NCBI RefSeq assembly: GCF_016903815.1 | Contig: NZ_CP069973.1 | Source of the DNA: Escherichia coli | GTDB lineage: Bacteria > Pseudomonadota > Gammaproteobacteria > Enterobacterales > Enterobacteriaceae | Strand: one strand, 5' to 3' | Length of the DNA stretch: 64,000 nt | Shown here: positions 1-64,000 of the stretch, one piece after another | How positions within the stretch are numbered: the first letter of the stretch is position 1 | Layout of the letters: each line of letters starts with the position of its first letter | Made by a program: the position numbers and the translations under genes | The notes under the pieces: model-generated | Databases searched by the model: none | Seen by the model: the letters and a program-made list of their open reading frames with translations, nothing else | What the model was told of the DNA's origin: nothing

Positions 1-74
1 AGAAATCATCAAATAAGCCATGTTAAATTTTAAATATGACGAATGCAAGTTTCCGGATATATACGGTGTAAAGA

Positions 75-1106
75 GTGATGATAATTTCTAAAAAACAGCT
101 TATTGGGGTGGTAGCGATCGGTATTATTTTGGCTGGCGTTGCCTTTTTTATCTGGTGGGTAAGCAAAGGAAGATTTATACAGACGACGGATGATGCTTAC
201 ATTGGTGGTAATATCACCACGGTGGCAAGTAAAGTTTCTGGTTATATTTCTGCTATAGAGGTGCGCGATAATCAGAGCGTAAAAAAAGGCGATATTATCC
301 TGCGTCTCGATGATCGGGATTATCGTGCAAATGTCGCCAGGCTTGAGGCAAAAATAAAAAGTAGCAAAGCCAATCTCGAAAGCATTCAAGCCACTATTAC
401 GATGCAGCAGTCGATAATTCAAAGTGCCAGTGAAACATGGCAGGCAGTAAAACATGAGGAGCAAAAGCGCCTGCGAGATACTGAACGTTATGAAAAACTC
501 GCACAATCAGCGGCAATATCGCAACAAGTTATTGATAACGCAAGGTTTGACTACCAGCAGGTCACAGCAAAGGAGCGCAAAGCCGCGAACGATTTCATGG
601 TGGAGAAGCAACGGCTGGCAGTTTTATCTGCTCAGGAAGAAAACGTACGTGCAAGTATCGAAGAAGTTCAGGCCGCTTTGACTCAGGCACTACTGGATCT
701 GGAATATACCCTTGTTCGTGCGCCGATTGATGGCATTGTCGCAAACCGCAGCGCCCATACAGGCAGTTGGGTGGAAGGCGGCACATCGTTAGTTTCACTA
801 GTACCAGTCAGTGAGTTGTGGGTTGATGCAAATTATAAAGAAAACCAAATAGCGGGAATGAAGCCAGGAATGAAGGCTGAGATCCGTGCTGATATTCTCA
901 AAGGGGAAGTGTTTCACGGTCACATTGAAAGCCTTTCCCCAGCGACAGGAGCCAGTTTCAGCTTGATTCCGATAGAAAATGCCACTGGCAATTTCACCAA
1001 AATTGTTCAGCGTGTCCCGGTACGGATTGCATTTGACGACGCAAAGGAATTAAAGCAACTTCTTCGCCCGGGGCTGTCCGTCACCGTCAGTGTTGATGAG
1101 AGATGA
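75..1106 (+). CDS. HlyD/EmrA-family membrane-fusion (periplasmic adaptor) protein of an efflux pump
   Basis: 343-aa ORF with an N-terminal TM helix (IGVVAIGIILAGVAFFIWWV), a long coiled-coil middle and a C-terminal beta domain, as in EmrA-type adaptors. It overlaps the downstream permease by 4 nt (ATGA). Start is ambiguous between GTG75 and ATG78. Confidence 0.8.
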   Translation: MMIISKKQLIGVVAIGIILAGVAFFIWWVSKGRFIQTTDDAYIGGNITTVASKVSGYISAIEVRDNQSVKKGDIILRLDDRDYRANVARLEAKIKSSKANLESIQATITMQQSIIQSASETWQAVKHEEQKRLRDTERYEKLAQSAAISQQVIDNARFDYQQVTAKERKAANDFMVEKQRLAVLSAQEENVRASIEEVQAALTQALLDLEYTLVRAPIDGIVANRSAHTGSWVEGGTSLVSLVPVSELWVDANYKENQIAGMKPGMKAEIRADILKGEVFHGHIESLSPATGASFSLIPIENATGNFTKIVQRVPVRIAFDDAKELKQLLRPGLSVTVSVDER

Positions 1107-2617
1107 TGTCTATGCGTAAACATATTGCTTTCGCCAGTATGTGTATGGGATTATTTATTGCTCAGCTTGATATTCAAATTGTATCGTCATCCCTAAATGA
1201 AATAGGTGGTGGTCTGTCCGCAGGTAAAGACGAAATGGCCTGGCTTCAGACCAGCTATTTAATTGCTGAGATTATTGTTATTCCGCTCTCTGGGTGGCTG
1301 TCACGGGTATTTTCCACTCGTTGGCTTTTTACTCTATCCGCGGGAATATTTACTTTAATGAGTATCGCGTGTGGACTTGCATGGAATATTCAGATCATGA
1401 TTTTGTTTCGTGCTTTACAGGGAGCGGCTGGCGCATCCATGATCCCTTTAGTTTTCACGACGGCGTTTATTTATTACCAGGGTAAAGAGTTGGGGTTGGC
1501 TGCTGCGGTAGTCAGTGCGCTGGCCTCACTGTCACCGACGCTAGGGCCAACTCTGGGGGGCTGGATCACTGATAACCTCGACTGGCGATGGCTATTTTAT
1601 ATCAATATATTACCTGGCATATATTTAGTTTTGAGTATTCCTTTTCTGGTTAATTTTGATAAACCTGATCTCTCTTTACTGAAAGTTGCTGATTATCCGA
1701 GTATTATCCTGTTGGCCATGACACTGGGATGTCTGGAATATACCCTTGAAGAAGGAGCGCGCTGGGGATGGCTGGATGATAATACTATTTTGCTGACATC
1801 AGTTCTGGCATTGGTGAGTTTTATTTTATTTGCTGCGCGTACACTTACAATATCCAATCCGATAATGGATCTTCATGCTTTTAAGGATAAAAATTTCACG
1901 CTGGGATGTTTTTTTTCTTTTTCTGGAGGGGTTGGGATATTCTCTACTGTATATTTAATACCTATGTTTTTGGGGCAGGTTCGCGGATTAAATGCCGAAG
2001 AGATAGGTTTTGCCGTTTGCACAACAGGTATTTTCCAGTTATTTTCTGTTCCCTTTTACTTCTGGTTAAGTAAAAAAATAAATCTGCGATGGCTGTTGAT
2101 GGCGGGGCTGGGTGGGTTTGTGTTTTCAATGTATCTTTTTACCCCTATAACCCACGAATGGGGATGGCAGGAGTTACTGTTTCCACAGGCAATTAGAGGG
2201 ATTTCGCAGCAGTTTGCGATGGCCCCCATCGTAACATTAACGCTGGGGGGAACTCCAAAAGAACGGCTGAAGTTAGCCTCTGGTGTATTTAATTTAACAC
2301 GTAATCTTGGGGGCGCGATTGGTATTGCCCTGTGTGGCTCTATTCTCAATAATCGAACTAATTTTCATTTTTCGAGAATGGGTGAAAAAATGGTTTCTGT
2401 TCCCCATACGGTGAATGACTTCATTTCCAGAAGTGCTTTGTTTTTTAATCGCAGTGGAAGTGACCAGACATCGGAAATACTAGCTTCAACCAAATTATTG
2501 AGTCAATTGATGCTGAGGGAGGCGCAAACTATGGCATTTTCGGATACCTTTCTGCTAATCAGTGGTCTGTTATTTATCGCATTTTTGTTGGTTCCTGCTA
2601 TGAATAAATCATCCTGA
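1103..2617 (+). CDS. MFS drug:H+ antiporter, DHA2 (EmrB/QacA-like, about 14 TMS) efflux permease
   Basis: 504-aa highly hydrophobic ORF with MFS motifs (LFRALQGAAGASMIPL). It is translationally coupled to the upstream adaptor. Confidence 0.8.
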   Translation: MMSMRKHIAFASMCMGLFIAQLDIQIVSSSLNEIGGGLSAGKDEMAWLQTSYLIAEIIVIPLSGWLSRVFSTRWLFTLSAGIFTLMSIACGLAWNIQIMILFRALQGAAGASMIPLVFTTAFIYYQGKELGLAAAVVSALASLSPTLGPTLGGWITDNLDWRWLFYINILPGIYLVLSIPFLVNFDKPDLSLLKVADYPSIILLAMTLGCLEYTLEEGARWGWLDDNTILLTSVLALVSFILFAARTLTISNPIMDLHAFKDKNFTLGCFFSFSGGVGIFSTVYLIPMFLGQVRGLNAEEIGFAVCTTGIFQLFSVPFYFWLSKKINLRWLLMAGLGGFVFSMYLFTPITHEWGWQELLFPQAIRGISQQFAMAPIVTLTLGGTPKERLKLASGVFNLTRNLGGAIGIALCGSILNNRTNFHFSRMGEKMVSVPHTVNDFISRSALFFNRSGSDQTSEILASTKLLSQLMLREAQTMAFSDTFLLISGLLFIAFLLVPAMNKSS

Positions 2618-2811
2618 TCGGAGCCTGTGCTGAATTAAACTCGGGCTAAACTGTTCGATACTGCTAACAGGCTAGTATAAAATGCCCCGCCTGCGCAGAT
2701 ACTCACAGGTATGAAGTAGAGTATTGTTTCAATCTGTGAAGGGAACGATGCAGTAAGTATGAACAATTAACCCGTCTGAATCACGACGTGTGAAGCTGCA
2801 TAGGAGGTTAC

Positions 2812-3375
2812 ATGAACCTTGACGACAAATCGCTGTTTCTTGACGCCATGGAAGATGTCCAGCCGCTGAAACGTGCTACAGATGTCCACTGGCATCCAAC
2901 GCGTAACCAACGTGCGCCGCAGCGTATCGACACGCTGCAACTTGATAATTTCCTCACCACCGGATTTCTCGACATCATCCCGCTAAGTCAGCCGTTGGAG
3001 TTTCGGCGGGAAGGGTTGCAACATGGGGTGCTGGATAAGCTGCGCAGTGGTAAATATCCGCAACAGGCGAGCCTGAATCTTTTGCGCCAGCCGGTGGAAG
3101 AGTGCCGCAAAATGGTGTTCAGTTTCATTCAACAAGCCCTGGCGGATGGTTTGCGTAATGTGCTGATTATTCATGGTAAAGGGCGGGAAGATAAATCGCA
3201 TGCCAATATTGTCCGCAGCTATGTGGCGCGCTGGTTGACCGAATTTGATGATGTCCAGGCATATTGTACCGCGCTACCGCATCATGGCGGCAGCGGGGCG
3301 TGTTACGTCGCACTACGTAAAACGGCACAGGCAAAGCAAGAAAACTGGGAGCGCCACGCTAAGCGCAGTCGTTGA
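2812..3375 (+). CDS. smrA: Smr-domain DNA endonuclease SmrA (YdaL)
   Basis: 187-aa ORF matching my recollection of E. coli YdaL (MNLDDKSLFLDAMEDVQPLK..., C-terminal Smr domain LIIHGKG). SD GGAGG lies 6 nt upstream. Synteny with dgcM and zntB. Confidence 0.9.
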   Translation: MNLDDKSLFLDAMEDVQPLKRATDVHWHPTRNQRAPQRIDTLQLDNFLTTGFLDIIPLSQPLEFRREGLQHGVLDKLRSGKYPQQASLNLLRQPVEECRKMVFSFIQQALADGLRNVLIIHGKGREDKSHANIVRSYVARWLTEFDDVQAYCTALPHHGGSGACYVALRKTAQAKQENWERHAKRSR

Positions 3376-4328
3376 TCTCGAGACGCATCCGCGGCTTATG
3401 CCGCCAGCACGCGGTTGCGTCCATCATTTTTCGCCCGATACAAAGCATCATCAACGCGTTTAAACAGTTCATCGATGCTTTCATTTCCTTCGTGATGCGC
3501 CACACCAATGCTGACGGTAAAGCGTGGTAAGCCCGAAATACCCACTTTTGCCACGCTTACGCGGATAGTTTCAGCCAGCGAAAGCGCGGTATCCAGTGGG
3601 GTTCTTGGTAGCAATAAGACAAACTCTTCGCCTCCCCAACGAAACACCAAATCGCCTTTGCGAGCGCAACTTTCGAGAGTGCGGGCGAGGGTGCATAACA
3701 CCTCATCACCTTTAGAATGCCCATAGAGATCGTTAATGTGTTTAAAACGATCGGTGTCGATGAGCAATAAGCTGTAATCCTGAGCGATGGCGAGGTGCTG
3801 CATTTGGCCTGGCTCGGTAATGTGATAAAACTGTCGCCGATTCAGTAATCCGGTCATCGCGTCATGGTGGGCAGCATGTTCCAGCTGCTCCTCCAGCCGT
3901 TTTTGCTCAGTAATATCATGCACAATACATAACATGAGCTTGTCGCCATAAATTTCAATCGGACCGGCATAGGTCTGCACATGACGAGTCGAACCATCCG
4001 CCAGTTTATGAACAAAATTCAAAGGCTTATGGCCACCGGGTAAATGCGAAATTTCATGCATGATAGGCATGACGCGTCGCCCGAGCATATTTATTTCCCA
4101 GGTATGTTTCTGGCACATCGTTTCATGGTTATAGCCATAGAAATTGAGCGCGGCGAGGTTAGCATCGACGATTTGGCCATCTCGTGAGGGGTCAATCAAC
4201 AACATTGGTGCAGAGTTAGTCAGAAAAAAGCGCGCATAAAAACCTTGTTTTTTGCGCTGATAATTTGCCGAGCGACTGGCTTTTAAACCCAGCGTTGCCG
4301 GTGCTTCGATACCTTCGAAAATAATCAC

Positions 4329-4337
4329 CGGTTCTGC
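4329..4337. repeat. IS1 target-site duplication, left copy (CGGTTCTGC)
   Basis: An identical 9-mer directly abuts both IS1 ends (4329-4337 and 5106-5114). Confidence 0.95.
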
Positions 4338-4392
4338 GGTAATGCTGCCAACTTACTGATTTAGTGTATGATGGTGATTTTAAGGTGCTTGC

Positions 4393-4668
4393 GTGGCTTC
4401 CATTTCCATCAGATGTCCTTCCTGCTCCGCTACTGAAGGCGTGGTGCGTAACGGCAAAAGCACTGCCGGACATCAGCGCTATCTCTGCTCTCATTGCCGT
4501 AAAACATGGCAACTACAGTTCACTTACACCGCCTCTCAGCCCGGTACGCACCAGAAAATCATTGATATGGCCATGAATGGCGTCGGATGTCGCGCCAGTG
4601 CACGCATTATGGGCGTTGGCCTCAACACGGTTTTACGTCACTTAAAAAACTCAGGCCGCAGTCGGTAA
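4393..4668 (+). CDS. insA: IS1 InsA (transposition inhibitor / N-terminal part of the transposase)
   Basis: 91-aa [46 protein letters not shown]..., the canonical InsA. Confidence 0.9.
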
Positions 4669-5090
4669 CCTCGCGCATACAACCGGGCAGTGATGTGATT
4701 GTCTGCGCTGAAATGGACGAACAGTGGGGCTACGTCGGTGCTAAATCACGTCAGCGCTGGCTGTTTTACGCGTATGACAGGATACGGAGGACGGTTGTGG
4801 CGCACGTCTTCGGTGAACGCACTCTGGCCACACTGGAGCGTCTTCTGAGCCTGCTGTCGGCCTTTGAGGTCGTGGTATGGATGACGGATGGCTGGCCGCT
4901 GTATGAATCACGCCTGAAGGGAAAGCTGCACGTTATCAGCAAGCGTTACACTCAGCGCATTGAGCGACATAATCTGAATCTGAGACAACATCTGGCAAGG
5001 CTGGGACGGAAGTCACTGTCGTTCTCAAAATCGGTGGAGCTGCATGACAAGGTCATCGGGCATTATCTGAACATAAAACACTATCAGTAA
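4587..5090 (+). CDS. insB: IS1 insB' frame, expressed as InsAB' transposase by -1 frameshift
   Basis: 167-aa frame overlapping the insA end. The A6C slippery run lies at 4644-4650 (TTAAAAAAC), as in canonical IS1. Confidence 0.85.
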
Positions 5091-5105
5091 GTTGGAGTCA
5101 TTACC

Positions 5106-5114
5106 CGGTTCTGC
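5106..5114. repeat. IS1 target-site duplication, right copy (CGGTTCTGC)
   Basis: An identical 9-mer directly abuts both IS1 ends. Confidence 0.95.
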
Positions 5115-5638
5115 TTCTGTCAGCTTTCGCAAAACAAGCCGACAGCTCAATGCTGTTTCCTCTTCATTGCGCTGAACGGTGAGGATTTCGATAATATCGT
5201 GTTGGTTTTGCAGATCGGAGAGGTATTTCGGCAGTTCTTTTTGTGAGGAGACGGAATAGGGACCGGTTCGTAGCTGACTAAACGTGAGGTCTTGCATCAA
5301 CAGTCGCGCCGCGCTGTTGGCATAAATTAACTGTTCCTCAAAGGGCGAAACGATCCAGACAGGACTGGTGAGTAAGTCCAGGGTATTGAAGTTGTGCGTA
5401 ATCATTGAGATCCCGTTATTTTTATCAATTTTTGTTGCTATCCGATCGCAAAAAAGCCACGTCATATGATCAGATAATTCTGATAATGATAGACGCTATT
5501 TAACACTTCACACGGTTTGTATATGGAAAAGCATTTTGCTTTTTGTATTCAATTTAGACAGAATTTTATTAATCATTTCAGGGTAATGGGGTGATGAGAT
5601 GTTGCGTAACAGGGCCAGAAGGCTAGACTACAAAATAA

Positions 5639-6643
<1,005 letters not shown>

Positions 6644-6688
6644 CAAAAGCAATTTTTCCGGCTATCTGTATACAAAAACGCCGCAAAG

Positions 6689-6702
6689 TTTGAGCGAAGT
6701 CA
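6689..6702 (+). promoter_or_regulatory. FNR-box-like palindrome upstream of fnrS (TTGAGcgaaGTCAA)
   Basis: Matches the TTGAT-N4-ATCAA consensus at 8/10 positions. It is centred about 43 bp upstream of the inferred FnrS 5' end. Confidence 0.6.
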
Positions 6703-6738
6703 ATAAACTCTCTACCCATTCAGGGCAATATCTCTCTT

Positions 6739-6860
6739 GCAGGTGAATGCAACGTCAAGCGATGGGCGTTGCGCTCCATATTGTCTTACTTCCTTTTTTG
6801 AATTACTGCATAGCACAATTGATTCGTACGACGCCGACTTTGATGAGTCGGCTTTTTTTT
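6739..6860 (+). ncRNA. fnrS: FnrS small regulatory RNA
   Basis: 122 nt matching my recollection of FnrS (GCAGGTGAATGCAACGTCAAGCGATGGGCG...). It ends in the hairpin GCCGACT-ttgatg-AGTCGGC plus T8 and sits in the zntB-dbpA intergenic region, as in K-12. Confidence 0.85.
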
Positions 6861-6917
6861 GCCTGTTATTTATCAGCGTCTACCCTTTAAGAGTCCACCC
6901 AATGACCGGAGGGAAAT

Positions 6918-7091
6918 ATGACGACACTTATTTATTTGCAAATTCCTGTCCCTGAACCGATTCCTGGCGATCCTGTTCCAGTGCCCGATCCGATCCCTCG
7001 CCCGCAACCCATGCCTGACCCACCACCCGATGAAGAACCGATTAAATTGTCGCATCGTGAGCGTAGATCTGCGAGGATACGCGCCTGCTAA
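6918..7091 (+). CDS. possible proline-rich small protein (57 aa)
   Basis: ATG preceded by GGAGGG at a 5-nt spacing. Product is MTTLIYLQIPVPEPIPGDPVPVPDPIPRPQPMPDPPPDEEPIKLSHRERRSARIRAC. It is below the size cutoff of the ORF track. Confidence 0.4.
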   Translation: MTTLIYLQIPVPEPIPGDPVPVPDPIPRPQPMPDPPPDEEPIKLSHRERRSARIRAC

Positions 7092-7120
7092 CTTTGCGTC
7101 GATGACCACGAGAATAGATT

Positions 7121-8494
7121 GTGACCGCTTTTTCTACCCTGAATGTTTTGCCTCCCGCCCAACTCACGAACCTTAATGAGTTGGGTTATTTAACCATGAC
7201 GCCGGTGCAGGCCGCCGCGCTTCCGGCGATCCTTGCCGGAAAAGATGTTCGCGTGCAGGCGAAAACCGGCAGCGGCAAAACGGCGGCTTTTGGCCTCGGC
7301 TTGTTACAGCAAATTGATGCGTCGCTATTTCAAACCCAGGCTTTAGTGCTGTGTCCTACGCGTGAACTGGCGGATCAGGTGGCAGGTGAATTGCGTCGGC
7401 TGGCGCGTTTTCTACCAAATACCAAAATTTTGACGTTGTGCGGTGGTCAACCGTTCGGTATGCAGCGTGATTCGTTGCAACATGCGCCGCATATTATCGT
7501 GGCAACGCCGGGCCGTTTGTTGGATCATCTGCAAAAAGGCACGGTATCACTGGATGCGTTGAATACGCTGGTGATGGATGAGGCCGACCGCATGCTGGAT
7601 ATGGGATTTAGCGACGCCATTGATGATGTCATCCGTTTTGCGCCAGCATCTCGACAGACGCTTCTGTTTTCGGCAACCTGGCCGGAAGCCATCGCCGCAA
7701 TCAGCGGACGAGTGCAACGCGATCCTTTAGCGATTGAAATTGACTCAACAGATGCTCTGCCACCTATTGAACAACAATTTTATGAGACATCCAGCAAAGG
7801 CAAAATTCCGTTGTTGCAACGGTTATTAAGTTTACATCAGCCATCCTCTTGCGTGGTGTTTTGCAATACCAAAAAAGATTGCCAGGCTGTCTGCGACGCG
7901 CTGAATGAAGTAGGGCAAAGTGCATTGTCGTTACACGGCGATCTGGAGCAACGTGATCGCGATCAGACCCTGGTACGTTTTGCTAACGGTAGCGCCCGTG
8001 TACTGGTTGCGACTGATGTTGCTGCGCGAGGTCTGGATATTAAATCGCTTGAGCTGGTGGTGAACTTTGAGCTGGCGTGGGATCCTGAAGTTCATGTACA
8101 TCGCATCGGTCGTACAGCGCGTGCAGGAAATAGCGGTCTGGCGATCAGTTTCTGTGCCCCGGAAGAAGCACAGCGGGCCAATATCATTTCTGACATGTTG
8201 CAGATAAAACTTAACTGGCAAACGCCGCCAGTTAATAGTTCCATTGTGCCGCTGGAAGCCGAAATGGCAACGTTATGTATCGATGGCGGGAAAAAAGCCA
8301 AAATGCGCCCGGGTGATGTATTAGGTGCGCTGACAGGAGATATCGGGCTTGATGGCGCAGATATTGGCAAAATCGCCGTGCATCCGGCGCATGTCTATGT
8401 CGCGGTGCGTCAGGCTGTTGCTCATAAAGCATGGAAACAGTTACAGGGCGGGAAGATTAAAGGAAAAACGTGCCGGGTGCGGTTATTAAAATAA
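7121..8494 (+). CDS. dbpA: ATP-dependent RNA helicase DbpA (DEAD box, 23S rRNA specific)
   Basis: 457-aa ORF with a GTG start and the motifs AKTGSGKT, DEAD, SAT and HRIGRTAR, plus the C-terminal RNA-binding domain. Confidence 0.95.
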   Translation: MTAFSTLNVLPPAQLTNLNELGYLTMTPVQAAALPAILAGKDVRVQAKTGSGKTAAFGLGLLQQIDASLFQTQALVLCPTRELADQVAGELRRLARFLPNTKILTLCGGQPFGMQRDSLQHAPHIIVATPGRLLDHLQKGTVSLDALNTLVMDEADRMLDMGFSDAIDDVIRFAPASRQTLLFSATWPEAIAAISGRVQRDPLAIEIDSTDALPPIEQQFYETSSKGKIPLLQRLLSLHQPSSCVVFCNTKKDCQAVCDALNEVGQSALSLHGDLEQRDRDQTLVRFANGSARVLVATDVAARGLDIKSLELVVNFELAWDPEVHVHRIGRTARAGNSGLAISFCAPEEAQRANIISDMLQIKLNWQTPPVNSSIVPLEAEMATLCIDGGKKAKMRPGDVLGALTGDIGLDGADIGKIAVHPAHVYVAVRQAVAHKAWKQLQGGKIKGKTCRVRLLK

Positions 8495-8534
8495 TGAAAT
8501 GTTGAATCGCAGGGTGCAAGAGTAAACATCTTAT

Positions 8535-8612
8535 TCGGGATTGCCGGATGCGACGCTGGCCGCGTCTTATCCGGCCTCCATAAGAGTAGCCCGATAAGCT
8601 TGCGCATCGGGC
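8535..8612. repeat. REP (repetitive extragenic palindrome) cluster / convergent terminator region
   Basis: GCCGGATGCGACGCTGGCCGCGTCTTATCCGGCCT, followed by the hairpin GCCCGAT-aagcttgcgc-ATCGGGC. It lies between the convergent dbpA and ttcA. Confidence 0.6.
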
Positions 8613-8622
8613 GCTATCCGGG

Positions 8623-9558
8623 TTATTTCACTTCAACCACATTCAGTCGTAACTCATCCAACTGATTTTCATCTTCTTCAGGCTGCCAACCCGCCGGTTG
8701 TAGAGGGAGCTCTTCGCGATCAAACGCCAGATCACCCCCGTTAACCACTTCAGAACCGTGGGTAATGCCTTTGAAATCGAACAGGTTGGTATCGCACAGA
8801 TGCGACGGCACCACATTCTGCATCGCGCTGAACATCGTCTCGATACGCCCTGGATAACGTTTATCCCAGTCACGCAACATGTCAGCAATCACCTGACGTT
8901 GCAGGTTAGGCTGTGAACCGCACAGATTGCACGGAATAATCGGGAATGCTTTTGCATCGGCAAAGCGCTGAATATCTTTCTCGCGGCAGTAGGCCAGCGG
9001 ACGAATCACAATATGTTTGCCATCATCGCTCATCAGTTTCGGAGGCATACCTTTCATCTTGCCGCCGTAGAACATATTTAAGAACAACGTTTGCAGGATA
9101 TCGTCACGATGGTGACCCAGCGCGATCTTCGTCGCTCCCAGTTCCGTTGCGGTACGGTAAAGAATTCCGCGACGAAGACGAGAACACAGTGAGCAAGTGG
9201 TTTTGCCCTCCGGAATCTTCTCTTTCACGATACCGTAAGTGTTCTCTTCCACAATCTTGTACTCAACGCCCAGCTTTTCAAGATACTCGGGCAGAACGTG
9301 TTCCGGGAAGCCCGGTTGTTTTTGATCGAGGTTGACAGCCACCAGCGAAAAATTGATTGGCGCGCTTTGCTGCAAATTGCGCAGAATTTCCAGCATGGTA
9401 TAGCTGTCTTTACCCCCGGAGAGGCAAACCATGATGCGATCGCCTTCTTCAATCATATTGAAGTCAGCAATGGCTTCGCCCACGTTACGACGCAGACGTT
9501 TTTGTAATTTGTTCAGGTTGTATTGTTCTTTCTTTGTAATTTGTTGATTTTCTTGCAT
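8623..9558 (-). CDS. ttcA: tRNA 2-thiocytidine(32) synthetase TtcA
   Basis: 311-aa ORF ([33 protein letters not shown]...) with the PP-loop SGGKDS and CxxC motifs. Confidence 0.95.
9509..9534. other. candidate Rac attL core (TTGTTCAGGTTGTATTGTTCTTTCTT) inside the 5' end of ttcA
   Basis: Matches the 26-bp Rac att core as I recall it from the literature. It lies about 75 bp from the 3' end of intR. No second copy was found by eye in this window. Confidence 0.45.
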
Positions 9559-9609
9559 TATTTCAGTTCTCTGGTACTAAATGGGGCAAATTGGGGGCAA
9601 ACTTTGCAA

Positions 9610-10845
9610 CTATGATAACCGCGCATTCAACATGGCTACCTGTTCGTCGTTCATGTCATCAATCCACATACCGTAAATTTCATACACCATCTGCGCAGTT
9701 TCATGCCCCATTTGGCTGGCTATAAATGCCGGGTTCGCTCCTGCCGTCAACAGCCAGCAGGCAAAAGTATGCCGCGTATGGTACGGATTACGGCGGCGAA
9801 TACCAGCACGTTTTACTGCTGCATTCCACCTTGCCCCCAAACTGCTTACCGAGTAATAAGGTTTTTGTTTTCCGTTACACACCCTGGGCATGAAAACAAA
9901 ATGCAGTTTTTGCTTTTCGGTTCTGCCGTACTCCCGATGATAAAAGGTGATTTCGCTTTTGCGATGATGCCCGGTCAGTTTGTATTGCTCCTTCAGTGCT
10001 TCAAGAGCAGGCTGCAGTAGTGTTACCGTCCGGATCCCCGCATTTGTTTTTGGGGGACCGAACATATCCAGTATCGTCAGGTTTCTTCTGACATTCACAA
10101 CTCCCTTCTCGAAATCCACATCCTCCCACGCCAGAGCAGCCAGTTCCCCGTGACGAAGCCCGGAGTATACGGCAAATTTCCACAAGTTCTGGCTCTGTCC
10201 TTTTTCACTTTCCATTAATGCATTGAATTCTGTTTTAGATAACGGGTCAGGCTTTATTCTGTTTCTCTGTAATTTCTTTACTCCTTCAAATGGTTTGGTT
10301 GATATAAATCCCGACTGATACGCAAAACGTAACAACGAACAGAGCAGGGCGATATAGTTATCAACTGTGCGCACGGTTCTTCCTTTTTTGTTGGATCTTG
10401 GATTATCCAGGTAAAGCGTTTCTCCATGCAGCAGTTCATTCCGGTAGTTTAAGATATCGCTATAACGAATATGCGATATCGGAGTACTCTCACAAATTAT
10501 TATCCTGAGTGTTTTTAATTGTGATTTCGTTTTCTTCATTGTGTTTGTTGTTAACTCTGTTTCTTTAATTTTTGTCCAGATATCACAAAGCTCCCCGAAC
10601 GTTTTTATGACCCTCGTTGTCACCATTTTTGCCCCAGTGCTGGACTGGGGAAAACGTCTTAAATACTCAAACTCACCGGAATTGATTTCATGAACTATCA
10701 ACGCTCTTAAATTCCCGGCTTTTTTAATGTTACTGTTAGTAACCTCCCAGCCTTTCAATGTTTCCCGACATCGTTTTCCTCGAAACATGAACCAGATGCG
10801 AATGTATTTACCTCGAATCTCGACACCTGTTGGTAATTTAGACAT
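9610..10845 (-). CDS. intR: tyrosine integrase IntR
   Basis: 411-aa ORF with the tyrosine-recombinase C-terminal catalytic region (HTRHTFACWLL...GHETAQMVYEIY), adjacent to ttcA. Confidence 0.9.
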   Translation of the reverse strand: MSKLPTGVEIRGKYIRIWFMFRGKRCRETLKGWEVTNSNIKKAGNLRALIVHEINSGEFEYLRRFPQSSTGAKMVTTRVIKTFGELCDIWTKIKETELTTNTMKKTKSQLKTLRIIICESTPISHIRYSDILNYRNELLHGETLYLDNPRSNKKGRTVRTVDNYIALLCSLLRFAYQSGFISTKPFEGVKKLQRNRIKPDPLSKTEFNALMESEKGQSQNLWKFAVYSGLRHGELAALAWEDVDFEKGVVNVRRNLTILDMFGPPKTNAGIRTVTLLQPALEALKEQYKLTGHHRKSEITFYHREYGRTEKQKLHFVFMPRVCNGKQKPYYSVSSLGARWNAAVKRAGIRRRNPYHTRHTFACWLLTAGANPAFIASQMGHETAQMVYEIYGMWIDDMNDEQVAMLNARLS

Positions 10846-10846
10846 A

Positions 10847-11062
10847 TCATGAGTCTTTGATAAACTGATTTATCTTTGGATAGTTATACCAGATAATCCC
10901 TCGCTTACTGTCTGGCTTCCCTAAAGGAGATACTCGTTTGAAGTGGAAGCCTTCCACCCAACAGTTCTGGCGGTATGCTTCAATTTGTCTGGCCCCCAGA
11001 CCAGTGCGAAGCATCAGGCCGTATTCAACCATCCACTCTTCATTAAAGATTACTTGTGCCAT
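10847..11062 (-). CDS. xisR: excisionase XisR (YdaQ)
   Basis: 71 aa from the internal Met ([32 protein letters not shown]...), immediately upstream of int. Confidence 0.8.
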
Positions 11063-11161
11063 CGCATCACCTCTGGCAGGCGCCAATGTTAGACTTAAAT
11101 TGACGCCCGATGTTGATTATTAATAATCAGCTATGAAGTTTTAATTTGAATACAATGCAAT

Positions 11162-11350
11162 TCACGAGGACTGAAGTTTCTCGCAATTAAAATTTATCAG
11201 TTTTACTTTCTGCTCTCTGGAAACGCCTGCTTCTTTTTTACCTGAGAGCATTTTTTCGCATTCTGATTTCGTTAGTTTAGATTTTGAATATCTTGTCCAG
11301 TTAGTAGGAGTGCCACCTTCCTTTTCAATAGTGGCGGTAATTTTATACAT
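11162..11350 (-). CDS. ydaC: Rac prophage protein YdaC
   Basis: 62 aa from MYKITATIEKEGGTPTNW..., with GGAGG 6 nt upstream of this ATG. The ORF track extends it to 11422. Confidence 0.65.
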   Translation of the reverse strand: MYKITATIEKEGGTPTNWTRYSKSKLTKSECEKMLSGKKEAGVSREQKVKLINFNCEKLQSS

Positions 11351-11387
11351 GAACACCTCCATTATTATTTCCAGTGGTTCGTTTATT

Positions 11388-11537
11388 TCATCGTTCGAGT
11401 GCTTCTTTTTCACTTCCACCATAACCGGTTCGGGATTCGCATCCGTTACACTTCGCTCGGTAATATCCTGAAATGGCTTTCACCGTTACTGATGGACAAC
11501 CACAAAATGGACATGGTTTAACATTGTCATATCTCAT
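11388..11537 (-). pseudogene. ralR: RalR (Lar) restriction-alleviation / type I toxin gene with a premature TGA
   Basis: The minus-strand product MRYDNVKPCPFCGCPSVTVKAISGYYRAKCNGCESRTGYGGSEKEALER stops at TGA, where I recall TGG (W50) in the 64-aa K-12 protein. The downstream frame would otherwise continue NKRTTGNNNGGVHV to 11343. Confidence 0.55.
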
Positions 11538-11592
11538 AATTTTTCTCATAAAAATATTTCAAGTTGGCGGTGCATTACACCGCCAGGCTGAA

Positions 11593-12402
11593 TTATTCCT
11601 CTGAATTATCGATTACACTGTATTCCCCGGTTAATACAGAGGAATCTGCAGGATCGATTGTCAGTGGTTCCTTTTCATCCATTGATACTGCACGCTGGAT
11701 CTCAATTGATACGGGCAGATATTTGAACAGGCGACGAATAGCCGTTTTCTTTGCCATTTCTTCCCAGTGAGTTACCCACGGCCCGTTATTACCAGCTTTA
11801 CTCTGGCTGCGCACCAGCTCAATCTGTTTGCGCGTCATAACTTCAAACTGAGTACCTCCGTCTTTCAGTCTTGCGACAGCATAGACGTGGGTAACAGGGG
11901 CATCTTCGTTTTCTCCTGGGCGGTGTATTAACTTTTCATCAAGGCCAAATTCGAAATTAAACTCGTCACCTTCACGGACAACACGGGCTGACAAGCTGGC
12001 GATTTGACCTGAACGGCGAGCCAGATCAATCATGCCGCGATAGCCAATGATTAGCTGAACGTTTTTTTTACCGCTCTTTTCGTTTTTATTACCAAAAGGC
12101 AGTAAATATGCATGACCGAGGGCGCTACCGGGCTCAAGTCCGAGCTGTGAACACTGTACGATTGCACTGACAAAACTCATAGTGTCACAGTTTCCTAACG
12201 CCGGAACTTTACGAATTTCTGTGGTGGCGATACGGATCATACGTTCAGCCGTCATATGGCGTGGAAGAGCTGCTGCCAGTTGCTCTTTCATTGATGGCTG
12301 GTTAATAAAACTAATCACGTCGTTATTTTTAATTGCTGCTGGTGCACGGTTTCCCTGAGTTTTTTGCAGATCGGCTTTTGCGATTGGTGGTTGCTTAGTC
12401 AT
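11593..12402 (-). CDS. recT: recombinase RecT (single-strand annealing protein)
   Basis: 269 aa from [23 protein letters not shown].... It overlaps the recE stop. Confidence 0.95.
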
Positions 12403-14995
12403 TTGCATATTCCTTAGCCCAGCGGGGCAGTGATAACGTCTTAATAGCTGGCCATTCATCGGTATTGAGGCAGTCAGCCAGGGTTCGCAGATTGCGGTGA
12501 TATTCCAGCTGACCTGCCAGTTTTGCTTCTTCGCCCATCATGAAAATTTCAACCGGATAACGTCCGCATTCAATAGTTGTGCTGGCAACCAGAAAAACGA
12601 AAGTTGGCTGCACTCCAAACTGTGCTTCATAACCGTCACTGTAGAATGCATCCTGAACGTGATAGCGGTAGTCGTAATAAGCGGTTTTGAATCGTTGAAT
12701 ATCCGCCGTAGTTTTCACGTCCATGATCCAGTGAAATTCAGGGATAATTTTGTCCGGACGGCACCGACACAAAATTGCTGTTTCAGGATCTTCCCAGTAA
12801 ATTGATGATTCAGCGTGTCCGGCGCTTTCAACAAGCCATTGCCCCAGCGGCAAAGCCATAACGCTCTGATACATGAGTTCAATTTTCCGGCCTTCTTCGG
12901 CAGTGATAACCGTTTTTCCTGTGCTTGCGCATTCCCTCAGAAACGCTTTCTCTTCTTCTTTTCCGGAGTTTGTCCGGCGGTTAAATTCAGGTGCTACGAT
13001 AAAGCGGTTACTGAATTCTTCCGGCTCAAGTACCCGGCAGTGGAAAGCGGTTCCTAAATCGAGCGTTTTTGTCTTTGTGGTGTCCACGGGGGCATTTTTA
13101 CGCCACAAATACAGTGCCGGAGTATCAGCAATGTCATCGAGCTGAGACTTACTGACACCGGGACCCGCGTGGTAATTCTCATTCGAAATTCCGTAATAAA
13201 TACCTGGCTCTATGTCTTCTACGATTACGGGATCTGCGACTTCGCCAGTTTCATCACTGCAATCGCGATGCGGATCGCTGCCAGCATTCTCATTGTGCGG
13301 ATGTTCAGCGCCTTCCATTTCCTCCGGATCATTTTCCTTAGCTTCAACCTGACTCTCTTCATCGAATGTTTCCTGGTATGTTGCGTCGCCCATCACCGCA
13401 CCACAGTCAGGGCAGTTATCCCCGCCAGTCTGGCCGCAGGCATTGCAGGCTATTTCCGGTTCCTGTTGCACTACTGGCTCAGGTTGATTCATATCCGGGC
13501 TGGTTTTTTCCGTTTCTGGCTGGTTCTGGTACACACAATCGCGAGTCTGGATCCCCTTTACCCATTTCGGATCGTTCGGGTCGCTAATTCCGTCAACAAA
13601 TTCACCACGTGATGCAGCAAGCAATTTATCGGCATCGACAGGATTTTTTGATGGAATGTTTTTCCGGGCTTCATGGAGTTCTGCCCGCAGTTCCTGATAT
13701 TTCGCATCAACAGAATTTACCTGTGACTGAGCATCCAGCGGCTGCGTGTCCTGATGATGTTCAGTTGCGTCCGGTTCCATTGTTTCAGCCTCTCCCTGTT
13801 CAACTGCCGTTGTTCCAGATGGTTGCGGTTTTTCTTCATCATCCTGTTTTCCTTCTTCTGTTACTCGCTGCGGCATCGGGGCAGAGGAGCGACCGCAGGC
13901 AATATCCACGATTTCCGGATCAGGGTTGGCATGATCGGTTTCAGTCAGTACTTTGTTCAGATATTCAGTGACGTGCGCGGGGATGACCTCGATCCCAATT
14001 GGTGCTTCTTTTACGGACGCAACCACGATGGCGCGGGAATAATCCAGCCCGCCAGGCATGGTGATGAATTTGTCGCGGAAAACAGAAAAGGGCGGTTTAT
14101 TTTCAGCGATAATTTCCTCAATGCGTTTAGCGTGTGCCGGATGAAGGTTATAGATGTCCAGATCCATTGAACGGGCCAGTACGCCAGTGGCTACGTCGCG
14201 CGCCAGTGACGTCAGATCGTGTACGAAACCTTCGCCGCGATCGGTGAGGTTTCCGCCGCCAGCATTAGCACCGGAAGCCGTGCGAGTGATGTGTGAAACA
14301 CGATTACCCTTCATCCACTCTTTTGTCAGCAGTCCTCGATCGGTGTAGTCAGCGTTCAGGTATGCTTCGAAAAAAGCAGTTATCAGTCCCAGGTTTGAAT
14401 TACCAGGATTAGGGAAAACTTTGTCAGTGTCACGAACCAGTTTGTGGAGTTCGCGAATTTCCAGCGGGTCGAGCAGGCTGGTTTTGTGGGAAACAGCCAG
14501 GGCAGTAACAGCCGGTAGTTCTTCAGCCCGAGCAATGTGTAATGCCTGGAGTCCGTCGCGTGAAACGTGCGTTACCGGTTTTTCGCTGCCGTGTTGAGCA
14601 AGCCAACGAATGGGCAGTTCCTGGCCAGAAATTGGGAGTAGCATATTCTCCTCAATCTCAGTCATGTCTTCGCCGTTGACGTTGGTATTGCCTTGATAGT
14701 GAGCGTTGTCTGGTGCTGCTCCCGGTTTTAGTTCCCATGTCATGGAGTCTTTGCTGAGTTGATAGCGTTCACTCCAGGTAAAATCGATCTCACCTTCAGC
14801 GGGCAGGTCATTAACGACAGGAAAATTCGTGGCAACAGCTTTAAAATAGCTGCTCAGTTTTTTACCTGACTTAACGATCAGGTAGTCCAGAGTGGCACAG
14901 GTCGATTCAAAATCGTTGCTTGCCCACAGGACGACGTCAGGTTCACCGGATGATTTTTTCGCTTTCCGTAACAGGAAGAGTGGTTTTGTGCTCAT
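12395..14995 (-). CDS. recE: exodeoxyribonuclease VIII RecE, full length
   Basis: 866-aa ORF ([29 protein letters not shown]...) with the C-terminal nuclease domain. Confidence 0.95.
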
Positions 14996-15096
14996 TGTTT
15001 TTTAACCTCAACTCAGATTAAAATTCGTTTTGTTCAGTGAATGATCTTGCCGGATACACACTGTTCATAGCCTGCGTCATACGCAGGCTATTTCTT

Positions 15097-15372
15097 TCAG
15101 ATTTCACCTTTTAATTTCATTGCAATTAGAGTTGCCAGAAATTCGGCTTTTTTTTCTGTGGGCAGATTCTTTCCGATATGCACCAGGCACATTTTTTTGA
15201 CACCTTCATCAAGTGTTTTTACGTTGCCTGATGGACCATCGATATCAACCACAGTGAATGGGGTTTCTTTATTTTCTGTTTTAATTACGTAGCCAATGCG
15301 CTTTCCTTCCAGATTCACCTCGTGAACAATGTCATCGGTAGTTACAACAGTGGCTTCATAATTGGTAATCAT
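15097..15372 (-). CDS. racC: RacC
   Basis: 91 aa from MITNYEATVVTTDDIVHEVNLEGKRIGY.... Confidence 0.85.
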   Translation of the reverse strand: MITNYEATVVTTDDIVHEVNLEGKRIGYVIKTENKETPFTVVDIDGPSGNVKTLDEGVKKMCLVHIGKNLPTEKKAEFLATLIAMKLKGEI

Positions 15373-15446
15373 GTTTTTCTCCTTAATTAAGGTTGAGCGA
15401 ATACCTGCCATTTCTGGCATAAATTCAGTTTCGAATAGTCAATTAA

Positions 15447-15617
15447 TTAAAGTTCATGTGCCATCTGGTCTTTTTCGGCACAAGCTTCACTGCAATATTT
15501 TCTCGGTTCGTCTTTTGATAAAATCCCGTGCATGAAGTGAAGCATTCTTTCAATAGCTTTGCTTTCTTCAACGTCTTTTTTGCAAAGGTGGTAAGCACAT
15601 TTTATTTTCTTAGTCAT
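15447..15617 (-). CDS. ydaE: YdaE, small Cys-rich (metal-binding) protein
   Basis: 56-aa minus-strand [59 protein letters not shown]. It is below the track cutoff and abuts kilR. Confidence 0.8.
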   Translation of the reverse strand: MTKKIKCAYHLCKKDVEESKAIERMLHFMHGILSKDEPRKYCSEACAEKDQMAHEL

Positions 15618-15838
15618 CACCATGACTCCGCCTTTACAGGTAAACCATCACGACCGAGGAAGACTTTAATCATGCGGTCAGTAATGCATGTTTTTGTGGT
15701 CAGGTTACGAATATATAGTTTTCGCTTTTTAATATTGTTTGCCGAGGCAATATATGTCCGGCCTTCATGAAGAACATAATCGCCAGGAGTCACACACTGA
15801 CGTGGTATTTCATCAGTTCCGAAGTGATGTGCAATCAT
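15617..15838 (-). CDS. kilR: KilR, FtsZ-directed cell-division inhibitor
   Basis: 73 aa from [35 protein letters not shown].... Confidence 0.85.
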
Positions 15839-16279
15839 AATTATCTCCATTTTTACAAATGAACTTTGTTGATGCGGTGCCTGGTGCCTCCAGGTGACTG
15901 CAACCAGTTAACAATTACAGTCGGCTTTCCCACCCAAACCAATAAGGACTAACATGACTTTTAACTGTGCCACGTGCGCTTAGCCGCATTCACCGCATCA
16001 CAAAATTCACTTTAAAAAGGGCGGACATCAGCCGAACTTCAAGAAAAAAACTGATGCCGCCAGGACTACACACAGCAATGTCGTTATTTACAACCGGAGG
16101 CGCACTCCCACCATTTAAATTTAACAGACAAGACCGACTCTTTATGGATATCGGAAATGCGCCTTCGTGTTGTGCCCGGTTTTATTTCACCACCTCCGGG
16201 CTTCGGTGGTCTCGGCTATACCCCTACAGCGAGAGCTTGTGTTAACATTTCAATACCCTTACAGTTGAGAGTTATTGAT

Positions 16280-16768
16280 ATGTTGGATGTATTTACTCCA
16301 TTGTTGAAACTTTTTGCTAACGAGCCACTCGAAAGACTTATGTATACGATTATCATTTTTGGTCTCACTCTCTGGCTGATACCGAAAGAGTTTACTGTCG
16401 CATTCAATGCTTATACTGAAATACCTTGGCTCTTTCAGATTATCGTTTTTGCCTTTTCTTTCGTGGTCGCCATTTCCTTCTCAAGATTGCGAGCACATAT
16501 TCAAAAGCATTATTCATTACTACCAGAGCAACGAGTATTGCTTCGTTTATCTGAGAAAGAAATCGCTGTATTTAAAGATTTCCTTAAAACAGGAAATCTT
16601 ATTATCACTTCTCCTTGCCGTAACCCGGTTATGAAAAAATTAGAACGGAAGGGCATCATTCAACATCAGAGTGATAGCGCAAACTGTTCTTATTATCTCG
16701 TCACCGAAAAATACTCCCATTTTATGAAGTTATTCTGGAACAGCAGGAGTAGACGTTTTAATCGTTAG
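16280..16768 (+). CDS. sieB: superinfection exclusion protein SieB
   Basis: 162 aa from MLDVFTPLLKLFANEPLERLMYTIIIFGLTLWLIPKEF..., with 2 TM helices. It is oriented opposite to the early-left operon. Confidence 0.85.
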   Translation: MLDVFTPLLKLFANEPLERLMYTIIIFGLTLWLIPKEFTVAFNAYTEIPWLFQIIVFAFSFVVAISFSRLRAHIQKHYSLLPEQRVLLRLSEKEIAVFKDFLKTGNLIITSPCRNPVMKKLERKGIIQHQSDSANCSYYLVTEKYSHFMKLFWNSRSRRFNR

Positions 16769-16920
16769 CTTACTGTGTGCTTCTCCAACCATCGGCGCGC
16801 ACCAGTTTCGGTTTTAAATGTTTTGCTTTTGGTATACGTCATGGCAGTGAACGTTCCATCCTGGTTGGGGAACACGCCGCACACCAGGGATTCGTTGTTG
16901 CCGAGGTCGATTTTTTGCAT
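16765..16920 (-). CDS. ydaF: YdaF
   Basis: 51-aa minus-strand ORF MQKIDLGNNESLVCGVFPNQDGTFTAMTYTKSKTFKTETGARRWLEKHTVS. Confidence 0.7.
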   Translation of the reverse strand: MQKIDLGNNESLVCGVFPNQDGTFTAMTYTKSKTFKTETGARRWLEKHTVS

Positions 16921-16930
16921 TTTGCGAATC

Positions 16931-17065
16931 TCACATCTTGTTGCTACGTATAGCGACTTCTGCCTGCCAGAGATCCCAGTCGTTGCTGCGTAAAGCCTGC
17001 ACAGCCTGGTTGTAAGTGATACCGCAACAATCCATCAAATACTGAACTACTTCGTAATGCACCAT
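16931..17065 (-). CDS. ydaG: YdaG
   Basis: 44-aa minus-strand ORF MVHYEVVQYLMDCCGITYNQAVQALRSNDWDLWQAEVAIRSNKM. Confidence 0.7.
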   Translation of the reverse strand: MVHYEVVQYLMDCCGITYNQAVQALRSNDWDLWQAEVAIRSNKM

Positions 17066-17236
17066 CTTATCTATCCCCTTAACGCCGGGTGGCGGAACTA
17101 ACTGCTGCACTGCAAAATTTGAATCCCGCCGTCATGTTCATACGCCTCGGGCTGGCTACTTAACCCCTGACCACTGCCTGGTAACTCGAAGTATTGCCCG
17201 GCGTTCTGTGGGGCGGGGTGGGTTGGTAGGTATATA

Positions 17237-17277
17237 ATGTACTTTGTGTTCATCATTGTAAAGTACTTTAAGTACAT
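17237..17277. promoter_or_regulatory. candidate left operator cluster (ATGTACT / AAGTACTT / AGTACAT)
   Basis: ATGTACT at 17237, the palindrome AAGTACTT at 17262 and the inverted copy AGTACAT at 17271. All lie in the intergenic region downstream of the repressor gene, and the same 7-mer recurs in the repressor/cro intergenic region. Confidence 0.35.
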
Positions 17278-17352
17278 TTTATGTATAAAAAAATGAGACG
17301 GGATAAAGTGAAGCACAAACCCGGAGGGGGACGCTACCGGATTTATGCTGGT

Positions 17353-17772
17353 TTAAGAGGCTTTTTGTTTTTTCTTTCGTGCTAACTCTTCGTAAATTGC
17401 ATTGTACTTCTGTTTTTTCTCCTCAAGAGTTTTTAAAAGTTCATCTGTCTCACTGTCAGGGAGCTCGTCCAGAAGGTCAATGATGATTTTTTGTCTTGGA
17501 TTTAACTCCTGATAGAAACGTATCTGTCCACTTTCTTCTGTATCCTCTCCCAAAAGATAGGTTGGTGTTGTTCCAATGAGTGTTGCTAATTCCCTTAATT
17601 TCTCTCGGCGAGGAATTGTTTCACCATTAAACCATTTGCTAACCGCTTTTGGTGTTAATTTCATTCGACGGGCAATTTCTGCCTGCCTTCCATGTTGTTC
17701 ATAACCAGCGTTTTCACAGGCTAGCGCAAGCCTACTGGCGAACTCTTTACGCGCTTTATCTTCATGAACCAT
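17353..17772 (-). CDS. prophage repressor, XRE-family HTH (RacR position)
   Basis: 139-aa ORF with an N-terminal HTH (RQAEIARRMKLTPKAVSKWFNGETIP) and an acidic/coiled C-terminus. It is divergent from the cro-like ydaS and lacks an S24 peptidase domain. Confidence 0.8.
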   Translation of the reverse strand: MVHEDKARKEFASRLALACENAGYEQHGRQAEIARRMKLTPKAVSKWFNGETIPRREKLRELATLIGTTPTYLLGEDTEESGQIRFYQELNPRQKIIIDLLDELPDSETDELLKTLEEKKQKYNAIYEELARKKKQKAS

Positions 17773-17806
17773 AAGTTCAATGATATTCGCTCTTGAATGT
17801 ACTGTC

Positions 17807-17827
17807 AGTTCTGTTATAGCATGTACT
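17807..17827. promoter_or_regulatory. candidate right operator pair (2 x ATGTACT, 14-bp period)
   Basis: ATGTACT at 17807 and at 17821, in the 79-bp divergent intergenic region between the repressor and ydaS. Confidence 0.35.
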
Positions 17828-17851
17828 CAAAGTTCACATTGTGAGGGTGAT

Positions 17852-18106
17852 ATGAACCAGAAAACACTTGAAGATGTAATCAAAACTGTTCGCGTTTCTG
17901 TTGTGGCCGACGTTTGTGGTGTCAGCCAAAGAGCAATCTACAAATGGATGGATAACGGAAAATTGCCTCGCACAGAATATACCGGCGAAACAAATTACGC
18001 TGAAAAAATCGCTCATGCATCAAACGGATTATTTTCTGCCGATGCAATTTTAACTATTGGCAGAAATAAAACTACTACGAAAAAGCTGATGGGAGTTGAT
18101 TCATGA
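17852..18106 (+). CDS. ydaS: Cro-like HTH protein YdaS
   Basis: 84 aa from MNQKTLEDVIKTVRVSVVADVCGVSQRAIYKWMDNGKLP..., with SD GAGGGTGA upstream. Confidence 0.8.
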   Translation: MNQKTLEDVIKTVRVSVVADVCGVSQRAIYKWMDNGKLPRTEYTGETNYAEKIAHASNGLFSADAILTIGRNKTTTKKLMGVDS

Positions 18107-18525
18107 AAATCAAGCATGAGCACATCGAATCAGTGTTGTTAGCCCTGGCAGCCGAAAAAGGGCAGGCGTGGGTCGCTAACGCAATTACTGAAGAATATCT
18201 GCGCCAGGGGGGCGGCGAATTGCCCCTGGTACCAGGCAAGGACTGGAACAATCAGCAGAATATCTATCATCGTTGGTTGAAAGGTGAAACGAATGCGCAA
18301 AGGGAAAAAATTCAGAAACTGATCCCTGCGGTTCTGGCAATTCTTCCTCGCGAGCTGCGTCACCGACTCTGCATCTTCGATACCCTGGAACGCCGTGCAT
18401 TACTGGCGGCACAGGATGCACTGAGTACGGCAATTGATGCGCATGATGATGCAGTCCAGGCCGTTTACCGTAAAGCACATTTCAGCGGCGGCGGTTCTCC
18501 TAGCGATTCTGTCGTAGTGCATTGA
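18103..18525 (+). CDS. ydaT: YdaT (CII-analogue regulator)
   Basis: 140-aa ORF MKIKHEHIESVLLALAAEKGQAWVANAITEEYLRQGGG..., with a 4-nt overlap with ydaS. Confidence 0.85.
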   Translation: MKIKHEHIESVLLALAAEKGQAWVANAITEEYLRQGGGELPLVPGKDWNNQQNIYHRWLKGETNAQREKIQKLIPAVLAILPRELRHRLCIFDTLERRALLAAQDALSTAIDAHDDAVQAVYRKAHFSGGGSPSDSVVVH

Positions 18526-18602
18526 TTGAAATTAATCGTACCGAACTGTTTTGTTCGGTATCAGTTAAATGTAACGCTGCGAGCGTTACAAGGTGAAAAC
18601 AA

Positions 18603-19391
18603 ATGGCTTCAAACTGGATAAAGCTCGAAGTTATTACGCCGGATAAGCCGGAAATATTCAGGCTTGCTGAGATTCTGAATATTGATCCAGATGCCGCATT
18701 AGGGAAAGTCATTCGCTTCTGGGCATGGGCGGATCAACAAATGATAGACGGTAACGCAGAGTGTAACGCTCGCGGCGTTACAAAAAGTGCAATAGATCGC
18801 ATCACTTTTATGGCTGGTTTTGCTGATGCGTTAATTCAGGTTGGATGGCTGGTCGAAACTAATGGTGTGTTGTCGCTTCCTAACTTTGAGCGCCATAACG
18901 GGAAAAGCTCTAAAAAACGGGCGGTTACAAACGAGAGAGTAACAAAAATACGAGAACTGAAACGAAAAGGTAACGCTGCCAGCGTTACAAAAACGGATCA
19001 AAAAGCGTTACCAGAGGAAGAGAAAGAGGAAGATATAAATACTTATCTCCCCCTAAATCCCCCTCGCCAAAAACGAGCGTCTAAAAAATTCGAACCGGAG
19101 GCTATCGAGCTGCCTGACTGGTTGCCGGAAACACTCTGGCATGAGTGGGTTCAGTTCAGGCAGGCATTGCGAAAACCGATTCGAACGGAGCAGGGCGCTA
19201 ACGGGGCGATACGGGAGCTGGAAAAATTCCGCCAGCAGGGTTTTTCACCTGAGCAGGTGATTCGACACAGCATCGCCAACGAATACCAGGGCTTGTTCGC
19301 GCCGAAAGGTGTTCGACCTGAGACGTTACTCCGACAGGTTAACACCGTCTCGTTACCGGATAGTGCGATCCCGCCAGGCTTCAGGGGGTAA
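18603..19391 (+). CDS. ydaU: replication initiation protein YdaU-like (DUF1376 family)
   Basis: 262-aa ORF at the O-protein position, immediately upstream of the DnaC-like loader. Confidence 0.75.
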   Translation: MASNWIKLEVITPDKPEIFRLAEILNIDPDAALGKVIRFWAWADQQMIDGNAECNARGVTKSAIDRITFMAGFADALIQVGWLVETNGVLSLPNFERHNGKSSKKRAVTNERVTKIRELKRKGNAASVTKTDQKALPEEEKEEDINTYLPLNPPRQKRASKKFEPEAIELPDWLPETLWHEWVQFRQALRKPIRTEQGANGAIRELEKFRQQGFSPEQVIRHSIANEYQGLFAPKGVRPETLLRQVNTVSLPDSAIPPGFRG

Positions 19392-19397
19392 CTGACC

Positions 19398-20144
19398 ATG
19401 AAAAATATTGCGACAGGCGACGTTCTTGAACGTATCCGCAGACTGGCCCCGTCACATGTAACCGCGCCATTCAAGACGGTAGCGGAGTGGCGCGAGTGGC
19501 AACTTTCCGAAGGCCAGAAACGTTGTGAGGAGATCAACCGTCAGAATCGTCAGTTGCGGGTGGAAAAAATTCTGAATCACTCTGGCATCCAGCCATTGCA
19601 CCGCAAATGCTCGTTTTCGAATTACCAGGTGCAGAACGAAGGGCAGCGATACGCGTTGAGTCAGGCGAAATCCATCGCTGATGAACTGATGACCGGGTGT
19701 ACAAATTTTGCGTTCAGCGGAAAACCTGGTACCGGGAAGAACCACTTAGCGGCAGCTATCGGGAATCGCCTGCTGAAAGACGGTCAGACAGTGATTGTGG
19801 TTACCGTGGCTGATGTTATGAGTGCCCTGCACGCCAGCTATGACGACGGGCAGTCAGGCGAAAAATTTTTGCGGGAACTGTGCGAAGTGGATCTGCTGGT
19901 TCTTGATGAAATTGGCATTCAGCGCGAGACGAAAAACGAGCAGGTGGTACTGCACCAGATTGTTGATCGCCGGACAGCGTCGATGCGCAGCGTGGGGATG
20001 CTGACAAACCTGAACTATGAGGCCATGAAAACATTGCTTGGCGAGCGGATTATGGATCGCATGACCATGAACGGCGGGCGATGGGTGAATTTCAACTGGG
20101 AGAGCTGGCGTCCGAATGTCGTCCAGCCAGGAATTGCGAAGTAA
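19398..20144 (+). CDS. ydaV: DnaC/IstB-like helicase loader YdaV
   Basis: 248-aa ORF with Walker [12 protein letters not shown] and Walker B LLVLDEIG. Confidence 0.85.
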
Positions 20145-20166
20145 TTTTTACCGGGAGAAAAATTTA

Positions 20167-20928
20167 ATGGAGACTGTTTTTGACGTACTGAAAGCAATGG
20201 GAAAAGCCACATCCATAGAACTTGCTGCGCGACTTGATATCAGTCGTGAAGAAGTGCTGAACGAACTATGGGAACTGAAAAAGGCTGGTTTCGTTGATAA
20301 AAGCGCGTACACCTGGCGTGTGGCTGATAACAACGTTCAGCAGGAACAGCCAGCGCCGGCAGAACTGCCGGAAGAAACTACCACGGCAACAGTCGCGAAA
20401 ATTTCAGAGAGCGATTTAACTGCGACGATTGAACAACGTGGACCACAAACGGCGGATGAGCTGGCTACATTGTTTGGTACCACATCACGCAAAGTGGCTT
20501 CAACGCTGGCAATGGCAATCAGCAAAGGTCGTCTGCTTCGCGTAAATCAGGGCGGTAAATTTCGTTACTGCATACCGGGCGATAATTTACCAGCAGAGCC
20601 GAAAGCAGCATCGGTAGCGGAAACTGCTGGTAAGGCCTTTCCTCAGCCCGCAGGTGTTGCGTTACCAGTACAGGAGGCTGCAACACAGGAAGATATTAAA
20701 ACAGAAACTGTGGCGGACATTGTGCAGTCGCTGCCATCGTTTACTGAAACGCGAGCGGATGACCTGGTTTTACCATCACTGCATATGGCAAACCGCGAAC
20801 TGCGTCGGGCGAAAAATCATGTCCAGAAGTGGGAGCGTGTCTGCGCCGCGCTGCGGGAGCTGAACAAGCACAGGGATATTGTACGACAGATTACTGATTC
20901 TTCCCGCCATGTTGCATCGGAAAAGTGA
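20167..20928 (+). CDS. YdaW-like protein (winged-helix N-terminus, DUF1627-like), apparently intact
   Basis: 253 aa from [43 protein letters not shown].... Confidence 0.65.
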
Positions 20929-20943
20929 TTGCCGGAGGCACCT

Positions 20944-21366
20944 ATGGCAAAAGTATTTACACCAGAAGAGCGGGAAAAAATTAAAGGGCAGGTTGTTGAA
21001 CTTGTACGTCTGAGCGGTCGCGAGACGTTACGGGCTCTGGAGGCTAAAACCGGTGCATCAAGGTATTACATAAGCACTCTCGCCAGAGAACTGGTCGCCA
21101 GTGGTGATGTTTACAATTCAGGCTACGGATTATTCCCGTCTGAGCAGGCGCGTAAAGACTGGCAAAACGCCCGCAAAAAACTATCGAGGGCAAAGGTGAA
21201 GAAACCTGCTGTAGTTGATCCGGACCTTATCTGGTCATTACCAGACGGAGAAATACGCCGCTATGACAGGCGTCTGAATATAATCTGTCGCGAGTGCCGG
21301 AAGAGCGAAGTCATGCAGCGTGTACTGGCGTTCTATCAGGGTAATTTTCAGGATGTGCTGTTGTGA
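20944..21366 (+). CDS. hypothetical phage protein (winged-helix-like N-terminus)
   Basis: 140 aa from MAKVFTPEEREKIKG..., with SD GGAGG 5 nt upstream of ATG 20944. Confidence 0.55.
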   Translation: MAKVFTPEEREKIKGQVVELVRLSGRETLRALEAKTGASRYYISTLARELVASGDVYNSGYGLFPSEQARKDWQNARKKLSRAKVKKPAVVDPDLIWSLPDGEIRRYDRRLNIICRECRKSEVMQRVLAFYQGNFQDVLL

Positions 21367-21527
21367 GCCAAATTAACAATCAGGGAACTGCGTGAACTGA
21401 AAGAGAAATCATAATCCAAATCTGAATAATTAAATTTAGCACTGTAAATAAAATTTAATCCTTAACCGGAGGGGGGGGCTGCACCCTCAAAATATTAGGA
21501 GGCGGCCCGAAAGGGCGGTAATGAAAA

Positions 21528-22031
21528 ATGACTGAATTAACCAAAAAGCAATTAATCGAAGAAGCTAAATTAAAAATAGCGATTGAGAAATGCCACCCCA
21601 ATTCAGGGATGGCACGGGTAGAGGGCGAATTATTCAAAATTGCTCTGGCATCGCTGGAAGCAGAGCCAGTTGGTGATTTTTATGAATACAAACCGGATGA
21701 CTGGTATCAGCGTTCGGCTGGAGATAAAGCGCCAAAATGGACGCCACCCTATGCCGTTTTTCCAGCGCCCGTAGTGCCGGAAGAAATGGATTTGCTTACA
21801 TGCCATCTCGATGGTGTAACTGAAACATATGCTGAGGGATGGAACGCTTGCCGCGCTGCCCTGCTTCAGGGCAAAGGGGAGCCCGGGAAACAAGTTCGCG
21901 AATTGACAATGCTGGTTAAACAATTGGTTAGTCAACTGAAGAAACCGAAACCGGGCTGCAAATTGCCGGATAAAGTGATGGACTACCTGGAGCGAAGCGG
22001 ACTTATAAGCGTGGAGGATGTTTTACGATGA
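21528..22031 (+). CDS. hypothetical phage protein (nin-region)
   Basis: 167-aa ORF with a GGAGG-type SD region upstream. No family recognised. Confidence 0.55.
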   Translation: MTELTKKQLIEEAKLKIAIEKCHPNSGMARVEGELFKIALASLEAEPVGDFYEYKPDDWYQRSAGDKAPKWTPPYAVFPAPVVPEEMDLLTCHLDGVTETYAEGWNACRAALLQGKGEPGKQVRELTMLVKQLVSQLKKPKPGCKLPDKVMDYLERSGLISVEDVLR

Positions 22032-22111
22032 CCTGGCCTGAAGCATTCACAACGGTAGGAATTGCGATGGCGGTGGCGCTGGTGGTGTATTCGATTTGCC
22101 GCTGGGGTTGA
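22028..22111 (+). CDS. possible 27-aa single-TM peptide
   Basis: ATGA overlap with the upstream stop. Product is MTWPEAFTTVGIAMAVALVVYSICRWG. Confidence 0.3.
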   Translation: MTWPEAFTTVGIAMAVALVVYSICRWG

Positions 22112-22151
22112 TAATACTAAATAACCAGCCCTTATGGGGCTGGCTAATCAT

Positions 22152-22925
22152 TTAGAACTGTTCATTGCCATCGAGGTTAGGTAGCATAATTTTTTCAATC
22201 AAGGCGAGAGCCTTTTTGTCCCGGTCAGCGAAGTATTTCGGGGCATATTGCGGCAACCAAATATTGTTAAAATGTTCTTTGAAATCTGCTAAATATTCAT
22301 TTGGGTACAGCCTTGCAGGGTATACGCGACCATCGGGATATTCATGGTCATAGGTAGGGAATGTTTTGGGTTCTACGTTTCTATTATCTCTTAACCATTG
22401 TGAAAATACTCTTCCTTGTGAAATGTCAGGAACCATTTTTTCTGGGAGTGTGTACCCTGCTTGTTCAAGAGGTGCAACCAAGTTGAATGTCAGTTCATTA
22501 AGAATAGAAAAGTGCGTGTGAGGAATTCTACTACGATTAACCATGTACCGTTTTAAATGTACAGGCATTTCTGCTGTAGTTCTTTCCCCTGACATCCATT
22601 CACGAACCCATCTTGAAACCTGGACTGCAAATTTGGGCGATAGCCACTGCGCTAGATTAATAGCGATGTCAGGATGCACCCATGTCCCTTGGTTTTCAGG
22701 TCTTCCACCTTTAAATGATTGAATTAACTCCGATATGGGAATTCCCATATCGCGTGATAATTCGTCAAAAAACTCTTGAGTAGTTTTGAGTCTAGTGTAA
22801 TCAGAGAGCAGTTTGCCCGCAGTTCTACACATTGATGTGGCGTTTATGTAACCATCTTTGGCACGTAAATGTATTATTTCGCCGTCAATTTCACGAGAAA
22901 TCAAAGATAATTGAAAGGATGTCAT
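22152..22925 (-). CDS. KilA-N domain protein with an uncharacterised C-terminal domain
   Basis: 257-aa ORF. The N-terminus (IHLRAKDGYINATSMCRTAGKLLSDYTRLKTTQEFF...GTWVHPDIAINLAQW) resembles the KilA-N DNA-binding fold. SD GAGGA is upstream, and the gene opposes the flanking early-right genes. Confidence 0.75.
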   Translation of the reverse strand: MTSFQLSLISREIDGEIIHLRAKDGYINATSMCRTAGKLLSDYTRLKTTQEFFDELSRDMGIPISELIQSFKGGRPENQGTWVHPDIAINLAQWLSPKFAVQVSRWVREWMSGERTTAEMPVHLKRYMVNRSRIPHTHFSILNELTFNLVAPLEQAGYTLPEKMVPDISQGRVFSQWLRDNRNVEPKTFPTYDHEYPDGRVYPARLYPNEYLADFKEHFNNIWLPQYAPKYFADRDKKALALIEKIMLPNLDGNEQF

Positions 22926-23334
22926 TGAAAATTCCTCAAGTTGGAGAGTTCTGGAACATTAAGGCGAGGTGGCAGTAATGCACCATCTGTAATCTTTTGA
23001 TACTGACGTAATCGGGCCTGATGTGCAACGCCTTGCAAGTATGTAACTCATTGAAAACGATCATTTTTATCTATTGACATCAAATGGCAAACTGTCATTG
23101 TGCGGCTATGGCAAGTGGCAAATGCTTATAAATCATATGGATATAAATAGTACAGAAAGAGTTGTTTTCTCTAGGATATGAGTATACGCCCAATGCTGAT
23201 TGGTTGAATTTTGTTCTTGTTTTAAAGGGTAAGAGTTTAAAGTGTTGGCAGTGATGTATTGGATAGTTAGAATTGCTGTGGGTGCTTGAGGCTATCTGCC
23301 TCGGGCATGAACACCAAAGGTAGATAGAGAAAAG

Positions 23335-23402
23335 CCCCAGTTAACATTACGCGTCCTGCAAGACGTTTAACATTAATCTGAGGCCATATCTATGCGACAC
23401 AT
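23335..23402 (-). ncRNA. putative Sok-like antisense RNA
   Basis: The minus strand carries TTGACC, an 18-nt spacer and TAATCT opposite the mok/hok leader, by analogy to R1 hok/sok. The ends are approximate. Confidence 0.3.
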
Positions 23403-23447
23403 AGAGATTAGCCTCTTACGGACCGAAAGGTCAAGGAGAAGCAGGCT

Positions 23448-23573
23448 ATGAAGCAGCAAAAGGCGATGTTAATCGCCCTGATCGTCATCTGTTTAACCGT
23501 CATAGTGACGGCACTGGTAACGAGGAAAGACCTCTGCGAGGTACGAATCCGAACTGGCAGACGGAGGCTCTGA
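23448..23573 (+). pseudogene. hok-family (HokD/RelF-like) type I toxin gene, frameshifted and 3'-diverged
   Basis: The first 37 aa (MKQQKAMLIALIVICLTVIVTALVTRKDLCEVRIRTG) match recalled HokD. GGCAGACGGAGG appears where GGCCAGACGGAGG is expected, so a 1-nt loss gives ...RRRL stop at 41 aa. Upstream hok-type leader elements are present (GCTTGAGGCTATCTGCCTC, TAGCCTCTTAC, CAAGGAGAAG). Confidence 0.7.
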
Positions 23574-23655
23574 TTCGTAGACTACTAATCTGAGTAAAAG
23601 ACCCAGCGGGGAAAGAACCACGCCGGGACTAGTTAATAAGATATTTATAGCGTGG

Positions 23656-23997
23656 CTATTCTTTTTTTGCGGTATAGACTTTTTCGCCTGAGAAGTCTGG
23701 AGCTACCCAAAAGTTAATATTAAACTGAGCATCATCGCTTAGTTCAACACGGTGCCAGTATTGTGGTGGGCTTGTTGCAAAAGCGCCAGCATTAATGACT
23801 ACTTTTATCTCCGGTTCAGTAGCATTCTCATCAGCAAAACCATAATATGTTACAGTACCTTCCATCACGCATAACTGTCCAAAAACACCTGCTGCTGTAT
23901 TATGATGTGTTAATAACGCTGAAGGTACGTTCTCTTTTGTGAAGAACGGAGTTGAGCGTTTGATTACCCAGTCTTTAGGAATTCTCTTGTGTGTCAT
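23656..23997 (-). CDS. DUF1971 (YeaR / TehB-N-terminal-like) cupin-type protein
   Basis: 113 aa from MTHKRIPKDWVIKRSTPFFTKENVPSALLTHHNTAAGVFGQLCVMEGTVTYYGF...PPQYWHRVE...FNINFW, colinear with recalled YeaR. SD GGAGGTGG is upstream. Confidence 0.7.
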   Translation of the reverse strand: MTHKRIPKDWVIKRSTPFFTKENVPSALLTHHNTAAGVFGQLCVMEGTVTYYGFADENATEPEIKVVINAGAFATSPPQYWHRVELSDDAQFNINFWVAPDFSGEKVYTAKKE

Positions 23998-24364
23998 AAC
24001 CACCTCCCATAAAACATGCATTATAAATGCACCTTTTTGAGGGTTATGTCAAGCTGTTATGAAACACATAATTGATATGTTGATTAGAGGAGAAGATAGA
24101 ATCAATATGGTTGTTTTTCGTATAACTATTTGTTTTACTTTTAGTTTGTGCATTCTGTGTGTTAGGAATAACTTATTAAAGTTTAACTAAAAAATCTCGA
24201 TATAGTCCGCATAGATTACTGTTACTGAATCTTATTGTGTGCATTAGTTGTGTTCTGAAATTTCAATTTAATTACTTATGATATATTTTTAACGATAAAT
24301 GTTTTCCGGGTTAAAGACAGTGGGGGATGAGATAAGCAATATATCATTAATCTTGATTATTTCC

Positions 24365-24430
24365 AGGATGCCTTTACTGTGCATATAAATAAATCATATA
24401 CGCATCAAATAATGTAAAGGCATCCTTTTA
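24365..24430 (+). terminator. long hairpin plus T-run (13-bp perfect stem AGGATGCCTTTAC / GTAAAGGCATCCT)
   Basis: Stems at 24365-24377 and 24414-24426, followed by TTTTA. The T-run is only on the plus strand, so the hairpin faces the 3' end of the minus-strand peptide gene. Confidence 0.4.
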
Positions 24431-24499
24431 GATATATCTTATCAAATGTTAATGATTTGAGTGGGAAACATGATTCCAGAAACTAATCATGCGGCTACT

Positions 24500-24586
24500 T
24501 TATAAAAATAATGCCCATATAAAACAGCCAGCGAAAAGGATTACGGATAAAAAAGGAGCGAGATGTGCATAGTTGTTATTTTCCAT
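24500..24586 (-). CDS. possible 28-aa hydrophobic peptide
   Basis: Product is MENNNYAHLAPFLSVILFAGCFIWALFL, with SD AAGGTGG 6 nt upstream of the ATG. It lies in an AT-rich intergenic island. Confidence 0.4.
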   Translation of the reverse strand: MENNNYAHLAPFLSVILFAGCFIWALFL

Positions 24587-24864
24587 GTTTAACCACCTTA
24601 AATAATTGATGATGACGGGATGTGCATCTGTAATGCTTTTGTTGAAATGTTATGATAAAAAAGAACTTTTTCATAACATTAAAATGTAATTTATCTAATC
24701 GTTTTTAATAATAAGTGTTGTATTTCTATCCTTGTATCAGCTATTTGATATGTAGTGTTTGTTCATGTTATGTGGAGCTTTACACCATAGCCAGTTTATT
24801 TATACTTTATTCGTCAGCCTGAACAACTGGCATCTGCTGCACTGCGCCATCGAGAGATTGAGAA

Positions 24865-25464
24865 ATGGCGCATATACAACTGGTCAAACAAACCTCTTCT
24901 GGACTACTTCTCCCGGCGACGCCGGAGAGTTGCGATTTTTTGCATCAAATCAAAATAGGCGAGTGGATACACGCAGACTTTAAGCGTGTGCGTAACTACG
25001 CATTCCACAAGCGTTTTTTCAAACTCCTGCAACTGGGATTCGATTACTGGACTCCGGTCGGTGGGGCGATCACGCCTCGCGAACGAAAGCTGGTTTCAGG
25101 ATTCGTTGATTACCTATGTGAATCAGTAGGCCGGGAACATACGCCAGCTCTGAGCGAAGCCGCAGAGCAATATCTGAATACAGTTGCGACACGCAGAACC
25201 CGGGATACGGCATTGCTAAAGTCGTTTGAGGCTTTCCGCGAGTGGGTAACCATTCAGGCCGGATTTTACACCGAGCATCTTTATCCTGATGGTAGCCATG
25301 GGCGTCGGGCGAAATCCATCGCTTTTGCGAATATGGACGAAACCGAGTTTCAGCAGGTTTATAAATCTGTTCTGAATGTGCTGTGGAACTGGATTCTGTT
25401 CCGTAAATTTTCCTCTCCGGAACAAGTCGAAAATGTGACCGCGCAGCTGCTGGAGTTTGCGTAA
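24865..25464 (+). CDS. conserved lambdoid nin-region protein (DUF1367-like)
   Basis: 199-aa ORF with an ATGG overlap to the next gene. The family call is from memory only. Confidence 0.5.
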   Translation: MAHIQLVKQTSSGLLLPATPESCDFLHQIKIGEWIHADFKRVRNYAFHKRFFKLLQLGFDYWTPVGGAITPRERKLVSGFVDYLCESVGREHTPALSEAAEQYLNTVATRRTRDTALLKSFEAFREWVTIQAGFYTEHLYPDGSHGRRAKSIAFANMDETEFQQVYKSVLNVLWNWILFRKFSSPEQVENVTAQLLEFA

Positions 25465-25754
25465 TGGTGGATTTACGTAAAGCGGCGCGGGGGCAGATGT
25501 GCACCGTCAGAATTCCTGGCTACTGCAATCACGATCCGGAAACGTCTGTGCTGGCGCATTACCGACTGGCGGGAACGTGCGGAACAGCGACAAAACCACA
25601 CGATATGCAGGCGGCGATTGCCTGTAGCTCATGCCACGATCTAATCGACGGGCGGGTAAAAACCAGCGATTACACCAAAGAAGAATTACGCCTGATGCAT
25701 GCAGAAGGTGTTTTTCGCACACAAGAAATCTGGAGAAAGGAGGGATATTTGTGA
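25464..25754 (+). CDS. YbcO-like protein (DUF1364, putative zinc-dependent nuclease)
   Basis: 96-aa ORF MVDLRKAARGQMCTVRIPGYCNHDPETSVLAHYRLAG...ACSSCHDLIDGR, colinear with recalled DLP12 YbcO. Confidence 0.8.
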   Translation: MVDLRKAARGQMCTVRIPGYCNHDPETSVLAHYRLAGTCGTATKPHDMQAAIACSSCHDLIDGRVKTSDYTKEELRLMHAEGVFRTQEIWRKEGYL

Positions 25755-26293
25755 TTTACCCAACGAATACAGGAAAAAGCGGAGAACACCTTCGTCTCGC
25801 CACGCTGGAAAGTGTCTGGATTCAGGGCAAACTGCGTATGTGGGGGCGCTGGTCGTATATTGGCGGTGGCAGGTCAGGAAATATGTTCAATCAGTTGTTG
25901 GCATCCAAAAAATTGACGAAAACAGCCATCAATGAAGCCCTGCGCAGAATGAAAAAAGCGGGAATAGAGAAAGCTGAGCTGGAAGCGTTTTTGCGAGAGA
26001 TGATCAACGGCAAGCAAAAGAGCTGGCTGGCGCATTGTACTGATGCAGAGGCGTTATGTATTGATCGAGTCATAAGTGAGGTGCTGGCAGAGCATCCTGG
26101 ATTGATTAGTGTCCTCCGGCAACGGTATGAAGGACGGGGGATGACTAAGCGCAAAATGGCTGAATTGCTAAATGATGCACATCCTGAGTGGTGTTTTAGC
26201 ACATGCGAAAAGCGAATTGCTAATTGGTTGGCTGTTGCTGAGTATGCCCTATATATTCCCATGCGAGAATCATTTGCTCAAAAAATAGCTTGA
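25751..26293 (+). CDS. putative late-gene antiterminator (Q-like)
   Basis: 180 aa from GTG 25751 (SD GGAGGG), overlapping the ybcO-like stop. The N-terminal LESVWIQGKLRMWGRWSY resembles the LERWG-W motif of gp23/QuuD-type Q proteins. It lies immediately upstream of a short terminated leader and the lysis genes. Confidence 0.55.
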   Translation: MIYPTNTGKSGEHLRLATLESVWIQGKLRMWGRWSYIGGGRSGNMFNQLLASKKLTKTAINEALRRMKKAGIEKAELEAFLREMINGKQKSWLAHCTDAEALCIDRVISEVLAEHPGLISVLRQRYEGRGMTKRKMAELLNDAHPEWCFSTCEKRIANWLAVAEYALYIPMRESFAQKIA

Positions 26294-26377
26294 TTTTTTA
26301 CGCATAAACTGCTTCAATTCCGGTATGCTTCGCAAAGCTGTATCGCGAGGCGAACCAAGCGCATGAACTTTACCAGA

Positions 26378-26407
26378 ACCCGCCATTGAGCGGGTTTTGT
26401 TGTTTCT
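26378..26407 (+). terminator. rho-independent terminator (tR'-like) downstream of the Q-like gene
   Basis: ACCCGC-cattga-GCGGGT followed by TTTGTTGTTT. Confidence 0.6.
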
Positions 26408-26514
26408 GGTACTGGTGAACCTGATGTTTCATTTCTGGAGCGCGATTCCTGGCGGAATACCTAGAATCGAGACATTCTGGTAAAATTGTTTTCAGTACAG
26501 GATGTGGAGGTGAG

Positions 26515-27084
26515 ATGAGAGAACTACCTAAAGATTATTTTTTAGGAGTAGATGATGAGCTCGTCGATTATCTTGAAAAACAAGGGGAAGAGACGATACG
26601 AGAGATTCATCTTTCTAACAAAACCAATGTTGAGAATGGATACAAACTTCTGAACATTCAGATTGTTGGAATTGGTTCATCTTTTTTATTGCTGACACAG
26701 AAAACTAATTTCGATTTTCTCACCGCCGGAATTACCACATTTACATTACTATGGACATGGTGCGCCATTTACTTGGTATGTACTGGTTTATCTGTGAAGG
26801 TTAGGGGCCTGATCAATGCCCCTCCTGATCATCTATATCATGAAAAATATAAGGATATGGAGCCCTCGAGCTTTAAAATATTCGCTGATGCAGGATATTT
26901 AGGACCTGATAAGTTATTGCCGCTTATACGAAGGTATCGCCTTGTTGACTTGAGTGATACAGCAAGAGAGTTACTGTTGGAAAATGAGAAAATCCGCACG
27001 AGTCTCGATAAAGCAAGGATGTATACCATCCTTGCTCCGGTAGCGGCGATGTTTATCTCGGCTGTTTTTTTATATGTTCAATGA
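26515..27084 (+). CDS. uncharacterised 3-TM membrane protein (moron between Q and lysis cassette)
   Basis: 189-aa ORF with SD GGAGGTGAG upstream. It has a soluble N-terminus of about 40 aa, two adjacent TM helices (res about 45-92), a soluble helical region and a C-terminal TM. It is visibly more AT-rich than its neighbours. Confidence 0.7.
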   Translation: MRELPKDYFLGVDDELVDYLEKQGEETIREIHLSNKTNVENGYKLLNIQIVGIGSSFLLLTQKTNFDFLTAGITTFTLLWTWCAIYLVCTGLSVKVRGLINAPPDHLYHEKYKDMEPSSFKIFADAGYLGPDKLLPLIRRYRLVDLSDTARELLLENEKIRTSLDKARMYTILAPVAAMFISAVFLYVQ

Positions 27085-27214
27085 CTGAGTCGGCAGAATC
27101 TCCAACAAAAACACGACGTGTAGCAAAGTCTGTAGTACTTTGTGTTGGAGTTGGTTTTGGTGCCACGGGTTGCTGAGGTTTATTTTCACCTTGTGGTTTG
27201 TTTTTTTCAGACAT
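27053..27214 (-). CDS. possible 53-aa hydrophilic Pro/Gln-rich protein, convergent and overlapping
   Basis: Product is MSEKNKPQGENKPQQPVAPKPTPTQSTTDFATRRVFVGDSADSVIEHIKKQPR, with SD AAGAGGA upstream. Its 3' end overlaps the 3' end of the 189-aa gene by 32 nt. Confidence 0.4.
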   Translation of the reverse strand: MSEKNKPQGENKPQQPVAPKPTPTQSTTDFATRRVFVGDSADSVIEHIKKQPR

Positions 27215-27308
27215 AAAAATCCTCTTTGTTTGAATTGTTACTTTTGGCGATTTAACGATATCAAACACGAGTATATACCGCCAGAAGCTTAATCTGGCAC
27301 TCCATCTG

Positions 27309-27333
27309 GCCCCGGCATGTCCCGGGGCTTTTT
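27309..27333 (+). terminator. rho-independent terminator upstream of the holin
   Basis: GCCCCGG-catgtc-CCGGGGC followed by TTTTT. Confidence 0.6.
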
Positions 27334-27431
27334 CGTTGTTAGGCTCTGGAAACATCCTCGACTTCTTGTTAGCAAGCCTGAGAGCCTGAATCTTACACTT
27401 AGCACCATCCGAACTCTCGGAGGTGAGGCTT

Positions 27432-27773
27432 ATGAAAATGCACAATGCCCCTCATTCCTGGCCTGACTTACTGGAACTCTTACAAAGTTGGTGGCGTGGA
27501 GATACGCCGCTGGGTGCAGTGGTTATGTCAATTATTATGGCTGGTTTGCGCATTGCCTATTTTGGCGGTGGCGGCGGCTGGAAACGAAAAACGCTTGAGA
27601 TTCTGCTTTGTGGTGCTCTGACGCTGACCTTTGCATCCGCGCTTGAGTATGTCGGATGGCCTAAATCACTTTCTGTTGCCATTGGTGGTGGGGTGGGGCT
27701 GATTGGTGTTGATGCTATTCGTGGTGCGGCAATGAGGGTCATCGGTAACAAGTTCGGTGCCCATAAGGAGTAA
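27432..27773 (+). CDS. class I holin (lambda S-like) with an MKM dual-start motif
   Basis: 113 aa with 3 predicted TMs. The ATGAAAATG start resembles lambda S107/S105. It lies immediately upstream of R. Confidence 0.85.
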   Translation: MKMHNAPHSWPDLLELLQSWWRGDTPLGAVVMSIIMAGLRIAYFGGGGGWKRKTLEILLCGALTLTFASALEYVGWPKSLSVAIGGGVGLIGVDAIRGAAMRVIGNKFGAHKE

Positions 27774-27776
27774 TTA

Positions 27777-28253
27777 ATGCAGACACTTAATTCCCAGCGT
27801 AAAGCTTTCCTTGATATGGTGGCATGGTCAGAAGGAACAGATAACGGACGGCAGAAAACCAGAAATCACGGTTATGATGTTATTGTCGGTGGCGAACTGT
27901 TCACTGATTACTCCGATCACCCCCGCAAACTTGTCACGCTAAATCCGAAACTCAAATCAACAGCCGCTGGACGTTACCAGCTTCTTTCACGCTGGTGGGA
28001 TGCCTACCGCAAGCAACTTGGCCTGAAAGATTTTTCTCCAGAAAGTCAGGATGCTGTAGCGCTGCAGCAGATTAAAGAGCGTGGCGCTTTGCCGATGATT
28101 GATCGCGGTGATATCCGTCAGACTATCGACCGTTGCAGCAATATATGGGCTTCACTGCCGGGCGCTGGTTATGGTCAGTTCGAGCATAAGGCTGACAGTC
28201 TGATTGCAAAATTCAAAGAAGCTGGCGGAACGGTCAGAGAGATTGAGGTATGA
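27777..28253 (+). CDS. endolysin, lambda R-type lytic transglycosylase
   Basis: 158 aa, almost colinear with lambda R ([47 protein letters not shown]...). Confidence 0.95.
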
Positions 28254-28714
28254 GCAGAGTAACCGCGATTATCTCCGCTCTGGTTATCTGCATCGTCGTC
28301 TGCCTGTCATGGGGTGTTAATCATTACCGTGATAACGCCATCGCCTACAAAGAACAGCGCGACAAAAATGCCAGAGAACTGAAGCTGGCGAACGCGGCAA
28401 TTACTGACATGCAGATGCGTCAGCGTGATGTTGCTGCGCTCGATGCAAAATACACGAAGGAGTTAGCTGATGCGAAAGCTGAAAATGATGCTCTGCGTGA
28501 TGATGTTGCCGCTGGTCGTCGTCGGTTGCACATCAAAGCAGTCTGTCAGTCAGTGCGTGAAGCCACCACCGCCTCCGGCGTGGATAATGCAGCCTCCCCC
28601 CGACTGGCAGACACCGCTGAACGGGATTATTTCACCCTCCGGGAACGACTGGTAATGATGCAGGCCCAACTTGAAGGTGCTCAGCAATACATAACCGAGC
28701 AGTGTTTAAAGTAA
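28250..28714 (+). CDS. rzpR: spanin inner-membrane subunit Rz
   Basis: 154 aa with an N-terminal TM and coiled coil, lambda Rz-like. Confidence 0.9.
28470..28655 (+). CDS. rzoR: spanin outer-membrane lipoprotein Rz1 (embedded in Rz, +1 frame)
   Basis: 61 aa with the lipobox LVVVGC and the proline-rich [22 protein letters not shown], as in lambda Rz1. Confidence 0.9.
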
Positions 28715-28851
28715 AATCTTAACTACAATATGATTCATTTTGATGATTGTTTCATAAGGAACAGTGAAGTAAGATCTAAGAGGAGTTAAATTTTATACAG
28801 TATAATCATAATATTGCAGCAAGGTGGTTATAATTGAAAGAATATTTAGAT

Positions 28852-30309
28852 ATGAATACATCTCATGTAAGAGTTGTTACTCATATGTGTGGGTTCCTGG
28901 TTTGGCTCTATAGTCTTTCAATGTTGCCACCAATGGTTGTAGCATTGTTTTATAAAGAAAAAAGCCTGTTCGTTTTCTTTATAACTTTCGTTATATTTTT
29001 TTGCATTGGTGGCGGAGCGTGGTATACAACTAAGAAATCTGGCATTCAATTACGTACCCGTGATGGGTTTATTATAATTGTAATGTTTTGGATTTTGTTT
29101 TCTGTTATTAGTGCATTCCCTTTATGGATTGACTCAGAACTTAATTTAACGTTCATTGATGCTCTGTTTGAAGGGGTTTCTGGAATAACAACAACAGGAG
29201 CAACTGTAATTGATGATGTTAGTTCATTACCTCGGGCATATTTGTACTATCGGTCACAGTTAAATTTTATAGGTGGTTTAGGAGTTATTGTTCTGGCGGT
29301 TGCTGTATTGCCATTATTGGGTATTGGTGGTGCAAAGCTTTATCAGTCAGAAATGCCGGGGCCATTTAAGGATGACAAACTCACTCCCCGCCTGGCCGAT
29401 ACGTCACGGACACTGTGGATAACTTATTCTTTATTAGGTATTGCTTGTATTGTCTGTTATAGACTTGCAGGAATGCCTTTGTTTGATGCTATTTGTCACG
29501 GGATTTCCACAGTTTCGCTTGGTGGTTTCTCAACTCATAGCGAGAGTATCGGATATTTTAATAACTATTTGGTTGAGCTGGTGGCTGGTTCTTTTTCCCT
29601 GCTATCGGCTTTCAACTTCACTCTTTGGTATATTGTTATTAGCAGGAAAACGATAAAACCTTTAATCAGAGATATTGAACTTCGTTTCTTTCTGTTAATA
29701 GCCTTAGGGGTGATCATTGTTACCTCTTTCCAGGTCTGGCATATAGGTATGTATGACTTGCATGGAAGTTTTATTCATTCGTTTTTTCTTGCCAGCTCCA
29801 TGCTCACTGATAATGGTTTAGCTACGCAGGATTATGCAAGTTGGCCCACGCACACGATAGTGTTTTTGCTGTTGTCAAGTTTCTTTGGGGGATGTATAGG
29901 TTCAACTTGTGGTGGAATTAAGTCACTTCGATTTCTTATACTTTTCAAACAAAGCAAACACGAGATAAATCAGCTTTCTCATCCCAGAGCGTTGTTGAGT
30001 GTAAATGTAGGAGGGAAGATAGTTACAGATCGTGTAATGAGGTCTGTATGGAGTTTCTTTTTTCTTTATACTCTCTTCACGGTGTTTTTTATACTGGTGT
30101 TAAATGGTATGGGATATGATTTTCTTACATCATTTGCAACAGTGGCTGCATGTATTAATAATATGGGATTAGGTTTTGGGGCTACTGCATCGTCATTCGG
30201 AGTGCTTAATGACATTGCAAAATGTTTAATGTGCATAGCTATGATTCTTGGTCGCCTTGAAATTTATCCTGTTATTATATTGTTTTCAGGTTTTTTTTGG
30301 CGCTCCTAA
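28852..30309 (+). CDS. trkG: Trk-system K+ uptake protein TrkG
   Basis: 485 aa from MNTSHVRVVTHMCGFLVWLYSLSMLPPMVVALFYKEKSLF..., matching recalled K-12 TrkG. The gene is strongly AT-rich. Confidence 0.95.
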   Translation: MNTSHVRVVTHMCGFLVWLYSLSMLPPMVVALFYKEKSLFVFFITFVIFFCIGGGAWYTTKKSGIQLRTRDGFIIIVMFWILFSVISAFPLWIDSELNLTFIDALFEGVSGITTTGATVIDDVSSLPRAYLYYRSQLNFIGGLGVIVLAVAVLPLLGIGGAKLYQSEMPGPFKDDKLTPRLADTSRTLWITYSLLGIACIVCYRLAGMPLFDAICHGISTVSLGGFSTHSESIGYFNNYLVELVAGSFSLLSAFNFTLWYIVISRKTIKPLIRDIELRFFLLIALGVIIVTSFQVWHIGMYDLHGSFIHSFFLASSMLTDNGLATQDYASWPTHTIVFLLLSSFFGGCIGSTCGGIKSLRFLILFKQSKHEINQLSHPRALLSVNVGGKIVTDRVMRSVWSFFFLYTLFTVFFILVLNGMGYDFLTSFATVAACINNMGLGFGATASSFGVLNDIAKCLMCIAMILGRLEIYPVIILFSGFFWRS

Positions 30310-30446
30310 TATATGGCTGATTTATAATTGTGAGTTTAATATTATGTTGACTCACTCATTGATCCAATACCTAACTTTACCAGCAACACCTCCGTCCCCA
30401 GTAGCACTGGCTGCTGGGGTGCGTTTTATTCATAAAGCAAGGCTGT

Positions 30447-31238
30447 ATGAGCGAGAAATTAAAGATAGTCTATCGCCCATTACAAGAATTGTCACCGTAT
30501 GCGCACAACGCCAGGACGCACAGTACTGAGCAGGTGGCACAACTGGTAGAAAGTATTAAGCAATTCGGCTGGACTAATCCGGTGCTGATTGACGAAAAGG
30601 GCGAAATTATTGCGGGTCACGGTCGTGTTATGGCGGCTGAAATGCTCAAAATGGATTCTGTTCCGGTCATTGTTCTGTCTGGCCTGACGGATGAGCAGAA
30701 AAAGGCGTACCGCCTGGCAGATAATCGCCTGCCGATGAATGCTGGCTGGGATGAAGATCTGTTGCGGATGGAGCTGTCGGACCTAATCAATGCTGATTTT
30801 GATGTCTCCCTGACAGGCTTCATCCCGACAGAAATTGATGAACTGTTGACGGATGTTTTGCCCGGTACAGGAAATGAGGAGGAGCCGTATACGACGAAAA
30901 TTGATACGCCTGTTTATGAGCCGTCGGGCGGTAAACCGGATATCAGTGAACTGTACGACGATACGAAAACTCAGGAGCTGATCAGCCGGATACGTTCGGC
31001 GTCCCTTGAGCCTGATATTGAGAAATTCCTCCTGTGTGCGGCAGAACGTCACACGGTGTTTAATTTCAGCAGAATTGCGGACTATTACGCTCACGCCCCC
31101 TCTGAAATTCAGTGTTTTTTCGAGGAGTCGGCGCTGGTGATCATTGATTATCAGCAGGCTATTGAAAATGGATTTGTCCGGATGACGCAGCGCATGGTGG
31201 AGATCATGCATGGTGGTGAGGAGGAGGAATATGCGTGA
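30447..31238 (+). CDS. ParB/Srx N-terminal-domain protein (full-length counterpart of the K-12 ynaK remnant)
   Basis: 263 aa. ParB-like nuclease-domain motifs are present (LSPYAHNARTHSTEQVAQLVESIKQFGWTNPVLID...IIAGHGRVMAA...LTDEQKKAYRLADNRL), followed by an unrelated acidic C-terminal half. Confidence 0.8.
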   Translation: MSEKLKIVYRPLQELSPYAHNARTHSTEQVAQLVESIKQFGWTNPVLIDEKGEIIAGHGRVMAAEMLKMDSVPVIVLSGLTDEQKKAYRLADNRLPMNAGWDEDLLRMELSDLINADFDVSLTGFIPTEIDELLTDVLPGTGNEEEPYTTKIDTPVYEPSGGKPDISELYDDTKTQELISRIRSASLEPDIEKFLLCAAERHTVFNFSRIADYYAHAPSEIQCFFEESALVIIDYQQAIENGFVRMTQRMVEIMHGGEEEEYA

Positions 31239-32163
31239 TGATTTTTGCGCCTTTATTCTGACTCACGGGCGACCGGACAAAGTTCTGACTTACCGGACGT
31301 TGCGTCGTGCTGGCTATACCGGGAAAATTTTTATCGTTGTTGATGATGAAGATAAGACACGGCATCAGTACATGGCTGAATTTGGGGAACAGGTGCTGGT
31401 GTTTTCCAAAGCCGATATCGCCAGTCGTTTTGACGAAGCCGATAATTTCTGTGACCGCCGCTCAATTTTTTACGCCCGTAATGCCTGTTTCGACCTGGCA
31501 AAACTGGTCGGGTGTAAATACTTCATTCAGCTCGATGATGATTATCACGAGTTCCAGTTTCGGGTGGATCGCAACTATGACCAGGCCTATTTTCCGATAA
31601 GGAAACTGGATGCGATCCTTTCTGAAATGCTGGCGTACTACGAATCAATACCTGCTCTTTCCATCGCTATGTCGCAGGGCGGGGATTTTCTTGGTGACAA
31701 TGGCGGCCATGCTTCGTGGGTGAAACGCAAGGCAATGAACAGCTTTATCTGTTCGGTTGAACGACCGTTCTCATTCATGGGGCGCATTAACGAGGATGTG
31801 AATACGTACACGAATCTCGGTCGCTGTGGTGAATTGTTTATGACGATCGGTGCTGTCCAGTTAGGGCAGAAACAGACGCAGAAAAACAGCGGCGGAATGA
31901 CCGAGCTGTATCTGGATTCCGGAACCTACGTTAAAAGTTTTTACTCCGTCATGTATGCGCCGTCGTGCGTAAAAATCTCACTGATGGGTGCCAGCCATAA
32001 ACGCATTCACCATCAGGTCACCTGGAACAACGCTGCAGTAAAAATCCTTCACGAAAAATACAGGAAGAAGACACCCTGCATATCAATGGGGGTGACAAAT
32101 GATTCCGTATTCGAAAGTCGAGTCTCTGGCAGCGTGCCGGATGACTGCACAACAAATCGCTGA
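31231..32163 (+). CDS. uncharacterised protein, possibly GT-A-fold nucleotide-sugar transferase-like (counterpart of the K-12 ydaY remnant)
   Basis: 310 aa from ATG 31231 (SD GAGGAGGA), with an 8-nt overlap with the ParB-like gene. It has an N-terminal beta-alpha start (CAFILTHGRPDKV), IFIVVDDED and a hydrophobic strand plus QLDDDY (DxD-like). The fold call is weak. Confidence 0.55.
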   Translation: MRDDFCAFILTHGRPDKVLTYRTLRRAGYTGKIFIVVDDEDKTRHQYMAEFGEQVLVFSKADIASRFDEADNFCDRRSIFYARNACFDLAKLVGCKYFIQLDDDYHEFQFRVDRNYDQAYFPIRKLDAILSEMLAYYESIPALSIAMSQGGDFLGDNGGHASWVKRKAMNSFICSVERPFSFMGRINEDVNTYTNLGRCGELFMTIGAVQLGQKQTQKNSGGMTELYLDSGTYVKSFYSVMYAPSCVKISLMGASHKRIHHQVTWNNAAVKILHEKYRKKTPCISMGVTNDSVFESRVSGSVPDDCTTNR

Positions 32164-32350
32164 CGTTCTGGATGTTGATCTGAACCGACTGAAAGAAAAT
32201 CGGGAAGCAATGACAGATTTTTATGCGGCCATCCGTAAGGGCAGAGCGAAAGGTGAAGCCGAGTTACGAGCGGCATTGTTTAAGCTTGCCAGAAAAGGGG
32301 ATGCCTTTGCTCTGCGCGAACTACTCAGGGTGGATAAAAATCAGGACTAA
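32099..32350 (+). CDS. small HTH protein upstream of the terminase
   Basis: 83 aa (CRMTAQQIADVLDVDLNRLKENREAM...). It overlaps the end of the preceding ORF by 65 nt, so the start is uncertain (alternative Met at 32141). Confidence 0.45.
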   Translation: MIPYSKVESLAACRMTAQQIADVLDVDLNRLKENREAMTDFYAAIRKGRAKGEAELRAALFKLARKGDAFALRELLRVDKNQD

Positions 32351-32353
32351 CTG

Positions 32354-33448
32354 ATGAGCAGACCGGACTGGGGGGCGTTGCAGCAGGAGTATATTGCTGA
32401 ATACACCCGCTCCGGTATATCTCCGGTGGCATGGTGTGAAGCAAGGGGACTGAATTACGCAACAGCCCGTCGTTACATCAAAAAAACTCCGAAAAATGCG
32501 CAGACAGAAATGTGCAAAACTGCGCAAAAAAGTGCGCAGAAAAAATCTGCGCAGACTGCACAAAAGCGGAACGAAAAATCTCAGGAAAAAAAGCCAGTAT
32601 TCGATGCGGGCCTGAATGAGGGCGACGCGGAGGAATTTTCGTTCTGTCCCGATGAATTCGGCATTTCTGACCAGCAGGCTAAGTTTGCGATGCTTGTTGC
32701 TCAGGGTAAAAAGCCGACAGAGGCGTACCGACTAGCCGGTTATGAGGGGCAAGGTGCGACAGCTAATAGCAACGCCAGTCGTATGCTTAGAAATGCCAGG
32801 GTTTTTCGCGCTATCAGCTACTTCCGCAATCAGTACCAGAAACGCTATACCGCAGACCTGGATTTACTAGTGAGTCAGTTGATGGCCATTGTCCTGGCCG
32901 ACCCCAATCAGCTTGCACAATTTCGCCGTGTTAACTGCCGTTATTGCTGGGGCGAGAATCATCTCTACCAGTGGCGCGATATAGCAGAATTCGACAAGGC
33001 AGCGGCGCAGGCTTCCAGAGATGGCAAACCCGAACCGGAATATGGAGGCCTCGGCTTTGTTGATAACGCCATACCCAATCCGGACTGCCCGAAGTGCTGC
33101 GGTGAGGGAACGGGACAGCTTTATATGGCTGATACCACTCTGCTTGATGGGGATGCGCGGCAATTATATGCAGGGGCAAAATTCGGAAAATTCGGCGTTG
33201 AGATCCTGCTGGAGGATAAGGCTGCCGCCCGGCGTGAATTGTTGCGTTTGCTTTCTGCTGGCGGGGCTTTATGTGCAGATAAGCGGCTACAGGAACTGGA
33301 AATTGAACGGCGCAGAATGGAAAACCAGAAGCTGCGCAAAGAGATCGAAACGGTGGAAGATAATGAACATCCCCAGCCTGTGGCGATCAATATTAATGTG
33401 GTTGATGCCAGAGTAAGGAGTGATGAAGATGATCTCTCCGACGCTTAA
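32354..33448 (+). CDS. terminase small subunit (Terminase_2-like core with N-terminal HTH and C-terminal Cys4 motif)
   Basis: 364 aa. Core motif is FAMLVAQGKKPTEAYRLAGYEG...NASRMLRNARV. CRYCWG...CPKCCGEG forms a Cys4 cluster. It lies directly upstream of the large subunit. Confidence 0.75.
   Translation: MSRPDWGALQQEYIAEYTRSGISPVAWCEARGLNYATARRYIKKTPKNAQTEMCKTAQKSAQKKSAQTAQKRNEKSQEKKPVFDAGLNEGDAEEFSFCPDEFGISDQQAKFAMLVAQGKKPTEAYRLAGYEGQGATANSNASRMLRNARVFRAISYFRNQYQKRYTADLDLLVSQLMAIVLADPNQLAQFRRVNCRYCWGENHLYQWRDIAEFDKAAAQASRDGKPEPEYGGLGFVDNAIPNPDCPKCCGEGTGQLYMADTTLLDGDARQLYAGAKFGKFGVEILLEDKAAARRELLRLLSAGGALCADKRLQELEIERRRMENQKLRKEIETVEDNEHPQPVAININVVDARVRSDEDDLSDA
32497..32564 (+). repeat. array of six TG(C/T)(G/A)CA(A/G)A motifs inside the small-terminase gene (candidate pac/TerS binding site)
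   Basis: Motif starts are at 32497, 32511, 32521, 32533, 32548 and 32557 (spacings 14, 10, 12, 15, 9 nt). Four copies are exact TGCGCA(A/G)A. Confidence 0.4.
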
Positions 33449-34730
33449 TGTGCCTCAGGCGCGATTTCTTTCAATGCCCCATAAATTTAAAGCCTATATT
33501 GCTGGTTTTGGCTCGGGCAAAACATGGGTTGGGTGTGGCGGCATATGCAAGGGGATTTGGGAGCATCCAGGTATAAATCAGGGATATTTTGCGCCAACGT
33601 ATCCCCAAATTCGCGATATTTTTTACCCTACAGTGGAAGAAGTTGCTGCTGACTGGGGATTGAACGTAAAAATTAATGAGGGAAATAAAGAGGTTCACTT
33701 TTATTACGGACGCCAGTATCGGGGAACCACTATCTGCAGATCGATGGAGAAGCCACAAACGATCGTCGGTTTCAAAATTGGTAATGCGTTGGTGGATGAA
33801 CTGGACATTTTGCCGAAGGAAAAAGCCAGAACGGCGTGGCGCAAGATAATTGCACGTATGCGTTATAAGATTGATGGACTTCGCAACGGTATTGACGTTA
33901 CAACCACGCCGGAAGGATTCAAATTTGTCTACGAGCAGTTTGTTAAAGCCGTGCGTGAAAAAACAGAGCTGGCCTCACTGTATGGTCTGGTGCAGGCATC
34001 TACTTTCGATAATGAAAAGAACCTGCCAGCAGATTACATTCCTTCGCTTCTTGAATCATACCCTCCAGAGCTGATTAAAGCCTATCTTCGAGGACAGTTT
34101 ACTAACCTGACAAGTGGTACTGTTTACCATCAGTTTGACCGGAAACTGAATAATTGCGAAGAAGTGGAGCAGCCAGGGGAGCCGATTTATATTGGGATGG
34201 ATTTTAACGTTGGAAAGATGGCGGGAATCGTCCATGTGCTGCGTTTGGGGCTTCCATGTGCGGTAACTGAAATCATCAATGCCTACGATACGCCGGATAT
34301 GATCCGCATCATTAAAGAACGCTTCTGGCTGTATGATGGGAATGATTACCGGAAAGTGAGGGAAATTTATATTTATCCAGATGCTTCCGGGGATTCCAGA
34401 AAATCAAGTAACGCAAGTACGACGGATATAGCCCAGCTTAAGCAGGCTGGTTTTAACGTTGTGGTGAACAGCTCGAACCCGCCAGTAAAAGATCGCGTTA
34501 ACTCAATGAATGCAATGTTCTGCAATGCCAATGGTGAGCGTCGCTATAAAGTTAATGTGAAGCGTTGCCCGTTATATGCCGAATCTCTGGAGCAACAGGT
34601 CTGGGATGAGAAGGGGGAGCCTGATAAAAAATCTGGCAATGATCACCCGAATGATGCCGGAGGTTATTTCATCGTTAAGCAATTCCCTATTGTCAAACCG
34701 ACCGGAAGAGTCACATCACTTCGGATTTAA
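33423..34730 (+). CDS. terminase large subunit
   Basis: About 435 aa with Walker A GFGSGKTWVG, Walker B-like ALVDELD and a C-terminal nuclease region. Start ambiguous (33420, 33423 or 33429). Confidence 0.9.
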   Translation: MKMISPTLNVPQARFLSMPHKFKAYIAGFGSGKTWVGCGGICKGIWEHPGINQGYFAPTYPQIRDIFYPTVEEVAADWGLNVKINEGNKEVHFYYGRQYRGTTICRSMEKPQTIVGFKIGNALVDELDILPKEKARTAWRKIIARMRYKIDGLRNGIDVTTTPEGFKFVYEQFVKAVREKTELASLYGLVQASTFDNEKNLPADYIPSLLESYPPELIKAYLRGQFTNLTSGTVYHQFDRKLNNCEEVEQPGEPIYIGMDFNVGKMAGIVHVLRLGLPCAVTEIINAYDTPDMIRIIKERFWLYDGNDYRKVREIYIYPDASGDSRKSSNASTTDIAQLKQAGFNVVVNSSNPPVKDRVNSMNAMFCNANGERRYKVNVKRCPLYAESLEQQVWDEKGEPDKKSGNDHPNDAGGYFIVKQFPIVKPTGRVTSLRI

Positions 34731-34732
34731 TT

Positions 34733-36139
34733 ATGGCTGATATATCAACACCCAACCTCGACTATAACGATATGCTGGAGGCGTGGGATATTAACGACGC
34801 ACTGATGGGCGGTACGCTTGAAATGCGCAGGCAGGGGGAAAATTATCTCCCAAAATGGCCTAACGAAGATGAAGACGCTTATAAAAAACGCCTGTCTGTG
34901 GCTACGCTACTTCCTGTGTATGAAGAAAGCATCAAGCAAAATATTGGGCGCATATTTGCAGAGCCGACAGTATTGAGTGAGGAAACGCCGGCAAAAATCA
35001 GGGAATATGCAGAAAATATCGACATGGAGGGGAGCCGACTGGATGTGTGGGCGCAGCAATTTTTCAGCCTCGCATTTCAGTATGGTGTGGCACATGCGCT
35101 GGTGGACTATCCACGAACGGATATGAAAGAGATTCGGACAAAAGCCGATGAAAACGCGGCCGGTGGTCGTCCGTACGTTACGATGCTGAATCCACGCCAG
35201 GTTATTGGATGGAAATCGAAAGTTGAAAAAGGGAAAGTTGTTCTCACTGATTTGCGTATAAAAGAGGTCATCATTATTGATGGTGATGATTTCGGGCAGA
35301 AGAAGGTGGAGCAGATCCGCCATATTATGCCCCGTCGAGTTGAAATTTATCGACGTAGCGAAGGCACTAATGGCGAATCTGTCTGGACGCTTCATGAGTC
35401 ATGGAATACCAGCCGTGATGATATTCCTCTGGTAACACTGTACACGAAGAAAACAGGATTTATGCGTGGTACACCGCCATTGCTTAATCTTGGCTTGCTG
35501 AATATCAAGCACTGGCAAAGCCAGAGCGAGCAGGACAATATTCTTCATGTTGCCCGCGTTCCATTGCTGGTGGCCTACGGGCTGGACAGGAATGAAGAAC
35601 TGACGGTTGGTGCATCCACCGCTACGATTTTTGAGGACAGAACAAAAAATGGCCTCGAATATGTTGAACATAGTGGCGCAGCGATAGAATCTGGCGAAAC
35701 ATCACTTGAGAAGCTGGAAAATCAGATGCGTCATGCCGGCGCTAAACTTCTGCGTGCTGAAAATACATCCACCAAATCTGTTGATCAGACTAATGAAGAG
35801 CGAATGCAGGAAAACTCGCCGCTTTATACAATGGCGAACTCCCTCGAAGATGCCCTCGATAATATTCTCCAGATAATGGCGGAATGGATCGGAGAGAGTT
35901 GCGGTGGCAATGTGGATGTGCGCACTGAACTGGATGTATCTGCCCAGGTGTTTGACTCATCCTCCGCGCTGGCTGTTCAGTCATTGCGTCAGGGCGGTGA
36001 TATACGTCAGATTGATGCGGTTCGGGTGTTGCAGGCGTTGAAATTTATCGATCAGGATTCCCGTCCAGAGGAAGTGATCGATGAATTAAAAAATCAGAGT
36101 GTAATGCTGATGGAAATCAATGATGCAAACCGTGAATGA
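34733..36139 (+). CDS. portal protein
   Basis: 468 aa, immediately after TerL. Size and position are typical. Confidence 0.8.
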   Translation: MADISTPNLDYNDMLEAWDINDALMGGTLEMRRQGENYLPKWPNEDEDAYKKRLSVATLLPVYEESIKQNIGRIFAEPTVLSEETPAKIREYAENIDMEGSRLDVWAQQFFSLAFQYGVAHALVDYPRTDMKEIRTKADENAAGGRPYVTMLNPRQVIGWKSKVEKGKVVLTDLRIKEVIIIDGDDFGQKKVEQIRHIMPRRVEIYRRSEGTNGESVWTLHESWNTSRDDIPLVTLYTKKTGFMRGTPPLLNLGLLNIKHWQSQSEQDNILHVARVPLLVAYGLDRNEELTVGASTATIFEDRTKNGLEYVEHSGAAIESGETSLEKLENQMRHAGAKLLRAENTSTKSVDQTNEERMQENSPLYTMANSLEDALDNILQIMAEWIGESCGGNVDVRTELDVSAQVFDSSSALAVQSLRQGGDIRQIDAVRVLQALKFIDQDSRPEEVIDELKNQSVMLMEINDANRE

Positions 36140-37235
36140 ACGGCTGCGTGATGAATCAATTGCTCATGCAGTCTGGATATCCCGCTATAGCACTGGCGTG
36201 GCTGCCAGAATGGTGAAAATACTGAATGACAGCGATGCGGAACTTACTGCTCGCCTGCTGATAGCACTGGACAGCCTCGATCCAGGTAGTTTTACCGTTA
36301 AGCGCCTGGAGTCACTTCTGGCGAGCGTCAGAGAGGTTAACCGCACTGCTATTAACAGCATGTTTACCAGTCTCTCCGGAGAGCTGAACGAGCTGGCAAT
36401 TTATGAGGCTGGTTATCAGTTAAGTCTGTTTGATTCTATGCTACCTGATTTTGTTGCTGATGTTCACCCTCTGGTTGGTATCTCTCCTGATGCACTTTAT
36501 GCCGCTGCAATGGCGCGACCATTCCAGGGACGACTGCTCAGTGAGTGGGCCTCAGATCTTGAAGCGGATCGGCTCAGACGCATAACAAATACAGTGCGTC
36601 AGGGTTTTTTGCTGGGGGATACCAATGAGCAGATCGCAAGAAAAATTCGGGGACATGTCAGTAAGGGATTTCAGGATGGTGCATTGCAGATGAGCCGGGC
36701 TAATGCGGCCAGCATTGCAAAAACAGCGGTTGGACATCTTGCTGCTACTGCCCGTGAGAGTTTTGCCAGCGCGAATAATGATTTGATTAAGGGTAAGCAA
36801 TGGTTATCAACGCTTGATAATCGTACTACGCCACAATGTCGAATCAGGGATCGCCTCAAATATACGCTGAATAATAAACCTGTAGGTCACAGCGTGCCTT
36901 ATTTGCAGGGGCCGGGAAAAATTCATTTCTGCTGCCGCTCAACGGAAACGTTCATTCTGAAATCAGCGAAGGAACTGGGTATTGATGTTCGCGATATTTC
37001 CCCGGCTGAGCGGGCCAGCATGGATGGCGTGGTGGCCGGAGATACAACCTACAGGGAATGGTTTTTGCGTCAGCCTTACACCAGACAAAAACAGATTGTG
37101 GGGGAAACCCGAGCAAAGCTGATTCGGGATGGTGGTATGTCGCCAGATGAATTTTACACCGATAAAGGCGAATGGCTGACGCTGAAGCAGCTCCGTGAGC
37201 GTGATGCACAGGTATTCAGAAAAGCAGGGATTTAA
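36120..37235 (+). CDS. head morphogenesis protein (SPP1 gp7 / Mu F-like)
   Basis: 371 aa, following the portal. It has a conserved central region (LSTLDNRTTPQCRIRDRLKY). Confidence 0.75.
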   Translation: MMQTVNERLRDESIAHAVWISRYSTGVAARMVKILNDSDAELTARLLIALDSLDPGSFTVKRLESLLASVREVNRTAINSMFTSLSGELNELAIYEAGYQLSLFDSMLPDFVADVHPLVGISPDALYAAAMARPFQGRLLSEWASDLEADRLRRITNTVRQGFLLGDTNEQIARKIRGHVSKGFQDGALQMSRANAASIAKTAVGHLAATARESFASANNDLIKGKQWLSTLDNRTTPQCRIRDRLKYTLNNKPVGHSVPYLQGPGKIHFCCRSTETFILKSAKELGIDVRDISPAERASMDGVVAGDTTYREWFLRQPYTRQKQIVGETRAKLIRDGGMSPDEFYTDKGEWLTLKQLRERDAQVFRKAGI

Positions 37236-37254
37236 ATAAATCATTTATTACAAC

Positions 37255-37283
37255 AGGCTACCTTCGGGTGGCCTTTTTTATTG
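37255..37283 (+). terminator. hairpin plus T-run between the morphogenesis and scaffold genes
   Basis: AGGCTACC-ttcg-GGTGGCCT (one G-U pair) followed by TTTTTTATT. Confidence 0.5.
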
Positions 37284-37339
37284 CTGCGATCCGGATGGTG
37301 AGCAGCGTAACTGTCGGAAGACTTAAACCAGGTACTAAT

Positions 37340-38104
37340 ATGAAACTGAAAACGGTCGAGATTAACGGAAAACAATACGCAGAAATTGATACTGCTGGCC
37401 TGCCAGTTTATGTGCACGACGATGGTAAAGAAATTGGCTTCGATGCACCGCTGGCGACAAAAAAAATTACAGAGCTTAATGGCGAGGCAAAAAATCATCG
37501 CCTGGCTAAAGAAGCTGCAGAGGAAAAACTGGCTAAGTTTGCCGCTATCGAAGACCCGAAGAAGGCGATCGAGGCACTGGAAATGCTGTCAAAAATCGAC
37601 CAGAAAAAGCTGCTCGATGCGGGACAGGTTGACCAGGTTAAGGCAGAAATTACGAAAAATTTTCAGCAGCAATTAGATGAAGAAAAGCAACGCTCTCAGA
37701 TGCTGGAGAAGCAGCTTTACGATTCTATGATTGGCGGTAGTTTTGCGGGTTCAAAATATATTGCCGATAAAATTGCGATCCCGGCAGATTTATTACAAGC
37801 CCGCTTCGGGCAGGCATTCAAAGTGGAAGAAGGGAGGATCGTTGCTTATGACGCTTCCGGCAACAAAATTTATTCCCGCGCGAAGCCTGGCGAACTGGCG
37901 CAGTTTGATGAGGCGCTGGAGTTCCTTGTCGAAAATTACCCTCAGAAAGACTACATCCTGAAAGCCAGTGGCAACAATGGCGGCGGCTCCTGTCCGACAC
38001 AGCATGATATTGGTCAGAAAACGATGAAACGCTCTGCTTTTGATGCACTGGATGTTGCAGGTAAGCAAAACGCATTGAAAGACGGTATCACAATCGTTGA
38101 TTAA
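37340..38104 (+). CDS. scaffolding protein
   Basis: 254 aa from MKLKTVEINGKQYAEID.... It is alpha-helical and charged (Lys/Glu/Ala-rich) and lies immediately upstream of the major capsid gene. Confidence 0.7.
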   Translation: MKLKTVEINGKQYAEIDTAGLPVYVHDDGKEIGFDAPLATKKITELNGEAKNHRLAKEAAEEKLAKFAAIEDPKKAIEALEMLSKIDQKKLLDAGQVDQVKAEITKNFQQQLDEEKQRSQMLEKQLYDSMIGGSFAGSKYIADKIAIPADLLQARFGQAFKVEEGRIVAYDASGNKIYSRAKPGELAQFDEALEFLVENYPQKDYILKASGNNGGGSCPTQHDIGQKTMKRSAFDALDVAGKQNALKDGITIVD

Positions 38105-38202
38105 CACATTTGTCAGCTTCCGGATGGGAGCTGGTGTCAGGGCTGGATAGCTCATTACTCCATCTATTCACAATTACGCAAATTTTTAAGGAATATTTAA
38201 TT

Positions 38203-39342
38203 ATGGCTGGAAATACCCTGACCGGGTTGATCCCGACTATTTATACCGCCCTGGATGTTGTATCCCGTGAGCAGGTAGGTTTTATCCCTGCGGTAGCAAA
38301 AAACGCAAAAGCTGACGCCGCAGCAAAAGATCAGACGGTAACCGCGCCAGTTGCGCCTGAGGCGAAAACCGAAGATATCGTACCGGGGCCGTCAGCTCCG
38401 AATACCGGTGATCAAAATATTGGCACTGTTGATGTAAAAATTACTAAATCCAAAATGGCACCGGTTAAATGGAATGGTGAAGAACAACTGGCTCTTGGCC
38501 CTTCAGGGACTTACAACACCATTCTGGCTGATCAGTTCAAGCAGGCTTTTCGCGCCCTTGCAAACGAGGTTGAGGCTGATCTTGGTGCGTTGTATTTCGG
38601 TGCTTCCCGCGCCGTGGGAACCGCAGGGACAACGCCGTTTGGTGTTAAAGATGATCTTTCTGATGCTGCTCTGGCTCGTCAGGTTCTGGAGGATAACGGC
38701 GCACCGACAACCGATCTGCAGATGGTGCTTGGCTCCACTGCCATTGCTAATTTGCGCGGAAAACAGTCTGTATTGTTTAAAGTGAATGAATCCGGCACTG
38801 AACAGCTACTGCGTGAGGGCGTGTTGGGGCGTCTGGAGGGATTCAATATTCACAGTTCGGCAGGTGTGAAACGAGCGCCAAAGGTTGCTGCAACTGGTTA
38901 TCTCGTGAATGGAGAGAAAAAAGAAGGCGATGTTCTTATTTCCATTGATACTGGTTCGGGGTGTATTTCTGCAGGTCAGATTGTTACGTTCGCTGGTGAT
39001 CCGAATCAGTATGTTGTGGCAGCAGCGACCAGCAATCTGATTACTCTTGCAGCGCCCGGACTGCGTCAGGATCTGGCCGATGATACTGCCATCACAGTTG
39101 TTGGGGCCTTTACTGCAAATATGGCGTTTGATCGCAACGCGTTTCTGCTGGCATCCCGTACTCCGGCAATGCCGGAAGGTGGCGATAATGCTGATGATGT
39201 AATGAATGTTACGGACCCGATTTCAGGGATTACGTTCCAGATTGCACTGTATCGTCAGTATCGCCAGGTGCGCTATGAAGTTGGACTGGCATGGGGTGTT
39301 TCATCAGTGAAGCCGGCACATGGTTGTCTGATTCTTGGTTAA
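38203..39342 (+). CDS. major capsid protein
   Basis: 379 aa from MAGNTLTGLIPTIYTALDVVSREQVGFIP.... It is followed by a strong hairpin, and its position after the scaffold is typical. Confidence 0.85.
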   Translation: MAGNTLTGLIPTIYTALDVVSREQVGFIPAVAKNAKADAAAKDQTVTAPVAPEAKTEDIVPGPSAPNTGDQNIGTVDVKITKSKMAPVKWNGEEQLALGPSGTYNTILADQFKQAFRALANEVEADLGALYFGASRAVGTAGTTPFGVKDDLSDAALARQVLEDNGAPTTDLQMVLGSTAIANLRGKQSVLFKVNESGTEQLLREGVLGRLEGFNIHSSAGVKRAPKVAATGYLVNGEKKEGDVLISIDTGSGCISAGQIVTFAGDPNQYVVAAATSNLITLAAPGLRQDLADDTAITVVGAFTANMAFDRNAFLLASRTPAMPEGGDNADDVMNVTDPISGITFQIALYRQYRQVRYEVGLAWGVSSVKPAHGCLILG

Positions 39343-39350
39343 ACATTCAA

Positions 39351-39375
39351 ACGGGGCTTCGGCCCCATTTTTAAT
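39351..39375 (+). terminator. hairpin (GGGGC-ttcg-GCCCC) plus T-run after the capsid gene
   Basis: AAACGGGGCTTCGGCCCCATTTTTAAT. Confidence 0.5.
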
Positions 39376-39384
39376 GGGGGGCAT

Positions 39385-39561
39385 ATGGCCGGATTAACTA
39401 AAGAGCAAAGAGCACAGCGTGAAGCCGCACAAAAAACGCAAATTGAGTTAGTGGTTATGGTGACCGATTATCAGATGTTTCCCGGCGCACCAACTATCGC
39501 TAATGTTCATCCTGATGAAGTTGACAACTGGAAGGCTATGGGCTGGAAAACTCAGGAGTAA
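39385..39561 (+). CDS. possible 58-aa head-associated small protein
   Basis: Product is MAGLTKEQRAQREAAQKTQIELVVMVTDYQMFPGAPTIANVHPDEVDNWKAMGWKTQE. It fills the gap between the capsid and connector genes. Confidence 0.45.
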   Translation: MAGLTKEQRAQREAAQKTQIELVVMVTDYQMFPGAPTIANVHPDEVDNWKAMGWKTQE

Positions 39562-39564
39562 CAC

Positions 39565-39960
39565 ATGATCACTTACGTGACCTGTGATGACGTTGATAAT
39601 GCGTTTGGGAACGCCTGGACGAGTGAGAACGCTAAAAATAAAGCTGTTTTAATGGCTAATGCCTGGCTTAATGGCTTCAACCTGAAAATTAACCCATCCC
39701 GTATTCCGGAAGAGGTAAAACTTGCGGGAGCATATGCAGCCAGAATTGCCTCATTCGGTAAGTTGTTTCAGCAGAAAAATGATTCTGGCGTTGTTATCAG
39801 TAAAGCCGTGTCGGCTGACGGGGTCAGTGTATCGAAATCATTTTCTGAGTTGCCAGCAAACAGCACTGCATTGCTTGAACCCGATTTACAGCTTGCGATA
39901 GCACTGCTGAAACCGTACGGACTTAGTCGCTCACAAGTCAGGGTTGTGAGGGGGGGATAA
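39565..39960 (+). CDS. head-tail connector / head completion protein
   Basis: 131 aa. Position only. Confidence 0.55.
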   Translation: MITYVTCDDVDNAFGNAWTSENAKNKAVLMANAWLNGFNLKINPSRIPEEVKLAGAYAARIASFGKLFQQKNDSGVVISKAVSADGVSVSKSFSELPANSTALLEPDLQLAIALLKPYGLSRSQVRVVRGG

Positions 39961-40343
39961 TGGGGCTTCGTGAAGAGATTCAGTCAGAGGTTGCCGCTGC
40001 TTTTGATGAGGATTTAGCGGACGCCGTGAGTGATTTTTCTGGTTCTTACGTTACGCACCGGCACTGGGATCCTGTGACGGAAACTGGCGGCGAATCCACC
40101 GCAATCTATACCGGGCGAGGCGTGTTGACACGTTATAAGCTGGGCAGAATTGATGGGATTAATATTTTGCATGGTGACCTTAAATTAACCGCTCTGGTAT
40201 GCGAGGTTACGGATAAACCAGCTGTCGACCATATTATTGAGATTTATGATCCTGTATCAAGGCAGTTACAACGATACGAGGTAATTACAGCAAGTGTAGA
40301 TCCTTCCGCATCAGTTTACTCTATCCAGTTAAGGAGAGCGTAA
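39960..40343 (+). CDS. head-tail joining protein
   Basis: 127 aa, with a TAATG overlap. Position only. Confidence 0.5.
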   Translation: MGLREEIQSEVAAAFDEDLADAVSDFSGSYVTHRHWDPVTETGGESTAIYTGRGVLTRYKLGRIDGINILHGDLKLTALVCEVTDKPAVDHIIEIYDPVSRQLQRYEVITASVDPSASVYSIQLRRA

Positions 40344-40724
40344 ATGGCAAAGGCATGGGATATAGAACCGTCAATATTTGCCGGGATGATTGAGGAAGAT
40401 GTAGGGCTGAAGATTCGCTACATCGCTATTCAGATTCTTACTGCTATTGATATTGCTGCTCCGGTTGATACCGGACGTTTCAGAAATAACAACCTGGTGT
40501 CGTTACAGCATCCCGATTTTGGTATATCTGATAACGTGGATCCGAACGGTACGATTGCTGTTCAGCGTGGGATCGGGGTTATTTCGAAAGCTGCAAATTA
40601 CGGGGTTATTTATATCCAGAATAACCTTCCTTATGCAGAGGCTCTTGAAAACGGTCATTCACAACAAGCGCCAACTGGCGTGTATGCCAACGCTTTTCAT
40701 GGTGTTTTACAGGCTTACAAATGA
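40344..40724 (+). CDS. HK97 gp10-family neck/tail-completion protein
   Basis: 126 aa with the PVDTGRFRNN motif typical of the gp10 family. Confidence 0.65.
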   Translation: MAKAWDIEPSIFAGMIEEDVGLKIRYIAIQILTAIDIAAPVDTGRFRNNNLVSLQHPDFGISDNVDPNGTIAVQRGIGVISKAANYGVIYIQNNLPYAEALENGHSQQAPTGVYANAFHGVLQAYK

Positions 40725-41113
40725 AGTTTACTGAAATCAGAAATACGGTTATTTCCAGAATGACGGCACAGACGATTATTGATGGAAAAGACGTATTGTA
40801 TCCGAACGGGCCAACGTTCGATCCTTCCGGTAAGTTAATCTGGGCGCGGTTAAGTAATATTCCCGGGCAAGCTGGAGTTAATGAAATTGGCGCGGGGCCG
40901 GTTGTTTATCGCACGGGGATAATCATTATTCAGTTATTTGTCCCCGCAGGTTCTGGTTCAAAACTCATTACTGAGACAGCCGATAAATTGCGGGAACTGT
41001 TTGAGTTTCAGGATGACGATCGTCTCAGTTACCAGGCTGTTTCCTCAATAGCCGTCGGCGAAAAGAATGGCTGGTTCCAGCTTAATCTTCAAATTCCATA
41101 TCGCGCGCTCTAG
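40721..41113 (+). CDS. tail terminator-like protein
   Basis: 130 aa, with an ATGA overlap. It lies immediately upstream of the major tail gene. Confidence 0.55.
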   Translation: MKFTEIRNTVISRMTAQTIIDGKDVLYPNGPTFDPSGKLIWARLSNIPGQAGVNEIGAGPVVYRTGIIIIQLFVPAGSGSKLITETADKLRELFEFQDDDRLSYQAVSSIAVGEKNGWFQLNLQIPYRAL

Positions 41114-41139
41114 CGCAATTAATGACATAGGAGGCTCCT

Positions 41140-42102
41140 GTGAGTTCAGGTGCAAAGGTTATCTCGGCATTTATCCGGGAGACAGTTGCAGGCACTACGC
41201 CAGCAAGTGGTGACTGGAGTTTATTAAAACGCACAAGCTGGGGAGTAAAACCCACCCAGAATAAAGGCGAAAATAATGAGATTGGTGGCTCCCGGATGGC
41301 TCAGGGGGCGACGCCTGGCACTGTGGATGTCGGCGGTGATGTTGGTACCAAATTTCGCTGGGGTCAACATGATGATTTTCTTGCATCCTGTTTCGGCGCG
41401 GAATGGTCAGGCGATTCTCTGACAATGGGGAATGAGCGAATAACATTTTCTCTGGCGACCTATGCGTCCGATGTCGGAATTGCCTCTGTCGTCAGAGGAG
41501 CGCAGGTTGGCTCATGGAAAATGCAGATCCCTAACGACGGCGATATTACAGCGACCGTAACCTTTGCCGGGCTGGGCTGGGAATCAAAGGCCGATGATAC
41601 GAATTTTATCAAAGGCGAACCTGTGGATAGTGCAGGAAAGTTACGCTATTCGTTTAAGGCGGTTTCAGCAGTAAGCCTGAATGGTGTTGCCGGAGGTAAC
41701 GGTTTTTGTATCGACAGTTTTGATATTCAGTTCGATAACAAACTCCAGACACAGCGTTGTATCGGGACCGGCTCGCCTTATGCAGGAGCAAATATTCCGA
41801 CTACTTTTACACCGTCCGGTACGGTGACGCTTTCATGGTCTAAAGCCGCGTGGGAAATCTGGAGTAAAACACTGACTGGAGAAACAGTTCCGTTCAGCTT
41901 CACGCTTTCGAATGGAGAGGGGGCATACACTTTCAGTTTCCCGAAGGTTCAGGTGTCAGGTGAATGGCCTGATGGGGGTAATACTGACATTATCCAGGTT
42001 CAATTGAGCATTACCGCAGCAGATGAAGCACCTACGATAACCAGAAAAAAATGCTCCCCGACTGCCGTGATCGCAAAAGCCAGTGCTGATGCGATTAGTT
42101 GA
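41140..42102 (+). CDS. major tail (tube) protein
   Basis: 320 aa with a GTG start (SD GGAGG). It sits upstream of the G/GT chaperone pair. Confidence 0.75.
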   Translation: MSSGAKVISAFIRETVAGTTPASGDWSLLKRTSWGVKPTQNKGENNEIGGSRMAQGATPGTVDVGGDVGTKFRWGQHDDFLASCFGAEWSGDSLTMGNERITFSLATYASDVGIASVVRGAQVGSWKMQIPNDGDITATVTFAGLGWESKADDTNFIKGEPVDSAGKLRYSFKAVSAVSLNGVAGGNGFCIDSFDIQFDNKLQTQRCIGTGSPYAGANIPTTFTPSGTVTLSWSKAAWEIWSKTLTGETVPFSFTLSNGEGAYTFSFPKVQVSGEWPDGGNTDIIQVQLSITAADEAPTITRKKCSPTAVIAKASADAIS

Positions 42103-42216
42103 TTTTCCGTTATTCCCCCTGTGGTACTGCACTACAGGGGGACGCATTGAATGAGGTTATGGATGTTTATTCTTAATCAGAAAATTATCATCGGTGGAGA
42201 ACGCTGGTTTACGCCA

Positions 42217-42612
42217 ATGAAGGACTTAAAACCTATAGACGGGTTAAAACTGTTGGTGGCAAGCAGCGATAACGATCAGTATCGCTCCCGTAATGCATTA
42301 ATCCGTCGTCACATTGAGAAAATGGATGCCAGTTTGCACGTCGGAACGAAGGAGTTTGATATTTCAAAGGTTTCCGAGGTAGATTCTGTTGATGATTTAC
42401 TCATTGATAATGCTGCTCGTTATCTGCTGAAAGACTGGAAAGGGGTTGGTGAACTGGTTAATGGTGCTGAGGTTGCACTGGAATATACGCCAGAACGAGG
42501 GATCGCGCTGCTTAAGCAGAATCCAGAGTTGTACTGGCAGATCCTTGCAGAAGCAGCCAGCATCGCCCAGGGTAAAGAGCAGCAGAAGCAGGATACGATA
42601 AAAAAGCCATAG
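42217..42612 (+). CDS. tail assembly chaperone (gpG analogue)
   Basis: 131 aa from MKDLKPIDGLKLLVASSDNDQYRS.... It ends 6 nt after a slippery heptamer. Confidence 0.75.
   Translation: MKDLKPIDGLKLLVASSDNDQYRSRNALIRRHIEKMDASLHVGTKEFDISKVSEVDSVDDLLIDNAARYLLKDWKGVGELVNGAEVALEYTPERGIALLKQNPELYWQILAEAASIAQGKEQQKQDTIKKP
42600..42606 (+). promoter_or_regulatory. programmed -1 ribosomal frameshift site A_AAA_AAG (G to GT)
   Basis: In the zero frame it reads ata aaa aag cca tag. The -1 frame is open from here to 42920 and joins the 42687..42920 ORF. Confidence 0.75.
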
Positions 42613-42920
42613 CCGCCCAGCGGTGGTTATCGGAGTTCGGGGGAGAAAGGGGGGAAAAGGCAAGATGGAAGCGAGAAAAACTCAGGTTGCCACCGATACC
42701 GGAACCAGAAATAGACCCGGTGCTTAAGGAATTGTTGTACGCCTATTCGGTAATATCCCGTGCCCGACGTTATGCTGGAATGACCGGGGTGCCTTTGCCT
42801 TTATCTCTGACAGAGATAAATGAATATTTAGCCACTCATCCGGTATTGATTGAGCGCGATGAGTTTGAAGCAGTGATCTTTGCACTGGATGACCAGTATT
42901 TTCAGGAGCAGTGTGTGTAG
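42606..42920 (+). CDS. gpT-analogue extension of the tail assembly chaperone (expressed as a GT fusion)
   Basis: The -1 frame has no stop between the slippery site and 42920, and the track ORF MPPIPEPEIDPVLKELLYAY... lies in this frame. Confidence 0.7.
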   Translation, partial: AIAAQRWLSEFGGERGEKARWKREKLRLPPIPEPEIDPVLKELLYAYSVISRARRYAGMTGVPLPLSLTEINEYLATHPVLIERDEFEAVIFALDDQYFQEQCV

Positions 42921-43083
42921 TTGTTAATTACGTACACTCTGTTACAGAGATGTGATGGTGTCTTTAATTAAATCGATGATGCTCCTGGAGAAAAGCATTG
43001 CGTGGCCTCGTAATCGCTATATCTACTATTATGTCGCCTGAAACCCACTTCGGTGGGCTTTTTGTTGTCTGGAGTTTTAATAA

Positions 43084-46000
43084 ATGGCAGAGCAAACCTC
43101 GCGTCTCGCAATAATTATTGATAGCACTGGAGCAAAAAATAATGCTGACAATCTGACCTCCTCATTAGTCAAAATGACGCAGGCCGGGGAAACTGCTGCA
43201 AATAGCGCAGGGAAAGTGACTAAGGCAACAGAAGATGAGAAGAACGCGCTCGCAAAATTAAAAGCAGCTATTGATCCAGTTGGTGCCGCAATTGATACTG
43301 TCGGTCGACGCTATTCTGAATTAAAGAAATTTTTCGATAAAGGGATTATTGATAAAGAAGAATATGAATTTCTTGTCCGTAAACTTAATGAAACCACAGA
43401 GGAATTGAGCGGGGTTGCGCAAGCGCAGAGAGAAGCCGAGAAGGCCGGAAAACTTGCTGCCGCCCAGCAGGAAGCGCAGACTCAGGCCTTTCAAAGAATG
43501 CTGGACAAGATCGACCCTCTGGCTGCGGCGCTAAGAAATCTTGAACAACAGCAGGATGAACTTAATGCTGCGTTTGCATCCGGGAAAATAAATGGTTCTC
43601 AGTTTGAGAATTATAGCCGAAAAATACAGGAAACACGGCGAGAGCTTACCGGAGAGGCTCAGGCAGAGCGAGAAGCAGCAAAAGCGCATGATGAACAGGT
43701 TGCTGCTTTGCAACGTCTGATTGCTCAACTTGACCCTGTCGGAACTGCTTTTAATCGTCTGGTAGAACAACAGAAACAGCTCAATGAAGCAAAAGCTAAG
43801 GGGATGCTCTCTCCTGAAATGTATGAGGAACTTTCTGGAAAACTTCGTGCTATGCGGAGTGAGCTTGAGGTTACTCAATCTCAATTAAGCAAAACCGGAA
43901 TGTCGGCAAAACAAACGGCTTTTGCTATGCGCATGTTGCCTGCACAAATGACGGATATTGTTGTTGGGTTGTCCACTGGTCAGTCGCCTTTTATGGTGTT
44001 AATGCAGCAGGGCGGCCAGCTAAAAGATATGTTCGGTGGGATTGGCCCGGCGATCAAAGGTGTTGGTTCTTATGTGCTGGGATTAATTAATCCTTTTACC
44101 CTGGCCGCAGCAGCCGTTGGCGTCTTAGGGCTGGCTTACTATAAAGGCTCTCAGGAGCAGGACGAATTTAATAAGTCTCTTATTCTTACCGGAAATCAGT
44201 TGGGGACAACCAGCGGGCAATTGGCCGATATAGTTCAACGTGCCGGGAATGCGGCTGATTCGACAACTGGCGCTGCGGCGGCAGTATTAAACCAGCTTGT
44301 GCGTTCGGGAAAGGTAGCGAGCAGTTCGCTGGAGCAAGTGACGACAGCGATAGTAAAAACGAGCGAAGTAACAGGAATATCAACCGAACAACTGGTTAAT
44401 GACTTCAATGAAATTGCAAAGGATCCTGTCAGTGCCATATCAAAACTTAATGATCAGTACCATTTTCTGACAATTGCGACTTATAACCAGATTAAGGCGC
44501 TACAGGATGAAGGGAACCAGCAGGAGGCCGCCCGCATTGCGACAGAAGCATACTCATCCTCAATGATCCAGCGCACCAACCAGATTAAAGAAAATCTTGG
44601 TTATCTTGAGACTGCATGGAAAGCTGTCGCAGACTCCGCAAAATGGGCATGGGATTCCATGCTGGATATTGGCCGTGAGGCCTCCCTTGATCAAAAAATC
44701 TCAGATGTTCTCCGTCAAATTGATGAAATAGAAAAAAATACCCGACCCGGAGTTTTCGGGTTAGGTGGCATTGGAGATGGCGGAGCTCAAAATAAAAGGC
44801 TGGCACGATTAAAGCAGCAATTGGGCGTACTTCAAGCAGAAAAAATTGCTCAGGACGTACTAAATTCATCAATAAACGATTACAACAAGCGACAACAGGA
44901 AGGAATTGAACTCAGACAGAGAGCAGATGCCTTTTCAAAACAATATCAGACCCGGGAGCAGCAGAGAGCTAGTGAACTTGCAAAACTGGAAAAACTAAAG
45001 AGTCAGTATTCAAAGGAAGAATATAATAATCTTATCGCTCAAATAAATGAGCGTTATAAAGGTCCAAAGCAACCAAAGGCGAAAGGTTATTCGGATGATG
45101 CTGCCCAACGAATGATTGATCATCTGAATCAACAGAATGCGTTACTAAGTTCACAAACTGAATTAACCGTTAAATTAAGTTCCTCTGAACAGGAACTGGT
45201 TAAGTGGCGTCAGCAGATTGCCGACCTGGAGTCACGACCGTCATCGAAATTAACCAAGGATCAGAAATCGCTTCTCTTACACCGGGAAGAAATAACCGCG
45301 TTGATGGAGAAAAATGTTGCGATTGAAAAAAATAACAGGCTAATCAAGGAATCCGCCGAAATAGCTGCATGGCGTGATTCATTGCAGGCTTCGATTGATA
45401 ATCGTCAACAGGGGTATGATATTCAGATTGCTGGTTATGGGGTTGGCGATAAAAATCAGCAACGCCAGCAGGAATTACTGCGGATTGAACGTGAATATAA
45501 CAATCAGCGTCTGCAACTTGAACGTGACTATGCAGATAAATCCCGTGGGATGTCAAATCATGTTTTTCAGGAGAAAATGCAGGCTCTGAATGATGCTCTG
45601 GAACGAGAAAAAGAAATTGTCAGACAGAAAAACGAGCAGCTCGATATTCAGGCAGGAGACTGGGTTAGTGGTGCCTCCCAGGGATTCAATAACTGGCTGG
45701 ATGACACTAAGGATATCAGTGAGCAGATAAAATCAACCACGACTCAGATGTTTGATGGAATGACCGATGCGCTGGGTGATTTTGTCACGACAGGCAAAGC
45801 AAATTTTCGTTCTTTCGCTACTTCCGTGATTTCGGATCTTAGTCGAATAGCATTAAAGGCTTCAATTACTGGGATTTTCGACAGCATTAGTAACAGTTCT
45901 TCTGGGGGGATTTTAGGAACTATCGGGAGTGCTATTAGTAAATTTATTCCGAATGCAAAGGGCGGTGTTTATGAGTCTCCGTCATTGAACACGTATTCGA

Positions 46001-46317
46001 ACGGTATTTATGATTCCCCGCAATTTTTTGCTTTTGCAAGAGGGGCTGGTGTTTTTGGTGAGGCTGGTCCGGAAGCCATTATGCCATTAACACGAACTTC
46101 CGATGGTTCTCTTGGTGTCAGAGCTATTAATAGTAAAAGTGGTAATGGAGGCGGAGATATTACCTATGCCCCTGTATACCAAATCACTATTCAAAATGAC
46201 GGCCAGAATGGAGAGATTGGCCCTCAGGCAATAAAAGCACTTATGGGGATGGTTGATCAGCGGGTGCAGGGCAATCTGTTAAATATGCGACGTGATGGGG
46301 GAATGTTAAGTGGCTAA
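43084..46317 (+). CDS. tail tape measure protein
   Basis: 1077 aa with long coiled-coil repeats and hydrophobic central segments. It lies between the chaperone and gpM. Confidence 0.9.
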
Positions 46318-46648
46318 TACGGAAGAATTTCACTGGTTACCAGAGGATGGAATGAAAACAGAAAATAAACCATCGATAAAAACTGTAAGATTTGGCGATG
46401 GTTATGAGCAACGAAGTCCAAATGGACTTAATCATTCTCTGCGCGTTTTCACCTGTGATTTCAAAGTTGAGGCGAATGAACGTGATTCATTTGAAAAATT
46501 TTTAGCCCGGCATGAAGGCTATAAATCTTTTTTTTGGCGCCCGCCGGGTATTAACAGAAAAATCAGAGTGGTGTGTCGAACGTGGTCAGCGACAGAACAT
46601 ATCACCTATACCGATTTTTCGTGTCAGTTTGACGAAGTGGTGATCTGA
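46310..46648 (+). CDS. minor tail protein M
   Basis: 112 aa, with lambda gpM-like size and position. Confidence 0.85.
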
Positions 46649-47346
46649 TGCAGGACATACAACAGGAAACGCTGAATGAATGCATTCGTGCGGAGCAGTC
46701 GGCCAGCGTGGTGCTCTGGGAAATCGACCTGACCGAGGTAGGCGGGGATCGCTACTTTTTCTGTAATGAGCAGAACGAAAAAGGTGAGTCTGTCACCTGG
46801 CAGAGTCGGCAGTATCAGGCCTATCCCATTCAGGGGAGTGGATTTGAGATGAACGGCAAGGGCAGTGCTGCCCGTCCGACACTGACGGTCTCTAACCTGC
46901 ACGGCATGATCACCGGGATGGCGGAAGATCTGCAGAGTCTGGTCGGCGGAACGGTGGTCCGGCGTAAGGTTTACGCCCGCTTTCTGGATGCGGTGAACTT
47001 CGTCAACGGAAACAGCGAAGCCGATCCGGAGCAGGAGGTGATCAGCCGCTGGCGCATCGAGCAGTGCAGCGAACTGAGCGCGGTCAGTGCCTCTTTTGTA
47101 CTGTCCACGCCGACTGAAACGGATGGCGCTGTTTTTCCGGGACGTATCATGCTGGCCAACACCTGCACCTGGACCTATCGCGGCGATGAGTGCGGTTATA
47201 GCGGTCCGGCGGTCGCGGATGAATATGACCAGCCGACGTCCGATATCACGAAGGATAAATGCAGCAAATGCCTGAGTGGCTGTAAGTTTCGCAATAATGT
47301 CGGCAACTTTGGCAGCTTCCTTTCCATTAACAAACTTTCGCAGTAA
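46648..47346 (+). CDS. minor tail protein L
   Basis: 232 aa, with a lambda gpL-like C-terminal Cys cluster (CTWTYRGDECGY...CSKCLSGC). Confidence 0.9.
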   Translation: MQDIQQETLNECIRAEQSASVVLWEIDLTEVGGDRYFFCNEQNEKGESVTWQSRQYQAYPIQGSGFEMNGKGSAARPTLTVSNLHGMITGMAEDLQSLVGGTVVRRKVYARFLDAVNFVNGNSEADPEQEVISRWRIEQCSELSAVSASFVLSTPTETDGAVFPGRIMLANTCTWTYRGDECGYSGPAVADEYDQPTSDITKDKCSKCLSGCKFRNNVGNFGSFLSINKLSQ

Positions 47347-47351
47347 ATCCC

Positions 47352-48095
47352 ATGACAGAGACAGAATCAGCGATTCTGGCGCACGCCCGGCGATGTGCGC
47401 CAGCGGAGTCGTGCGGCTTCGTGGTGAGAACGCCGGAGGAGGAAAGATATTTTCCCTGCGTGAATATCTCCGGTGAGCCGGAGGAGTATTTCCGGATGTC
47501 GCCGGAGGACTGGCTGAGTGCAGAAATGCAGGGAGAGATTGTGGCGCTGGTCCACAGCCACCCCGGTGGTCTGCCCTGGCTGAGTGAGGCCGACCGGCGG
47601 CTGCAGGTACAGAGTGATTTGCCGTGGTGGCTGGTCTGCCGGGGGGCGATTCATAAATTCCGCTGTGTGCCGCATCTCACCGGGCGGCGCTTTGAGCACG
47701 GGGTAACGGACTGTTACACGCTGTTCCGGGACGCTTACCATCTGGCGGGAATTGAGATGCCGGATTTTCATCGCGGGGATGACTGGTGGCGTAACGGTCA
47801 GAATCTCTATCTGGATAATCTGGAGGCCACAGGGCTGTATCAGGTGCCGTTGTCAGCGGCGCAGCCGGGCGATGTGCTGCTGTGCTGTTTTGGTTCATCG
47901 GTGCCGAATCATGCCGCCATTTACTGTGGTGACAGCGAGCTGCTGCACCATATTCCTGAACAACTGAGCAAACGAGAGAGGTACACCGACAAATGGCAGC
48001 GACGCACACACTCCCTCTGGCGTCACCGGGCATGGCACGCATCTGCCTTTACGGGGATTTACAACGATTTGGCCGCCGCATCGACCTTCGAGTGA
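47352..48095 (+). CDS. tail assembly protein K (MPN/JAB plus NlpC/P60 domains)
   Basis: 247 aa with the HSHPGG JAMM-like motif and the NlpC/P60 Cys (GVTDCYTLF). Confidence 0.9.
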   Translation: MTETESAILAHARRCAPAESCGFVVRTPEEERYFPCVNISGEPEEYFRMSPEDWLSAEMQGEIVALVHSHPGGLPWLSEADRRLQVQSDLPWWLVCRGAIHKFRCVPHLTGRRFEHGVTDCYTLFRDAYHLAGIEMPDFHRGDDWWRNGQNLYLDNLEATGLYQVPLSAAQPGDVLLCCFGSSVPNHAAIYCGDSELLHHIPEQLSKRERYTDKWQRRTHSLWRHRAWHASAFTGIYNDLAAASTFE

Positions 48096-48633
48096 AAACG
48101 GGGGCCGAAGCCATCCGGGCGCTGGCCATGCAGATCCCGGCATTTCGTCAGAAACTGAGCGACGGCTGGTACCAGGTACGCATTGCCGGGCGTGATGCAG
48201 GTGAAACCGAATTGTCTGCCCGTCTTAATGAGCCGCTGGAAATGGTGCCGTGATCCATATCGTGCCGCGTCTGGCAGGAGCCAAAAGTGGCGGTGTGTTT
48301 CAGGCTGTGCTGGGGGCGGCTGTTATGGCGGTTGCTATATGGATGCCGGGGGTAGGAATTATGGCGAGTAATCTGCTGTTTTCTCTCGGTGCCAGTATGA
48401 CGCTTGGCGGTGTTGCACAGATGCTGGCCCCTAAACCCAGAACTCCCCGCACACAGACAACGGATAACGGCAAACAGAACACCTATTTTTCTTCACTGGA
48501 TAACATGGTTGCCCAGGGCAATGTTCTGCCGGTTCTGTACGGTGAAATGCGCGTGGGGTCACGCGTGGTTTCTCAGGAGATCAGCACGGCAGACGAAGGG
48601 GATGGTGGTCAGGTTGTGGTGATTGGTCGCTGA
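47993..48633 (+). pseudogene. tail assembly protein I, split by a frameshift
   Basis: Two ORFs (47993..48253 and 48250..48633) together are colinear with the 223-aa lambda gpI. The junction ...LNEPLE / NGAVIHIVPR aligns with lambda ...LHETLPDGAVIHIVPR, so one A appears to be missing from the A3 run at 48240-48242. Confidence 0.8.
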
Positions 48634-48693
48634 TGCAAAATGTTTTATGTGAAACCGCCTCCGGGCGGTTTTATCGTTTATGGAGCATGACGA

Positions 48694-51600
48694 ATGGGTA
48701 AAGGCAGCAGTAAGGGGCATACCCCGCGCGAAGCGAAGGACAACCTGAAGTCCACGCAGCTGCTGAGTGTGATCGATGCCATCAGCGAAGGGCCGGTTGA
48801 AGGTCCGGTGGATGGATTAAAAAGCGTGCTGCTGAACAGTACGCCGGTGCTGGACAGTGAGGGGAATACCAATATATCCGGCGTCACGGTGGTGTTCCGG
48901 GCCGGTGAGCAGGAGCAGACACCGCCGGAGGGATTTGAATCCTCCGGCTCCGAGACGGTGCTCGGTACAGAAGTGAAATATGACACGCCGATAACCCGGA
49001 CCATCACGTCGGCAAACATTGACCGTCTGCGTTTTACTTTCGGCGTGCAGGCACTGGTGGAAACCACCTCAAAGGGGGACAGGAATCCATCGGAAGTCCG
49101 CCTGCTGGTTCAGATACAACGTAACGGTGGCTGGGTGACGGAAAAAGACATCACCATTAAGGGTAAAACCACTTCACAGTATCTGGCCTCGGTTGTGGTG
49201 GATAACCTGCCGCCGCGCCCGTTTAATATCCGGATGCGCAGGATGACGCCGGACAGCACCACAGACCAGCTGCAGAACAAAACGCTCTGGTCGTCATACA
49301 CTGAAATCATCGATGTGAAACAGTGCTACCCGAACACGGCACTGGTCGGCGTGCAGGTGGACTCGGAACAGTTCGGCAGCCAGCAGGTGAGCCGTAATTA
49401 TCATCTTCGCGGGCGCATTCTGCAGGTGCCATCGAACTATAACCCGCAGACTCGGCAATACAGCGGTATCTGGGACGGAACGTTTAAGCCAGCATACAGC
49501 AATAACATGGCCTGGTGTCTGTGGGATATGCTGACCCATCCACGCTACGGCATGGGGAAACGTCTTGGTGCGGCGGATGTGGACAAATGGGCGCTGTATG
49601 TCATCGGCCAGTACTGCGACCAGTCAGTGCCGGACGGCTTTGGCGGCACGGAGCCGCGCATCACCTGTAATGCGTACCTGACCACACAGCGCAAGGCGTG
49701 GGATGTGCTCAGTGATTTCTGTTCGGCGATGCGCTGTATGCTGGTATGGAACGGGCAGACGCTGACGTTCGTGCAGGACCGACCGTCGGATAAGGTGTGG
49801 ACCTATAACCACAGTAATGTGGTGATGCCGGATGATGGCGCGCCGTTCCGCTACAGCTTCAGCGCCCTGAAGGACCGCCATAATGCCGTTGAGGTGAACT
49901 GGATTGACCCGGATAACGGCTGGGAGACGGCGACAGAGCTTGTTGAAGATACGCAGGCCATTCTCCGTTACGGTCGTAACGTCACGAAGATGGATGCCTT
50001 TGGCTGTACCAGCCGGGGGCAGGCGCACCGCGCCGGGCTGTGGCTGATTAAAACGGAACTGCTGGAAACGCAGACCGTGGACTTCAGCGTGGGTGCCGAA
50101 GGGCTTCGCCATGTACCGGGCGATGTCATTGAAATCTGTGATGATGACTATGCCGGTATCAGCACCGGTGGTCGCGTGCTGGCGGTGAACAGCCAGACCC
50201 GGACGCTGACGCTCGACCGTGAAATCACGCTGCCATCCTCCGGTACCACGCTGATAAGCCTGGTTGACGGAAGTGGTAATCCGGTCAGCGTGGAGGTTCA
50301 GTCCGTCACCGACGGACTTAAGGTGAAAGTGAACCGGGTTCCTGACGGCGTTGCAGAATACAGTGTGTGGGGGCTGAAGCTGCCGACGCTGCGCCAGCGC
50401 CTGTTCCGCTGTGTGAGTATCCGTGAGAACGATGACGGCACGTATGCCATCACTGCCGTGCAGCATGTACCGGAAAAAGAAGCCATCGTGGATAACGGGG
50501 CGCACTTTGACGGCGACCAGAGCGGCACGGTGAATGGTGTCACGCCGCCAGCGGTGCAGCACCTGACCGCCGAAGTCACCGCAGACAGCGGGGAATATCA
50601 GGTGCTGGCGCGCTGGGACACGCCGAAGGTGGTGAAGGGCGTGAGCTTCCTGCTTCGCCTGACCGTGGCAGCGGATGACGGCAGTGAGCGGCTGGTCAGC
50701 ACGGCCCGGACGACGGAAACCACATACCGCTTCACGCAACTGGCGCTGGGGCGGTACACGCTGACAGTCCGGGCGGTAAATGCGTGGGGACAGCAGGGCG
50801 ATCCGGCGTCGGTATCGTTCCGGATTGCCGCACCGGTAGCACCGTCGCGGATTGAGCTGACGCCGGGGTATTTTCAGATAACCGCCACGCCGCATCTTGC
50901 CGTTTATGACCCGACGGTACAGTTTGAGTTCTGGTTCTCGGAAAAGCGGATTACCGATATCAGGCAGGTTGAAACCACAGCCAGCTATCTTGGCACGGGG
51001 CTGTACTGGATAGCCGCCAGTATCAATATCAAACCGGGCCATGATTATTATTTTTACGTTCGCAGTGTGAACACCGTTGGCAAATCGGCATTCGTGGAGG
51101 CTGTTGGTCAGCCGAGTGATGATGCATCCGGCTATCTGGATTTTTTCAAAGGCGAGATAGGGAAAACCCATCTGGCTCAGGAGCTGTGGACGCAGATTGA
51201 TAACGGTCAGCTTGCGCCTGACCTGGCTGAAATCAGGACGTCCATTACGGATGTCAGCAATGAAATCACGCAGACCGTCAATAAGAAACTGGAAGACCAG
51301 AGTGCAGCGATCCAGCAGATACAGAAGGTTCAGGTTGATACAAATAATAACCTGAACAGCATGTGGGCAGTGAAGCTGCAGCAGATGCAGGACGGACGCC
51401 TTTATATTGCGGGTATCGGTGCCGGTATTGAGAACACCCCCGACGGCATGCAGAGTCAGGTGCTGCTGGCGGCGGACAGGATTGCGATGATTAATCCTGC
51501 GAATGGCAACACAAAGCCGATGTTTGTTGGTCAGGGCGATCAGATATTCATGAATGAAGTGTTCCTGAAATATCTGACGGCTCCCACCATTACCAGCGGC

Positions 51601-52173
51601 GGTAATCCTCCGGCATTTTCCCTGACACCGGACGGGCGACTGACGGCGAAAAATGCCGATATCAGCGGTAGCGTGAATGCGAACTCCGGGACGCTCAACA
51701 ACGTCACGATTAACGAGAACTGTCGGGTTCTGGGAAAACTGTCCGCGAACCAGATTGAAGGCGATCTCGTTAAAACAGTGGGCAAAGCTTTCCCCCGGGA
51801 CTCCCGTGCACCGGAGCGGTGGCCATCAGGGACCATTACCGTCAGGGTTTATGACGATCAGCCGTTTGACCGGCAAATTGTTATTCCAGCGGTGGCTTTC
51901 AGCGGTGCCAGACATGAACGGGAGAATAGCGATACTTATTCGTCATGCCGCCTGATAGTGAAGAAAAACGGGGCTGAAATTTATAACCGAACGGCTCTGG
52001 ATAATACTCTGATTTACACGGGTGTTATTGATATGCCTGCAGGCAGTGGCGTAATGACACTGGAGTTTTCTGTATCAGCATGGTGGGTAAATGGCTGGTA
52101 TCCCACAGCAAGTATCAGCGATTTGCTGGTTGTTGTGATGAAGAAAGCCACTGCAGGCATCACGATTAGCTGA
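48694..52173 (+). CDS. tail tip / host-specificity protein J
   Basis: 1159 aa, colinear with lambda gpJ ([34 protein letters not shown]...). Confidence 0.95.
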
Positions 52174-52191
52174 ATTTTATAACCCAGATAC

Positions 52192-52216
52192 GGGCGCCAG
52201 AAATGGCGCCTTTTTT
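52192..52216 (+). terminator. rho-independent terminator after J
   Basis: GGCGCC-agaaat-GGCGCC followed by TTTTTT. Confidence 0.65.
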
Positions 52217-52240
52217 ATTGCAGAAAAGCGAGAGGTAATT

Positions 52241-52840
52241 ATGCGTAAATTATGTGCTGTTATTCTGTCCACAGTAGTCTGGCTGGTCGCCGCTGGTACG
52301 CCAGCGAGCGCAGCAGAGCATCAGTCCACACTAAGCGCCGGGTATCTTCAGACCCATACTGATATGCCCGGCAACGATGACCTGAAGGGCATTAACGTGA
52401 AATACCGTTATGAATTTACGGACACGCTGGGGCTGGTGACGTCATTCAGTTATGCCAATGCCAAAGATGAGCAAAAAACGCATTACAGCGATACCCGCTG
52501 GCATGAAGATTCAGTGCGTAACCGCTGGTTCAGCATGATGGCGGGGCCGTCTGTACGCGTGAATGAATGGTTCAGTGCTTATGCGATGGCAGGTGTGGCT
52601 TACAGCCGTGTTTCAACTTTTTCCGGGGATTATCTCCGCGTAACTGACAGCAAGGGGAAAACGCACGATGTGCTGACCGGAAGTGATGACGGTCGCCACA
52701 GCAACACGTCTCTGGCGTGGGGGGCTGGCGTGCAGTTTAACCCGACCGAATCCGTGGCCATTGATATTGCTTATGAAGGCTCCGGCAGTGGTGACTGGCG
52801 CACTGACGGTTTCATCGTGGGTGTCGGTTATAAATTCTGA
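52241..52840 (+). CDS. lomR: Lom/Ail-family outer-membrane beta-barrel protein
   Basis: 199 aa with a signal peptide (VVWLVAAGTPASA) and the C-terminal ...GVGYKF typical of OMPs. Confidence 0.9.
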   Translation: MRKLCAVILSTVVWLVAAGTPASAAEHQSTLSAGYLQTHTDMPGNDDLKGINVKYRYEFTDTLGLVTSFSYANAKDEQKTHYSDTRWHEDSVRNRWFSMMAGPSVRVNEWFSAYAMAGVAYSRVSTFSGDYLRVTDSKGKTHDVLTGSDDGRHSNTSLAWGAGVQFNPTESVAIDIAYEGSGSGDWRTDGFIVGVGYKF

Positions 52841-52866
52841 TTAGCCAGGTAACACAGTGTTATGAC

Positions 52867-52893
52867 AGCCCGCCGGTTCAGGCGGGCTTTTTT
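52867..52893 (+). terminator. rho-independent terminator after lom
   Basis: AGCCCGCC-ggttca-GGCGGGCT followed by TTTTTT. Confidence 0.7.
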
Positions 52894-52904
52894 GTGGAGT
52901 GGAT

Positions 52905-55304
52905 ATGGCAGCAGTAAAAATCTCAGGTGTGCTGAAAGATTGTGCGGGAAAACCAATACAGAACTGCACTATTCAACTGAAGGCAAAGCGTAACAGCACC
53001 ACGGTACTGGTGAACACGGTGGCCTCTGAAAATCCGGATGAAGCCGGGCGTTACAGCATGGATGTTGAGCATGGCCAGTACAGCGTCATCCTGCTGGTTG
53101 AAGGTTTTCCGCCTTCACATGCCGGGACCATTACCGTCTATGAAGGCTCCAGACCAGGTACGCTGAATGATTTTCTCGGTGCCATGACGGAAGAGGATGT
53201 CATGCCGGAGGCATTGCGTCGTTTTGAGGCAATGGTGGAAGAAGTGGCACGCAACGCCGAAGCCGCCTCTCAGAGCGCAGCGGCGGCAAAGAAATCCGAA
53301 ACTGCAGCGGCATCATCGAAGAACGCGGCGAAAACCTCAGAAACGAATGCAGCTAATAGTGCACAGGCGGCAGCGACCTCAAAGACTGCATCGGCAAACT
53401 CTGCGACAGCAGCCAAAAAATCAGAAACCAACGCGAAAAACAGTGAGACAGCCGCAAAGACGAGCGAAACCAACGCAAAGTCCAGCCAGACGGCAGCGAA
53501 AACCAGCGAAACGAATGCCAAAGCCAGTGAAACTGCGGCAAAAAACAGCCAGGCTGCAGCAGCTGAAAGCGAGAGCGCGGCAGCCGGTTCTGCGACTTCA
53601 GCAGCTGGATCAGCAACTGCTGCGGCTAACAGCCAGAAAGCTGCGAAGACGAGTGAAACTAACGCAAAGTCCAGCCAGACGGCAGCGAAGACCAGCGAAA
53701 CGAATGCCAAAGCCAGTGAAACTGCGGCGAAAAGCAGTCAGGATGCAGCGGCCCAAAGCGAGAGTGCCGCAGCCAGTTCTGCAAGCGCGGCGGCTGCTTC
53801 TGCCACTGCATCAGCTAACAGTCAAAAAGCAGCAAAAACCAGTGAAACCAACGCAAAGGTGAGCGAAACAGCGGCTGCGAACTCAGCGAAAGCATCGGCA
53901 GCAAGCCAGACGGCAGCTAAAGCAAGCGAAGATGCAGCCAGAGAGTACGCAAGCCAGGCTGCGGAGCCGTATAAATATGTCTTACAGCCGCTGCCTGATG
54001 TGTGGATACCATTTAACGATTCGCTGGATATGATTACGGGCTTTTCGCCATCATATAAAAAAATTGTTATTGGTGATGATGAAATAACGATGCCTGGCGA
54101 CAAGGTTGTTAAGTTTAAACGCGCATCAACTGCCACATATATCAATAAATCAGGCGTATTTAGTGTTGCTAAAATTGATGAGCCACGATTTGAAAAAGAA
54201 GGTTTATTGATTGAAGGACAGCGCACTAACTATTTTGTTAAATCCAATACTCCCGCTGAATGGACGAGTACCAGCAATATCGATAAAACTAATAATGGTG
54301 TTGATGAATTTGGTTTTTCATATGCCAAAATGCGAACAAAAGATAATATGACAGGACAATCATCTGCACTTAGTCTGCATACATGCAGTGCATCCCGGGG
54401 GATTGATGTTAGTGGCGATAATAAGTATTGCACTGTTTCATGCAGGGTTAAAGCTCCTGATGGTCTTCGTTGTCGTTTGCGTTTTGAAAAATACGATGGG
54501 TCGGTTTATACATTTTTAGGAGATGCTTATTTAACTTTCGGAACTCTGATAATAGAAAAAACTGGCGGGGCAGCCAATAGAATAGCAGCTACTGCAACTA
54601 AAGATCCGGTTACAGGGTGGATTTTCTATGAGGCAACTATAGAAGCTGTTGAAGGTGAAACCTTAATTGGCGCAATGATTCAGTATGCGCCGAAAAAAGG
54701 TGGTATAACTGAAGCGGGAGATTATATTTACCTTGCAACACCACAATTTGAAAACGGCGGATGTGCTTCATCTTTTGTTATTACGACAACTGCACCCGCA
54801 ACCCGCTCCAGTGATATGGTGACGATCCCAACTGAAAATAATATCTATAATAGACCGCTTACGTGTCTTGTCGAGGTTAATAGAAATTGGGGCGATATTC
54901 CTCCTAATGTAGCACCGCGTATTTTTGATTTTTCTGGTGTGCCACCTATTGAGTCAATTACATACGCTTTTAACACAACTGAGAAATATTACGGTCAGCT
55001 TTATATGCAAACTTATAAAGCGTCGACAAGTACTTACGTTTCTAGTGTGTTTGCTGGTCGAGCTGATGTTCGAAAATTCATTGGTGGTTTTAATATTTAT
55101 TCTGATGGTACTAAACGAGTAGTTTCTAACGGTGAGGCTACTAAAACTATGAAAACGGAGTGGACGGGCGTAAAAACACGGACCTTTATTCGAATTGGAG
55201 GTCAAGCCACATCGGGAACTCGTCATCTATTCGGCCATTTGAGAAATCTTCGTCTCTGGCATAAAGAATTAACTGATGCGCAAATGGGGGAGAGTATTAA
55301 ATGA
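52905..55304 (+). CDS. side tail fibre protein (Stf family) with a divergent C-terminal receptor-binding region
   Basis: 799 aa. It has the lambda Stf-like N-terminus (MAAVKISGVLKDCAGKPIQNCTIQLKAKRNSTT...), an Ala/Ser/Thr-rich repeat shaft and a distinct C-terminal 400 aa. Confidence 0.85.
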   Translation: MAAVKISGVLKDCAGKPIQNCTIQLKAKRNSTTVLVNTVASENPDEAGRYSMDVEHGQYSVILLVEGFPPSHAGTITVYEGSRPGTLNDFLGAMTEEDVMPEALRRFEAMVEEVARNAEAASQSAAAAKKSETAAASSKNAAKTSETNAANSAQAAATSKTASANSATAAKKSETNAKNSETAAKTSETNAKSSQTAAKTSETNAKASETAAKNSQAAAAESESAAAGSATSAAGSATAAANSQKAAKTSETNAKSSQTAAKTSETNAKASETAAKSSQDAAAQSESAAASSASAAAASATASANSQKAAKTSETNAKVSETAAANSAKASAASQTAAKASEDAAREYASQAAEPYKYVLQPLPDVWIPFNDSLDMITGFSPSYKKIVIGDDEITMPGDKVVKFKRASTATYINKSGVFSVAKIDEPRFEKEGLLIEGQRTNYFVKSNTPAEWTSTSNIDKTNNGVDEFGFSYAKMRTKDNMTGQSSALSLHTCSASRGIDVSGDNKYCTVSCRVKAPDGLRCRLRFEKYDGSVYTFLGDAYLTFGTLIIEKTGGAANRIAATATKDPVTGWIFYEATIEAVEGETLIGAMIQYAPKKGGITEAGDYIYLATPQFENGGCASSFVITTTAPATRSSDMVTIPTENNIYNRPLTCLVEVNRNWGDIPPNVAPRIFDFSGVPPIESITYAFNTTEKYYGQLYMQTYKASTSTYVSSVFAGRADVRKFIGGFNIYSDGTKRVVSNGEATKTMKTEWTGVKTRTFIRIGGQATSGTRHLFGHLRNLRLWHKELTDAQMGESIK
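53457..53880 (+). repeat. tandem 189-bp (63-codon) repeats within stf, about 2.2 copies
   Basis: Units start at 53457 and 53646 (AAGACGAG(C/T)GAAAC(C/T)AACGCAAAGTCCAGCCAGACGGCAGCGAA...), with a partial third unit from 53835. Confidence 0.8.
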
Positions 55305-55582
55305 AAGATTTAACACTCAAATTTGCAGACAGGGCCGACTTTTCGGCCTTTATGGAGAGCATTGGCTATTATGATGACGAGTCGATGCAGGATGATATTC
55401 TTATTGACGTGATAGGTAATGTGTACAAAGAAACCGGAGAACTTACTGAAGATGGCGAGCCGGTATGTGTTAAGGAGGACGGATATTTTGTAAATGTGCG
55501 CATCATTAATGATTCGCAAATATCGTCATTATTCGATGAACACGCGGTTGCTGTTGAGCATCAACTCCGTAGCTGGATGTGA
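55301..55582 (+). CDS. hypothetical acidic protein downstream of stf
   Basis: 93 aa, with an ATGA overlap with the stf stop. No Tfa-family similarity recognised. Confidence 0.5.
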   Translation: MKDLTLKFADRADFSAFMESIGYYDDESMQDDILIDVIGNVYKETGELTEDGEPVCVKEDGYFVNVRIINDSQISSLFDEHAVAVEHQLRSWM

Positions 55583-55591
55583 GGAAGAAAA

Positions 55592-56296
55592 ATGGCTACA
55601 TCGACAGTAATTCCTGATGACATCAAAACGCTAAAGGGAGATGTCAGTAAGGCAAAGGAAGATATTTCCTCAATTAACGTAAAAGTATCAACGCTTCAGA
55701 CTGATATGGACAGTGCAAAGCAGGATATCAGTACCAGATACACAAAAACAGAAGTGGATAATAAGCTGAAAAACAAAGTGGAAGTGAACGATCTGGAAAG
55801 TGGTCGTTATGGCGGAGATTTTTACCCGCTGACTGGCCGTGAAGCGTTTTATTTATGGGGATTGGGCACAACTACAGCGGCGGCAAATCTTTATCTTAAT
55901 CCTGACCCTGCAATTTCGTCTGTGCTGCGGTCAACATCGTCTATCCGCTATAAACATTCAGTAGAGACGATAGATTCAGAGCACGCCGATCTCATTTTCA
56001 GGATGCGCCCTGTGTGGTACAGGTCGCAATGCGAAAATGACAGGCGTGACTGGGGATTCTATGGATTGATTGCCGAGGAAGTAGGAGAAATTGCCCCTCA
56101 GTTTGTTCACTGGCGACCAGCCAACGAAGATGATGCACCGGAAACCATTTCCAGCAATGGCCTTGTTGCCGAAGGTGTAATGTACGAACGTCTGGTTGTT
56201 CCACTGATTCACCATATCCAGAAGCTGACTGAAAGAGTTGATGAACTTGAGTCAGAATTAAAGTTGTTATCCGTTTCCCGAAGCGATATCGGATAA
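55592..56296 (+). CDS. short tail-fibre-like protein with a C-terminal intramolecular chaperone (peptidase S74-like) domain
   Basis: 234 aa with an N-terminal coiled coil. The C-terminal segment SSIRYKHSVETI...FYGLIAEEV...ERLVVPLIHHIQKLTERVDELE resembles the endosialidase/T5 pb1 auto-cleaving chaperone domain. Confidence 0.65.
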   Translation: MATSTVIPDDIKTLKGDVSKAKEDISSINVKVSTLQTDMDSAKQDISTRYTKTEVDNKLKNKVEVNDLESGRYGGDFYPLTGREAFYLWGLGTTTAAANLYLNPDPAISSVLRSTSSIRYKHSVETIDSEHADLIFRMRPVWYRSQCENDRRDWGFYGLIAEEVGEIAPQFVHWRPANEDDAPETISSNGLVAEGVMYERLVVPLIHHIQKLTERVDELESELKLLSVSRSDIG

Positions 56297-56306
56297 AGGA
56301 GGCGTA

Positions 56307-56600
56307 ATGGATATAACACCTTTCCTTCATGCACTTTGTGCTGTGGCTGCGCAGGTACTGGTTGGTCTTTTTACCGGAAACTGGGCTTACGGGGCGATAG
56401 CTGGTTGTACGTTCTTCATTGCGCGTGAACATACCCAGGCAGAATATCGCTGGATTGAAATGTTCGGGCATGGCAAGCGAATGAATATGCCGTGGTGGGG
56501 CGGTTTTGATCCGCGTGCGTGGGATGTGGCAAGCCTGATGGATTTTGCTGTGCCGGTGGTGGCGTGTCTGCTGGTCTGGCTGTTGGTTAATCGTGGGTGA
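56307..56600 (+). CDS. hypothetical 3-TM membrane protein
   Basis: 97 aa with SD AAGGAGG upstream. It is the last gene of the fibre cassette. Confidence 0.55.
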   Translation: MDITPFLHALCAVAAQVLVGLFTGNWAYGAIAGCTFFIAREHTQAEYRWIEMFGHGKRMNMPWWGGFDPRAWDVASLMDFAVPVVACLLVWLLVNRG

Positions 56601-56614
56601 AAAAAGGTGAGCTG

Positions 56615-56730
56615 TATATGCAACGGAGGAAGAAACCTCGTTGCGGGAAGCCTGGAAGAAGTATCGGGTGTTGCTGAACCGTGTTGATACGTCAACTGCA
56701 CAGATATTGAATGGCCAGCACTGCCGTAGG
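56615..56730 (+). pseudogene. 3' remnant of a tail-fibre assembly (Tfa-family) gene
   Basis: It reads ...[26 protein letters not shown], then a 1-nt loss breaks the expected (D)IEWPALP-stop ending. There is no upstream Tfa coding sequence. Confidence 0.55.
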
Positions 56731-56826
56731 GTAAAACATATAAATTCTATAATTAGATGTATCTTTCCATTTACGGCAAGGAAGGGGGCTTGGAAGACGT
56801 AAGGCATCTCACACCGAGATTATTTT

Positions 56827-57418
56827 TTATATGTCAGGTGTCTGAAGTTTTGCTTTGGCTCTTAAAATGGTTTGCCGCGAGGTTTTGAATTCCCGGGCAA
56901 TGGCACTTATACTTACACCTGACTTAATCCGTTCGAATACCACCTGTTTCTGTTCTTCATTTAACACAGGTGGTCGACCAAAACGTTTCCCTGCGCCCCG
57001 GGCTCTTACTATCCCGGAATGAGTGCGTTCAAGTAAAAGGTCTCGTTCAAATTCAGCGACTGCTGAAATTACTTGCATCATCATTTTTCCTGTTGGACTG
57101 GTCAGGTCAATGCCCCCCCAATGCTAAGCAATGCACTCTGATACCTGTTTCGGTCAGTTGTTCCACTGTTTTCCTGATATCCATTGCATTACAACCAAGG
57201 CGATCCAGTTTTGTCACAATCAATTGATCACCACATTTCAGGCGAGCAAGCAACCGGTTAAAACCAGGACGCTCACTGGTTGCTGCTGAGCCGCTAATGT
57301 GTTCTTCGATTATTTGCTGAGGTTTGATTTTAAAACCTGCACTTTCGATTTCCCGGCGTTGATTTTCGGTGGTCTGATCCAGCGTTGATATCCGACAGTA
57401 AGCAAAAATTCGAGACAT
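56827..57418 (-). pseudogene. pin: Pin-family serine DNA invertase, frameshifted in a G7 (C7 on the plus strand) run
   Basis: The N fragment (57107..57418) ends ...VHCLALGGH-stop. The C fragment [21 protein letters not shown]...HTH lies in another frame. Removing one G from 57113-57119 restores ...[16 protein letters not shown]..., as in PinQ/PinR. Confidence 0.85.
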
Positions 57419-57734
57419 AGTGAGACTCTATACGAAATTGGTGCTCATATCATAATGCATCTCAGAAAATAATTTTGATTATTTTTGTGCATGTTTGTAT
57501 GTACACGTTCGAAAATAAACGAATGCGTATGCAACCCCGTAATTTTGGTGAGACCCAAAATCGATTTTGTGAAAAATGGCTTTAACTCGGTTTGTTTTTC
57601 GAGTTCCGGGCGGACTCAAGGAAGAAGAATAGTGTTGCGTGTTATTTTAACCAGATTTCAAGTTGTTTGGTCGTGGAAAAGTGGAGCAAAATGTTGTTAA
57701 AGTGGAAAAATGATAAAAAAGTAAGTTTATTATA

Positions 57735-57968
57735 TTACATTTTACCATTTAAATTTTGGTTGTCTTTAAGAGCTGATATCGCTGTTTGTAATAATTCTTT
57801 GTTATCCAGCCATGATTTTTTCTTTATGTTTCCTTCAATGTAATCAAGCAATGTTCTGGTATTGATAGGTCTTCCCTGTTTTGCTACTTCCACTACAGCA
57901 TCCCCTAGGATAATTCTGACTTCAGGAAGCTGCGCAGGGAACCACTTTAGGGTGTCTTTTGATTTCAT
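57735..57968 (-). CDS. ydfK: YdfK/YnaE family prophage protein (cold-shock inducible in K-12)
   Basis: 77 aa from MKSKDTLKWFPAQLPEVRIILGDAVVEVAKQGRPINTRTLLDYIEG.... Confidence 0.85.
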   Translation of the reverse strand: MKSKDTLKWFPAQLPEVRIILGDAVVEVAKQGRPINTRTLLDYIEGNIKKKSWLDNKELLQTAISALKDNQNLNGKM

Positions 57969-58753
57969 GAATATATTCCTTAAAATATTATTGATTTTCA
58001 TTGCGATATTGTATGTCTGATTCAGGATATGTTGACTTATACATCGGTTTTGTCTGGGTTATTGGATATGCCAATCCCTAATTTTATTAGAGCATGACTA
58101 AAAATGCTGAATATGATAAGGAGCGAAGTGATTATCAGTATGCTGTTCATATAGCCTCGAATTAGTAATGTGTTATATATGATATAGTTGACAATTTTTA
58201 TCCTGGGTGTTCTTAAAGTTCGTAGATAAACATTGTCGTTTCAGGTATACAGGAATGCTAACAGATGGCGGCAAAAATCAGGCGGTTTATGGCGCAAGCT
58301 GAAGTGGCAACTGCAAACTATCTTATGCAGAGACTCTACACGGATTGGGTTTAAAAGTATACATAGATAACAGTTTTTATCTGAAGAAGAAAAATATCAA
58401 GGTGATATAGCCTATATGCCTTTGATGCGGAGGAATGAATGTGATGGGAGTGATGTATCTGAATAGTTGAAAAACCGCAGACACGCCTTATGCAAGAACG
58501 TGCTGCGGTTGGCTGGTAAATTTTTCGATAGTGCGAGTATTGAATGATTTCCAGCCGTTATTGATTTTACGCGTAACTCCATGAAAAAACTACTTATCTG
58601 TTGAGGAGTTTTTTTGGGGCATATATGGGACAGAAATAGGCCCCAGATAGACACTGAGATCGAACTTAGGATGCTTTTTAAAAAATGCAACTATCTGAAA
58701 AAACCTAGAAAACGCCAAGGAAACCACAGGATGGGAAAAAACACCTGTGAATT

Positions 58754-60037
58754 ATGGATTTCCAGTTATATTCGCTCGGCGCAGCGTTAGTGTTTCATGA
58801 AATATTTTTTCCTGAATCATCAACGGCAATGGCGTTAATTCTGGCAATGGGAACCTACGGTGCAGGTTATGTGGCGCGTATTGTCGGAGCATTTATTTTC
58901 GGCAAAATGGGCGACAGAATCGGGCGTAAAAAAGTGCTCTTTATTACCATCACCATGATGGGGATCTGTACCACCTTAATTGGTGTGCTGCCGACCTATG
59001 CACAAATTGGTGTGTTTGCGCCAATTTTGCTGGTGACGCTGCGTATTATTCAGGGGCTGGGGGCAGGCGCGGAAATTTCCGGTGCCGGCACGATGCTGGC
59101 GGAATATGCACCAAAAGGTAAGCGCGGAATTATCTCCTCATTTGTTGCTATGGGGACTAACTGCGGAACCTTGAGCGCAACGGCAATCTGGGCCTTTATG
59201 TTCTTCATTCTCAGTAAAGAGGAACTGCTGGCGTGGGGATGGCGTATACCGTTCCTGGCGAGCGTTGTCGTGATGGTCTTTGCTATCTGGTTGCGTATGA
59301 ATCTGAAAGAAAGCCCGGTCTTTGAGAAGGTTAACGACAGCAACCAACCGACAGCAAAACCTGCACCTGCTGGTAGCATGTTCCAGAGCAAATCCTTCTG
59401 GCTGGTAACAGGGCTGCGTTTTGGTCAGGCTGGTAACTCCGGTTTAATTCAGACTTTCCTTGCAGGCTATTTAGTGCAGACGTTATTGTTTAACAAAGCA
59501 ATTCCAACAGGTGCATTGATGATCAGTTCGATTCTCGGCTTTATGACCATTCCGTTCCTTGGTTGGTTATCCGATAAAATTGGTCGCCGGATCCCGTATA
59601 TTATTATGAATACCTCTGCGATTGTGCTGGCGTGGCCAATGCTTTCTATCATCGTAGATAAAAGCTATGCCCCGAGCACCATTATGGTTGCACTGATTGT
59701 GATTCATAACTGTGCGGTGCTGGGATTATTTGCTCTGGAAAACATTACCATGGCAGAAATGTTCGGCTGTAAAAACCGCTTTACCCGGATGGCTATTTCT
59801 AAAGAAATTGGTGGTCTTATCGCTTCCGGTTTTGGTCCTATCCTGGCGGGTATTTTCTGCACCATGACGGAATCCTGGTATCCGATCGCCATTATGATCA
59901 TGGCATATTCAGTGATTGGTTTAATCTCTGCGCTGAAAATGCCAGAAGTGAAAGACCGTGATTTAAGTGCGCTGGAAGACGCTGCGGAAGATCAACCGCG
60001 TGTTGTCAGAGCTGCGCAACCTTCCATAAGTCTTTAA
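58754..60037 (+). pseudogene. ydfJ: MFS transporter YdfJ, 5'-truncated at the prophage junction
   Basis: 427-aa ORF starting at the internal MDFQLYSLGAALVFHEIFFPESS.... About 28 N-terminal codons of the ancestral gene are absent, and similarity to ydfJ begins around 58745. Confidence 0.8.
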
Positions 60038-60125
60038 ATCCTCAATCCCTTCTCTTACCGGAGAGGGGATTTTTATTCATATAACAAAACATGTAGCTTG
60101 CCATATTTATATTTAAGGAATTGTT

Positions 60126-61586
60126 ATGGGAAATAATTTGTTATCAGCAAAAGCGACACTCCCTGTTTATGATCGTAATAACCTGGCCCCAAGAATTGTT
60201 CATTTAGGCTTTGGTGCATTTCACCGTGCGCATCAGGGCGTGTATGCCGATATTCTTGCTACGGAACATTTCAGTGACTGGGGATATTATGAGGTCAACT
60301 TAATCGGCGGCGAACAGCAAATTGCCGATTTACAACAGCAAGATAATCTTTATACCGTTGCGGAAATGTCGGCCGATGCGTGGACGGCTCGCGTCGTTGG
60401 CGTCGTTAAAAAAGCCTTGCACGTACAGATTGATGGCTTAGAAACCGTGTTGGCTGCGATGTGTGAACCGCAAATCGCGATTGTCTCTCTGACAATCACC
60501 GAAAAAGGGTATTTCCACTCTCCGGCGACCGGACAGTTAATGCTCGATCACCCGATGGTCGTTGCCGACGTACAAAATCCCCACCAGCCGAAAACTGCAA
60601 CAGGGGTGATTGTCGAGGCGCTGGCTCGCCGTAAAGCGGCAGGACTTCCCGCATTTACCGTCATGTCATGTGACAACATGCCAGAAAACGGTCATGTTAT
60701 GCGTGACGTTGTCACTTCCTACGCGCAAGCTGTTGATGTAAAACTGGCACAATGGATCGAAGAAAACGTGACTTTCCCATCAACAATGGTGGACCGTATT
60801 GTGCCCGCAGTGACAGAGGATACGCTGGCGAAAATCGAACAACTTACCGGTGTGCGCGATCCTGCTGGCGTTGCCTGTGAACCTTTCCGCCAGTGGGTAA
60901 TAGAAGATAACTTTGTTGCCGGACGTCCGGAATGGGAAAAAGCGGGAGCCGAACTGGTTAGTGATGTGCTGCCTTATGAAGAGATGAAGTTGCGCATGCT
61001 CAACGGCAGTCATTCATTCCTGGCGTATCTGGGGTATCTTGCCGGATATCAGCACATTAATGACTGCATGGAAGATGAACATTATCGTCATGCAGCGTAT
61101 GCCTTGATGTTGCAGGAACAAGCGCCGACGTTGAAAGTGCAGGGCGTTGATTTGCAAGATTACGCTAACCGATTAATTGAACGCTATAGCAACCCGGCGC
61201 TACGTCATCGAACCTGGCAGATTGCGATGGATGGCAGCCAGAAATTGCCACAGCGGATGTTGGATTCTGTTCGCTGGCATCTGGCGCATGACAGCAAGTT
61301 CGATCTGCTGGCGCTGGGCGTCGCAGGTTGGATGCGTTATGTCGGTGGTGTTGATGAACAGGGAAATCCGATAGAAATCAGTGACCCACTGTTACCTGTT
61401 ATTCAGAAGGCTGTACAAAGTAGTGCCGAAGGGAAAGCGCGCGTCCAGTCATTGCTGGCGATTAAGGCGATCTTTGGTGATGATTTGCCAGACAATAGCT
61501 TGTTTACTGCAAAAGTGACGGAAGCGTACTTGTCTTTATTAGCGCATGGTGCGAAAGCGACCGTGGCGAAATATTCCGTGAAGTAA
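60126..61586 (+). CDS. ydfI: mannitol-dehydrogenase-family oxidoreductase YdfI
   Basis: 486-aa ORF with the N-terminal Rossmann motif [13 protein letters not shown]. Confidence 0.9.
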
Positions 61587-61614
61587 AAAAAGCAATGCCG
61601 CCATCGGCGGCATT
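61584..61614 (-). terminator. rho-independent terminator of ydfZ (hairpin shared with the ydfI 3' end)
   Basis: AATGCCGCC-atc-GGCGGCATT. On the minus strand it is followed by T7. Confidence 0.65.
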
Positions 61615-61621
61615 CACACGC

Positions 61622-61825
61622 TTAGTTCATGCCGAGACGAATCAGGTCCAGAGGTGCCAGTTTCTCTTCACAACCTTCAACAACTACGGTTTTTCCGCGG
61701 CGGATTTGCTCAGCGGTCAGACCTTCAGTATCAATCGACAGGATCTTGCCAGTGTGACCGGTGCCGCTAACCATAACACGGCTGCCAGTGGTGATTGCGT
61801 TACGGTTACGATCGTAGGTCGTCAT
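61622..61825 (-). CDS. ydfZ: YdfZ (small selenium-binding protein)
   Basis: 67 aa, [36 protein letters not shown].... Confidence 0.85.
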
Positions 61826-62002
61826 AGGTGTTTTCTCCTTTCTGATTTACAGTCGAAGCCCACGTAACGGGCGCAATATAAATACTCCTGTCGAGTGAAA
61901 TATTTTTTGTTTTTGATCAAGCTCACATCTTTTTTGATGCATGCATGAGCCATAAGGCGGGGCGAATAGACTCTCACCCCGGATGGGATGAGAGGAAATG
62001 AA

Positions 62003-62689
62003 TTACTCTTCGCTAAACCAGTCGCTGTTTTCCTGACGGATCTGGCGCACGGATTCGCTGATTTCCTGCAAATGTTGCGTCATTGCACGTTCTACCGCAT
62101 CGCCATCACGTTTTTGCAGGGCAGAGAAAATCTCAAGATGCTGGCGTAACAGCATTTCTGGTGGAGAAACGTGGTCGAAACTCATATAGCGCACGCGATC
62201 AACGGTCGCTTTCAGGTTCTCAATGGTATCCCACGCCAGTTGACAGTCGGCAATCTGGGTCAGGAGTTGATGGAAGTTGTCATCAAGTTCAAAAAAATCA
62301 TCCAGTTGCTTGCGCTCTATGGCAATGCGTTGCTGGTGAAGATTTTGTTCCAGTTGGTAGCACTGGCTTTCGGTAATCATGCTCGCCGCCCGACGCGCCA
62401 CCGCGCACTCAATGGCCTGACGGATAAAACTGCCGTTGCGCACCTGGGCCATGGAAATTTTGTTGACGTAGCTGCCACGCTGCGGACGAATTTGAATCAG
62501 GCCGTTTTCCGCCAGTTTAATAAAGGCTTCACGAACCGGCTGGCGTGACACATTGAAACGAACAGAAACTTCTTTTTCCGACAACGGTGTGCCTGGTGCA
62601 ATCAGGCAATGGACAATGTCGCGACGAAGAATACGATAAATCTGCTGATTGACAGGCTGTGTGGGATTAAGTTGCGTTTCGACGGTCAT
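62003..62689 (-). CDS. ydfH: GntR-family transcriptional regulator YdfH (RspR)
   Basis: 228 aa with an N-terminal wHTH ([39 protein letters not shown]) and an FCD domain. Confidence 0.9.
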
Positions 62690-62777
62690 TCGTTCTTGCT
62701 TGTGAGTGAGTTAACTGCATGAGTCTACCACTTTTTTGTGACAAGCAATAACCCGGCAGTTACGCCGGGTATAAAAA

Positions 62778-63524
62778 TTACTGACGGTGGACATTCAGTC
62801 CGGCATAGCTTTGGGTAACCGGCATCATTTCCAGGGTATTGATATTGACGTGAGCAGGCAGCGTTGACACCCACCAGACGGCTTCGCTGACATCTTCTGG
62901 CGTCAATGCAACGGTATTTTGATAGGTTTTTTCCGCTTTACCGTCATCGCCTTTAAAGCGGACATTGGAAAACTCGGTGCCACCCACCAGACCCGGCTCG
63001 ATGTCGGTGACGCGCACCGCCGTACCATGCAGGTCCGTACGCAGATTCAGGCTAAACTGACGAACAAACGCTTTCGTCGCACCGTAAACGTTACCACCGG
63101 CATACGGCCAGCTGCCTGCCGTTGAGCCAATGTTAATAATATGACCATGATTACGTTCAACCATACCCGGTAAGACGGCGCGCGTCATATATACTAGGCC
63201 TTTGTTGTTGGTATCAATCATCGTTTCCCAGTCTTCAACGCTGGCTTTATGCGCAGGCTCCATGCCCAACGCCAGACCGGCATTATTTACCAGGATATCA
63301 ATATTGCACCACTCGGCAGGAAGCGATGCCAGCATCTCTTCAATAGCGGCGCGGTTGCGAACGTCCAGTTGGGCGATATACAGATTATCTCCCAGTTCGT
63401 CTTTTAACTCCTGCAACCGCTCCTGGCGACGGCCAGTGGCGATAACTTTATGCCCTTGTTGAATAAAACGACGAGTAATGCATTCACCAAAACCTGCCGT
63501 TGCTCCAGTTACTAAAACGATCAT
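62778..63524 (-). CDS. ydfG: NADP-dependent 3-hydroxy acid dehydrogenase YdfG (SDR)
   Basis: 248 aa from MIVLVTGATAGFGECITRRF..., with the YxxxK catalytic motif (YGATK). Confidence 0.9.
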   Translation of the reverse strand: MIVLVTGATAGFGECITRRFIQQGHKVIATGRRQERLQELKDELGDNLYIAQLDVRNRAAIEEMLASLPAEWCNIDILVNNAGLALGMEPAHKASVEDWETMIDTNNKGLVYMTRAVLPGMVERNHGHIINIGSTAGSWPYAGGNVYGATKAFVRQFSLNLRTDLHGTAVRVTDIEPGLVGGTEFSNVRFKGDDGKAEKTYQNTVALTPEDVSEAVWWVSTLPAHVNINTLEMMPVTQSYAGLNVHRQ

Positions 63525-63660
63525 CTCACTGTTCCTCAACGCTTTTGTGTGTCAATAACATAGCACGTGATGCTTAAGAGCGGGTAATACTGGTTTGCAA
63601 GATTGCACTCCGTTATCAGTAAGCCTACGCTATGGAACACCTCGCGTTCAGGAGAAGAAA

Positions 63661-64000
63661 ATGACAACAATGAATCCTTTCCTTGTGCAAAGCACACTGC
63701 CGTATCTGGCTCCCCATTTTGATCAAATTTCCAATCATCACTATCGCCCGGCATTCGATGAGGGAATGCTGCAAAAGCGGGCAGAAATTACTGCCATCGC
63801 GCTTAACCCGCAAACGCCTGATTTCAACAATACTATTCTGGCACTGGAACAAAGCGGAGAATTACTTACCCGCGTTACCAGCGTCTTTTTTGCGATGACT
63901 GCGGCGCATACCAATGATGAATTACAGCGTCTTGATGAACAGTTTTCCGCTGAACTGGCGGAACTGGCTAATGATATCTATCTGAACGGTGAATTATTCG
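63661..64000 (+). CDS. dcp: dipeptidyl carboxypeptidase Dcp, 5' part (runs off the window)
   Basis: Open frame from ATG 63661: MTTMNPFLVQSTLPYLAPHFDQISNHHYRPAFDEGMLQKRAEI.... There is no stop before the window end. Confidence 0.85.
   Translation, partial: MTTMNPFLVQSTLPYLAPHFDQISNHHYRPAFDEGMLQKRAEITAIALNPQTPDFNNTILALEQSGELLTRVTSVFFAMTAAHTNDELQRLDEQFSAELAELANDIYLNGELF

Follow-up and report, generated by a model that had tools for sequence, protein, structure and literature searches.

A putative DNA-tethered glycosyltransferase module upstream of the terminase genes in a Rac-type prophage of Escherichia coli

In the window (the whole stretch of 64,000 nucleotides analyzed here), we regard two overlapping genes of a complete Rac-type prophage as a putative DNA-tethered glycosyltransferase module. 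On balance, we lean toward the reading that phage DNA is glycosylated by this pair around the time of packaging, most plausibly as an escape from host restriction or other DNA-targeting defenses. The two-gene module would bring a nucleotide-sugar transferase onto DNA. Its enzyme would be a glycosyltransferase of the TAGT family (GT-A, DxD), and the obligate partner of this enzyme would be a small adaptor domain that ends the upstream protein. Through an invariant YTxKIxxPxYEP peptide and a helical bundle, this adaptor probably binds the transferase or activates it, and its N-terminus may bear an exchangeable DNA-tethering device. In the Rac-type form, the tether would be an NTP-binding ParB/Srx domain such as is also found joined to phage DNA methyltransferases, without a helix-turn-helix; in many other phages, it would be a short N-terminal Q-x-x-L/M-F peptide with the look of a β-sliding-clamp-binding motif. 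The Rac-type pair would be made from the late operon immediately 5' of the terminase, and replicated phage DNA would then be glycosylated shortly before or during packaging. Here, we infer the physical contact between adaptor and transferase, the tethering by ParB_N and by Q..LF, the DNA substrate and the biological purpose from the observations described below.

The layout of the locus (Table 1) agrees with the original prediction in its open reading frames, their sizes, the good Shine–Dalgarno sequence (a GGAGG site) and the overlap of 8 nt, which runs from the transferase start codon (ATG, 31231-33) to the ParB stop codon (TGA, 31236-38). RefSeq has also chosen the translation start at 31231, and an alternative 317-aa reading from 31210 exists. 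All of the motifs quoted earlier can be read in the translations, namely TDEQKKAYRLADNRL, GHGRVMAA, DEDLLRMELSDL...LTGF..EIDELL, FILTHGRP, IVVDDED and QLDDDY. The pair also sits directly before the packaging genes, as had been stated, with the two terminase subunit genes starting at 32354 and 33420. The 83-aa open reading frame that overlaps the end of the transferase gene resembles a segment of the small terminase subunit and is kept downstream of the pair in enterobacterial relatives. On the other side of the pair is a terminator-like hairpin with a 10-bp stem (7 G-C pairs) followed by a T-rich tail. This hairpin would terminate trkG transcripts in lysogens, so that the pair would be expressed only through anti-terminated late transcription.

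Table 1. Positions in the window of the features of the ParB-adaptor and transferase genes and of their neighbors.
Feature	Position	Strand	Basis or remark
Terminator-like hairpin between the trkG insertion and the ParB gene	30396-30419	+	
ParB_N-adaptor fusion gene, 263 aa	30447-31238	+	ORF list, Pfam, PHROG; full-length form of K-12 ynaK
ParB/Srx (ParB-CTPase fold) domain and helix-helix segment, residues 1-135	30447-30851	+	
Acidic linker, predicted disordered, residues 137-153	30855-30905	+	pLDDT <50, AlphaFold2
Putative adaptor domain, residues ~148-243	30888-31175	+	Conserved peptide, then helical bundle
Shine-Dalgarno sequence GGAGGAGG of the transferase gene	31220-31227	+	Read from sequence; within the 3' end of the ParB gene
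TAGT-family glycosyltransferase gene, 310 aa	31231-32163	+	Pfam PF20691, PHROG 842
GAT GAT GAT (D102-D103-D104), DxD-type metal/nucleotide-sugar motif	31534-31542	+	Invariant in the 23-sequence alignment
83-aa ORF overlapping the 3' end of the transferase gene	32099-32350	+	PHROG 309, 8e-23
Small terminase subunit gene	32354-33448	+	Pfam Terminase_2, Terminase_6N, Terminase_6C for both subunits
Large terminase subunit gene	33420-34730	+	Pfam Terminase_2, Terminase_6N, Terminase_6C for both subunits

The prediction that the 310-aa protein is a nucleotide-sugar transferase is supported by its membership in Pfam family PF20691 (TAGT, the TET-associated glycosyltransferases), whose characterized members act on DNA. 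The match scores 120.6 bits (E = 1.1e-34, cut-off 27.5) and pairs residues 8–222 of the protein with model positions 4–205 of 205; PHROG 842 is matched at 1.6e-103. The β-glucosyl-HMC-α-glucosyltransferase of phage T6 scores 37.2 bits on PF20691, below the 310-aa protein. This family, which comprises the T2/T6 transferases that add the second glucose to DNA, has been modeled as GT-A and acts on DNA (PMC13216743). The GT-A assignment of the protein studied here is taken from its family membership and from that literature, as a single-sequence AlphaFold model (pLDDT 37) is too low in confidence to show the fold. Neither a pairwise comparison with the T6 enzyme nor a profile comparison based on the transferase alignment gave a signal, so the link to T6 is visible through the Pfam profile only. 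Searches of the PDB by sequence and by profile returned chance-level matches, and thus apparently no member of the transferase family has been solved. Among 23 transferase homologues, D102-D104, which stands after the predicted strand YFIQL, is invariant together with 70 more positions. At least 8000 homologues exist, with up to 50–58% identity across phyla, and the dN/dS of the pair is ~0.1 where synonymous sites are unsaturated. The transferase matches none of the known defense-system models in PADLOC, and in some annotations its RefSeq name is ‘GREB1-related protein’. With the T2/T6 enzymes, the transferase shares the Pfam family, the DxD motif and a phage origin. However, the T2/T6 enzymes work in phages with hydroxymethyl bases of their own making, where they attach sugar to 5-hydroxymethylcytosine or to the first glucose on it, whereas the subfamily found here occurs without a hydroxymethyl-base pathway in the genomes and contexts examined. 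It also comes with an obligate adaptor gene and has a conserved C-terminal extension of ~70 residues beyond the Pfam model.

The N-terminal half of the 263-aa protein belongs to the ParB/Srx family (PF02195) both by profile (ParB_N, E = 9e-7, 29.3 bits, cut-off 26.3) and by the fold of the domain. An AlphaFold2 model built from a 58-sequence alignment (mean pLDDT 77.7) contains two folded domains with a disordered linker between them, and the length and sequence of this linker vary among homologues. The candidate NTP-contacting residues N21, R23, G57, R60 and D92-N93 are all present. In the canonical GERR box, the place of the catalytic Glu is taken by His58 (G57-H-G-R60), and the Box II arginine R60 is absent from one Bacteroides clade of the same module; thus, an NTP-driven clamp cycle is not assured. 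The domain had been likened to those fused to phage methyltransferases, a likeness that holds for residues 10–144, which match the N-terminus of the type II methyltransferase model of PADLOC (MTase_II, 1.5e-38) and PHROG 498 (9e-51). As had also been proposed, the C-terminal half is not a methyltransferase: residues 148–263 have neither a methyltransferase match nor any other match in Pfam, and a search for a methyltransferase elsewhere in the prophage found none. The pair and the phage ParB-DNA methyltransferase fusions therefore have homologous N-terminal regions of 140 residues, including the acidic WD...LTGF...E-I-D-E-L-L segment, but in the pair there is no methyltransferase domain, ParB is fused to the adaptor and the enzyme is encoded separately. 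The protein is also distinct from the segregation ParB proteins (Spo0J, KorB and Noc). Its model holds only the N-terminal domain, the linker and the adaptor bundle, with no helix-turn-helix DNA-binding domain; no ParA partner is annotated in the prophage and no parS has been identified; the GERR Glu is replaced by His; and the C-terminal domain is unrelated. Against the NCBIfam ParB models, the 263-aa protein scores far under the cut-offs.

The adaptor half, not the ParB half, is the real partner of the transferase. No Pfam model covers the adaptor domain, which consists of the YTxKIxxPxYEP peptide followed by a helical bundle with the motifs FLxxAAxRHxVFxF, IADYYAH, SALVIIDY and AIExGF. Its mean pairwise identity among homologues (51%) is close to that of the transferase (54%), compared with 31% for ParB_N, and the identities of adaptor and transferase correlate (Mantel r = 0.44, reached in 0/2000 permutations). 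The adaptor is also found as a stand-alone protein of ~132 aa, directly upstream of TAGT genes and without ParB. The original prediction had described an unrelated C-terminal half in place of the methyltransferase domain. The absence of a methyltransferase stands, but this half is no passive replacement; rather, it is a conserved and separable partner of the transferase. As for the ParB domain, it was considered as the essential partner and rejected, since most members of the family have no ParB domain; it is an exchangeable accessory of the adaptor–transferase module.

The co-occurrence of the two genes, proposed earlier as a check, is nearly complete. At 25 of 25 distant genomic loci (Enterobacteriaceae, Bacteroides, Lachnospiraceae, Desulfovibrionaceae, Saccharibacteria, Chlorobi and others), the ParB open reading frame is directly upstream of the transferase, on the same strand and overlapping or a few bases off. 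The same ParB–TAGT arrangement is found in Lactobacillus phages phi jlb1 and c5, Nocardia phage NTR1 and the archaeal virus HHTV-2. When viral loci were located from the adaptor domain, TAGT was present in 78 of 80, starting at most 150 nt downstream of the adaptor in 73 and farther away in 5; the remaining 2 are contigs too short to tell. This viral scan was informative when seeded with distant stand-alone adaptors, the first scans having given only near-identical E. coli prophages. ParB-fused pairs are usually located just upstream of terminases of several unrelated Pfam families, and stand-alone pairs mostly in replication modules, among genes for DnaB, DnaA-like proteins, RecT/ERF and exonucleases. 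A short N-terminal head with Q..[LMI]F near the start characterizes the stand-alone adaptors (62/63, vs 3/1014 other open reading frames), with the consensus Q-[ITLFV]-N-L-F-G; a stand-alone adaptor from a Vibrio phage has no Q..LF motif. This head resembles a β-clamp-binding motif and, by resemblance alone, may be read as a clamp binder.

Of 5426 complete E. coli genomes, 888 contain the pair in intact form. K-12 had been said to keep fragments of both genes. For the ParB gene this is correct, as ynaK is only its first 254 nt, but no piece of the transferase is kept. Where the prophage is intact, ydaY is a gene of its own, flanked by those for the tail tube and the tape measure (about 42253-42612 in the window); it was considered as a remnant of the transferase and rejected because of this position. 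Thus, K-12 is without any transferase remnant. TAGT is reportedly named in Iyer et al. 2013 (NAR 41:7635), where ParB is also said to have been proposed to direct modification enzymes. No publication or experimental study of the intact pair was found in the literature, consistent with the earlier supposition that it has probably not been studied; ParB–TAGT neighborhoods may already be listed in Iyer et al. 2013.

Two described systems offer models for how a modifying enzyme could be coupled to DNA. In the first, phage thymine dioxygenases need ParB-like proteins as activators to work on double-stranded DNA (O'Toole et al., PNAS 2026, PMC13229309). In ParB176, a short helical segment and a disordered linker lie between a nucleotide-binding domain and a C-terminal domain that mediates dimerization, and there is no DNA-binding domain (PMC13229309). 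The pair appears analogous to these ParB-dependent dioxygenases: as in the 5mYOX176/ParB176 system, the ParB-like protein has this four-part layout without a helix-turn-helix, its candidate NTP-contacting residues are conserved, and its gene adjoins that of a post-replicative DNA-modifying enzyme (here a candidate), often near terminases. The partners differ, being a glycosyltransferase here and an Fe/2-oxoglutarate dioxygenase acting on 5-methylpyrimidine there, an enzyme of which none was found here. The C-terminal domain of the pair is also a distinct, separable family that occurs without the ParB domain. In the second system, T4 α-glucosyltransferase co-purifies with the gp45 sliding clamp (PMC13216743), a coupling of a DNA glycosyltransferase to a sliding clamp like that suggested by the Q..LF stand-alone adaptors. 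However, the T4 enzyme is of the GT-B fold and binds the clamp directly, whereas here a separate adaptor would form the link, and in the Rac type a ParB-type domain encoded by the phage would stand in for the replication clamp.

What the transferase would modify depends on the acceptor. No TET/JBP dioxygenase, dCMP/dUMP hydroxymethylase or first glucosyltransferase was found in the annotated prophage or its unannotated open reading frames, nor were a TET/JBP dioxygenase, hydroxymethylase or first glucosyltransferase found in the complete genomes of phi jlb1 and c5 (38 kb and 32 kb). Five Pfam-labeled metagenomic contexts likewise contain no enzyme that makes hydroxymethyl-pyrimidines and no first glucosyltransferase, and TET_JBP is not among the 25 commonest families in 213 neighboring proteins from 32 loci. 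Three open reading frames of the prophage are without a Pfam match (167, 189 and 262 aa, the last in the replication module). With no enzyme that makes hydroxymethyl-pyrimidines, a DNA acceptor is without precedent here and the target need not be DNA. A tentative reading, more doubtful than the module itself, is that the pair glycosylates ordinary DNA without an oxidase, at an exocyclic amine or ring nitrogen of a canonical base, at the backbone or at a DNA end.

A transferase that glycosylates a protein or another non-DNA molecule, with the ParB or clamp-binding part only localizing the reaction or doing something else, is an unlikely explanation with several observations to its credit. Candidate targets are the terminase, the portal, a capsid protein, a host factor or the invariant Tyr/Thr of the adaptor itself. 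A hydroxylated base is not available as an acceptor in the prophage, phi jlb1 or c5, and the pair heads the structural gene block in all three. The invariant peptide of the adaptor (Y148-T-x-K-I-x-x-P-x-Y157-E-P) is probably extended and could as easily be a substrate as a dock. Among mycobacteriophages, there are known cases of phage glycosyltransferases acting on virion proteins. Eukaryotic GREB1, which has a related glycosyltransferase domain, has been reported to be a protein O-GlcNAc transferase (PMC7968844). Conversely, the same adaptor bears two different DNA-associated tethers (the ParB domain or the clamp-binding-like peptide), the stand-alone form is found in replication modules distant from structural genes, and those experimentally characterized PF20691 members that could be traced act on DNA.

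It is still less probable that the transferase needs a hydroxymethyl-pyrimidine or a glycosylated base made by something else, such as the DNA of other phages, rare oxidized bases or the product of an unrecognized oxidase encoded elsewhere, in which case the Rac-type activity may be slight or nil. The known chemistry of the family, the addition of sugar to 5-hydroxymethylcytosine or glucosyl-hmC, favors such an acceptor. So does the frequent presence of glycosyltransferases (31%), ParB (27%) and terminases (19%) in phage dioxygenase clusters, and thousands of contigs recovered with dioxygenase profiles have no TET/JBP annotation (PMC13229309). The three window proteins without a Pfam match could be counted on the same side. 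However, the pair is present in the complete 32–38-kb phage genomes with no candidate oxidase or hydroxymethylase, TET_JBP falls outside the commonest families of its neighborhoods, and the cross-phylum identity and low dN/dS given above argue for an active, self-sufficient function.

That the ParB-like protein is a packaging accessory, a nuclease or a recognizer of the packaging site on the model of the HNH proteins beside HK97-type terminases, with the transferase as an unrelated passenger, is highly improbable: the pair is usually directly 5' of terminases (in c5, 90 nt separate it from the cos end) and nuclease is a frequent annotation of ParB/Srx domains, but most members of the module do without the ParB domain whereas the adaptor–transferase link is near-universal, the stand-alone forms are mostly away from terminases, and the downstream terminases come from families unrelated to one another, which leaves no particular protein partner in common.

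Should the pair glycosylate DNA, as in the DNA-tethered module favored here, a modification system that does not start from hydroxymethyl-pyrimidines, a chemistry so far undescribed for DNA, would be present in about one-sixth of sequenced E. coli strains and in numerous viruses of the gut, of soil and of archaea. Were the sugar placed on ordinary DNA, this would be a hitherto unseen post-replicative DNA glycosylation in temperate phages of E. coli, Bacteroides, Lactobacillus, actinobacteria and haloarchaea, delivered at packaging by the ParB-type domain of the phage itself or, as the DNA is synthesized, by the replication clamp of the host. DNA glycosylation by the pair would bear on the evasion of restriction, CRISPR and type IV defenses and on how prophage DNA is sequenced and cloned. 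Even with a protein as its target, the module would remain a new and widespread system of glycosylation in phages. The two small prophage genes of E. coli, with K-12 as a host without the transferase, make a convenient test system. If the favored reading is true, the role of ParB-like proteins as activators or tethers, described in 2026 for dioxygenases, would extend to glycosyltransferases, within a modular design of enzyme, adaptor and interchangeable DNA tether, either a ParB domain or a clamp-binding peptide.

Co-variation across genomes, the check on which the original prediction of a DNA-modification module was to turn, clearly favours a functional pair made up of the ParB/Srx-adaptor fusion (protein 1) and the TAGT-family transferase (protein 2). 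When the transferase was used as the seed in a species-dereplicated genome collection, a ParB-adaptor reading frame was found immediately upstream and on the same strand in 25/25 loci, which come from Enterobacteriaceae, Pantoea, Serratia, Bacteroides, Dysgonomonas, Lachnospiraceae, Desulfovibrionaceae, Thermodesulfobacteriota, Prosthecochloris, Saccharibacteria, Opitutia, Thiotrichales and Hyphomonadaceae. When the adaptor was used as the seed, the transferase gene began at most 150 nt downstream in 73 of 80 viral contigs, usually overlapping; the transferase lies farther off in five of the others, and two contigs end too early. The same pair is found in cultured viruses: Lactobacillus phages phi jlb1 and c5, Nocardia phage NTR1 and the haloarchaeal virus HHTV-2. 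The pairwise identities of adaptor and transferase are correlated (Mantel r=0.44, 0/2000 permutations), a figure to which shared ancestry contributes.

Protein 2 is a clear member of PF20691 (TET-associated glycosyltransferases; E=1e-34) and scores higher against the PF20691 model than the T6 beta-glucosyl-HMC-alpha-glucosyltransferase (37 bits); in some genomes RefSeq names it "GREB1-related protein". Every motif quoted for the two proteins in the original prediction is present in the translations. D102-D104 and about 70 other positions of the transferase are invariant in 23 homologues (59-82% identical), and dN/dS is about 0.1 where synonymous sites are unsaturated. A PDB search with the transferase detected no related solved structure. 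In a 2026 paper (PMC13216743) the family is modelled with a GT-A fold and as the sister of GT2; 288 of 753 phage genomes are noted there to carry a "solitary" TAGT homologue whose function is unknown. A Hyphomonadaceae MAG (L103, 3581-6161) has one ParB-adaptor gene followed by two transferase-like reading frames in tandem, the first of which, at 564 aa, is longer by a further domain of some 280 residues.

The sequences point to the C-terminal half of protein 1, here called the adaptor, as the true partner of the transferase. Among 37 non-redundant ParB-type pairs, mean identity is 31% for the ParB domain, 51% for the adaptor and 54% for the transferase. Alignment of the upstream proteins of 21 distant loci likewise has the C-terminal half far better conserved than the ParB half, with the adaptor motifs YTxKIxxPxYEP, FLxxAAxRHxVF, IAxYYAH and SALVIIDF..AIExG. 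Residues 140-263 as the sole query mainly retrieved proteins of about 130-140 aa lacking a Pfam domain; the three whose contigs were checked each lie directly upstream of a TAGT gene, mostly overlapping it, and have no ParB domain. Vibrio phages of 191 kb have the same stand-alone arrangement. Clustering at 50% identity divides the adaptor family into about 1400 clusters, and the domain invariably forms the C-terminus of proteins 130-350 aa long; no solved structural relative of the domain was found.

The N-terminal half of protein 1 is a ParB/Srx domain (Pfam ParB_N, above threshold). An AlphaFold2 model built from 58 homologues (mean pLDDT 77.7) resolves two domains with confidence (residues 1-135 and about 155-240), separated by a disordered acidic linker. 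The proposed likeness to phage ParB-methyltransferase fusions was borne out, as homology to the N-terminus of such fusions extends over residues 10-144. Box I keeps its Arg, Box II its Gly and Arg, and Box III its Asn, with His in place of the catalytic Glu of GERR. The Box II arginine, which canonical ParB needs for nucleotide binding, is absent from a Bacteroides clade of the same module. The ParB domains of this clade (Bacteroidales loci L089, L091, L098, L102 and L104) read GNGVYEQA where others read GHGR/GERR. Given the His for Glu and the missing arginine, an NTP-driven clamp cycle is a candidate at most. In a 2026 study of dioxygenases, activation survived mutation of the ParB NTP-box residues (PMC13229309). 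No helix-turn-helix domain, ParA or parS was found for protein 1 or the prophage.

The 80 viral adaptors divide into 17 ParB-fused and 63 stand-alone forms. A short N-terminal head of 62 of the 63 stand-alone adaptors (typically MKQINLFG) carries Q..[LMI]F, a motif found within the first 15 residues of 3/1014 other reading frames of at least 100 aa on the same contigs. The motif resembles the bacterial beta-sliding-clamp-binding consensus QL[SD]LF. The stand-alone adaptor of Vibrio phage pv27 (L277, 4459-4878; one of the 191-kb phages) has a long polar N-terminus in place of this head, and these phages may localise the module by yet another, third means. ParB-fused pairs are usually directly upstream of terminases of several unrelated Pfam families (Terminase_6N, Terminase_3, T7-type, GpA and TerL_ATPase); the pair begins 90 nt from the cos end in phage c5, and in HHTV-2 eight small genes separate it from the large terminase gene. 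Stand-alone pairs are mostly found among DnaB, DnaA-like, RecT/ERF and exonuclease genes. At two loci (L191 and L192, 2958-8020), a stand-alone pair has nicotinamidase-like, F420-ligase-like and nicotinate phosphoribosyltransferase genes on its flanks, with an N6/N4 DNA methyltransferase also after the pair in L191. The ParB domain and the Q..LF head would both be ways of staying on DNA, and these putative devices are the strongest indirect argument for an enzyme working on or at DNA. Both have precedents: phage thymine dioxygenases need ParB-like proteins of this layout for their action on double-stranded DNA (PMC13229309), and T4 alpha-glucosyltransferase, a clamp-linked glycosyltransferase, co-purifies with the gp45 clamp (PMC13216743).

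The pair belongs to a complete Rac-type lambdoid prophage, identical to that of E. coli strain 7/2 across the compared 41.7 kb, and the RefSeq annotation agrees on both reading frames of the pair. The ATG of protein 2, preceded by GGAGGAGG, sits 8 nt ahead of the stop of protein 1. The hairpin after trkG would keep trkG transcription in lysogens from running on into the late genes. The pair is followed by an 83-aa reading frame, the small and large terminase subunits and the portal gene. The 83-aa frame matches a stretch from the interior of a small-terminase PHROG, and enterobacterial relatives also have it behind the pair; its overlap with the transferase gene encodes a 20-residue non-conserved tail of the E. 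coli transferase.

Coordinates of the pair and associated features in the window
Feature	Coordinates	Remarks
trkG (potassium transporter)	28834-30309	inserted between lysis cassette and ParB gene
Strong terminator-like hairpin	30396-30419	3' of trkG, ahead of ParB gene
Protein 1 gene	30447-31238	263 aa
Segment equivalent to truncated K-12 ynaK	30447-30700	ParB fragment only
Protein 2 gene	31231-32163	310 aa
83-aa reading frame	32099-32350	overlaps transferase 3' end by 65 nt; 69-aa form in RefSeq
Full-length ydaY	42253-42612	between tail tube and tape-measure genes

Both genes are intact in 888 of 5426 complete E. coli genomes. The original prediction had K-12 keeping fragments of both; ynaK is indeed all that K-12 retains of the ParB gene, namely its first 254 nt, but ydaY is no transferase remnant, being a separate gene in intact prophages. 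Because of its position there, the K-12 ynaK-ydaY junction represents a deletion of roughly 11.8 kb, which removed the adaptor, transferase, terminase and head genes. Over-expression of the truncated ynaK raised the MICs of six antibiotics in a 2026 screen (PMC12924614).

Characterised PF20691 members transfer sugar to a hydroxymethyl group or an already attached sugar (PMC13216743). A TET/JBP dioxygenase, a hydroxymethylase and a first glucosyltransferase were all looked for and not found in the window prophage, in the complete phi jlb1 (38-kb) and c5 (32-kb) genomes or in Pfam-labelled metagenomic contexts, nor did any of these enzymes rank among the 25 commonest families in a set of 213 neighbouring proteins. 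Therefore, one of three readings applies: the acceptor of this subfamily is present in ordinary DNA; the subfamily glycosylates something other than DNA (GREB1 is reported to be a protein glycosyltransferase; PMC7968844); or it relies on some unseen source. As for the donor, genes for a GDP-mannose 4,6-dehydratase, an NAD-dependent epimerase, a sugar C-methyltransferase and a hexapeptide acyltransferase lie near one pair among 20 pooled viral loci, which suggests that unusual sugars from a dedicated donor may serve some members.

The family names and the general idea of ParB directing modification enzymes were already known; the latter was reportedly proposed by Iyer et al. in 2013. An experimental example, with dioxygenases, has existed since 2026 (PMC13229309). 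The literature searched, outside which Iyer et al. 2013 falls, contained nothing on a dedicated adaptor domain paired with TAGT, on its being separable from ParB, on the clamp-motif alternative, on the split between packaging and replication settings or on the consistent lack of an enzyme that makes the acceptor. What the acceptor is makes a sharp question, easily put to experiment, and an acceptor in ordinary DNA, if true, would be new chemistry.

Follow-up and report, generated by a model that had tools for sequence, protein, structure and literature searches.

Genes and protein domains at the locus

The small terminase gene terS lies in a Rac-type E. coli prophage within the window, that is, the whole 64-kb stretch of DNA that was analysed. 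The genes and protein-coding segments considered here are as follows.

32354..33448, + strand: terS, small terminase of 364 aa (open reading frame; Pfam Terminase_2; phrog_51)
32354..32485, + strand: N-terminal accessory HTH module of TerS, aa 1-44 (...GLNYATARRYIKK), the proposed reader of the hexamers
32486..32650, + strand: linker-coding segment, aa 45-99, A-rich, predicted to be disordered; it holds the array
32660..32833, + strand: canonical Terminase_2-type DNA-binding HTH region, aa ~103-160, at the start of the Terminase_2 match
32936..33100, + strand: Cys cluster C195, C198, C245, C248 and C249, inside the Terminase_2 profile
33420..34730, + strand: terL, large terminase, overlapping the 3' end of terS (Pfam Terminase_6N and Terminase_6C)
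34733..36139, + strand: probable portal gene (Pfam DUF4055, E 5.5e-45)

TerS is matched over its full length by phrog_51, 'terminase small subunit' (E 2.4e-76), and over aa 122-321 by Terminase_2 (PF03592; E 2.4e-8, 35.1 bits against a gathering cut-off of 26.1). The gene is carried by 895 of 5426 complete E. coli genomes. TerL is 40-51% identical to the TerL of Dhillonvirus, Kagunavirus and Jerseyvirus-type siphophages, and two phages with a related TerL have been reported as headful/pac by PhageTerm. The gene at 34733..36139 is taken to be that of the portal because it comes directly after terL. Just upstream of terS are ParB_N and TAGT genes (a ParB-like/glycosyltransferase pair); elsewhere, the genes upstream of the HTH and array differ, being lysis genes in Yersinia, Aeromonas and 933W phages.

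TerS departs from the single-N-terminal-HTH plan of Terminase_2 proteins in that its canonical DNA-binding domain is preceded by a further HTH (aa 1-44) and by ~55 aa of linker. Furthermore, a Cys-rich insert splits its Terminase_2 core, unlike the arrangement in which the DNA-binding domain is directly joined to the oligomerisation core; positions 19-129 of the Pfam profile are stretched across aa 122-321, which points to an insertion in the core. The Cys cluster, singled out in the original prediction, is real: C195, C198, C245, C248 and C249 are invariant in 19 homologues and probably form a zinc ribbon, with low AlphaFold2 confidence at this position.

The AlphaFold2 model of the whole protein is poor (mean pLDDT 50.9). 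Helices of the N-terminal HTH are placed at residues 6-20, 24-30 and 35-38 (pLDDT 66-77), and the canonical DNA-binding HTH region reaches pLDDT 70-86, with a weak PDB sequence match between aa 108-158 and the Pam5 small terminase. Over aa 45-93 of the linker the pLDDT is 26-40, and values below 50 suggest disorder. The linker is also the least conserved stretch of the protein alignment, with indels, and its length varies in close relatives. The array thus sits where it had been described, in a variable linker between the N-terminal HTH and the Terminase_2 core.

A protein search with the 50-aa N-terminus missed distant relatives and returned mostly truncated TerS products of 79-88 aa, the result of frameshifted A-runs within the array. 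We also considered a full-length allele (P0081/P0083), whose linker is read in another frame, as a natural demonstration that TerS can do without the linker peptide, and rejected it. Its DNA carries three separate +1 insertions in A-runs and comes from two samples of one project; it was set aside because homopolymer sequencing error is the probable cause.

Six clustered hexamers inside terS

The array consists of the following copies.

32497..32502, + strand: hexamer 1, TGCGCA, in frame xxT GCG CAx (Ala-Gln); octamer TGCGCAGA at 32497
32511..32516, + strand: hexamer 2, TGTGCA, degenerate, in frame xTG TGC Axx (Met-Cys-Lys); octamer TGTGCAAA at 32511
32521..32526, + strand: hexamer 3, TGCGCA; octamer TGCGCAAA at 32521
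32533..32538, + strand: hexamer 4, TGCGCA; octamer TGCGCAGA at 32533
32548..32553, + strand: hexamer 5, TGCGCA; octamer TGCGCAGA at 32548
32557..32562, + strand: hexamer 6, TGCACA, degenerate; octamer TGCACAAA at 32557

All six octamers (6/6) were located on the + strand exactly where the original prediction had put them, in the 68 bp of 32497-32564. The array corresponds to nt 144-211 of terS, 3' of the part that codes for the HTH (aa 1-44), and encodes the peptide ...KNAQTEMCKTAQKSAQKKSAQTAQK... Its consensus is TGYRCA: four of the six copies are exact TGCGCA, and TGTGCA and TGCACA are one-base variants. Hexamer 2, whose frame differs from that of the other five, is TGCGCA in most relatives and there encodes [MLV]-Arg-Lys; hexamer 6 is TGCGCA in many relatives. 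The octamers start 14, 10, 12, 15 and 9 nt apart (mean 12 nt, range 9-15), so that the claimed phasing of roughly one motif per helical turn is loose. Because the spacings among relatives differ (7-27 nt), we rejected helical phasing as a conserved feature.

TGYRCA occurs at a density of 1.14 per kb in the 64-kb window, with at most two copies per 100 nt anywhere else and no second cluster. The Poisson probability of at least six TGYRCA within 68 nt is ~3e-10, a value to be read with the copies not being independent, since the weak periodicity reported by Tandem Repeats Finder (12 nt, x2.3; 36 nt, x2.1) implies that the array is partly derived by duplication. The array pattern overall shows no enrichment across the window (29 found versus 27 expected), and TGCGCA is neither enriched nor avoided elsewhere in it (34 found versus 30 expected). 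The nearest further TGCGCA lies ~780 nt downstream, leaving a single 68-bp cluster. Copy number is 4-7 in close relatives and 3-8 over wider relatives, some of which have split arrays.

Eight A-tracts (at least 4 A) are present between 32481 and 32592. GATC is absent from 32440-32640, the IHF consensus WATCAANNNNTTR (at most 1 mismatch) was not found in 32200-32900, no sigma-70-like promoter site was found within 32000-33000, and no Rfam family matches the array locus. On the minus strand, the hexamers together with T-runs give two terminator-like hairpins.

Conservation of the hexamer as DNA

The array was compared over 50 diverse, non-identical terS loci from Enterobacterales, Vibrio and Aeromonas. 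At these loci TGCGCA reaches 23.9 per kb in terS nt 121-300 versus 0.69 per kb in the flanks, a difference of ~35-fold. The 215 hexamers are spread over three frames (157, 49 and 9), with 27% outside the main frame, and are translated according to frame as A-Q, [MLV]-R-x or C-A. Where Ala-Gln is encoded in the linker, the spelling T-GCG-CAR is used in 89% of cases; for Ala-Gln in the remainder of these loci it is used in 20% (Fisher P 4e-50, without correction for phylogeny). Pairwise identity at third-codon positions is 61% for the spacers and 66% for the HTH but rises to 87% inside hexamers. The spacers and the peptide diverge between Enterobacterales, Vibrio and Aeromonas, yet TGCGCA is kept throughout. 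Given the mixed frames, the conservation of synonymous sites and the co-variation with the HTH described below, we regard the array as a DNA-level element, as had been proposed, and not as a by-product of a K/A/Q peptide. These comparisons show that selection acts on the DNA sequence of the hexamer and not on the peptide it encodes.

Among triple-TGCGCA arrays sampled in viral contigs, 52 of 80 adjoin this N-terminal TerS HTH. In Rac-SA53, where the HTH is deleted and a gpO-TerS fusion is found, two intact hexamers are left and three have decayed. BLAST homology breakpoints to Rac-SA53 and to Klebsiella phages fall within the array.

Co-variation of the HTH recognition helix with the hexamer

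In a sample of 119 unique sequences, the recognition helix A-R-R-[YH] occurs with at least three TGCGCA in 98 of 102 (the remaining four, two of them short ORFs, have few or no hexamers), and the helix A-K-R-Y occurs with TGCGAA(T) and zero TGCGCA in 11/11, although these counts overstate the number of independent events because many of the loci are related by descent. The 933W helix, A-R-T-R, goes with four copies of GATCAT. The co-varying position is residue 39 of the TerS HTH. K-type HTHs are scattered among R-types over aa 1-35 (for example, 35/35 identical), and the pairing of helix and motif holds over three different TerS cores, with both R- and K-types found on different cores. Residue 39 is not the sole determinant, since the A-R-R-Y helix of P1 PacA goes with TGATCA. 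From these alignments, the hexamer is tightly coupled to the recognition helix of the HTH.

Comparison with phage P1 pac

By profile and sequence comparison, the N-terminal HTH module of TerS is homologous to the N-terminus of P1 PacA. With hhalign, the TerS HTH matches PacA aa 3-40 with a probability of 89.9% (E 1.7e-6, ~38 aligned residues), BLASTP against the PacA N-terminus gives E 8e-4, and reciprocal PHROG matches are found with phrog_1711 (the PacA family) and phrog_370 (933W TerS); a narrow HMM of the TerS HTH gave no match against P1 PacA. To our knowledge, hexamer binding in P1 has never been mapped to the N-terminal domain of PacA. P1 pac, which has been defined by experiment, lies within pacA and is organised as HEX4 - IHF/cleavage - HEX3, as far as the original studies are relayed in a later paper (Sternberg & Coulby 1987-1990, Skorupski 1992/1994, via PMC10028697). 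Synonymous recoding of the P1 pac hexamers cuts the P1 titre ~9-fold (PMC10028697). In the P1 sequence, we find the TGATCA/G hexamers at pacA nt 194-380, in two frames and around the annotated cleavage site.

The two systems are alike in having 6-bp TG..CA hexamers in the 5' third of the gene for the small packaging subunit, in mixed frames (7-8 copies in P1, 4-7 here), with the array beginning just past the homologous N-terminal HTH (PacA aa ~3-40) and the large subunit gene immediately downstream. P1, which the original prediction did not cite, thus provides it with a precedent: a homologous HTH and a mapped hexamer pac at the same place. They differ in the hexamer (TGATCA/G in P1, TGCGCA here), in the number of clusters (two, ~90 bp apart around the cut, versus one of 68 bp), in the IHF site, which is part of P1 pac and has no consensus match at the array, and in the core, which is that of phrog_1711 in PacA versus a Terminase_2 core with a Cys-rich insert. 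P1-style control by Dam methylation is inapplicable here because the array has no GATC. It should also be noted that cluster number, IHF and GATC are features that matter for P1 cleavage.

Comparison with other packaging systems

In the TerS of 933W/VT2-Sakai-type Stx phages (L0112, phrog_370), the N-terminal HTH is ~51% identical and is likewise followed directly by a repeat array in linker-coding DNA, four copies of ATYGATCATRA with a 12-nt period. It differs in its helix (A-R-T-R) and its motif (GATCAT, with Dam sites as in P1), and its core, for which Pfam gives no match, is a different one. In the literature on 933W packaging we did not find this array described as pac; likewise, in that on TGCGCA/terminase, Rac, Rac-SA53 and 933W packaging, we found no description of a TGCGCA array. 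The record ends of related phages in GenBank do not match the array and are uninformative on termini.

Lambda cosB (R1-R3 and an IHF site) is read by the N-terminal winged HTH of gpNu1. It resembles the TerS array in having repeated short sites near the terminase genes and the N-terminal HTH of the small subunit as reader, but cosB lies upstream of Nu1, outside coding sequence, whereas the array is intragenic. Lambda makes cohesive ends with another class of TerL, in contrast to the Terminase_6N/6C type found here, whose nearest relatives are headful siphophages. No sequence relationship was detected between cosB/gpNu1 and the TerS system.

The headful phages SPP1/SF6 have a pac (pacL-pacC-pacR, with box a/b/c repeats) read by G1P, a Terminase_2 TerS (PMC4737164). 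The single N-terminal DNA-binding domain of SF6, the best studied of the Terminase_2 type, shows no sequence specificity in its binding to pac DNA, which is not driven by the box repeats (PMC4737164). Shared with our locus are the Terminase_2 core family and direct repeats that enter the TerS gene at its 5' end; SPP1/SF6 have one DNA-binding domain, whereas here an additional HTH is present and co-varies with a sharply defined hexamer. The SPP1 repeats also cover the promoter region upstream of the gene, unlike the array. P22, whose pac is an asymmetric 22-bp site in gene 3, and Sf6 are headful packagers with pac inside the gene for the small terminase (cited in PMC11260489). The analogy drawn earlier to these two phages is nevertheless poor: they have a single site, no accessory N-terminal HTH cassette and a TerS of an unrelated family, versus the hexamer array here.

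Interpretation of the array

The array is probably the site at which packaging starts, because it is conserved as DNA, tracks the helix of the HTH encoded upstream of it and resembles P1 pac. We put the probability at about 0.7 that it is the recognition part of the pac site of this Rac-type prophage, organised along the lines of P1 pac. Each N-terminal HTH of a TerS oligomer would read one hexamer, and the sum of several weak contacts would give TerS specificity and high avidity on concatemeric phage DNA. TerL, of the Terminase_6 type, would then be recruited for a first cut near the array, and the headful series would run towards terL and the head genes. The extra HTH would supply the specificity missing from the canonical Terminase_2 DNA-binding domain. 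What we infer in this scheme is physical binding, oligomer avidity, where the first cut falls and which way it is directed, and headful packaging itself, to which the reported headful/pac packaging of phages with a related TerL lends indirect support.

The co-variation, the frames and the synonymous sites speak for coupling between HTH and hexamer only, and not for the purpose of binding. The cis-encoded HTH could instead bind the array for regulation, by autoregulation of terS/terL, as a roadblock or through an antisense terminator, with pac elsewhere; the two hairpins on the minus strand and the separate DNA-binding HTH owned by the Terminase_2 core are in keeping with this. We consider it improbable. 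In P1 the homologous module belongs to the pacase, and pac has been mapped to the hexamers that go with it; 32000-33000 holds no promoter-like site, and in every locus examined the cassette forms the N-terminal end of a TerS, on three different cores, and is never a free-standing regulator. In addition, the DNA-binding domain of an SF6-type core is unspecific, so that another, specific reader is needed.

A strongly disfavoured view holds the hexamers to be functionless as DNA and to have arisen incidentally as a low-complexity K/A/Q linker grew by replication slippage. Most copies do encode Ala-Gln in one frame, the 12- and 36-nt periodicities and the copy number of 4-7 among close relatives would suit slippage, and the linker is predicted to be disordered. 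Against this, 27% of the hexamers encode other residues in other frames, synonymous positions within them are conserved well above other synonymous sites, the hexamer persists over three groups of bacteria despite diverging spacers and peptide, and the motif switches with a single HTH residue. Less probable still is a role as target or decoy for a factor other than TerS (restriction-modification/defence, or the ParB-like/glycosyltransferase pair) or as a mosaic recombination joint, as might be thought from the palindromic TGCGCA, a type of site that restriction enzymes such as FspI recognise, from the ParB_N and TAGT genes just upstream and from the breakpoints inside the array, because the sole constant partner of the array is the cis-encoded HTH, the upstream genes vary, the motif changes along with the HTH helix, and TGCGCA is near its expected number elsewhere in the window.

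Returning to the array as a pac element, the HTH and its target are encoded side by side and would therefore be exchanged and inherited as one cassette among TerS cores. It is about an even bet that they form a portable packaging-specificity cassette with a readable code, which would give pac specificity to non-specific cores of the Terminase_2 type and others. On the same even odds, the cassette would be shared by P1, 933W-type Stx phages and more than 100 Rac-, Klebsiella-, Yersinia-, Vibrio- and Aeromonas-type prophages, and its code, no surer than the rest, would pair Arg at residue 39 with TGCGCA, Lys with TGCGAA(T) and the 933W helix with GATCAT.

How a small terminase chooses its own DNA is a long-standing problem, to which an add-on HTH with a hexamer array offers a testable answer. 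The co-variation of Arg/Lys with C/A suggests a one-residue swap of specificity; if the cassette reading is true, pac sites would be predictable from sequence and could be reprogrammed by exchanging one residue and the hexamer. A known pac site would allow packaging strategy to be annotated from sequence, and the array might serve as a small DNA tag for packageable phagemids, as P1 pac already does. This type of prophage is common in E. coli, and a related module is present in 933W-type Shiga-toxin phages. From pac and its direction one could predict the adjacent host genes that are open to lateral or generalised transduction.

Organization of the terminase region

The ORF that contains the array encodes a small terminase (TerS): PHROG family phrog_51 matches it over its full length and Pfam Terminase_2 over aa 122-321. 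A gene for a DUF4055 protein directly follows the large terminase (TerL) gene, and since trkG lies just upstream of the terminase region, the prophage is of the Rac type of E. coli. The same terS is also found in 895 of 5426 complete E. coli genomes.

30447-31238 and 31210-32163, +, ParB_N-domain protein and TET-associated glycosyltransferase
32099-32350, +, 83-aa ORF immediately 5' of terS
32354-33448, +, terS (364 aa), containing the array
32497-32564, +, array of six TGCGCA-like hexamers
32533-32564, minus strand, two terminator-like hairpins followed by T-runs
32936-33100, Cys cluster (TerS aa 195-249), within an insertion that interrupts the Terminase_2 profile
33420-34730, large terminase gene (Terminase_6N/6C), next after terS

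The AlphaFold2 model of complete TerS is poor (mean pLDDT 50.9). Three short helices are predicted for aa 1-44 (pLDDT 66-77), the linker at aa 45-93 (pLDDT 26-40) is probably disordered, and the helix-turn-helix (HTH) region of Terminase_2 (aa 100-180) is better defined; TerS thus has an extra HTH ahead of its canonical one. The conspicuous cysteine cluster noticed in the original prediction holds up, as C195, C198, C245, C248 and C249 (CRYC ... CPKCC) are invariant. It is probably a zinc ribbon, in a region that is unreliable in the structure model (pLDDT <50).

The two genes between trkG and the terminase genes, for the ParB_N protein and the glycosyltransferase (Pfam TAGT, E 1e-34), are possibly a module for modifying phage DNA. 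The 83-aa ORF has no Pfam match, and its similarity to a further small-terminase family, phrog_309, is confined to the central part of that profile (positions 145-218 of 319; E 8e-23); the ORF may be a remnant, or else encode an accessory DNA-binding protein.

The array in the window

Six octamers had been claimed at + strand starts 32497, 32511, 32521, 32533, 32548 and 32557, and all six are present there, with start-to-start spacings of 14, 10, 12, 15 and 9. Four of the six hexamers are exact TGCGCA; hexamer 2 (TGTGCA) and hexamer 6 (TGCACA) are one-base variants. The octamer pattern is not enriched over the window as a whole (29 observed vs 27 expected). It is the local density that is extreme: every other 100-nt stretch of the window has at most two TGYRCA, and six or more copies within 68 nt have a Poisson P of ~3e-10. 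Tandem Repeats Finder detects a weak 12- and 36-nt periodicity in the array, so duplication has contributed to the copies, and statistics of chance occurrence are by themselves a weak guide to function. The proposed phasing of one hexamer per helical turn does not survive as a defining property, since spacing varies from 7 to 27 nt among relatives and is not conserved.

The array region contains eight A-tracts in 112 bp, which might cause intrinsic curvature. In the A-runs within or beside the array (32480-32595), +1 or -1 shifts cut many database TerS to 79-88 aa. The shortened entries (P0001-P0032) have their shifts in different A-runs, and a seemingly full-length "double-frameshift" allele (P0081; loci L264 and L265) has three +1 A insertions. 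Such shifts may be sequencing errors in homopolymers, or the A-runs may be a true mutational hot spot at which terS is inactivated in cryptic prophages. The minus-strand hairpins (TGCGCAGATTTTTTCTGCGCA plus CTTTTTT) arise because the hexamers are palindromic and have A-runs on their flanks; they are probably incidental, although they could stop antisense transcription.

The hexamer is conserved as DNA

Given that five of the six hexamers encode Ala-Gln within a K/A/Q-rich peptide, it is a key question whether the DNA or the protein is conserved. A search of the N-terminal-domain alignment against one genome per species gave 49 loci, spanning many Enterobacterales genera, Vibrio and Aeromonas; density and frames were counted in 50 non-identical loci, comprising species-scan loci and two phage records. 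TGCGCA density is 23.9/kb in nt 121-300 of the gene vs 0.69/kb in the flanking 146 kb. Among these loci, 215 hexamers are distributed over the three frames as 157, 49 and 9, and Ala-Gln is spelled T-GCG-CAR in 89% of cases in the linker vs 20% elsewhere. Hexamer 2 itself is out of frame with the others (xTG TGC Axx); most E. coli relatives have exact TGCGCA there, encoding [Met/Leu/Val]-Arg-Lys. In the Klebsiella-type group, pairwise identity at third codon positions is 87% for hexamers, 66% for the HTH-coding part and 61% for spacers. Spacings and intervening peptides vary by lineage, and copy number is 4-7 among close relatives. These independent comparisons, uncorrected for shared ancestry but unambiguous in direction, show that the hexamer is conserved as DNA. 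That the hexamers are a mere by-product of the peptide repeat is strongly disfavoured, being contradicted by the reading-frame and codon data and by the co-variation described below.

The hexamer co-varies with the N-terminal HTH

The sole constant companion of the array is the 44-residue N-terminal domain coded directly upstream (...GLNY-x-x-A-R-R-Y-I-K-K). The motif was compared with the putative recognition helix of this domain in 119 unique sequences, drawn from genomes, metagenomes and phage records, and the two co-vary. Three or more TGCGCA accompany helix A-R-R-[Y/H] in 98 sequences; four others with this helix have few hexamers or none, and among these L121 and L131 are short ORFs. With helix A-K-R-Y the motif is TGCGAA(T), in many cases as the palindrome TGCGAATTCGCA, and TGCGCA is absent in 11/11; the 933W-type helix A-R-T-R is accompanied by four ATYGATCATRA repeats. 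TGCGCA is also present in one sequence with Arg39 but Ile44, and thus position 39 discriminates; it is not the sole determinant, since PacA of phage P1 has the same A-R-R-Y helix yet TGATCA.

The Lys39 subgroup (L094, L096, L101, L113, L139, L142 from Yersinia phage vB_YenM_21.09, L314-L317 and L321) spans two TerS cores, and in it TGCGCA is replaced by TGCGAAT half-sites and TGCGAATTCGCA palindromes. Over residues 1-35, Lys-type domains are scattered among Arg-types (one pair is identical at 35/35), and two resemble an Arg-type more closely than they do any other Lys-type. This pattern suggests either that the Arg/Lys switch was repeated or that helix 3 recombines jointly with the array. Each type is found on two or more of three TerS cores, namely Terminase_2 with a Cys-rich insert, the 933W type without Pfam match, and a short Terminase_2; hence the motif follows the HTH and not the core. 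In keeping with this, 52 of 80 sampled viral-contig loci with three closely spaced TGCGCA adjoin an HTH of the window type.

In the Rac-SA53 lineage (L001, KU052037, 1412-2440; L009), which carries LT-IIa enterotoxin, a deletion has joined another gene to terS (a gpO-TerS fusion in the annotation) and takes out the HTH and the first hexamer. Two of the five hexamer positions left are intact TGCGCA and three are mutated, which fits HTH-hexamer coupling. Were the array a restriction/defence target or a simple recombination joint, the change of motif with the HTH helix would be left unexplained.

Arrays in 933W-type and other phages

TerS of 933W (L140, AF125520; terS 1501-2307) is the type found in 933W/VT2-Sakai-type Shiga-toxin phages, and its N-terminal HTH is ~51% identical to the window's. 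At ~nt 135-185 of the gene lie four in-frame 12-nt repeats, ATCGATCATgaa, ATTGATCATaaa, ACCGATCATgaa and ATCGATCATgac, encoding IDHEIDHKTDHEIDH; like the P1 pac hexamers, each contains a GATC Dam site. This array is likely the pac (packaging-initiation) site of these phages. The linear record of phi367 (L141, PV189406; locus 1501-2287), noted as circularly permuted, stops inside terS at nt 787 of 807, away from the repeat array, and is therefore uninformative on pac.

Two further TerS (L010, PP818812, 'Actinobacillus phage vB_Apl-pPE4', 507-1598; L146, ~1948-2581) have a different, HTH_50-like N-terminal HTH. The L010 core is the same as the window's, and its linker has GTTTCCAC twice, then inverted GTGGAAA twice; the L146 linker has TGCGCA in mixed frames. 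A plan of HTH followed by an array of its own sites may be general among TerS genes.

The P1 pac precedent

P1 did not figure among the comparisons of the original prediction. The TerS N-termini of the window, a Klebsiella homologue and 933W each match phrog_1711, the P1 PacA family (E 4e-5 to 4e-6), and the PacA N-terminus matches the 933W TerS family phrog_370 (E 1.4e-4). PacA and TerS N-termini align in register (BLASTP E 8e-4); when the HTH alignment is compared with PacA aa 1-80, hhalign reaches a probability of 89.9% (E 1.7e-6, 38 columns), the match ending at the common ...LN-x-x-TARRY[IL][KR]. The two N-termini thus appear homologous over this short domain.

P1 pac is experimentally defined as a 161-bp pacA segment with seven hexamers, controlled by Dam methylation and dependent on IHF/HU, and synonymous recoding of the hexamers lowers P1 titre ~9-fold (PMC10028697). 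In the annotated P1 genome, TGATCA/G hexamers at nt 194, 201, 213 and 228 and at nt 324, 336, 347 and 375 of pacA, in two reading frames, flank the IHF site (256-268) and the pac cleavage positions (276-285). The window's array lies, relative to the homologous domain, where this proven pac site does, which is the strongest argument for packaging over another DNA-binding role. A regulatory role for HTH-hexamer binding is less likely, given the homology to P1, a context that is TerS in every case and a lack of promoter-like signals.

In architecture the array matches the P1 pac site and is not a new class. New relative to P1 are the hexamer (TGCGCA vs TGATCA/G), the single cluster (two in P1), the different TerS core and the lack of Dam and IHF features: no IHF consensus was found within 32200-32900, and no GATC occurs in the array region, so P1-type methylation timing cannot apply.

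A model for packaging initiation

We consider the array to be a pac recognition element with a probability of roughly 0.7. Each accessory HTH of a TerS oligomer would read one hexamer, and several weak contacts would add up to specific binding on the concatemer; TerL would then be recruited and cut nearby, and a headful series would proceed towards terL. Headful packaging is suggested by TerL, which is 40-51% identical to that of Dhillonvirus, Kagunavirus and Jerseyvirus-type phages; two phages of these TerL types are headful with a preferred pac site by PhageTerm (PMC13348001, PMC6627115). An added specific HTH makes sense in this family: in SF6, the canonical Terminase_2 DNA-binding domain binds pac DNA without specificity, and its binding is not driven by the SPP1 box repeats (PMC4737164).

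In the open-access literature we found no TGCGCA array in a terminase gene, no pac site for Rac-type or 933W-type phages, and no description of the 933W repeat array. What goes beyond the original prediction is the breadth of the HTH-array cassette, Stx phages included, and the residue-to-base co-variation; together they make TerS specificity directly testable.

What the first reader, a model, noticed from the sequence alone, without database searches (positions are those of the whole stretch)
55301..56730. Tail-fibre cassette replacement: three novel genes inserted where stf-tfa should meet pin, leaving a 3' tfa fossil
Directly upstream of pin there is only the last 35 or so codons of a Tfa-family chaperone (…[26 protein letters not shown]…), itself frameshifted. 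In place of the rest sit three co-oriented genes: a 93-aa acidic protein overlapping the stf stop, a 234-aa fibre-like protein, and a 97-aa 3-TM protein. The fibre-like protein consists of a coiled coil plus a peptidase-S74-type intramolecular chaperone domain. The Stf C-terminal 400 aa also differ from the lambda/K-12 type. This looks like a horizontal swap of the receptor-recognition end that orphaned the invertase system. I see no inverted alternative fibre segment between 55.3 and 56.8 kb. The trailing membrane protein occupies the position of Cor-type superinfection-exclusion genes.
Basis: partly seen in the sequence, partly recalled or inferred. Interest (0 to 1): 0.5.

Follow-up and report, generated by a model that had tools for sequence, protein, structure and literature searches.

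The report
Common alternative phage side-tail-fibre module
This stretch is the ordinary far end of a side-tail-fibre gene set that about a fifth of sequenced E. coli and several free-living lambda-like phages carry in place of the lambda-type stf-tfa pair. It joins the neighbouring invertase region through an old, widely shared recombination scar, so it is not a new or local event.

Summary
**Observation: confirmed.** The window holds stf (801 aa), three co-oriented genes of 93, 234 and 97 aa, the last 37 codons of a TfaQ-type tfa with a 1-nt deletion, and then pin. Pin is itself broken by an extra C.

**Interpretation: only partly right.**
- The three genes are not novel. The whole arrangement is 100% identical in 124 complete E. 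coli genomes.
- The individual genes occur in 14-34% of 5,426 complete genomes.
- The cassette is in viable phages: PhiR49_1 and IdasGreatGrand carry it, HannyBb has a different middle gene, and phage 21 has none.
- A diverged stf-92aa-S74 set is in T1-like phages.
- The junction between the 97-aa gene and the tfa remnant is in 1,053 genomes and in HannyBb, where pin is intact.
- Pin has no crossover sites here, in HannyBb, or in K-12 Qin, which has a full tfaQ. The swap therefore did not orphan it.

**Most likely function (inferred).**
- Stf is a glycan-binding lateral fibre with a GTA-head-spike-type domain.
- The 93-aa protein is its obligate partner.
- The 234-aa protein is an optional small fibre with a self-cleaving S74 chaperone domain.
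- The 97-aa protein is a conserved inner-membrane protein that is not a virion part.

The 97-aa family follows receptor-binding genes in unrelated phage types and is the one open question here.

The parts
52899..55304 (+). stf, side tail fibre (801 aa). It has a lambda-type N-terminal anchor, an Ala/Ser/Thr-rich repeat shaft, and a non-lambda distal half starting at about residue 350.
   Evidence: Pfam PF08400 at residues 5-134, E 3e-65. Full-length match to phrog_1419. NCBIfam GTA_spike_fiber NF048003 at residues 437-637, 58 bits against a cutoff of 36. The distal half aligns with the T1-like lateral tail fibre of phage PeterMerian. No similarity to K-12 StfQ.
55301..55582 (+). 93-aa acidic protein, translationally coupled to stf. 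It is the obligate partner of this Stf type.
   Evidence: ATGA overlap with the stf stop. phrog_1361, E 3e-45. It lies directly after stf in every locus examined, temperate and lytic. pI 4.1. No profile similarity to Tfa.
55592..56296 (+). 234-aa small fibre protein. It has a conserved N-terminal peptide (1-20), a coiled-coil-like shaft, a short tip, and a C-terminal S74 intramolecular chaperone domain (residues about 116-234, nt 55937-56293).
   Evidence: Pfam PF13884. PDB 8hqz_d, E 5e-7, and the MYRF ICA domain 7dc3. S116, S117 and K121 are invariant in 23 homologues that have unrelated N-terminal parts. The N-terminus is shared with the 343-aa allele of HannyBb and the 231-aa protein of PeterMerian.
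56307..56600 (+). 97-aa three-helix membrane protein of an uncharacterised family that follows receptor-binding-protein genes.
   Evidence: phrog_1443. No Pfam, NCBIfam or PADLOC hit. AF2 pLDDT 91.5. 27 invariant residues in 30 members. Genomic contexts.
56601..56618 (.). Recombination joint between the alternative fibre module and the Qin-type right arm.
   Evidence: K-12 Qin homology (98.3%) begins at 56619. The joint is shared with HannyBb, PhiR49_1 and Lambda_4C10 and with 1,053 E. coli genomes.
56619..56729 (+). tfa remnant: the last 37 codons of a TfaQ-type gene, with a 1-nt deletion at 56703/56704.
   Evidence: Alignment to K-12 tfaQ and to HannyBb. PGAP pseudogene call. Weak PHROG tail-fibre-assembly hits.
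56827..57418 (-). pinQ-type serine invertase gene, inactivated by one extra C in the run 57113-57119. It has no cis crossover sites.
   Evidence: Resolvase and HTH_7 domains are split over two ORFs. The run is C7 here and C6 in K-12 and HannyBb. No pix-like sites.
57735..58765 (-). ydfK/ynfT end of the phage right arm, up to the attachment site in ydfJ.
   Evidence: PGAP annotation of the identical locus. HannyBb homology ends at 58762-58765, next to its integrase.

Best explanation
Window 52.9-58.8 kb is the intact right arm of a HannyBb-like lambdoid phage genome. It carries a widespread alternative side-tail-fibre module.

**Proposed roles**
1. Stf keeps the lambda-type N-terminal anchor and shaft. 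Its distal half is a lectin-like domain of the GTA-head-spike-fibre type that varies between alleles. It most likely binds a surface glycan for reversible adsorption.
2. The 93-aa acidic protein is made by coupled translation. It is the dedicated folding or assembly partner, or a tip subunit, of that distal half. It takes the place of Tfa without being related to it.
3. The 234-aa protein is an optional second small fibre. A conserved 20-residue N-terminus docks it on the fibre. A short coiled-coil shaft and tip trimerise with the help of the C-terminal S74 domain, which then cuts itself off at Ser116 using Lys121.
4. The 97-aa protein is not a virion part. It is an inner-membrane protein made alongside the receptor-binding genes, and it probably acts on a conserved envelope component, for example in superinfection exclusion or surface modification.

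**History**
The module was joined long ago to a Qin-type tfa-pin-ydfK arm by recombination inside the conserved 3' end of tfa. That scar has since spread with the module. In this lineage two later 1-nt indels damaged the scar and pin.

**Shown:** gene content, homologies, breakpoints, distribution, absence of inversion sites. **Inferred:** all four protein roles.
For: **Distribution and history**
- The arrangement is identical in 124 genomes.
- The cassette is 98% identical in phage PhiR49_1 and 92% in IdasGreatGrand.
- HannyBb matches window 56306-58762 at 99.3% and differs by 3 nt in 902 nt across tfa'-pin.
- The junction is in 1,053 genomes.

**Stf**
- GTA_spike_fiber domain.
- Variable blocks lie between invariant linkers in five alleles.

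**93-aa protein**
- It follows this Stf type in all loci seen. These include lytic T1-like phages and phage 21, which has no middle gene.

**234-aa protein**
- The S74 domain has an invariant Ser-Ser...Lys motif.
- Alleles of 221-343 aa share only the N-terminus and the S74 domain.
- The gene is absent from the phage-21-type module and from 22 of 80 IMG/VR loci. It therefore cannot be an essential chaperone of Stf.
- There is a precedent: the branched two-protein lateral fibres of DT57C (PMC10713586, PMC4728585).

**97-aa protein**
- Absent from the T1-like modules.
- More frequent than the other two genes.
- Its G+C is 53%, against 40-45% for the fibre genes.
- It lies immediately after tail fibre or tailspike genes in P2/HP1-like, P22-like, lambda-like and other phages.
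Against: - No experiment or structure bears on any of the four roles.
- The AF2 model of the 93-aa protein is poor (pLDDT 47), so nothing supports a chaperone fold.
- After cleavage the 234-aa protein would leave only about 115 residues. That is very small for a receptor-binding fibre, and BASEL annotators call its T1-like homologue a 'putative lateral tail fiber chaperone'.
- The 97-aa family also occurs inside late tail operons of myoviruses and in Aeromonas jumbo phages, and as a lone chromosomal gene. This does not fit a purely lysogenic-conversion role.
- No separate promoter or terminator was found around it.
- Whether the prophage in this window is inducible is unknown.
Confidence: 0.8

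Rival explanations
1. One reading: a recent horizontal swap in this particular prophage inserted three novel genes, destroyed tfa and left the Pin inversion system without its substrate.
For: The tfa remnant and the breakpoint at 56619 are real. The stf 3' half, the 93-aa gene and the 234-aa gene have lower G+C than their flanks. No inverted segment is present.
Against: The same joint is in 1,053 genomes and in viable phages. The genes are common. K-12 Qin, with an intact tfaQ, also lacks crossover sites, whereas e14 shows them. The only lineage-specific changes are two 1-nt indels.
Confidence: 0.05
2. The 234-aa protein is a trans-acting folding chaperone for Stf, an S74 chaperone domain expressed as a separate protein, and is not a fibre component.
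For: BASEL annotation of the T1-like homologue as 'putative lateral tail fiber chaperone'. Other records call it 'chaperone of endosialidase'. Half of the protein is the S74 domain. The mature N-terminal part is very short.
Against: Phage 21 and many prophages carry the same Stf type and the 92-aa gene with no such gene. The catalytic Ser/Lys residues for self-cleavage are invariant. Alleles differ by inserted receptor-binding-like domains (343 aa in HannyBb; 355-405 aa in P0157/P0158) while keeping the N-terminal docking peptide. The known S74 domains recovered here (T5 family, MYRF) sit at the C-terminus of the chain they fold; that they act in cis is prior knowledge.
Confidence: 0.2
3. The 97-aa protein serves virion production rather than the lysogen. 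For example it could be a membrane-anchored factor for fibre or spike maturation, or a lysis-related holin-like protein.
For: It is translationally coupled to fibre or spike genes inside late operons. No promoter or terminator of its own was found. Its predicted N-out/C-in three-helix topology resembles class I holins. It occurs in Aeromonas jumbo phages.
Against: It is absent from the lytic T1-like versions of the same fibre module. It is about 60% identical next to completely different receptor-binding proteins. It occurs as a lone chromosomal gene away from phage genes. It has a long invariant polar loop that holins lack. The prophage has its own lysis genes elsewhere in related genomes.
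Confidence: 0.2

Closest known systems
Side-tail-fibre regions of lambdoid phages HannyBb/Tritos/2G7b, PhiR49_1, IdasGreatGrand and phage 21
   Same: The gene order is the same: J-(lom)-stf-92/93aa-(S74 gene)-97aa. PhiR49_1 and IdasGreatGrand have the same three genes at 98% and 92% DNA identity. HannyBb has the same 97aa-tfa'-pin-ydfK arm at 99.3%.
   Different: HannyBb has a 343-aa middle gene and an intact pin. Phage 21 has no middle gene and carries sitABCD after the 97-aa gene. The window has two extra 1-nt indels.
Lateral tail fibre locus of T1-like Drexlerviridae and Dhillonvirus (for example BASEL Bas05 PeterMerian; PMC8594841)
   Same: The distal half of the lateral tail fibre is homologous (42% identity overall, with blocks that are 100% conserved). 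It is followed by a 92-aa protein (45%) and a 231-aa S74 protein (58%).
   Different: The N-terminal anchor is different, there is no 97-aa gene, and the phages are lytic. The function there is also only inferred (O-antigen or glycan binding).
Branched L-shaped tail fibres LtfA/LtfB of T5-like phage DT57C (PMC4728585, PMC10713586; PDB 8hqz)
   Same: The fibre is built from two proteins, each ending in an S74 intramolecular chaperone. The 234-aa protein shares the S74 domain and the '...DI.T.YTKTEVD..L' shaft repeat with LtfA.
   Different: Here the first protein (Stf) has no S74 domain, the second protein is far smaller, and a 93-aa gene lies between them. Attachment of the second protein to the first has not been shown.
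K-12 cryptic prophage Qin (stfQ-tfaQ-pinQ-ydfK at ydfJ)
   Same: The region from 56619 to the chromosomal flank is 98.3% identical. The attachment site is the same, and the pin type and tfa 3' end are the same.
   Different: Qin has a lambda-type stfQ fragment and a full tfaQ, and lacks the 93/234/97-aa genes.
Din-family invertible fibre systems (e14 Pin/P segment, Mu Gin/G, P1 Cin/C)
   Same: There is a serine invertase gene of the same family next to the tail-fibre genes.
   Different: There is no pair of inverted crossover sites and no alternative inverted fibre/tfa copy. The invertase is frameshifted.
Cor/Llp-type superinfection-exclusion genes next to receptor-binding genes
   Same: The 97-aa gene sits immediately downstream of the receptor-binding genes.
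   Different: There is no sequence relation and no lipoprotein signal. It is a polytopic inner-membrane protein, and its sequence is conserved regardless of which receptor-binding protein it follows.

Membership tests
Peptidase S74 / intramolecular chaperone auto-processing domain (234-aa protein) | Sequence match to the family model above the curated threshold | tested here: met
   PF13884, 27.3 bits against a cutoff of 22, residues 116-172. PDB 8hqz_d E 5e-7 and MYRF ICA 7dc3 E 0.023.
Peptidase S74 / intramolecular chaperone auto-processing domain (234-aa protein) | Conserved Ser-Lys catalytic dyad at the start of the domain | tested here: met
   S116, S117 and K121 are invariant in 23 homologues. 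They align with 'TSgIeYK' of DT57C LtfA.
Peptidase S74 / intramolecular chaperone auto-processing domain (234-aa protein) | Autoproteolytic release after trimerisation | not testable with these tools
   Needs protein expression or virion mass spectrometry.
Tfa / Caudo_TAP tail fibre assembly protein (remnant 56619-56729) | Homology to a known Tfa | tested here: met
   98% DNA identity to the last 37 codons of K-12 tfaQ.
Tfa / Caudo_TAP tail fibre assembly protein (remnant 56619-56729) | Complete, translatable gene | tested here: not met
   The N-terminal 155 codons are missing, there is no start codon in frame, and a 1-nt deletion lies at 56703/4. PGAP calls it a pseudogene.
Tfa family (93-aa protein as a diverged Tfa) | Profile similarity to Tfa proteins | tested here: not met
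   hhalign of A4 against TfaQ/TfaE/TfaP gives probability 0.2%. No Pfam hit. The test is weak because the profiles are shallow.
Din-family invertible tail-fibre switch (Pin/Gin/Cin/Hin) | Functional serine invertase | tested here: not met
   The Resolvase and HTH_7 domains are present but split by an extra C in the run 57113-57119.
Din-family invertible tail-fibre switch (Pin/Gin/Cin/Hin) | Pair of inverted crossover sites (core AAACCNNGGTTT) flanking an invertible segment | tested here: not met
   None in the window, in HannyBb or in K-12 Qin. The e14 pix pair was recovered as a positive control.
Din-family invertible tail-fibre switch (Pin/Gin/Cin/Hin) | Alternative fibre C-terminus and tfa in inverted orientation | tested here: not met
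   No minus-strand fibre or tfa ORFs lie between stf and pin.
Lambda-type Stf | N-terminal prophage tail fibre domain | tested here: met
   PF08400, E 3e-65.
Lambda-type Stf | Lambda/K-12-type distal, Tfa-dependent C-terminus | tested here: not met
   No similarity to StfQ. Instead NF048003 GTA_spike_fiber is found.
Cor-type superinfection exclusion protein (97-aa protein) | Sequence relation to Cor, or a small outer-membrane lipoprotein | tested here: not met
   No annotated family hit in Pfam, PHROGs, NCBIfam or PADLOC. Cys11 is not conserved and has no lipobox. The model is a three-helix membrane protein.
Cor-type superinfection exclusion protein (97-aa protein) | Excludes phages that use the cognate receptor | not testable with these tools
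   Needs plating and adsorption assays.

The most novel reading that the evidence does not exclude
The 97-aa protein represents an undescribed, highly conserved family of small inner-membrane proteins.

- The family has 426 clusters at 50% identity, all 58-146 aa, with no Pfam model.
- It has an invariant motif, REHTQAEYRWI...G.R..MPWWGGFD.
- Phages of all three tail morphologies place it directly behind their receptor-binding gene.

It would act on a conserved envelope component to block superinfection or to alter the cell surface, independently of which receptor the neighbouring fibre recognises.
Probability: 0.3. Interest if true: 0.55.

Novelty: already known. Interest (0 to 1): 0.2.

Why it matters
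As a finding it mostly does not matter. It is a textbook case of modular exchange at tail-fibre loci, frozen in a common E. coli prophage. The joint is so widespread that it says nothing about this strain.

Two practical points remain.
1. Annotation pipelines call the 93-aa and 97-aa genes 'hypothetical' and sometimes split the stf ORF. The comparative picture here gives usable working roles for a module present in roughly a fifth of E. coli genomes. These are an obligate 93-aa partner, an optional S74 fibre, and an independent 97-aa membrane gene.
2. The 97-aa family is a cheap experimental target. It is one small gene, easily expressed, with a clear positional link to receptor-binding proteins across phage types.

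Tried and rejected
- **AF2 of the 93-aa protein.** The alignment was shallow (82-99% identity) and the model poor (pLDDT 47), so no fold search was attempted.
- **Library and PDB sequence scans.** PADLOC, NCBIfam and Pfam gave nothing for the 93-aa and 97-aa proteins. Pfam was also empty for ten distant 97-aa relatives. PDB sequence searches gave only chance-level hits for both.
- **Domain fusions.** A profile search of 1.84 billion representatives found no fusions of the 97-aa domain to anything larger.
- **Literature.** Searches by protein accession and by phage name returned nothing. The Eligo lambda-Stf engineering paper does not treat this module.
- **93-aa allele against middle gene.** Among 80 close E. 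coli loci the 93-aa allele type tracks the presence of a middle gene. The T1-like 92-aa proteins, which do have an S74 neighbour, look closer to the phage-21 type on reading the alignment. I therefore treat the pattern as linkage rather than functional coupling.
- **The scar as a relic crossover site.** I considered that the tfa remnant might be kept because it hides a crossover site. No Din-type core lies within it.
- **IMG/VR scan.** It returned only near-identical E. coli loci, so it added no diversity.

Full report
**What is there.** The window from 48.7 kb onward reads as the late right arm of a lambdoid prophage:
- J (48694-52173)
- lom (52241-52840)
- stf (52899-55304, 801 aa)
- three co-oriented genes of 93, 234 and 97 aa
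- a short tfa-like stretch
- a pin gene on the opposite strand
- ydfK, then the chromosomal gene ydfJ

The 93-aa gene starts inside the stf stop codon, and its product is acidic (pI 4.1). The 234-aa product passes the Pfam threshold for Peptidase_S74. It also matches the C-terminal chaperone domain of the DT57C L-shaped tail fibre in the PDB (8hqz, E 5e-7). The 97-aa product is modelled with high confidence as three helices (pLDDT 91.5).

**The tfa remnant and pin.**
- Aligned against K-12, homology to the cryptic prophage Qin begins exactly at 56619, 18 nt after the stop of the 97-aa gene. It runs at 98.3% identity to 63041, into the chromosomal flank.
- Position 56619 lies 37 codons before the end of tfaQ (192 aa).
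- Relative to both K-12 and phage HannyBb, the window lacks one G at 56703/56704. This shifts the frame nine codons before the tfa stop.
- The window also has one extra C in the run 57113-57119, which splits pin into ORFs of 103 and 85 aa.
- NCBI's pipeline reached the same two pseudogene calls on an identical locus.

**The cassette is common and lives in viable phages.**
- The 3.2-kb stretch 54300-57500 is 100% identical in 124 complete E. coli genomes.
- Taken singly, the 93-aa gene is in 983 of 5,426 complete genomes, the 234-aa gene in 739, and the 97-aa gene in 1,864.
- A 201-nt probe spanning the joint between the 97-aa gene and the tfa remnant is covered in 1,053 genomes, including UTI89.
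- In the phage collection the three genes occur together, after J-lom-stf, in PhiR49_1 (98%) and IdasGreatGrand (92%).
- HannyBb, Tritos and 2G7b have the same 93-aa and 97-aa genes around a different 343-aa middle gene.
- HannyBb is 99.3% identical to the window from 56306 to 58762, where its own integrase region begins. It carries the same tfa remnant without the deletion, and an intact invertase.
- The tfa scar, pin and ydfK are therefore parts of a circulating phage genome. They are not debris of a resident element that an incoming cassette damaged.

**Module anatomy from comparison.**
- Classical phage 21, Lambda_4C10 and many prophages have stf, a 92-aa gene and the 97-aa gene with no middle gene.
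- T1-like phages and related metagenomic contigs have a homologous distal stf, a 92-aa gene and an S74 gene of 221-268 aa, but no 97-aa gene.
- Among 80 IMG/VR loci carrying the 97-aa gene, 22 are of the phage-21 type, 35 have the 234-aa type and 20 have the 343-aa type.
- The 92/93-aa gene is thus always tied to this Stf type, in both temperate and lytic phages. The S74 gene and the membrane gene are each dispensable add-ons.
- Base composition agrees. The stf 3' half, the 93-aa gene and the 234-aa gene have 40-45% G+C. J, the stf 5' half and the 97-aa gene have 53-56%.

**Stf.**
- The N-terminal 134 residues are the standard prophage tail fibre anchor. Ala/Ser/Thr-rich repeats follow.
- From about residue 350 the protein aligns with the lateral tail fibre of the T1-like phage PeterMerian. 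The linker PLPDVWIPFNDSLDMITGFSPSYKKIVIGDDEITMPGDK is identical in all five alleles compared. Variable blocks follow, and then a conserved tail.
- Residues 437-637 match NCBI's domain model for the head-spike fibre of the Rhodobacter gene transfer agent, at 58 bits against a cutoff of 36. There is a weak echo in PDB 6tb9.
- There is no similarity to K-12 StfQ.
- I infer a glycan-binding lateral fibre. This is in line with what the BASEL authors propose, without direct proof, for the homologous fibres of small siphoviruses (PMC8594841).

**The 234-aa protein.**
- In an alignment of 23 homologues, the residues Ser116, Ser117, Lys121 and a further 17 positions of the C-terminal domain are invariant. 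The N-terminal parts range from nothing to more than 200 residues of unrelated fibre domains.
- The Ser-Lys pair is the catalytic dyad known from the endosialidase and T5 chaperone domains (prior knowledge). It aligns with the corresponding residues of DT57C LtfA.
- The first 20 residues, MATSTVIPDDIKTLKGDVSK, are kept in the otherwise different HannyBb allele. They are also kept in the T1-like proteins, whose DNA has diverged to about 67%.
- The combination of a conserved N-terminus, a variable middle and a conserved self-cleaving end is the signature of a fibre protein that docks on a fixed partner.
- Together with its absence from phage 21, this argues against the annotation 'lateral tail fiber chaperone'. 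It argues for a small accessory fibre, comparable in logic to LtfB on LtfA in DT57C (PMC4728585, PMC10713586). This is inference; I rate it about three to one over the trans-chaperone reading.

**The 93-aa protein.** Nothing is known about it.
- It has no family annotation beyond PHROG 'unknown function'.
- It has no PDB relative.
- It shows no profile similarity to Tfa.
- Its model is poor.
- Its fixed position and coupling to stf, including in lytic phages, make a fibre-specific assembly or tip role the most economical guess.

**The 97-aa protein.** This is the only part I find worth a further look.
- Thirty homologues from Escherichia, Salmonella, Citrobacter, Leclercia, Aeromonas, Comamonas and metagenomes are 56-91% identical to it. 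They share 27 invariant residues, including His8, Gln16, Cys34, Asp79, Pro83 and the block REHTQAEYRWI...G.R..MPWWGGFD.
- A profile search of 1.84 billion representative proteins finds 426 clusters. All are 58-146 aa, none is fused to another domain, and none is in Pfam.
- The gene lies immediately after, and often overlaps the stop of, the following genes:
  - an S74-ended tail fibre in P2/HP1-like prophages of Aeromonas and Leclercia
  - a GDSL-esterase tailspike
  - the tailspike of the P22-like phage JEP4
  - the fibre assembly gene of the myovirus phiHAP-1
  - a 72-aa gene that follows a 2,520-aa J-like protein in Comamonas
  - stf in phage 21
- It also occurs alone in chromosomes.
- N-termini are acidic and C-tails basic across the family. 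This suggests an N-out, C-in topology with the invariant loop in the periplasm.
- Because the sequence stays the same while the neighbouring receptor-binding protein changes completely, its target should be a conserved envelope component rather than a specific receptor. In that respect it differs from Cor or Llp.
- Exclusion of superinfecting DNA or modification of the surface are plausible, but neither is shown.

**The invertase question.**
The test was to look for crossover sites.
- The repeat finder recovers the e14 pix pair (21 nt, 95% complementary, 1.8 kb apart). My pattern for the Din-family core matches that pair on inspection.
- Neither method finds anything comparable between stf and pin in the window, in HannyBb or in K-12 Qin. 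The pix consensus has no match with up to three mismatches anywhere in the 64 kb.
- Qin has a complete tfaQ beside pinQ and is equally devoid of sites. So the orphan state does not depend on the cassette.

**Verdict.** The evolutionary idea of a module replacement with a tfa scar is right, but the event is old, widespread and carried by live phages. The claims of novelty and of an orphaned inversion system do not hold. The locus is an ordinary member of a known kind of tail-fibre region. Interest is low, apart from the uncharacterised membrane protein family.

Noticed in passing
window 1-10845 and 46626-64000: The prophage is a hybrid that joins two attachment sites. Its left flank is the Rac site (dbpA, ttcA, intR). 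Its right flank is the Qin site (ydfK, ydfJ, ydfI), in the opposite orientation to K-12. It is collinear with the Qin-site prophage of strain 222 only from 46626 onward (98.4%). This implies an inversion of the chromosomal interval between the Rac-site and Qin-site prophages, produced by recombination in the tail genes.
   Followed up: partly
window 57113-57119 (minus-strand pin): Pin is inactivated by a single extra C in a homopolymer run, C7 against C6 in K-12 pinQ and HannyBb.
   Followed up: yes
window 56307-56600; loci L007, L013-L018, L021: The 97-aa membrane protein family sits directly behind receptor-binding genes in siphoviruses, myoviruses and podoviruses of several genera. It has a near-invariant polar motif and no Pfam model.
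   Followed up: partly
window 53940-56296: G+C drops to 40-45% across the stf 3' half, the 93-aa gene and the 234-aa gene. J, the stf 5' half and the 97-aa gene have 53-56%. This marks the fibre-tip genes as a unit of separate origin from the 97-aa gene.
   Followed up: yes
window 53280-53900 (stf shaft): Internal direct repeats of about 250 nt at roughly 82% identity encode the Ala/Ser/Thr-rich shaft. IdasGreatGrand lacks about 70 residues here. PGAP splits the identical gene into a pseudogene plus a shorter CDS, although the ORF is continuous in the window.
   Followed up: no
L021 (phage 21) 5386-8835; L011; L005: In the phage-21-type variant the 97-aa gene is followed by the sitABCD iron/manganese transporter as cargo. 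In Lambda_4C10 an IS66-family element also interrupts stf.
   Followed up: no
L002 (PhiR49_1) 6078-6105 and 6913-6987: PhiR49_1 has a Din-type crossover-like core (GAACCTTGGTTT) about 120 nt after its window homology (which includes the tfa remnant) ends at 5968, and a second tfa fragment about 1 kb further on. It has no invertase there. These are possibly relics of an older invertible arrangement.
   Followed up: no
L008 (Aeromonas rivipollensis) 6001-9645: A chromosomal, non-phage copy of the 97-aa family lies next to a RIO1-type kinase gene and two lipid A acyltransferase genes. This may be coincidence, or it may hint at a link to LPS.
   Followed up: no

Follow-up and report, generated by a model that had tools for sequence, protein, structure and literature searches.

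A probable young slippage pseudogene of the prophage recombinase gene pinQ at a recurrently mutated G run in Escherichia coli ST405

Introduction

Does one additional G in a short homopolymer really break a prophage recombinase gene of Escherichia coli, and, if it does, is the break ordinary decay, the off state of a reversible switch, or an error of sequencing? The question is raised by pinQ, which lies within the 64,000-nucleotide stretch of contig NZ_CP069973.1 analyzed here (the window) and whose two halves are read in different frames across a run of seven G. An earlier note on this DNA had attributed the break to a +1 change in that run and had offered toggling, decay of an orphan gene, and a read error as possible explanations. 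The reading that we favor, with a probability of about 0.78, is that pinQ is an ordinary young slippage pseudogene at a mutational hotspot, clonally inherited in a sub-lineage of ST405.

Results

One extra G separates two reading frames of pinQ

Read directly, the minus strand from 57124 to 57107 is GCATTGGGGGGGCATTGA, that is, GCA TTG GGG GGG CAT TGA, exactly as first reported. The features that make up the lesion are as follows.

56827..57418, minus strand: pinQ pseudogene of 592 nt, a serine recombinase gene of the lambdoid prophage at the Qin (ydfJ) site
57113..57119, minus strand (C7 on the plus strand): G7 homopolymer with the +1 lesion; the wild type is G6, read UUG GGG GGC (Leu-Gly-Gly)
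57107..57418, minus strand: N-terminal ORF of 103 aa, ending ...LALGGH* at 57107 (ORF list)
56827..57084, minus strand: C-terminal ORF of 85 aa in another frame, starting MMMQVISAV..., with helix E and HTH_7 (ORF list; HTH_7 from Pfam on the called product)

With one G removed in silico, pinQ measures 591 nt and encodes 196 aa, and this repair agrees with the Pfam assignments in supporting what the earlier note had proposed, namely, that G6 joins the two fragments into a PinQ/PinR-type serine recombinase. The claim that pinQ is inactivated by a +1 change in the G run also stands, with the 103-aa and 85-aa ORFs both seen. Tract lengths of G6 and G9 keep the gene in frame, and G5, G7, and G8 put it out of frame. 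The 103-aa ORF holds the core of the catalytic domain with Arg9, Ser11, Asp72, and Arg73 and lacks both helix E and the DNA-binding domain; the 85-aa C-terminal ORF is probably not made. A sigma-70-like match on the minus strand (57110-57083; TTGACC, a spacer of 16 nt, AAAAAT) begins directly past the homopolymer and shortly precedes the start codon (ATG) of the 85-aa ORF; it is weak and a consensus match only.

Runs of at least seven G or C occur only three times in the whole window, and the other two, both within this prophage, break no gene: a G8 run at 21471-21478 is intergenic, upstream of an ORF at 21528, and a G7 run at 39950-39956 lies at the stop of ORF 39565-39960 and acts as the Shine-Dalgarno sequence of the next gene (ATG at 39960). 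The significance of the run in pinQ is the disruption of an otherwise perfect gene, rather than the run as such.

The extra G is not a miscall

Tract lengths were counted as exact matches to 65- to 68-nt probes centered on the run, across the 2,639 complete E. coli records that hold the stretch.

G6: 2,026 of 2,639 records (a lower bound)
G7: 26 of 2,639 records
G5: 13 of 2,639 records
G8: 0 of 2,639 records

By these complete-genome counts, G6 makes up about 99% of copies; it is the ancestral and by far the most common form. The predicted products of the tract variants were also looked up, by exact identity, in a collection of 15 billion proteins, where no G4 product was found.

G7 product, 103 aa: 743 contigs (NCBI, ENA, and Logan sources)
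G5 product, 104 aa: 288 contigs
G8 product, 105 aa: 8 contigs
G9 product, in frame, 197 aa: 5 contigs

The index entry of the G7 product comprises 976 blocks, and its contigs include the Broad Institute assemblies BIDMC 77 and KTE41, which we take to be short-read assemblies. The complete genomes with G7 originate from the USA, Sweden, Norway, Egypt, Pakistan, Taiwan, and the Czech Republic and include Korea-named strains.

An artefact of homopolymer calling in sequencing or assembly, with the gene really intact, would have some precedent, since homopolymer indels are common in long-read assemblies; a second 1-nt indel lies nearby in the window, and the G5 of the laboratory strain GB2005 could be such an error. 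Against this stand the 26 complete genomes from many laboratories and countries and the 743 contigs with the exact G7 product from three kinds of source, as well as the fact that G7 tracks lineage markers. Moreover, G6 is the call in more than 2,000 genomes that share the identical 66-nt context, hence there is no systematic miscall. Because the allele is restricted to lineages, comes from many laboratories, and has so many same-context genomes reading G6 beside it, a miscall cannot account for it. The read error considered in the earlier note is thereby effectively refuted, and the G7 lesion is real.

The repaired protein is a small serine recombinase

Pfam finds two domains in the repaired 196-aa protein, Resolvase at residues 4-144 (E = 2.5e-36) and HTH_7 at residues 147-190 (E = 3.8e-11), and the protein belongs unambiguously to the small serine recombinase class (PF00239 plus PF02796). 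Its N-terminal catalytic domain has the serine nucleophile: in an alignment with Gin and gamma-delta resolvase, Ser11 of YCRISTLDQ occupies the position of their catalytic Ser. The best matches among solved structures are to the Gin invertase (4m6f and 3uj3, E about 3e-29) and to gamma-delta/Tn3 resolvase, and the protein is 100% identical to the recombinase of the functional lambdoid phages mEp460, 2H10, HannyBb, Tritos, and PhiR63_1. In the window itself, catalytic domain, helix E, and HTH do not share a single frame (the break is at 57113-57119) and do so only after one G is removed. Alignment to Gin and gamma-delta resolvase places the frame break immediately ahead of helix E and of the conserved IDxSSP motif leading into it, so that the run does lie inside the catalytic domain, as had been stated, at its very end rather than in its middle.

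Set against the active-site arginines R8, R68, and R71 of gamma-delta resolvase, Arg9 and Arg73 are present, and the R71 position is taken by Cys76 (KLDRLGC; codon 76, window 57191-57193, minus strand); the corresponding Arg, in the motif KLDRLGR, is conserved in Gin, PinE, and gamma-delta/Tn3 resolvase. Cys76 is common to every PinQ/PinR copy identical to the repaired protein, which is odd given the activity reported for PinQ of K-12.

Prophage context and structural variation around pinQ

A 1-kb query around pinQ has matches in 2,873 of 5,426 complete E. coli genomes. The gene order at the Qin site is truncated ydfJ' followed by ynfT, ydfK, pinQ, a convergent tfa remnant, tail-fiber genes, lom, and J, and the neighbors referred to below are the following.

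56620..56729, plus strand: remnant of a tail-fiber assembly (tfa) gene, its last ~36 codons, convergent with pin (RefSeq, "frameshifted; missing N-terminus")
57735..57968, minus strand: ydfK (cold-shock protein), upstream of pin, carrying a SNP nested inside the deltaC group
58754..60037, plus strand: ydfJ', with its 5' end cut off by the prophage, marking the right end of the prophage (Qin attachment site; ORF list and RefSeq annotation)

Compared with PinQ (Qin) and PinR (Rac) of K-12 and with the phage recombinases, the window gene sits at the Qin site in the same order (ydfJ', ynfT, ydfK, pinQ, tfa); it differs in having G7 instead of G6 and making no full protein, in a tfa gene reduced to a 36-codon remnant, and in a different tail-fiber module. 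A 1-nt deletion (CC to C, here deltaC) lies in the tfa remnant at about 56702, at a distance of 400 nt from the homopolymer. In strains 222, 103, 7/2, AR_0015, and others, RefSeq labels the gene "pinQ recombinase family protein, frameshifted", and it annotates an intact WP_000086527.1 in G6 relatives that are otherwise identical.

The surroundings of pinQ are structurally variable. In the 801-aa tail-fiber ORF (52899-55304, plus strand), we observe a long internal array of AAKTSETNAK-like repeats, and RefSeq splits this ORF into an N-terminal pseudogene and a "head spike fiber domain" protein whose lengths vary among isolates. In many genomes of the lineage, the prophage left of ~46626 (in the tail genes) is not contiguous with the right part, with only query 7626-25000 found in one place. 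This structural variant (query 1-7625 missing in many genomes) was dropped as a phylogenetic marker because its state flips, strains 103 and 222 having equal chromosome length and different variants, which suggests recombination between resident lambdoid prophages. A "711-bp longer form" of the prophage region was likewise dropped, since it reflects IS200C insertions at different sites. The isolates also differ in IS traffic around the locus: in one Houston isolate, ydfK and ynfT are separated by an IS1, and an IS200C follows ydfJ', and strains 1579 and FDAARGOS_1279 have an IS200C beside lom, at two different sites. About 38-40 kb to the right of pin, a deletion in the lsr region fuses lsrC' to lsrK' in most lineage genomes, with lsrA and lsrR lost; AR_0067 keeps the whole lsr operon and served to polarize the tree.

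No evident local substrate beside pinQ

With respect to a possible substrate, inverted repeats in 50000-58800 are at chance level only, with no crossover sites or invertible segment beside pin; the crossover core AAACCNNGGTTT (AAACC-NN-GGTTT) is absent near pin, and the e14 pix site, retrieved from K-12 with the other e14 sites for comparison, has no match with up to three mismatches anywhere in the window. The intact phage mEp460, which has an identical pin gene, shows the same layout, with stf-tfa convergent with pin, and has neither a second tail-fiber set nor crossover-type inverted repeats or the core motif. A native invertible segment next to pinQ was therefore rejected as a candidate, and these negative site searches in the window and in mEp460 indicate PinQ-type recombinases without an evident local substrate.

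The description of pinQ as an orphan gene accordingly holds for its immediate neighborhood, where crossover sites and a segment are missing, and does not extend to action at a distance, as PinQ of K-12 is reported to be active in trans (PMC12529663). According to that 2025 report, K-12 PinQ, 38% identical to PinE, inverts the 1,797-bp P segment of e14, which yields a chimeric StfE2, blocks T2 adsorption, and protects K-12 against phage T2; the inversion has a growth cost on FadL substrates and reverts without phage, and an enhancer is unmentioned (PMC12529663). With a chimeric query, we find one stretch of a pinE-like (Din-type) invertase gene elsewhere on the chromosome of strains 103 and 222, outside the window, and the K-12 stfE'/pixR flank was not detected in the lineage at megablast level.

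Point mutations in pinQ and pinR have been described elsewhere, and we observe that R3Q in PinR and Q3R in PinQ after phage exposure are reciprocal (PMC11297538, PMC12549603, PMC12844343), a pattern that suggests cross-mapping or gene conversion between near-identical paralogues rather than new mutations. The window PinQ has Arg3, and the R3/Q3 contrast may be no more than a fixed difference between the paralogues. As precedents for the tract, the literature mutations (R3Q, Q3R, and A159V) were set aside, none of them being in the G tract.

The G run is mutated recurrently across E. coli

The 13 genomes with G5 belong to clearly different backgrounds, including STEC, APEC, frog isolates, and a K-12 laboratory derivative, and their gene is annotated pinQ or pinR. 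A comparison of contigs places G7 on three pin haplotypes in three contexts.

Context 1: the ST405 type
Context 2: IS1414 directly after pin, in 1332KP and one Broad assembly, with a chromosomal flank ~2% divergent from ST405
Context 3: a prophage beside prfC, osmY, and dinI, in an NCTC assembly

These three haplotypes in three contexts imply that G6 changed to G7 at least three times, and the spread of G5 suggests about ten changes from G6 to G5 in other backgrounds. Such recurrence fits the exponential climb of the indel rate with run length (PMC8510543). The run in pinQ is an ordinary recurrent mutational hotspot.

History of the tract inside ST405

The closest record to the window is strain 103 (Boston, urine), identical over 55516-64000, and the lineage is ST405, as KY1497 and WCHEC4533 are described as ST405. 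G7 is present, without a second lesion, in 25 ST405 complete genomes, roughly 25 of at least 60 sampled, or about 40%. There are 0 further differences among the ST405 G7 copies in 592 nt, and, with the rest of the gene undecayed, the allele is young.

For the history of the allele, ~50 kb (pin and its chromosomal flank) was compared from 10 G7 and 7 G6 genomes, with a further 50 kb from six of key interest. Divergence within the lineage is low, at about 5 SNPs per 44 kb. Exactly 8 complete genomes carry the deltaC deletion of the tfa remnant, and every one has G7; the ydfK SNP, nested in this group, is shared by strains 103 and 98224, and site 45921, nested further, marks strain 103 alone. This nested series of deltaC, ydfK, and 45921 shows that G7 has been stably inherited through several successive mutations.

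A different pattern emerges at site 45379, where a synonymous G-to-A SNP lies in the ECSE_1600 autotransporter gene and A is derived, since the outgroup has G. The derived allele occurs in 28 of 3,530 records, all in the ST405 lineage, of which 22 are G7 and the following six G6.

G6 members of the 45379A clade: WCHEC4533, WCHEC96200, WCHEC000837, EC190329, TOE51, and Ec-U14-1

Conversely, three G7 genomes of the lineage, elppa9, FDAARGOS_1281, and 2900, lie outside the 45379A matches, with the ancestral G read from fetched sequence in elppa9 and FDAARGOS_1281 (strain 2900 being outside the fetched set). All four combinations of 45379 and tract thus exist, which requires at least two tract changes in ST405, barring recombination within the lineage. 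The second 50 kb from the six key genomes contains private SNPs only and no informative site, and the tree is star-like; in 100 kb there is one informative conflict, at site 45379, and the direction of the tract changes is thus not read from it. Among roughly 2,600 genomes, the change from G6 to G7 was seen in just two further backgrounds, so a history in which G7 arose once, ahead of 45379A, and the six G6 genomes later lost the additional G appears more plausible than two to four independent gains. From the one site available, slippage could account for G6 in these six genomes, as could recombination with a phage whose pin gene is an identical G6 copy. The turnover in ST405 exceeds what is expected of a strictly one-off neutral lesion, so that real toggling, or selection favoring either loss or restoration, may play a part.

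Discussion

An ordinary slippage pseudogene weighed against a switch, recoding, and selection

For the earlier suggestion that pinQ could toggle, these data point both ways: relatives mix G6 and G7, the G7 copies have no further lesions, and at least two changes occurred inside ST405; on the other hand, the run is short, G6 accounts for about 99% of copies, and G7 is stable through nested markers. We observe neither a uniform G6 nor a G7 fixed in relatives together with further disabling mutations. Read as a genuine ON/OFF contingency switch, slippage in the G6/G7 run would reversibly toggle PinQ and an inversion-based phage defense as bet-hedging. Like simple sequence repeat (SSR) phase variation in Neisseria, Haemophilus, Campylobacter, and Helicobacter, pinQ has an in-frame G run whose length decides between ON and OFF, with G5, G6, G7, G8, and G9 all found in nature and with repeated changes within one clone, the fewest and likeliest events there being one gain and then G7 to G6 in the six 45379A members. 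The reported protection and cost of PinQ-driven inversion would also be a setting where switching pays. Unlike in SSR phase variation, however, the run is only 6 to 7 nt and one length dominates, G8 is absent from complete genomes, the deltaC, ydfK, and 45921 series shows stable inheritance of G7, and the apparent reversion depends on one SNP and would also result from recombination with the identical G6 pin of a related phage. Classical contingency loci have tracts longer than 6 to 7 nt, and E. coli is not known for contingency tracts of that kind. We consider a contingency switch unlikely, and give no higher probability to a version in which the run slowly and reversibly switches a prophage recombinase that controls an inversion-based anti-phage defense elsewhere in the genome, PinQ being off in ST405 sub-lineages and on again in the six G6 members of the 45379A clade. 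Revertibility is a property of any short homopolymer and no evidence for an evolved switch.

Continued expression of the G7 gene by recoding, through a +1 slip of tRNA-Gly on G GGG GGG or through transcriptional slippage, which would suffice if little protein were made because invertases act in very few copies, is very unlikely. The sequence would allow it, in that a GGG-to-GGG +1 slip re-pairs perfectly and gives the exact wild-type protein, and the G-rich, Shine-Dalgarno-like run followed by CAU and UGA-C presumably bears a loose resemblance to the prfB +1 site. Slippage that occurs spontaneously at sites of this kind is normally well below 1%, though, and a prfB-like programmed +1 frameshift is expected to be conserved, while 2,026 records here have the in-frame G6 against 26 with G7. 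Recoding is made unlikely by this lack of conservation of the shifted arrangement, with about 99% of relatives in frame, unlike in any programmed frameshift. Positive selection for PinQ loss in ST405, an adaptive inactivation for which the hotspot only supplied the mutation, has a somewhat better claim and is still quite improbable. It would fit the frequency of G7 in the clone across several continents, the recurrence of G5 and G7 loss alleles in many lineages, and the reported cost of P-segment inversion for growth on FadL substrates (PMC12529663). Hitch-hiking in an expanding clone fits that frequency equally well, ST405 sub-lineages with G6 have been no less successful, and neither an e14 pix site in the window nor, at megablast level, an stfE'/pixR flank was found.

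As an ordinary slippage pseudogene, pinQ would owe its state to one replication-slippage event that added a G to the G6 run encoding Gly101-Gly102. The ribosome would then stop two codons past the G7 run, leaving at most a 103-aa fragment, and since this fragment is without helix E, which provides the dimer and tetramer interface, and without the HTH DNA-binding domain, no recombinase is produced. Whatever PinQ does would be lost with it, in K-12 reportedly the stimulation in trans of e14 P-segment inversion; this loss may be buffered by the Din-type pinE-like gene that the genome carries elsewhere. The lesion could revert by slippage or be repaired through recombination with a related phage. 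This is in line with other slippage pseudogenes of prophage remnants, which show the same single homopolymer indel in an accessory gene and the same PGAP label "frameshifted"; unlike the typical case, pinQ is without secondary decay, has a recently reported host-level function, and is hit recurrently at one site.

Comparison with the Din family

PinQ shares fold and chemistry with the Din-family invertases Gin (Mu), Cin (P1), Hin (Salmonella), and PinE (e14), having the Ser nucleophile and the DRLG motif. It is nevertheless distant from them, with only about 38% identity to PinE (PMC12529663), despite the cross-action on the e14 P segment reported for K-12 PinQ, and has Cys76 in place of the conserved Arg. 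The inverted crossover sites of ~26 bp (TTCTCCCAAACC type, with the AAACC-NN-GGTTT core) and the adjacent segment that characterize the family were not found at the window pin.

Implications for ST405 and for E. coli

PinQ was reported only in 2025 as an active recombinase that protects K-12 from T2 through an inversion in another prophage, and we observe here that a natural null allele of its gene circulates worldwide in a large fraction of the multidrug-resistant, high-risk clone ST405, with the same short G run mutated repeatedly across E. coli. For annotation, the lesson is that the lesion in pinQ is real and no homopolymer miscall, and otherwise ordinary slippage decay. If the switch reading were true, the locus would be a natural case of homopolymer-mediated bet-hedging atop site-specific inversion in E. 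coli. The G6 and G7 isolates of ST405 are ready near-isogenic pairs for testing the role of PinQ, and, should PinQ prove relevant to phage resistance among clinical strains, the sensitivity of an isolate to T-even-like therapeutic phages would be predictable from its tract length.
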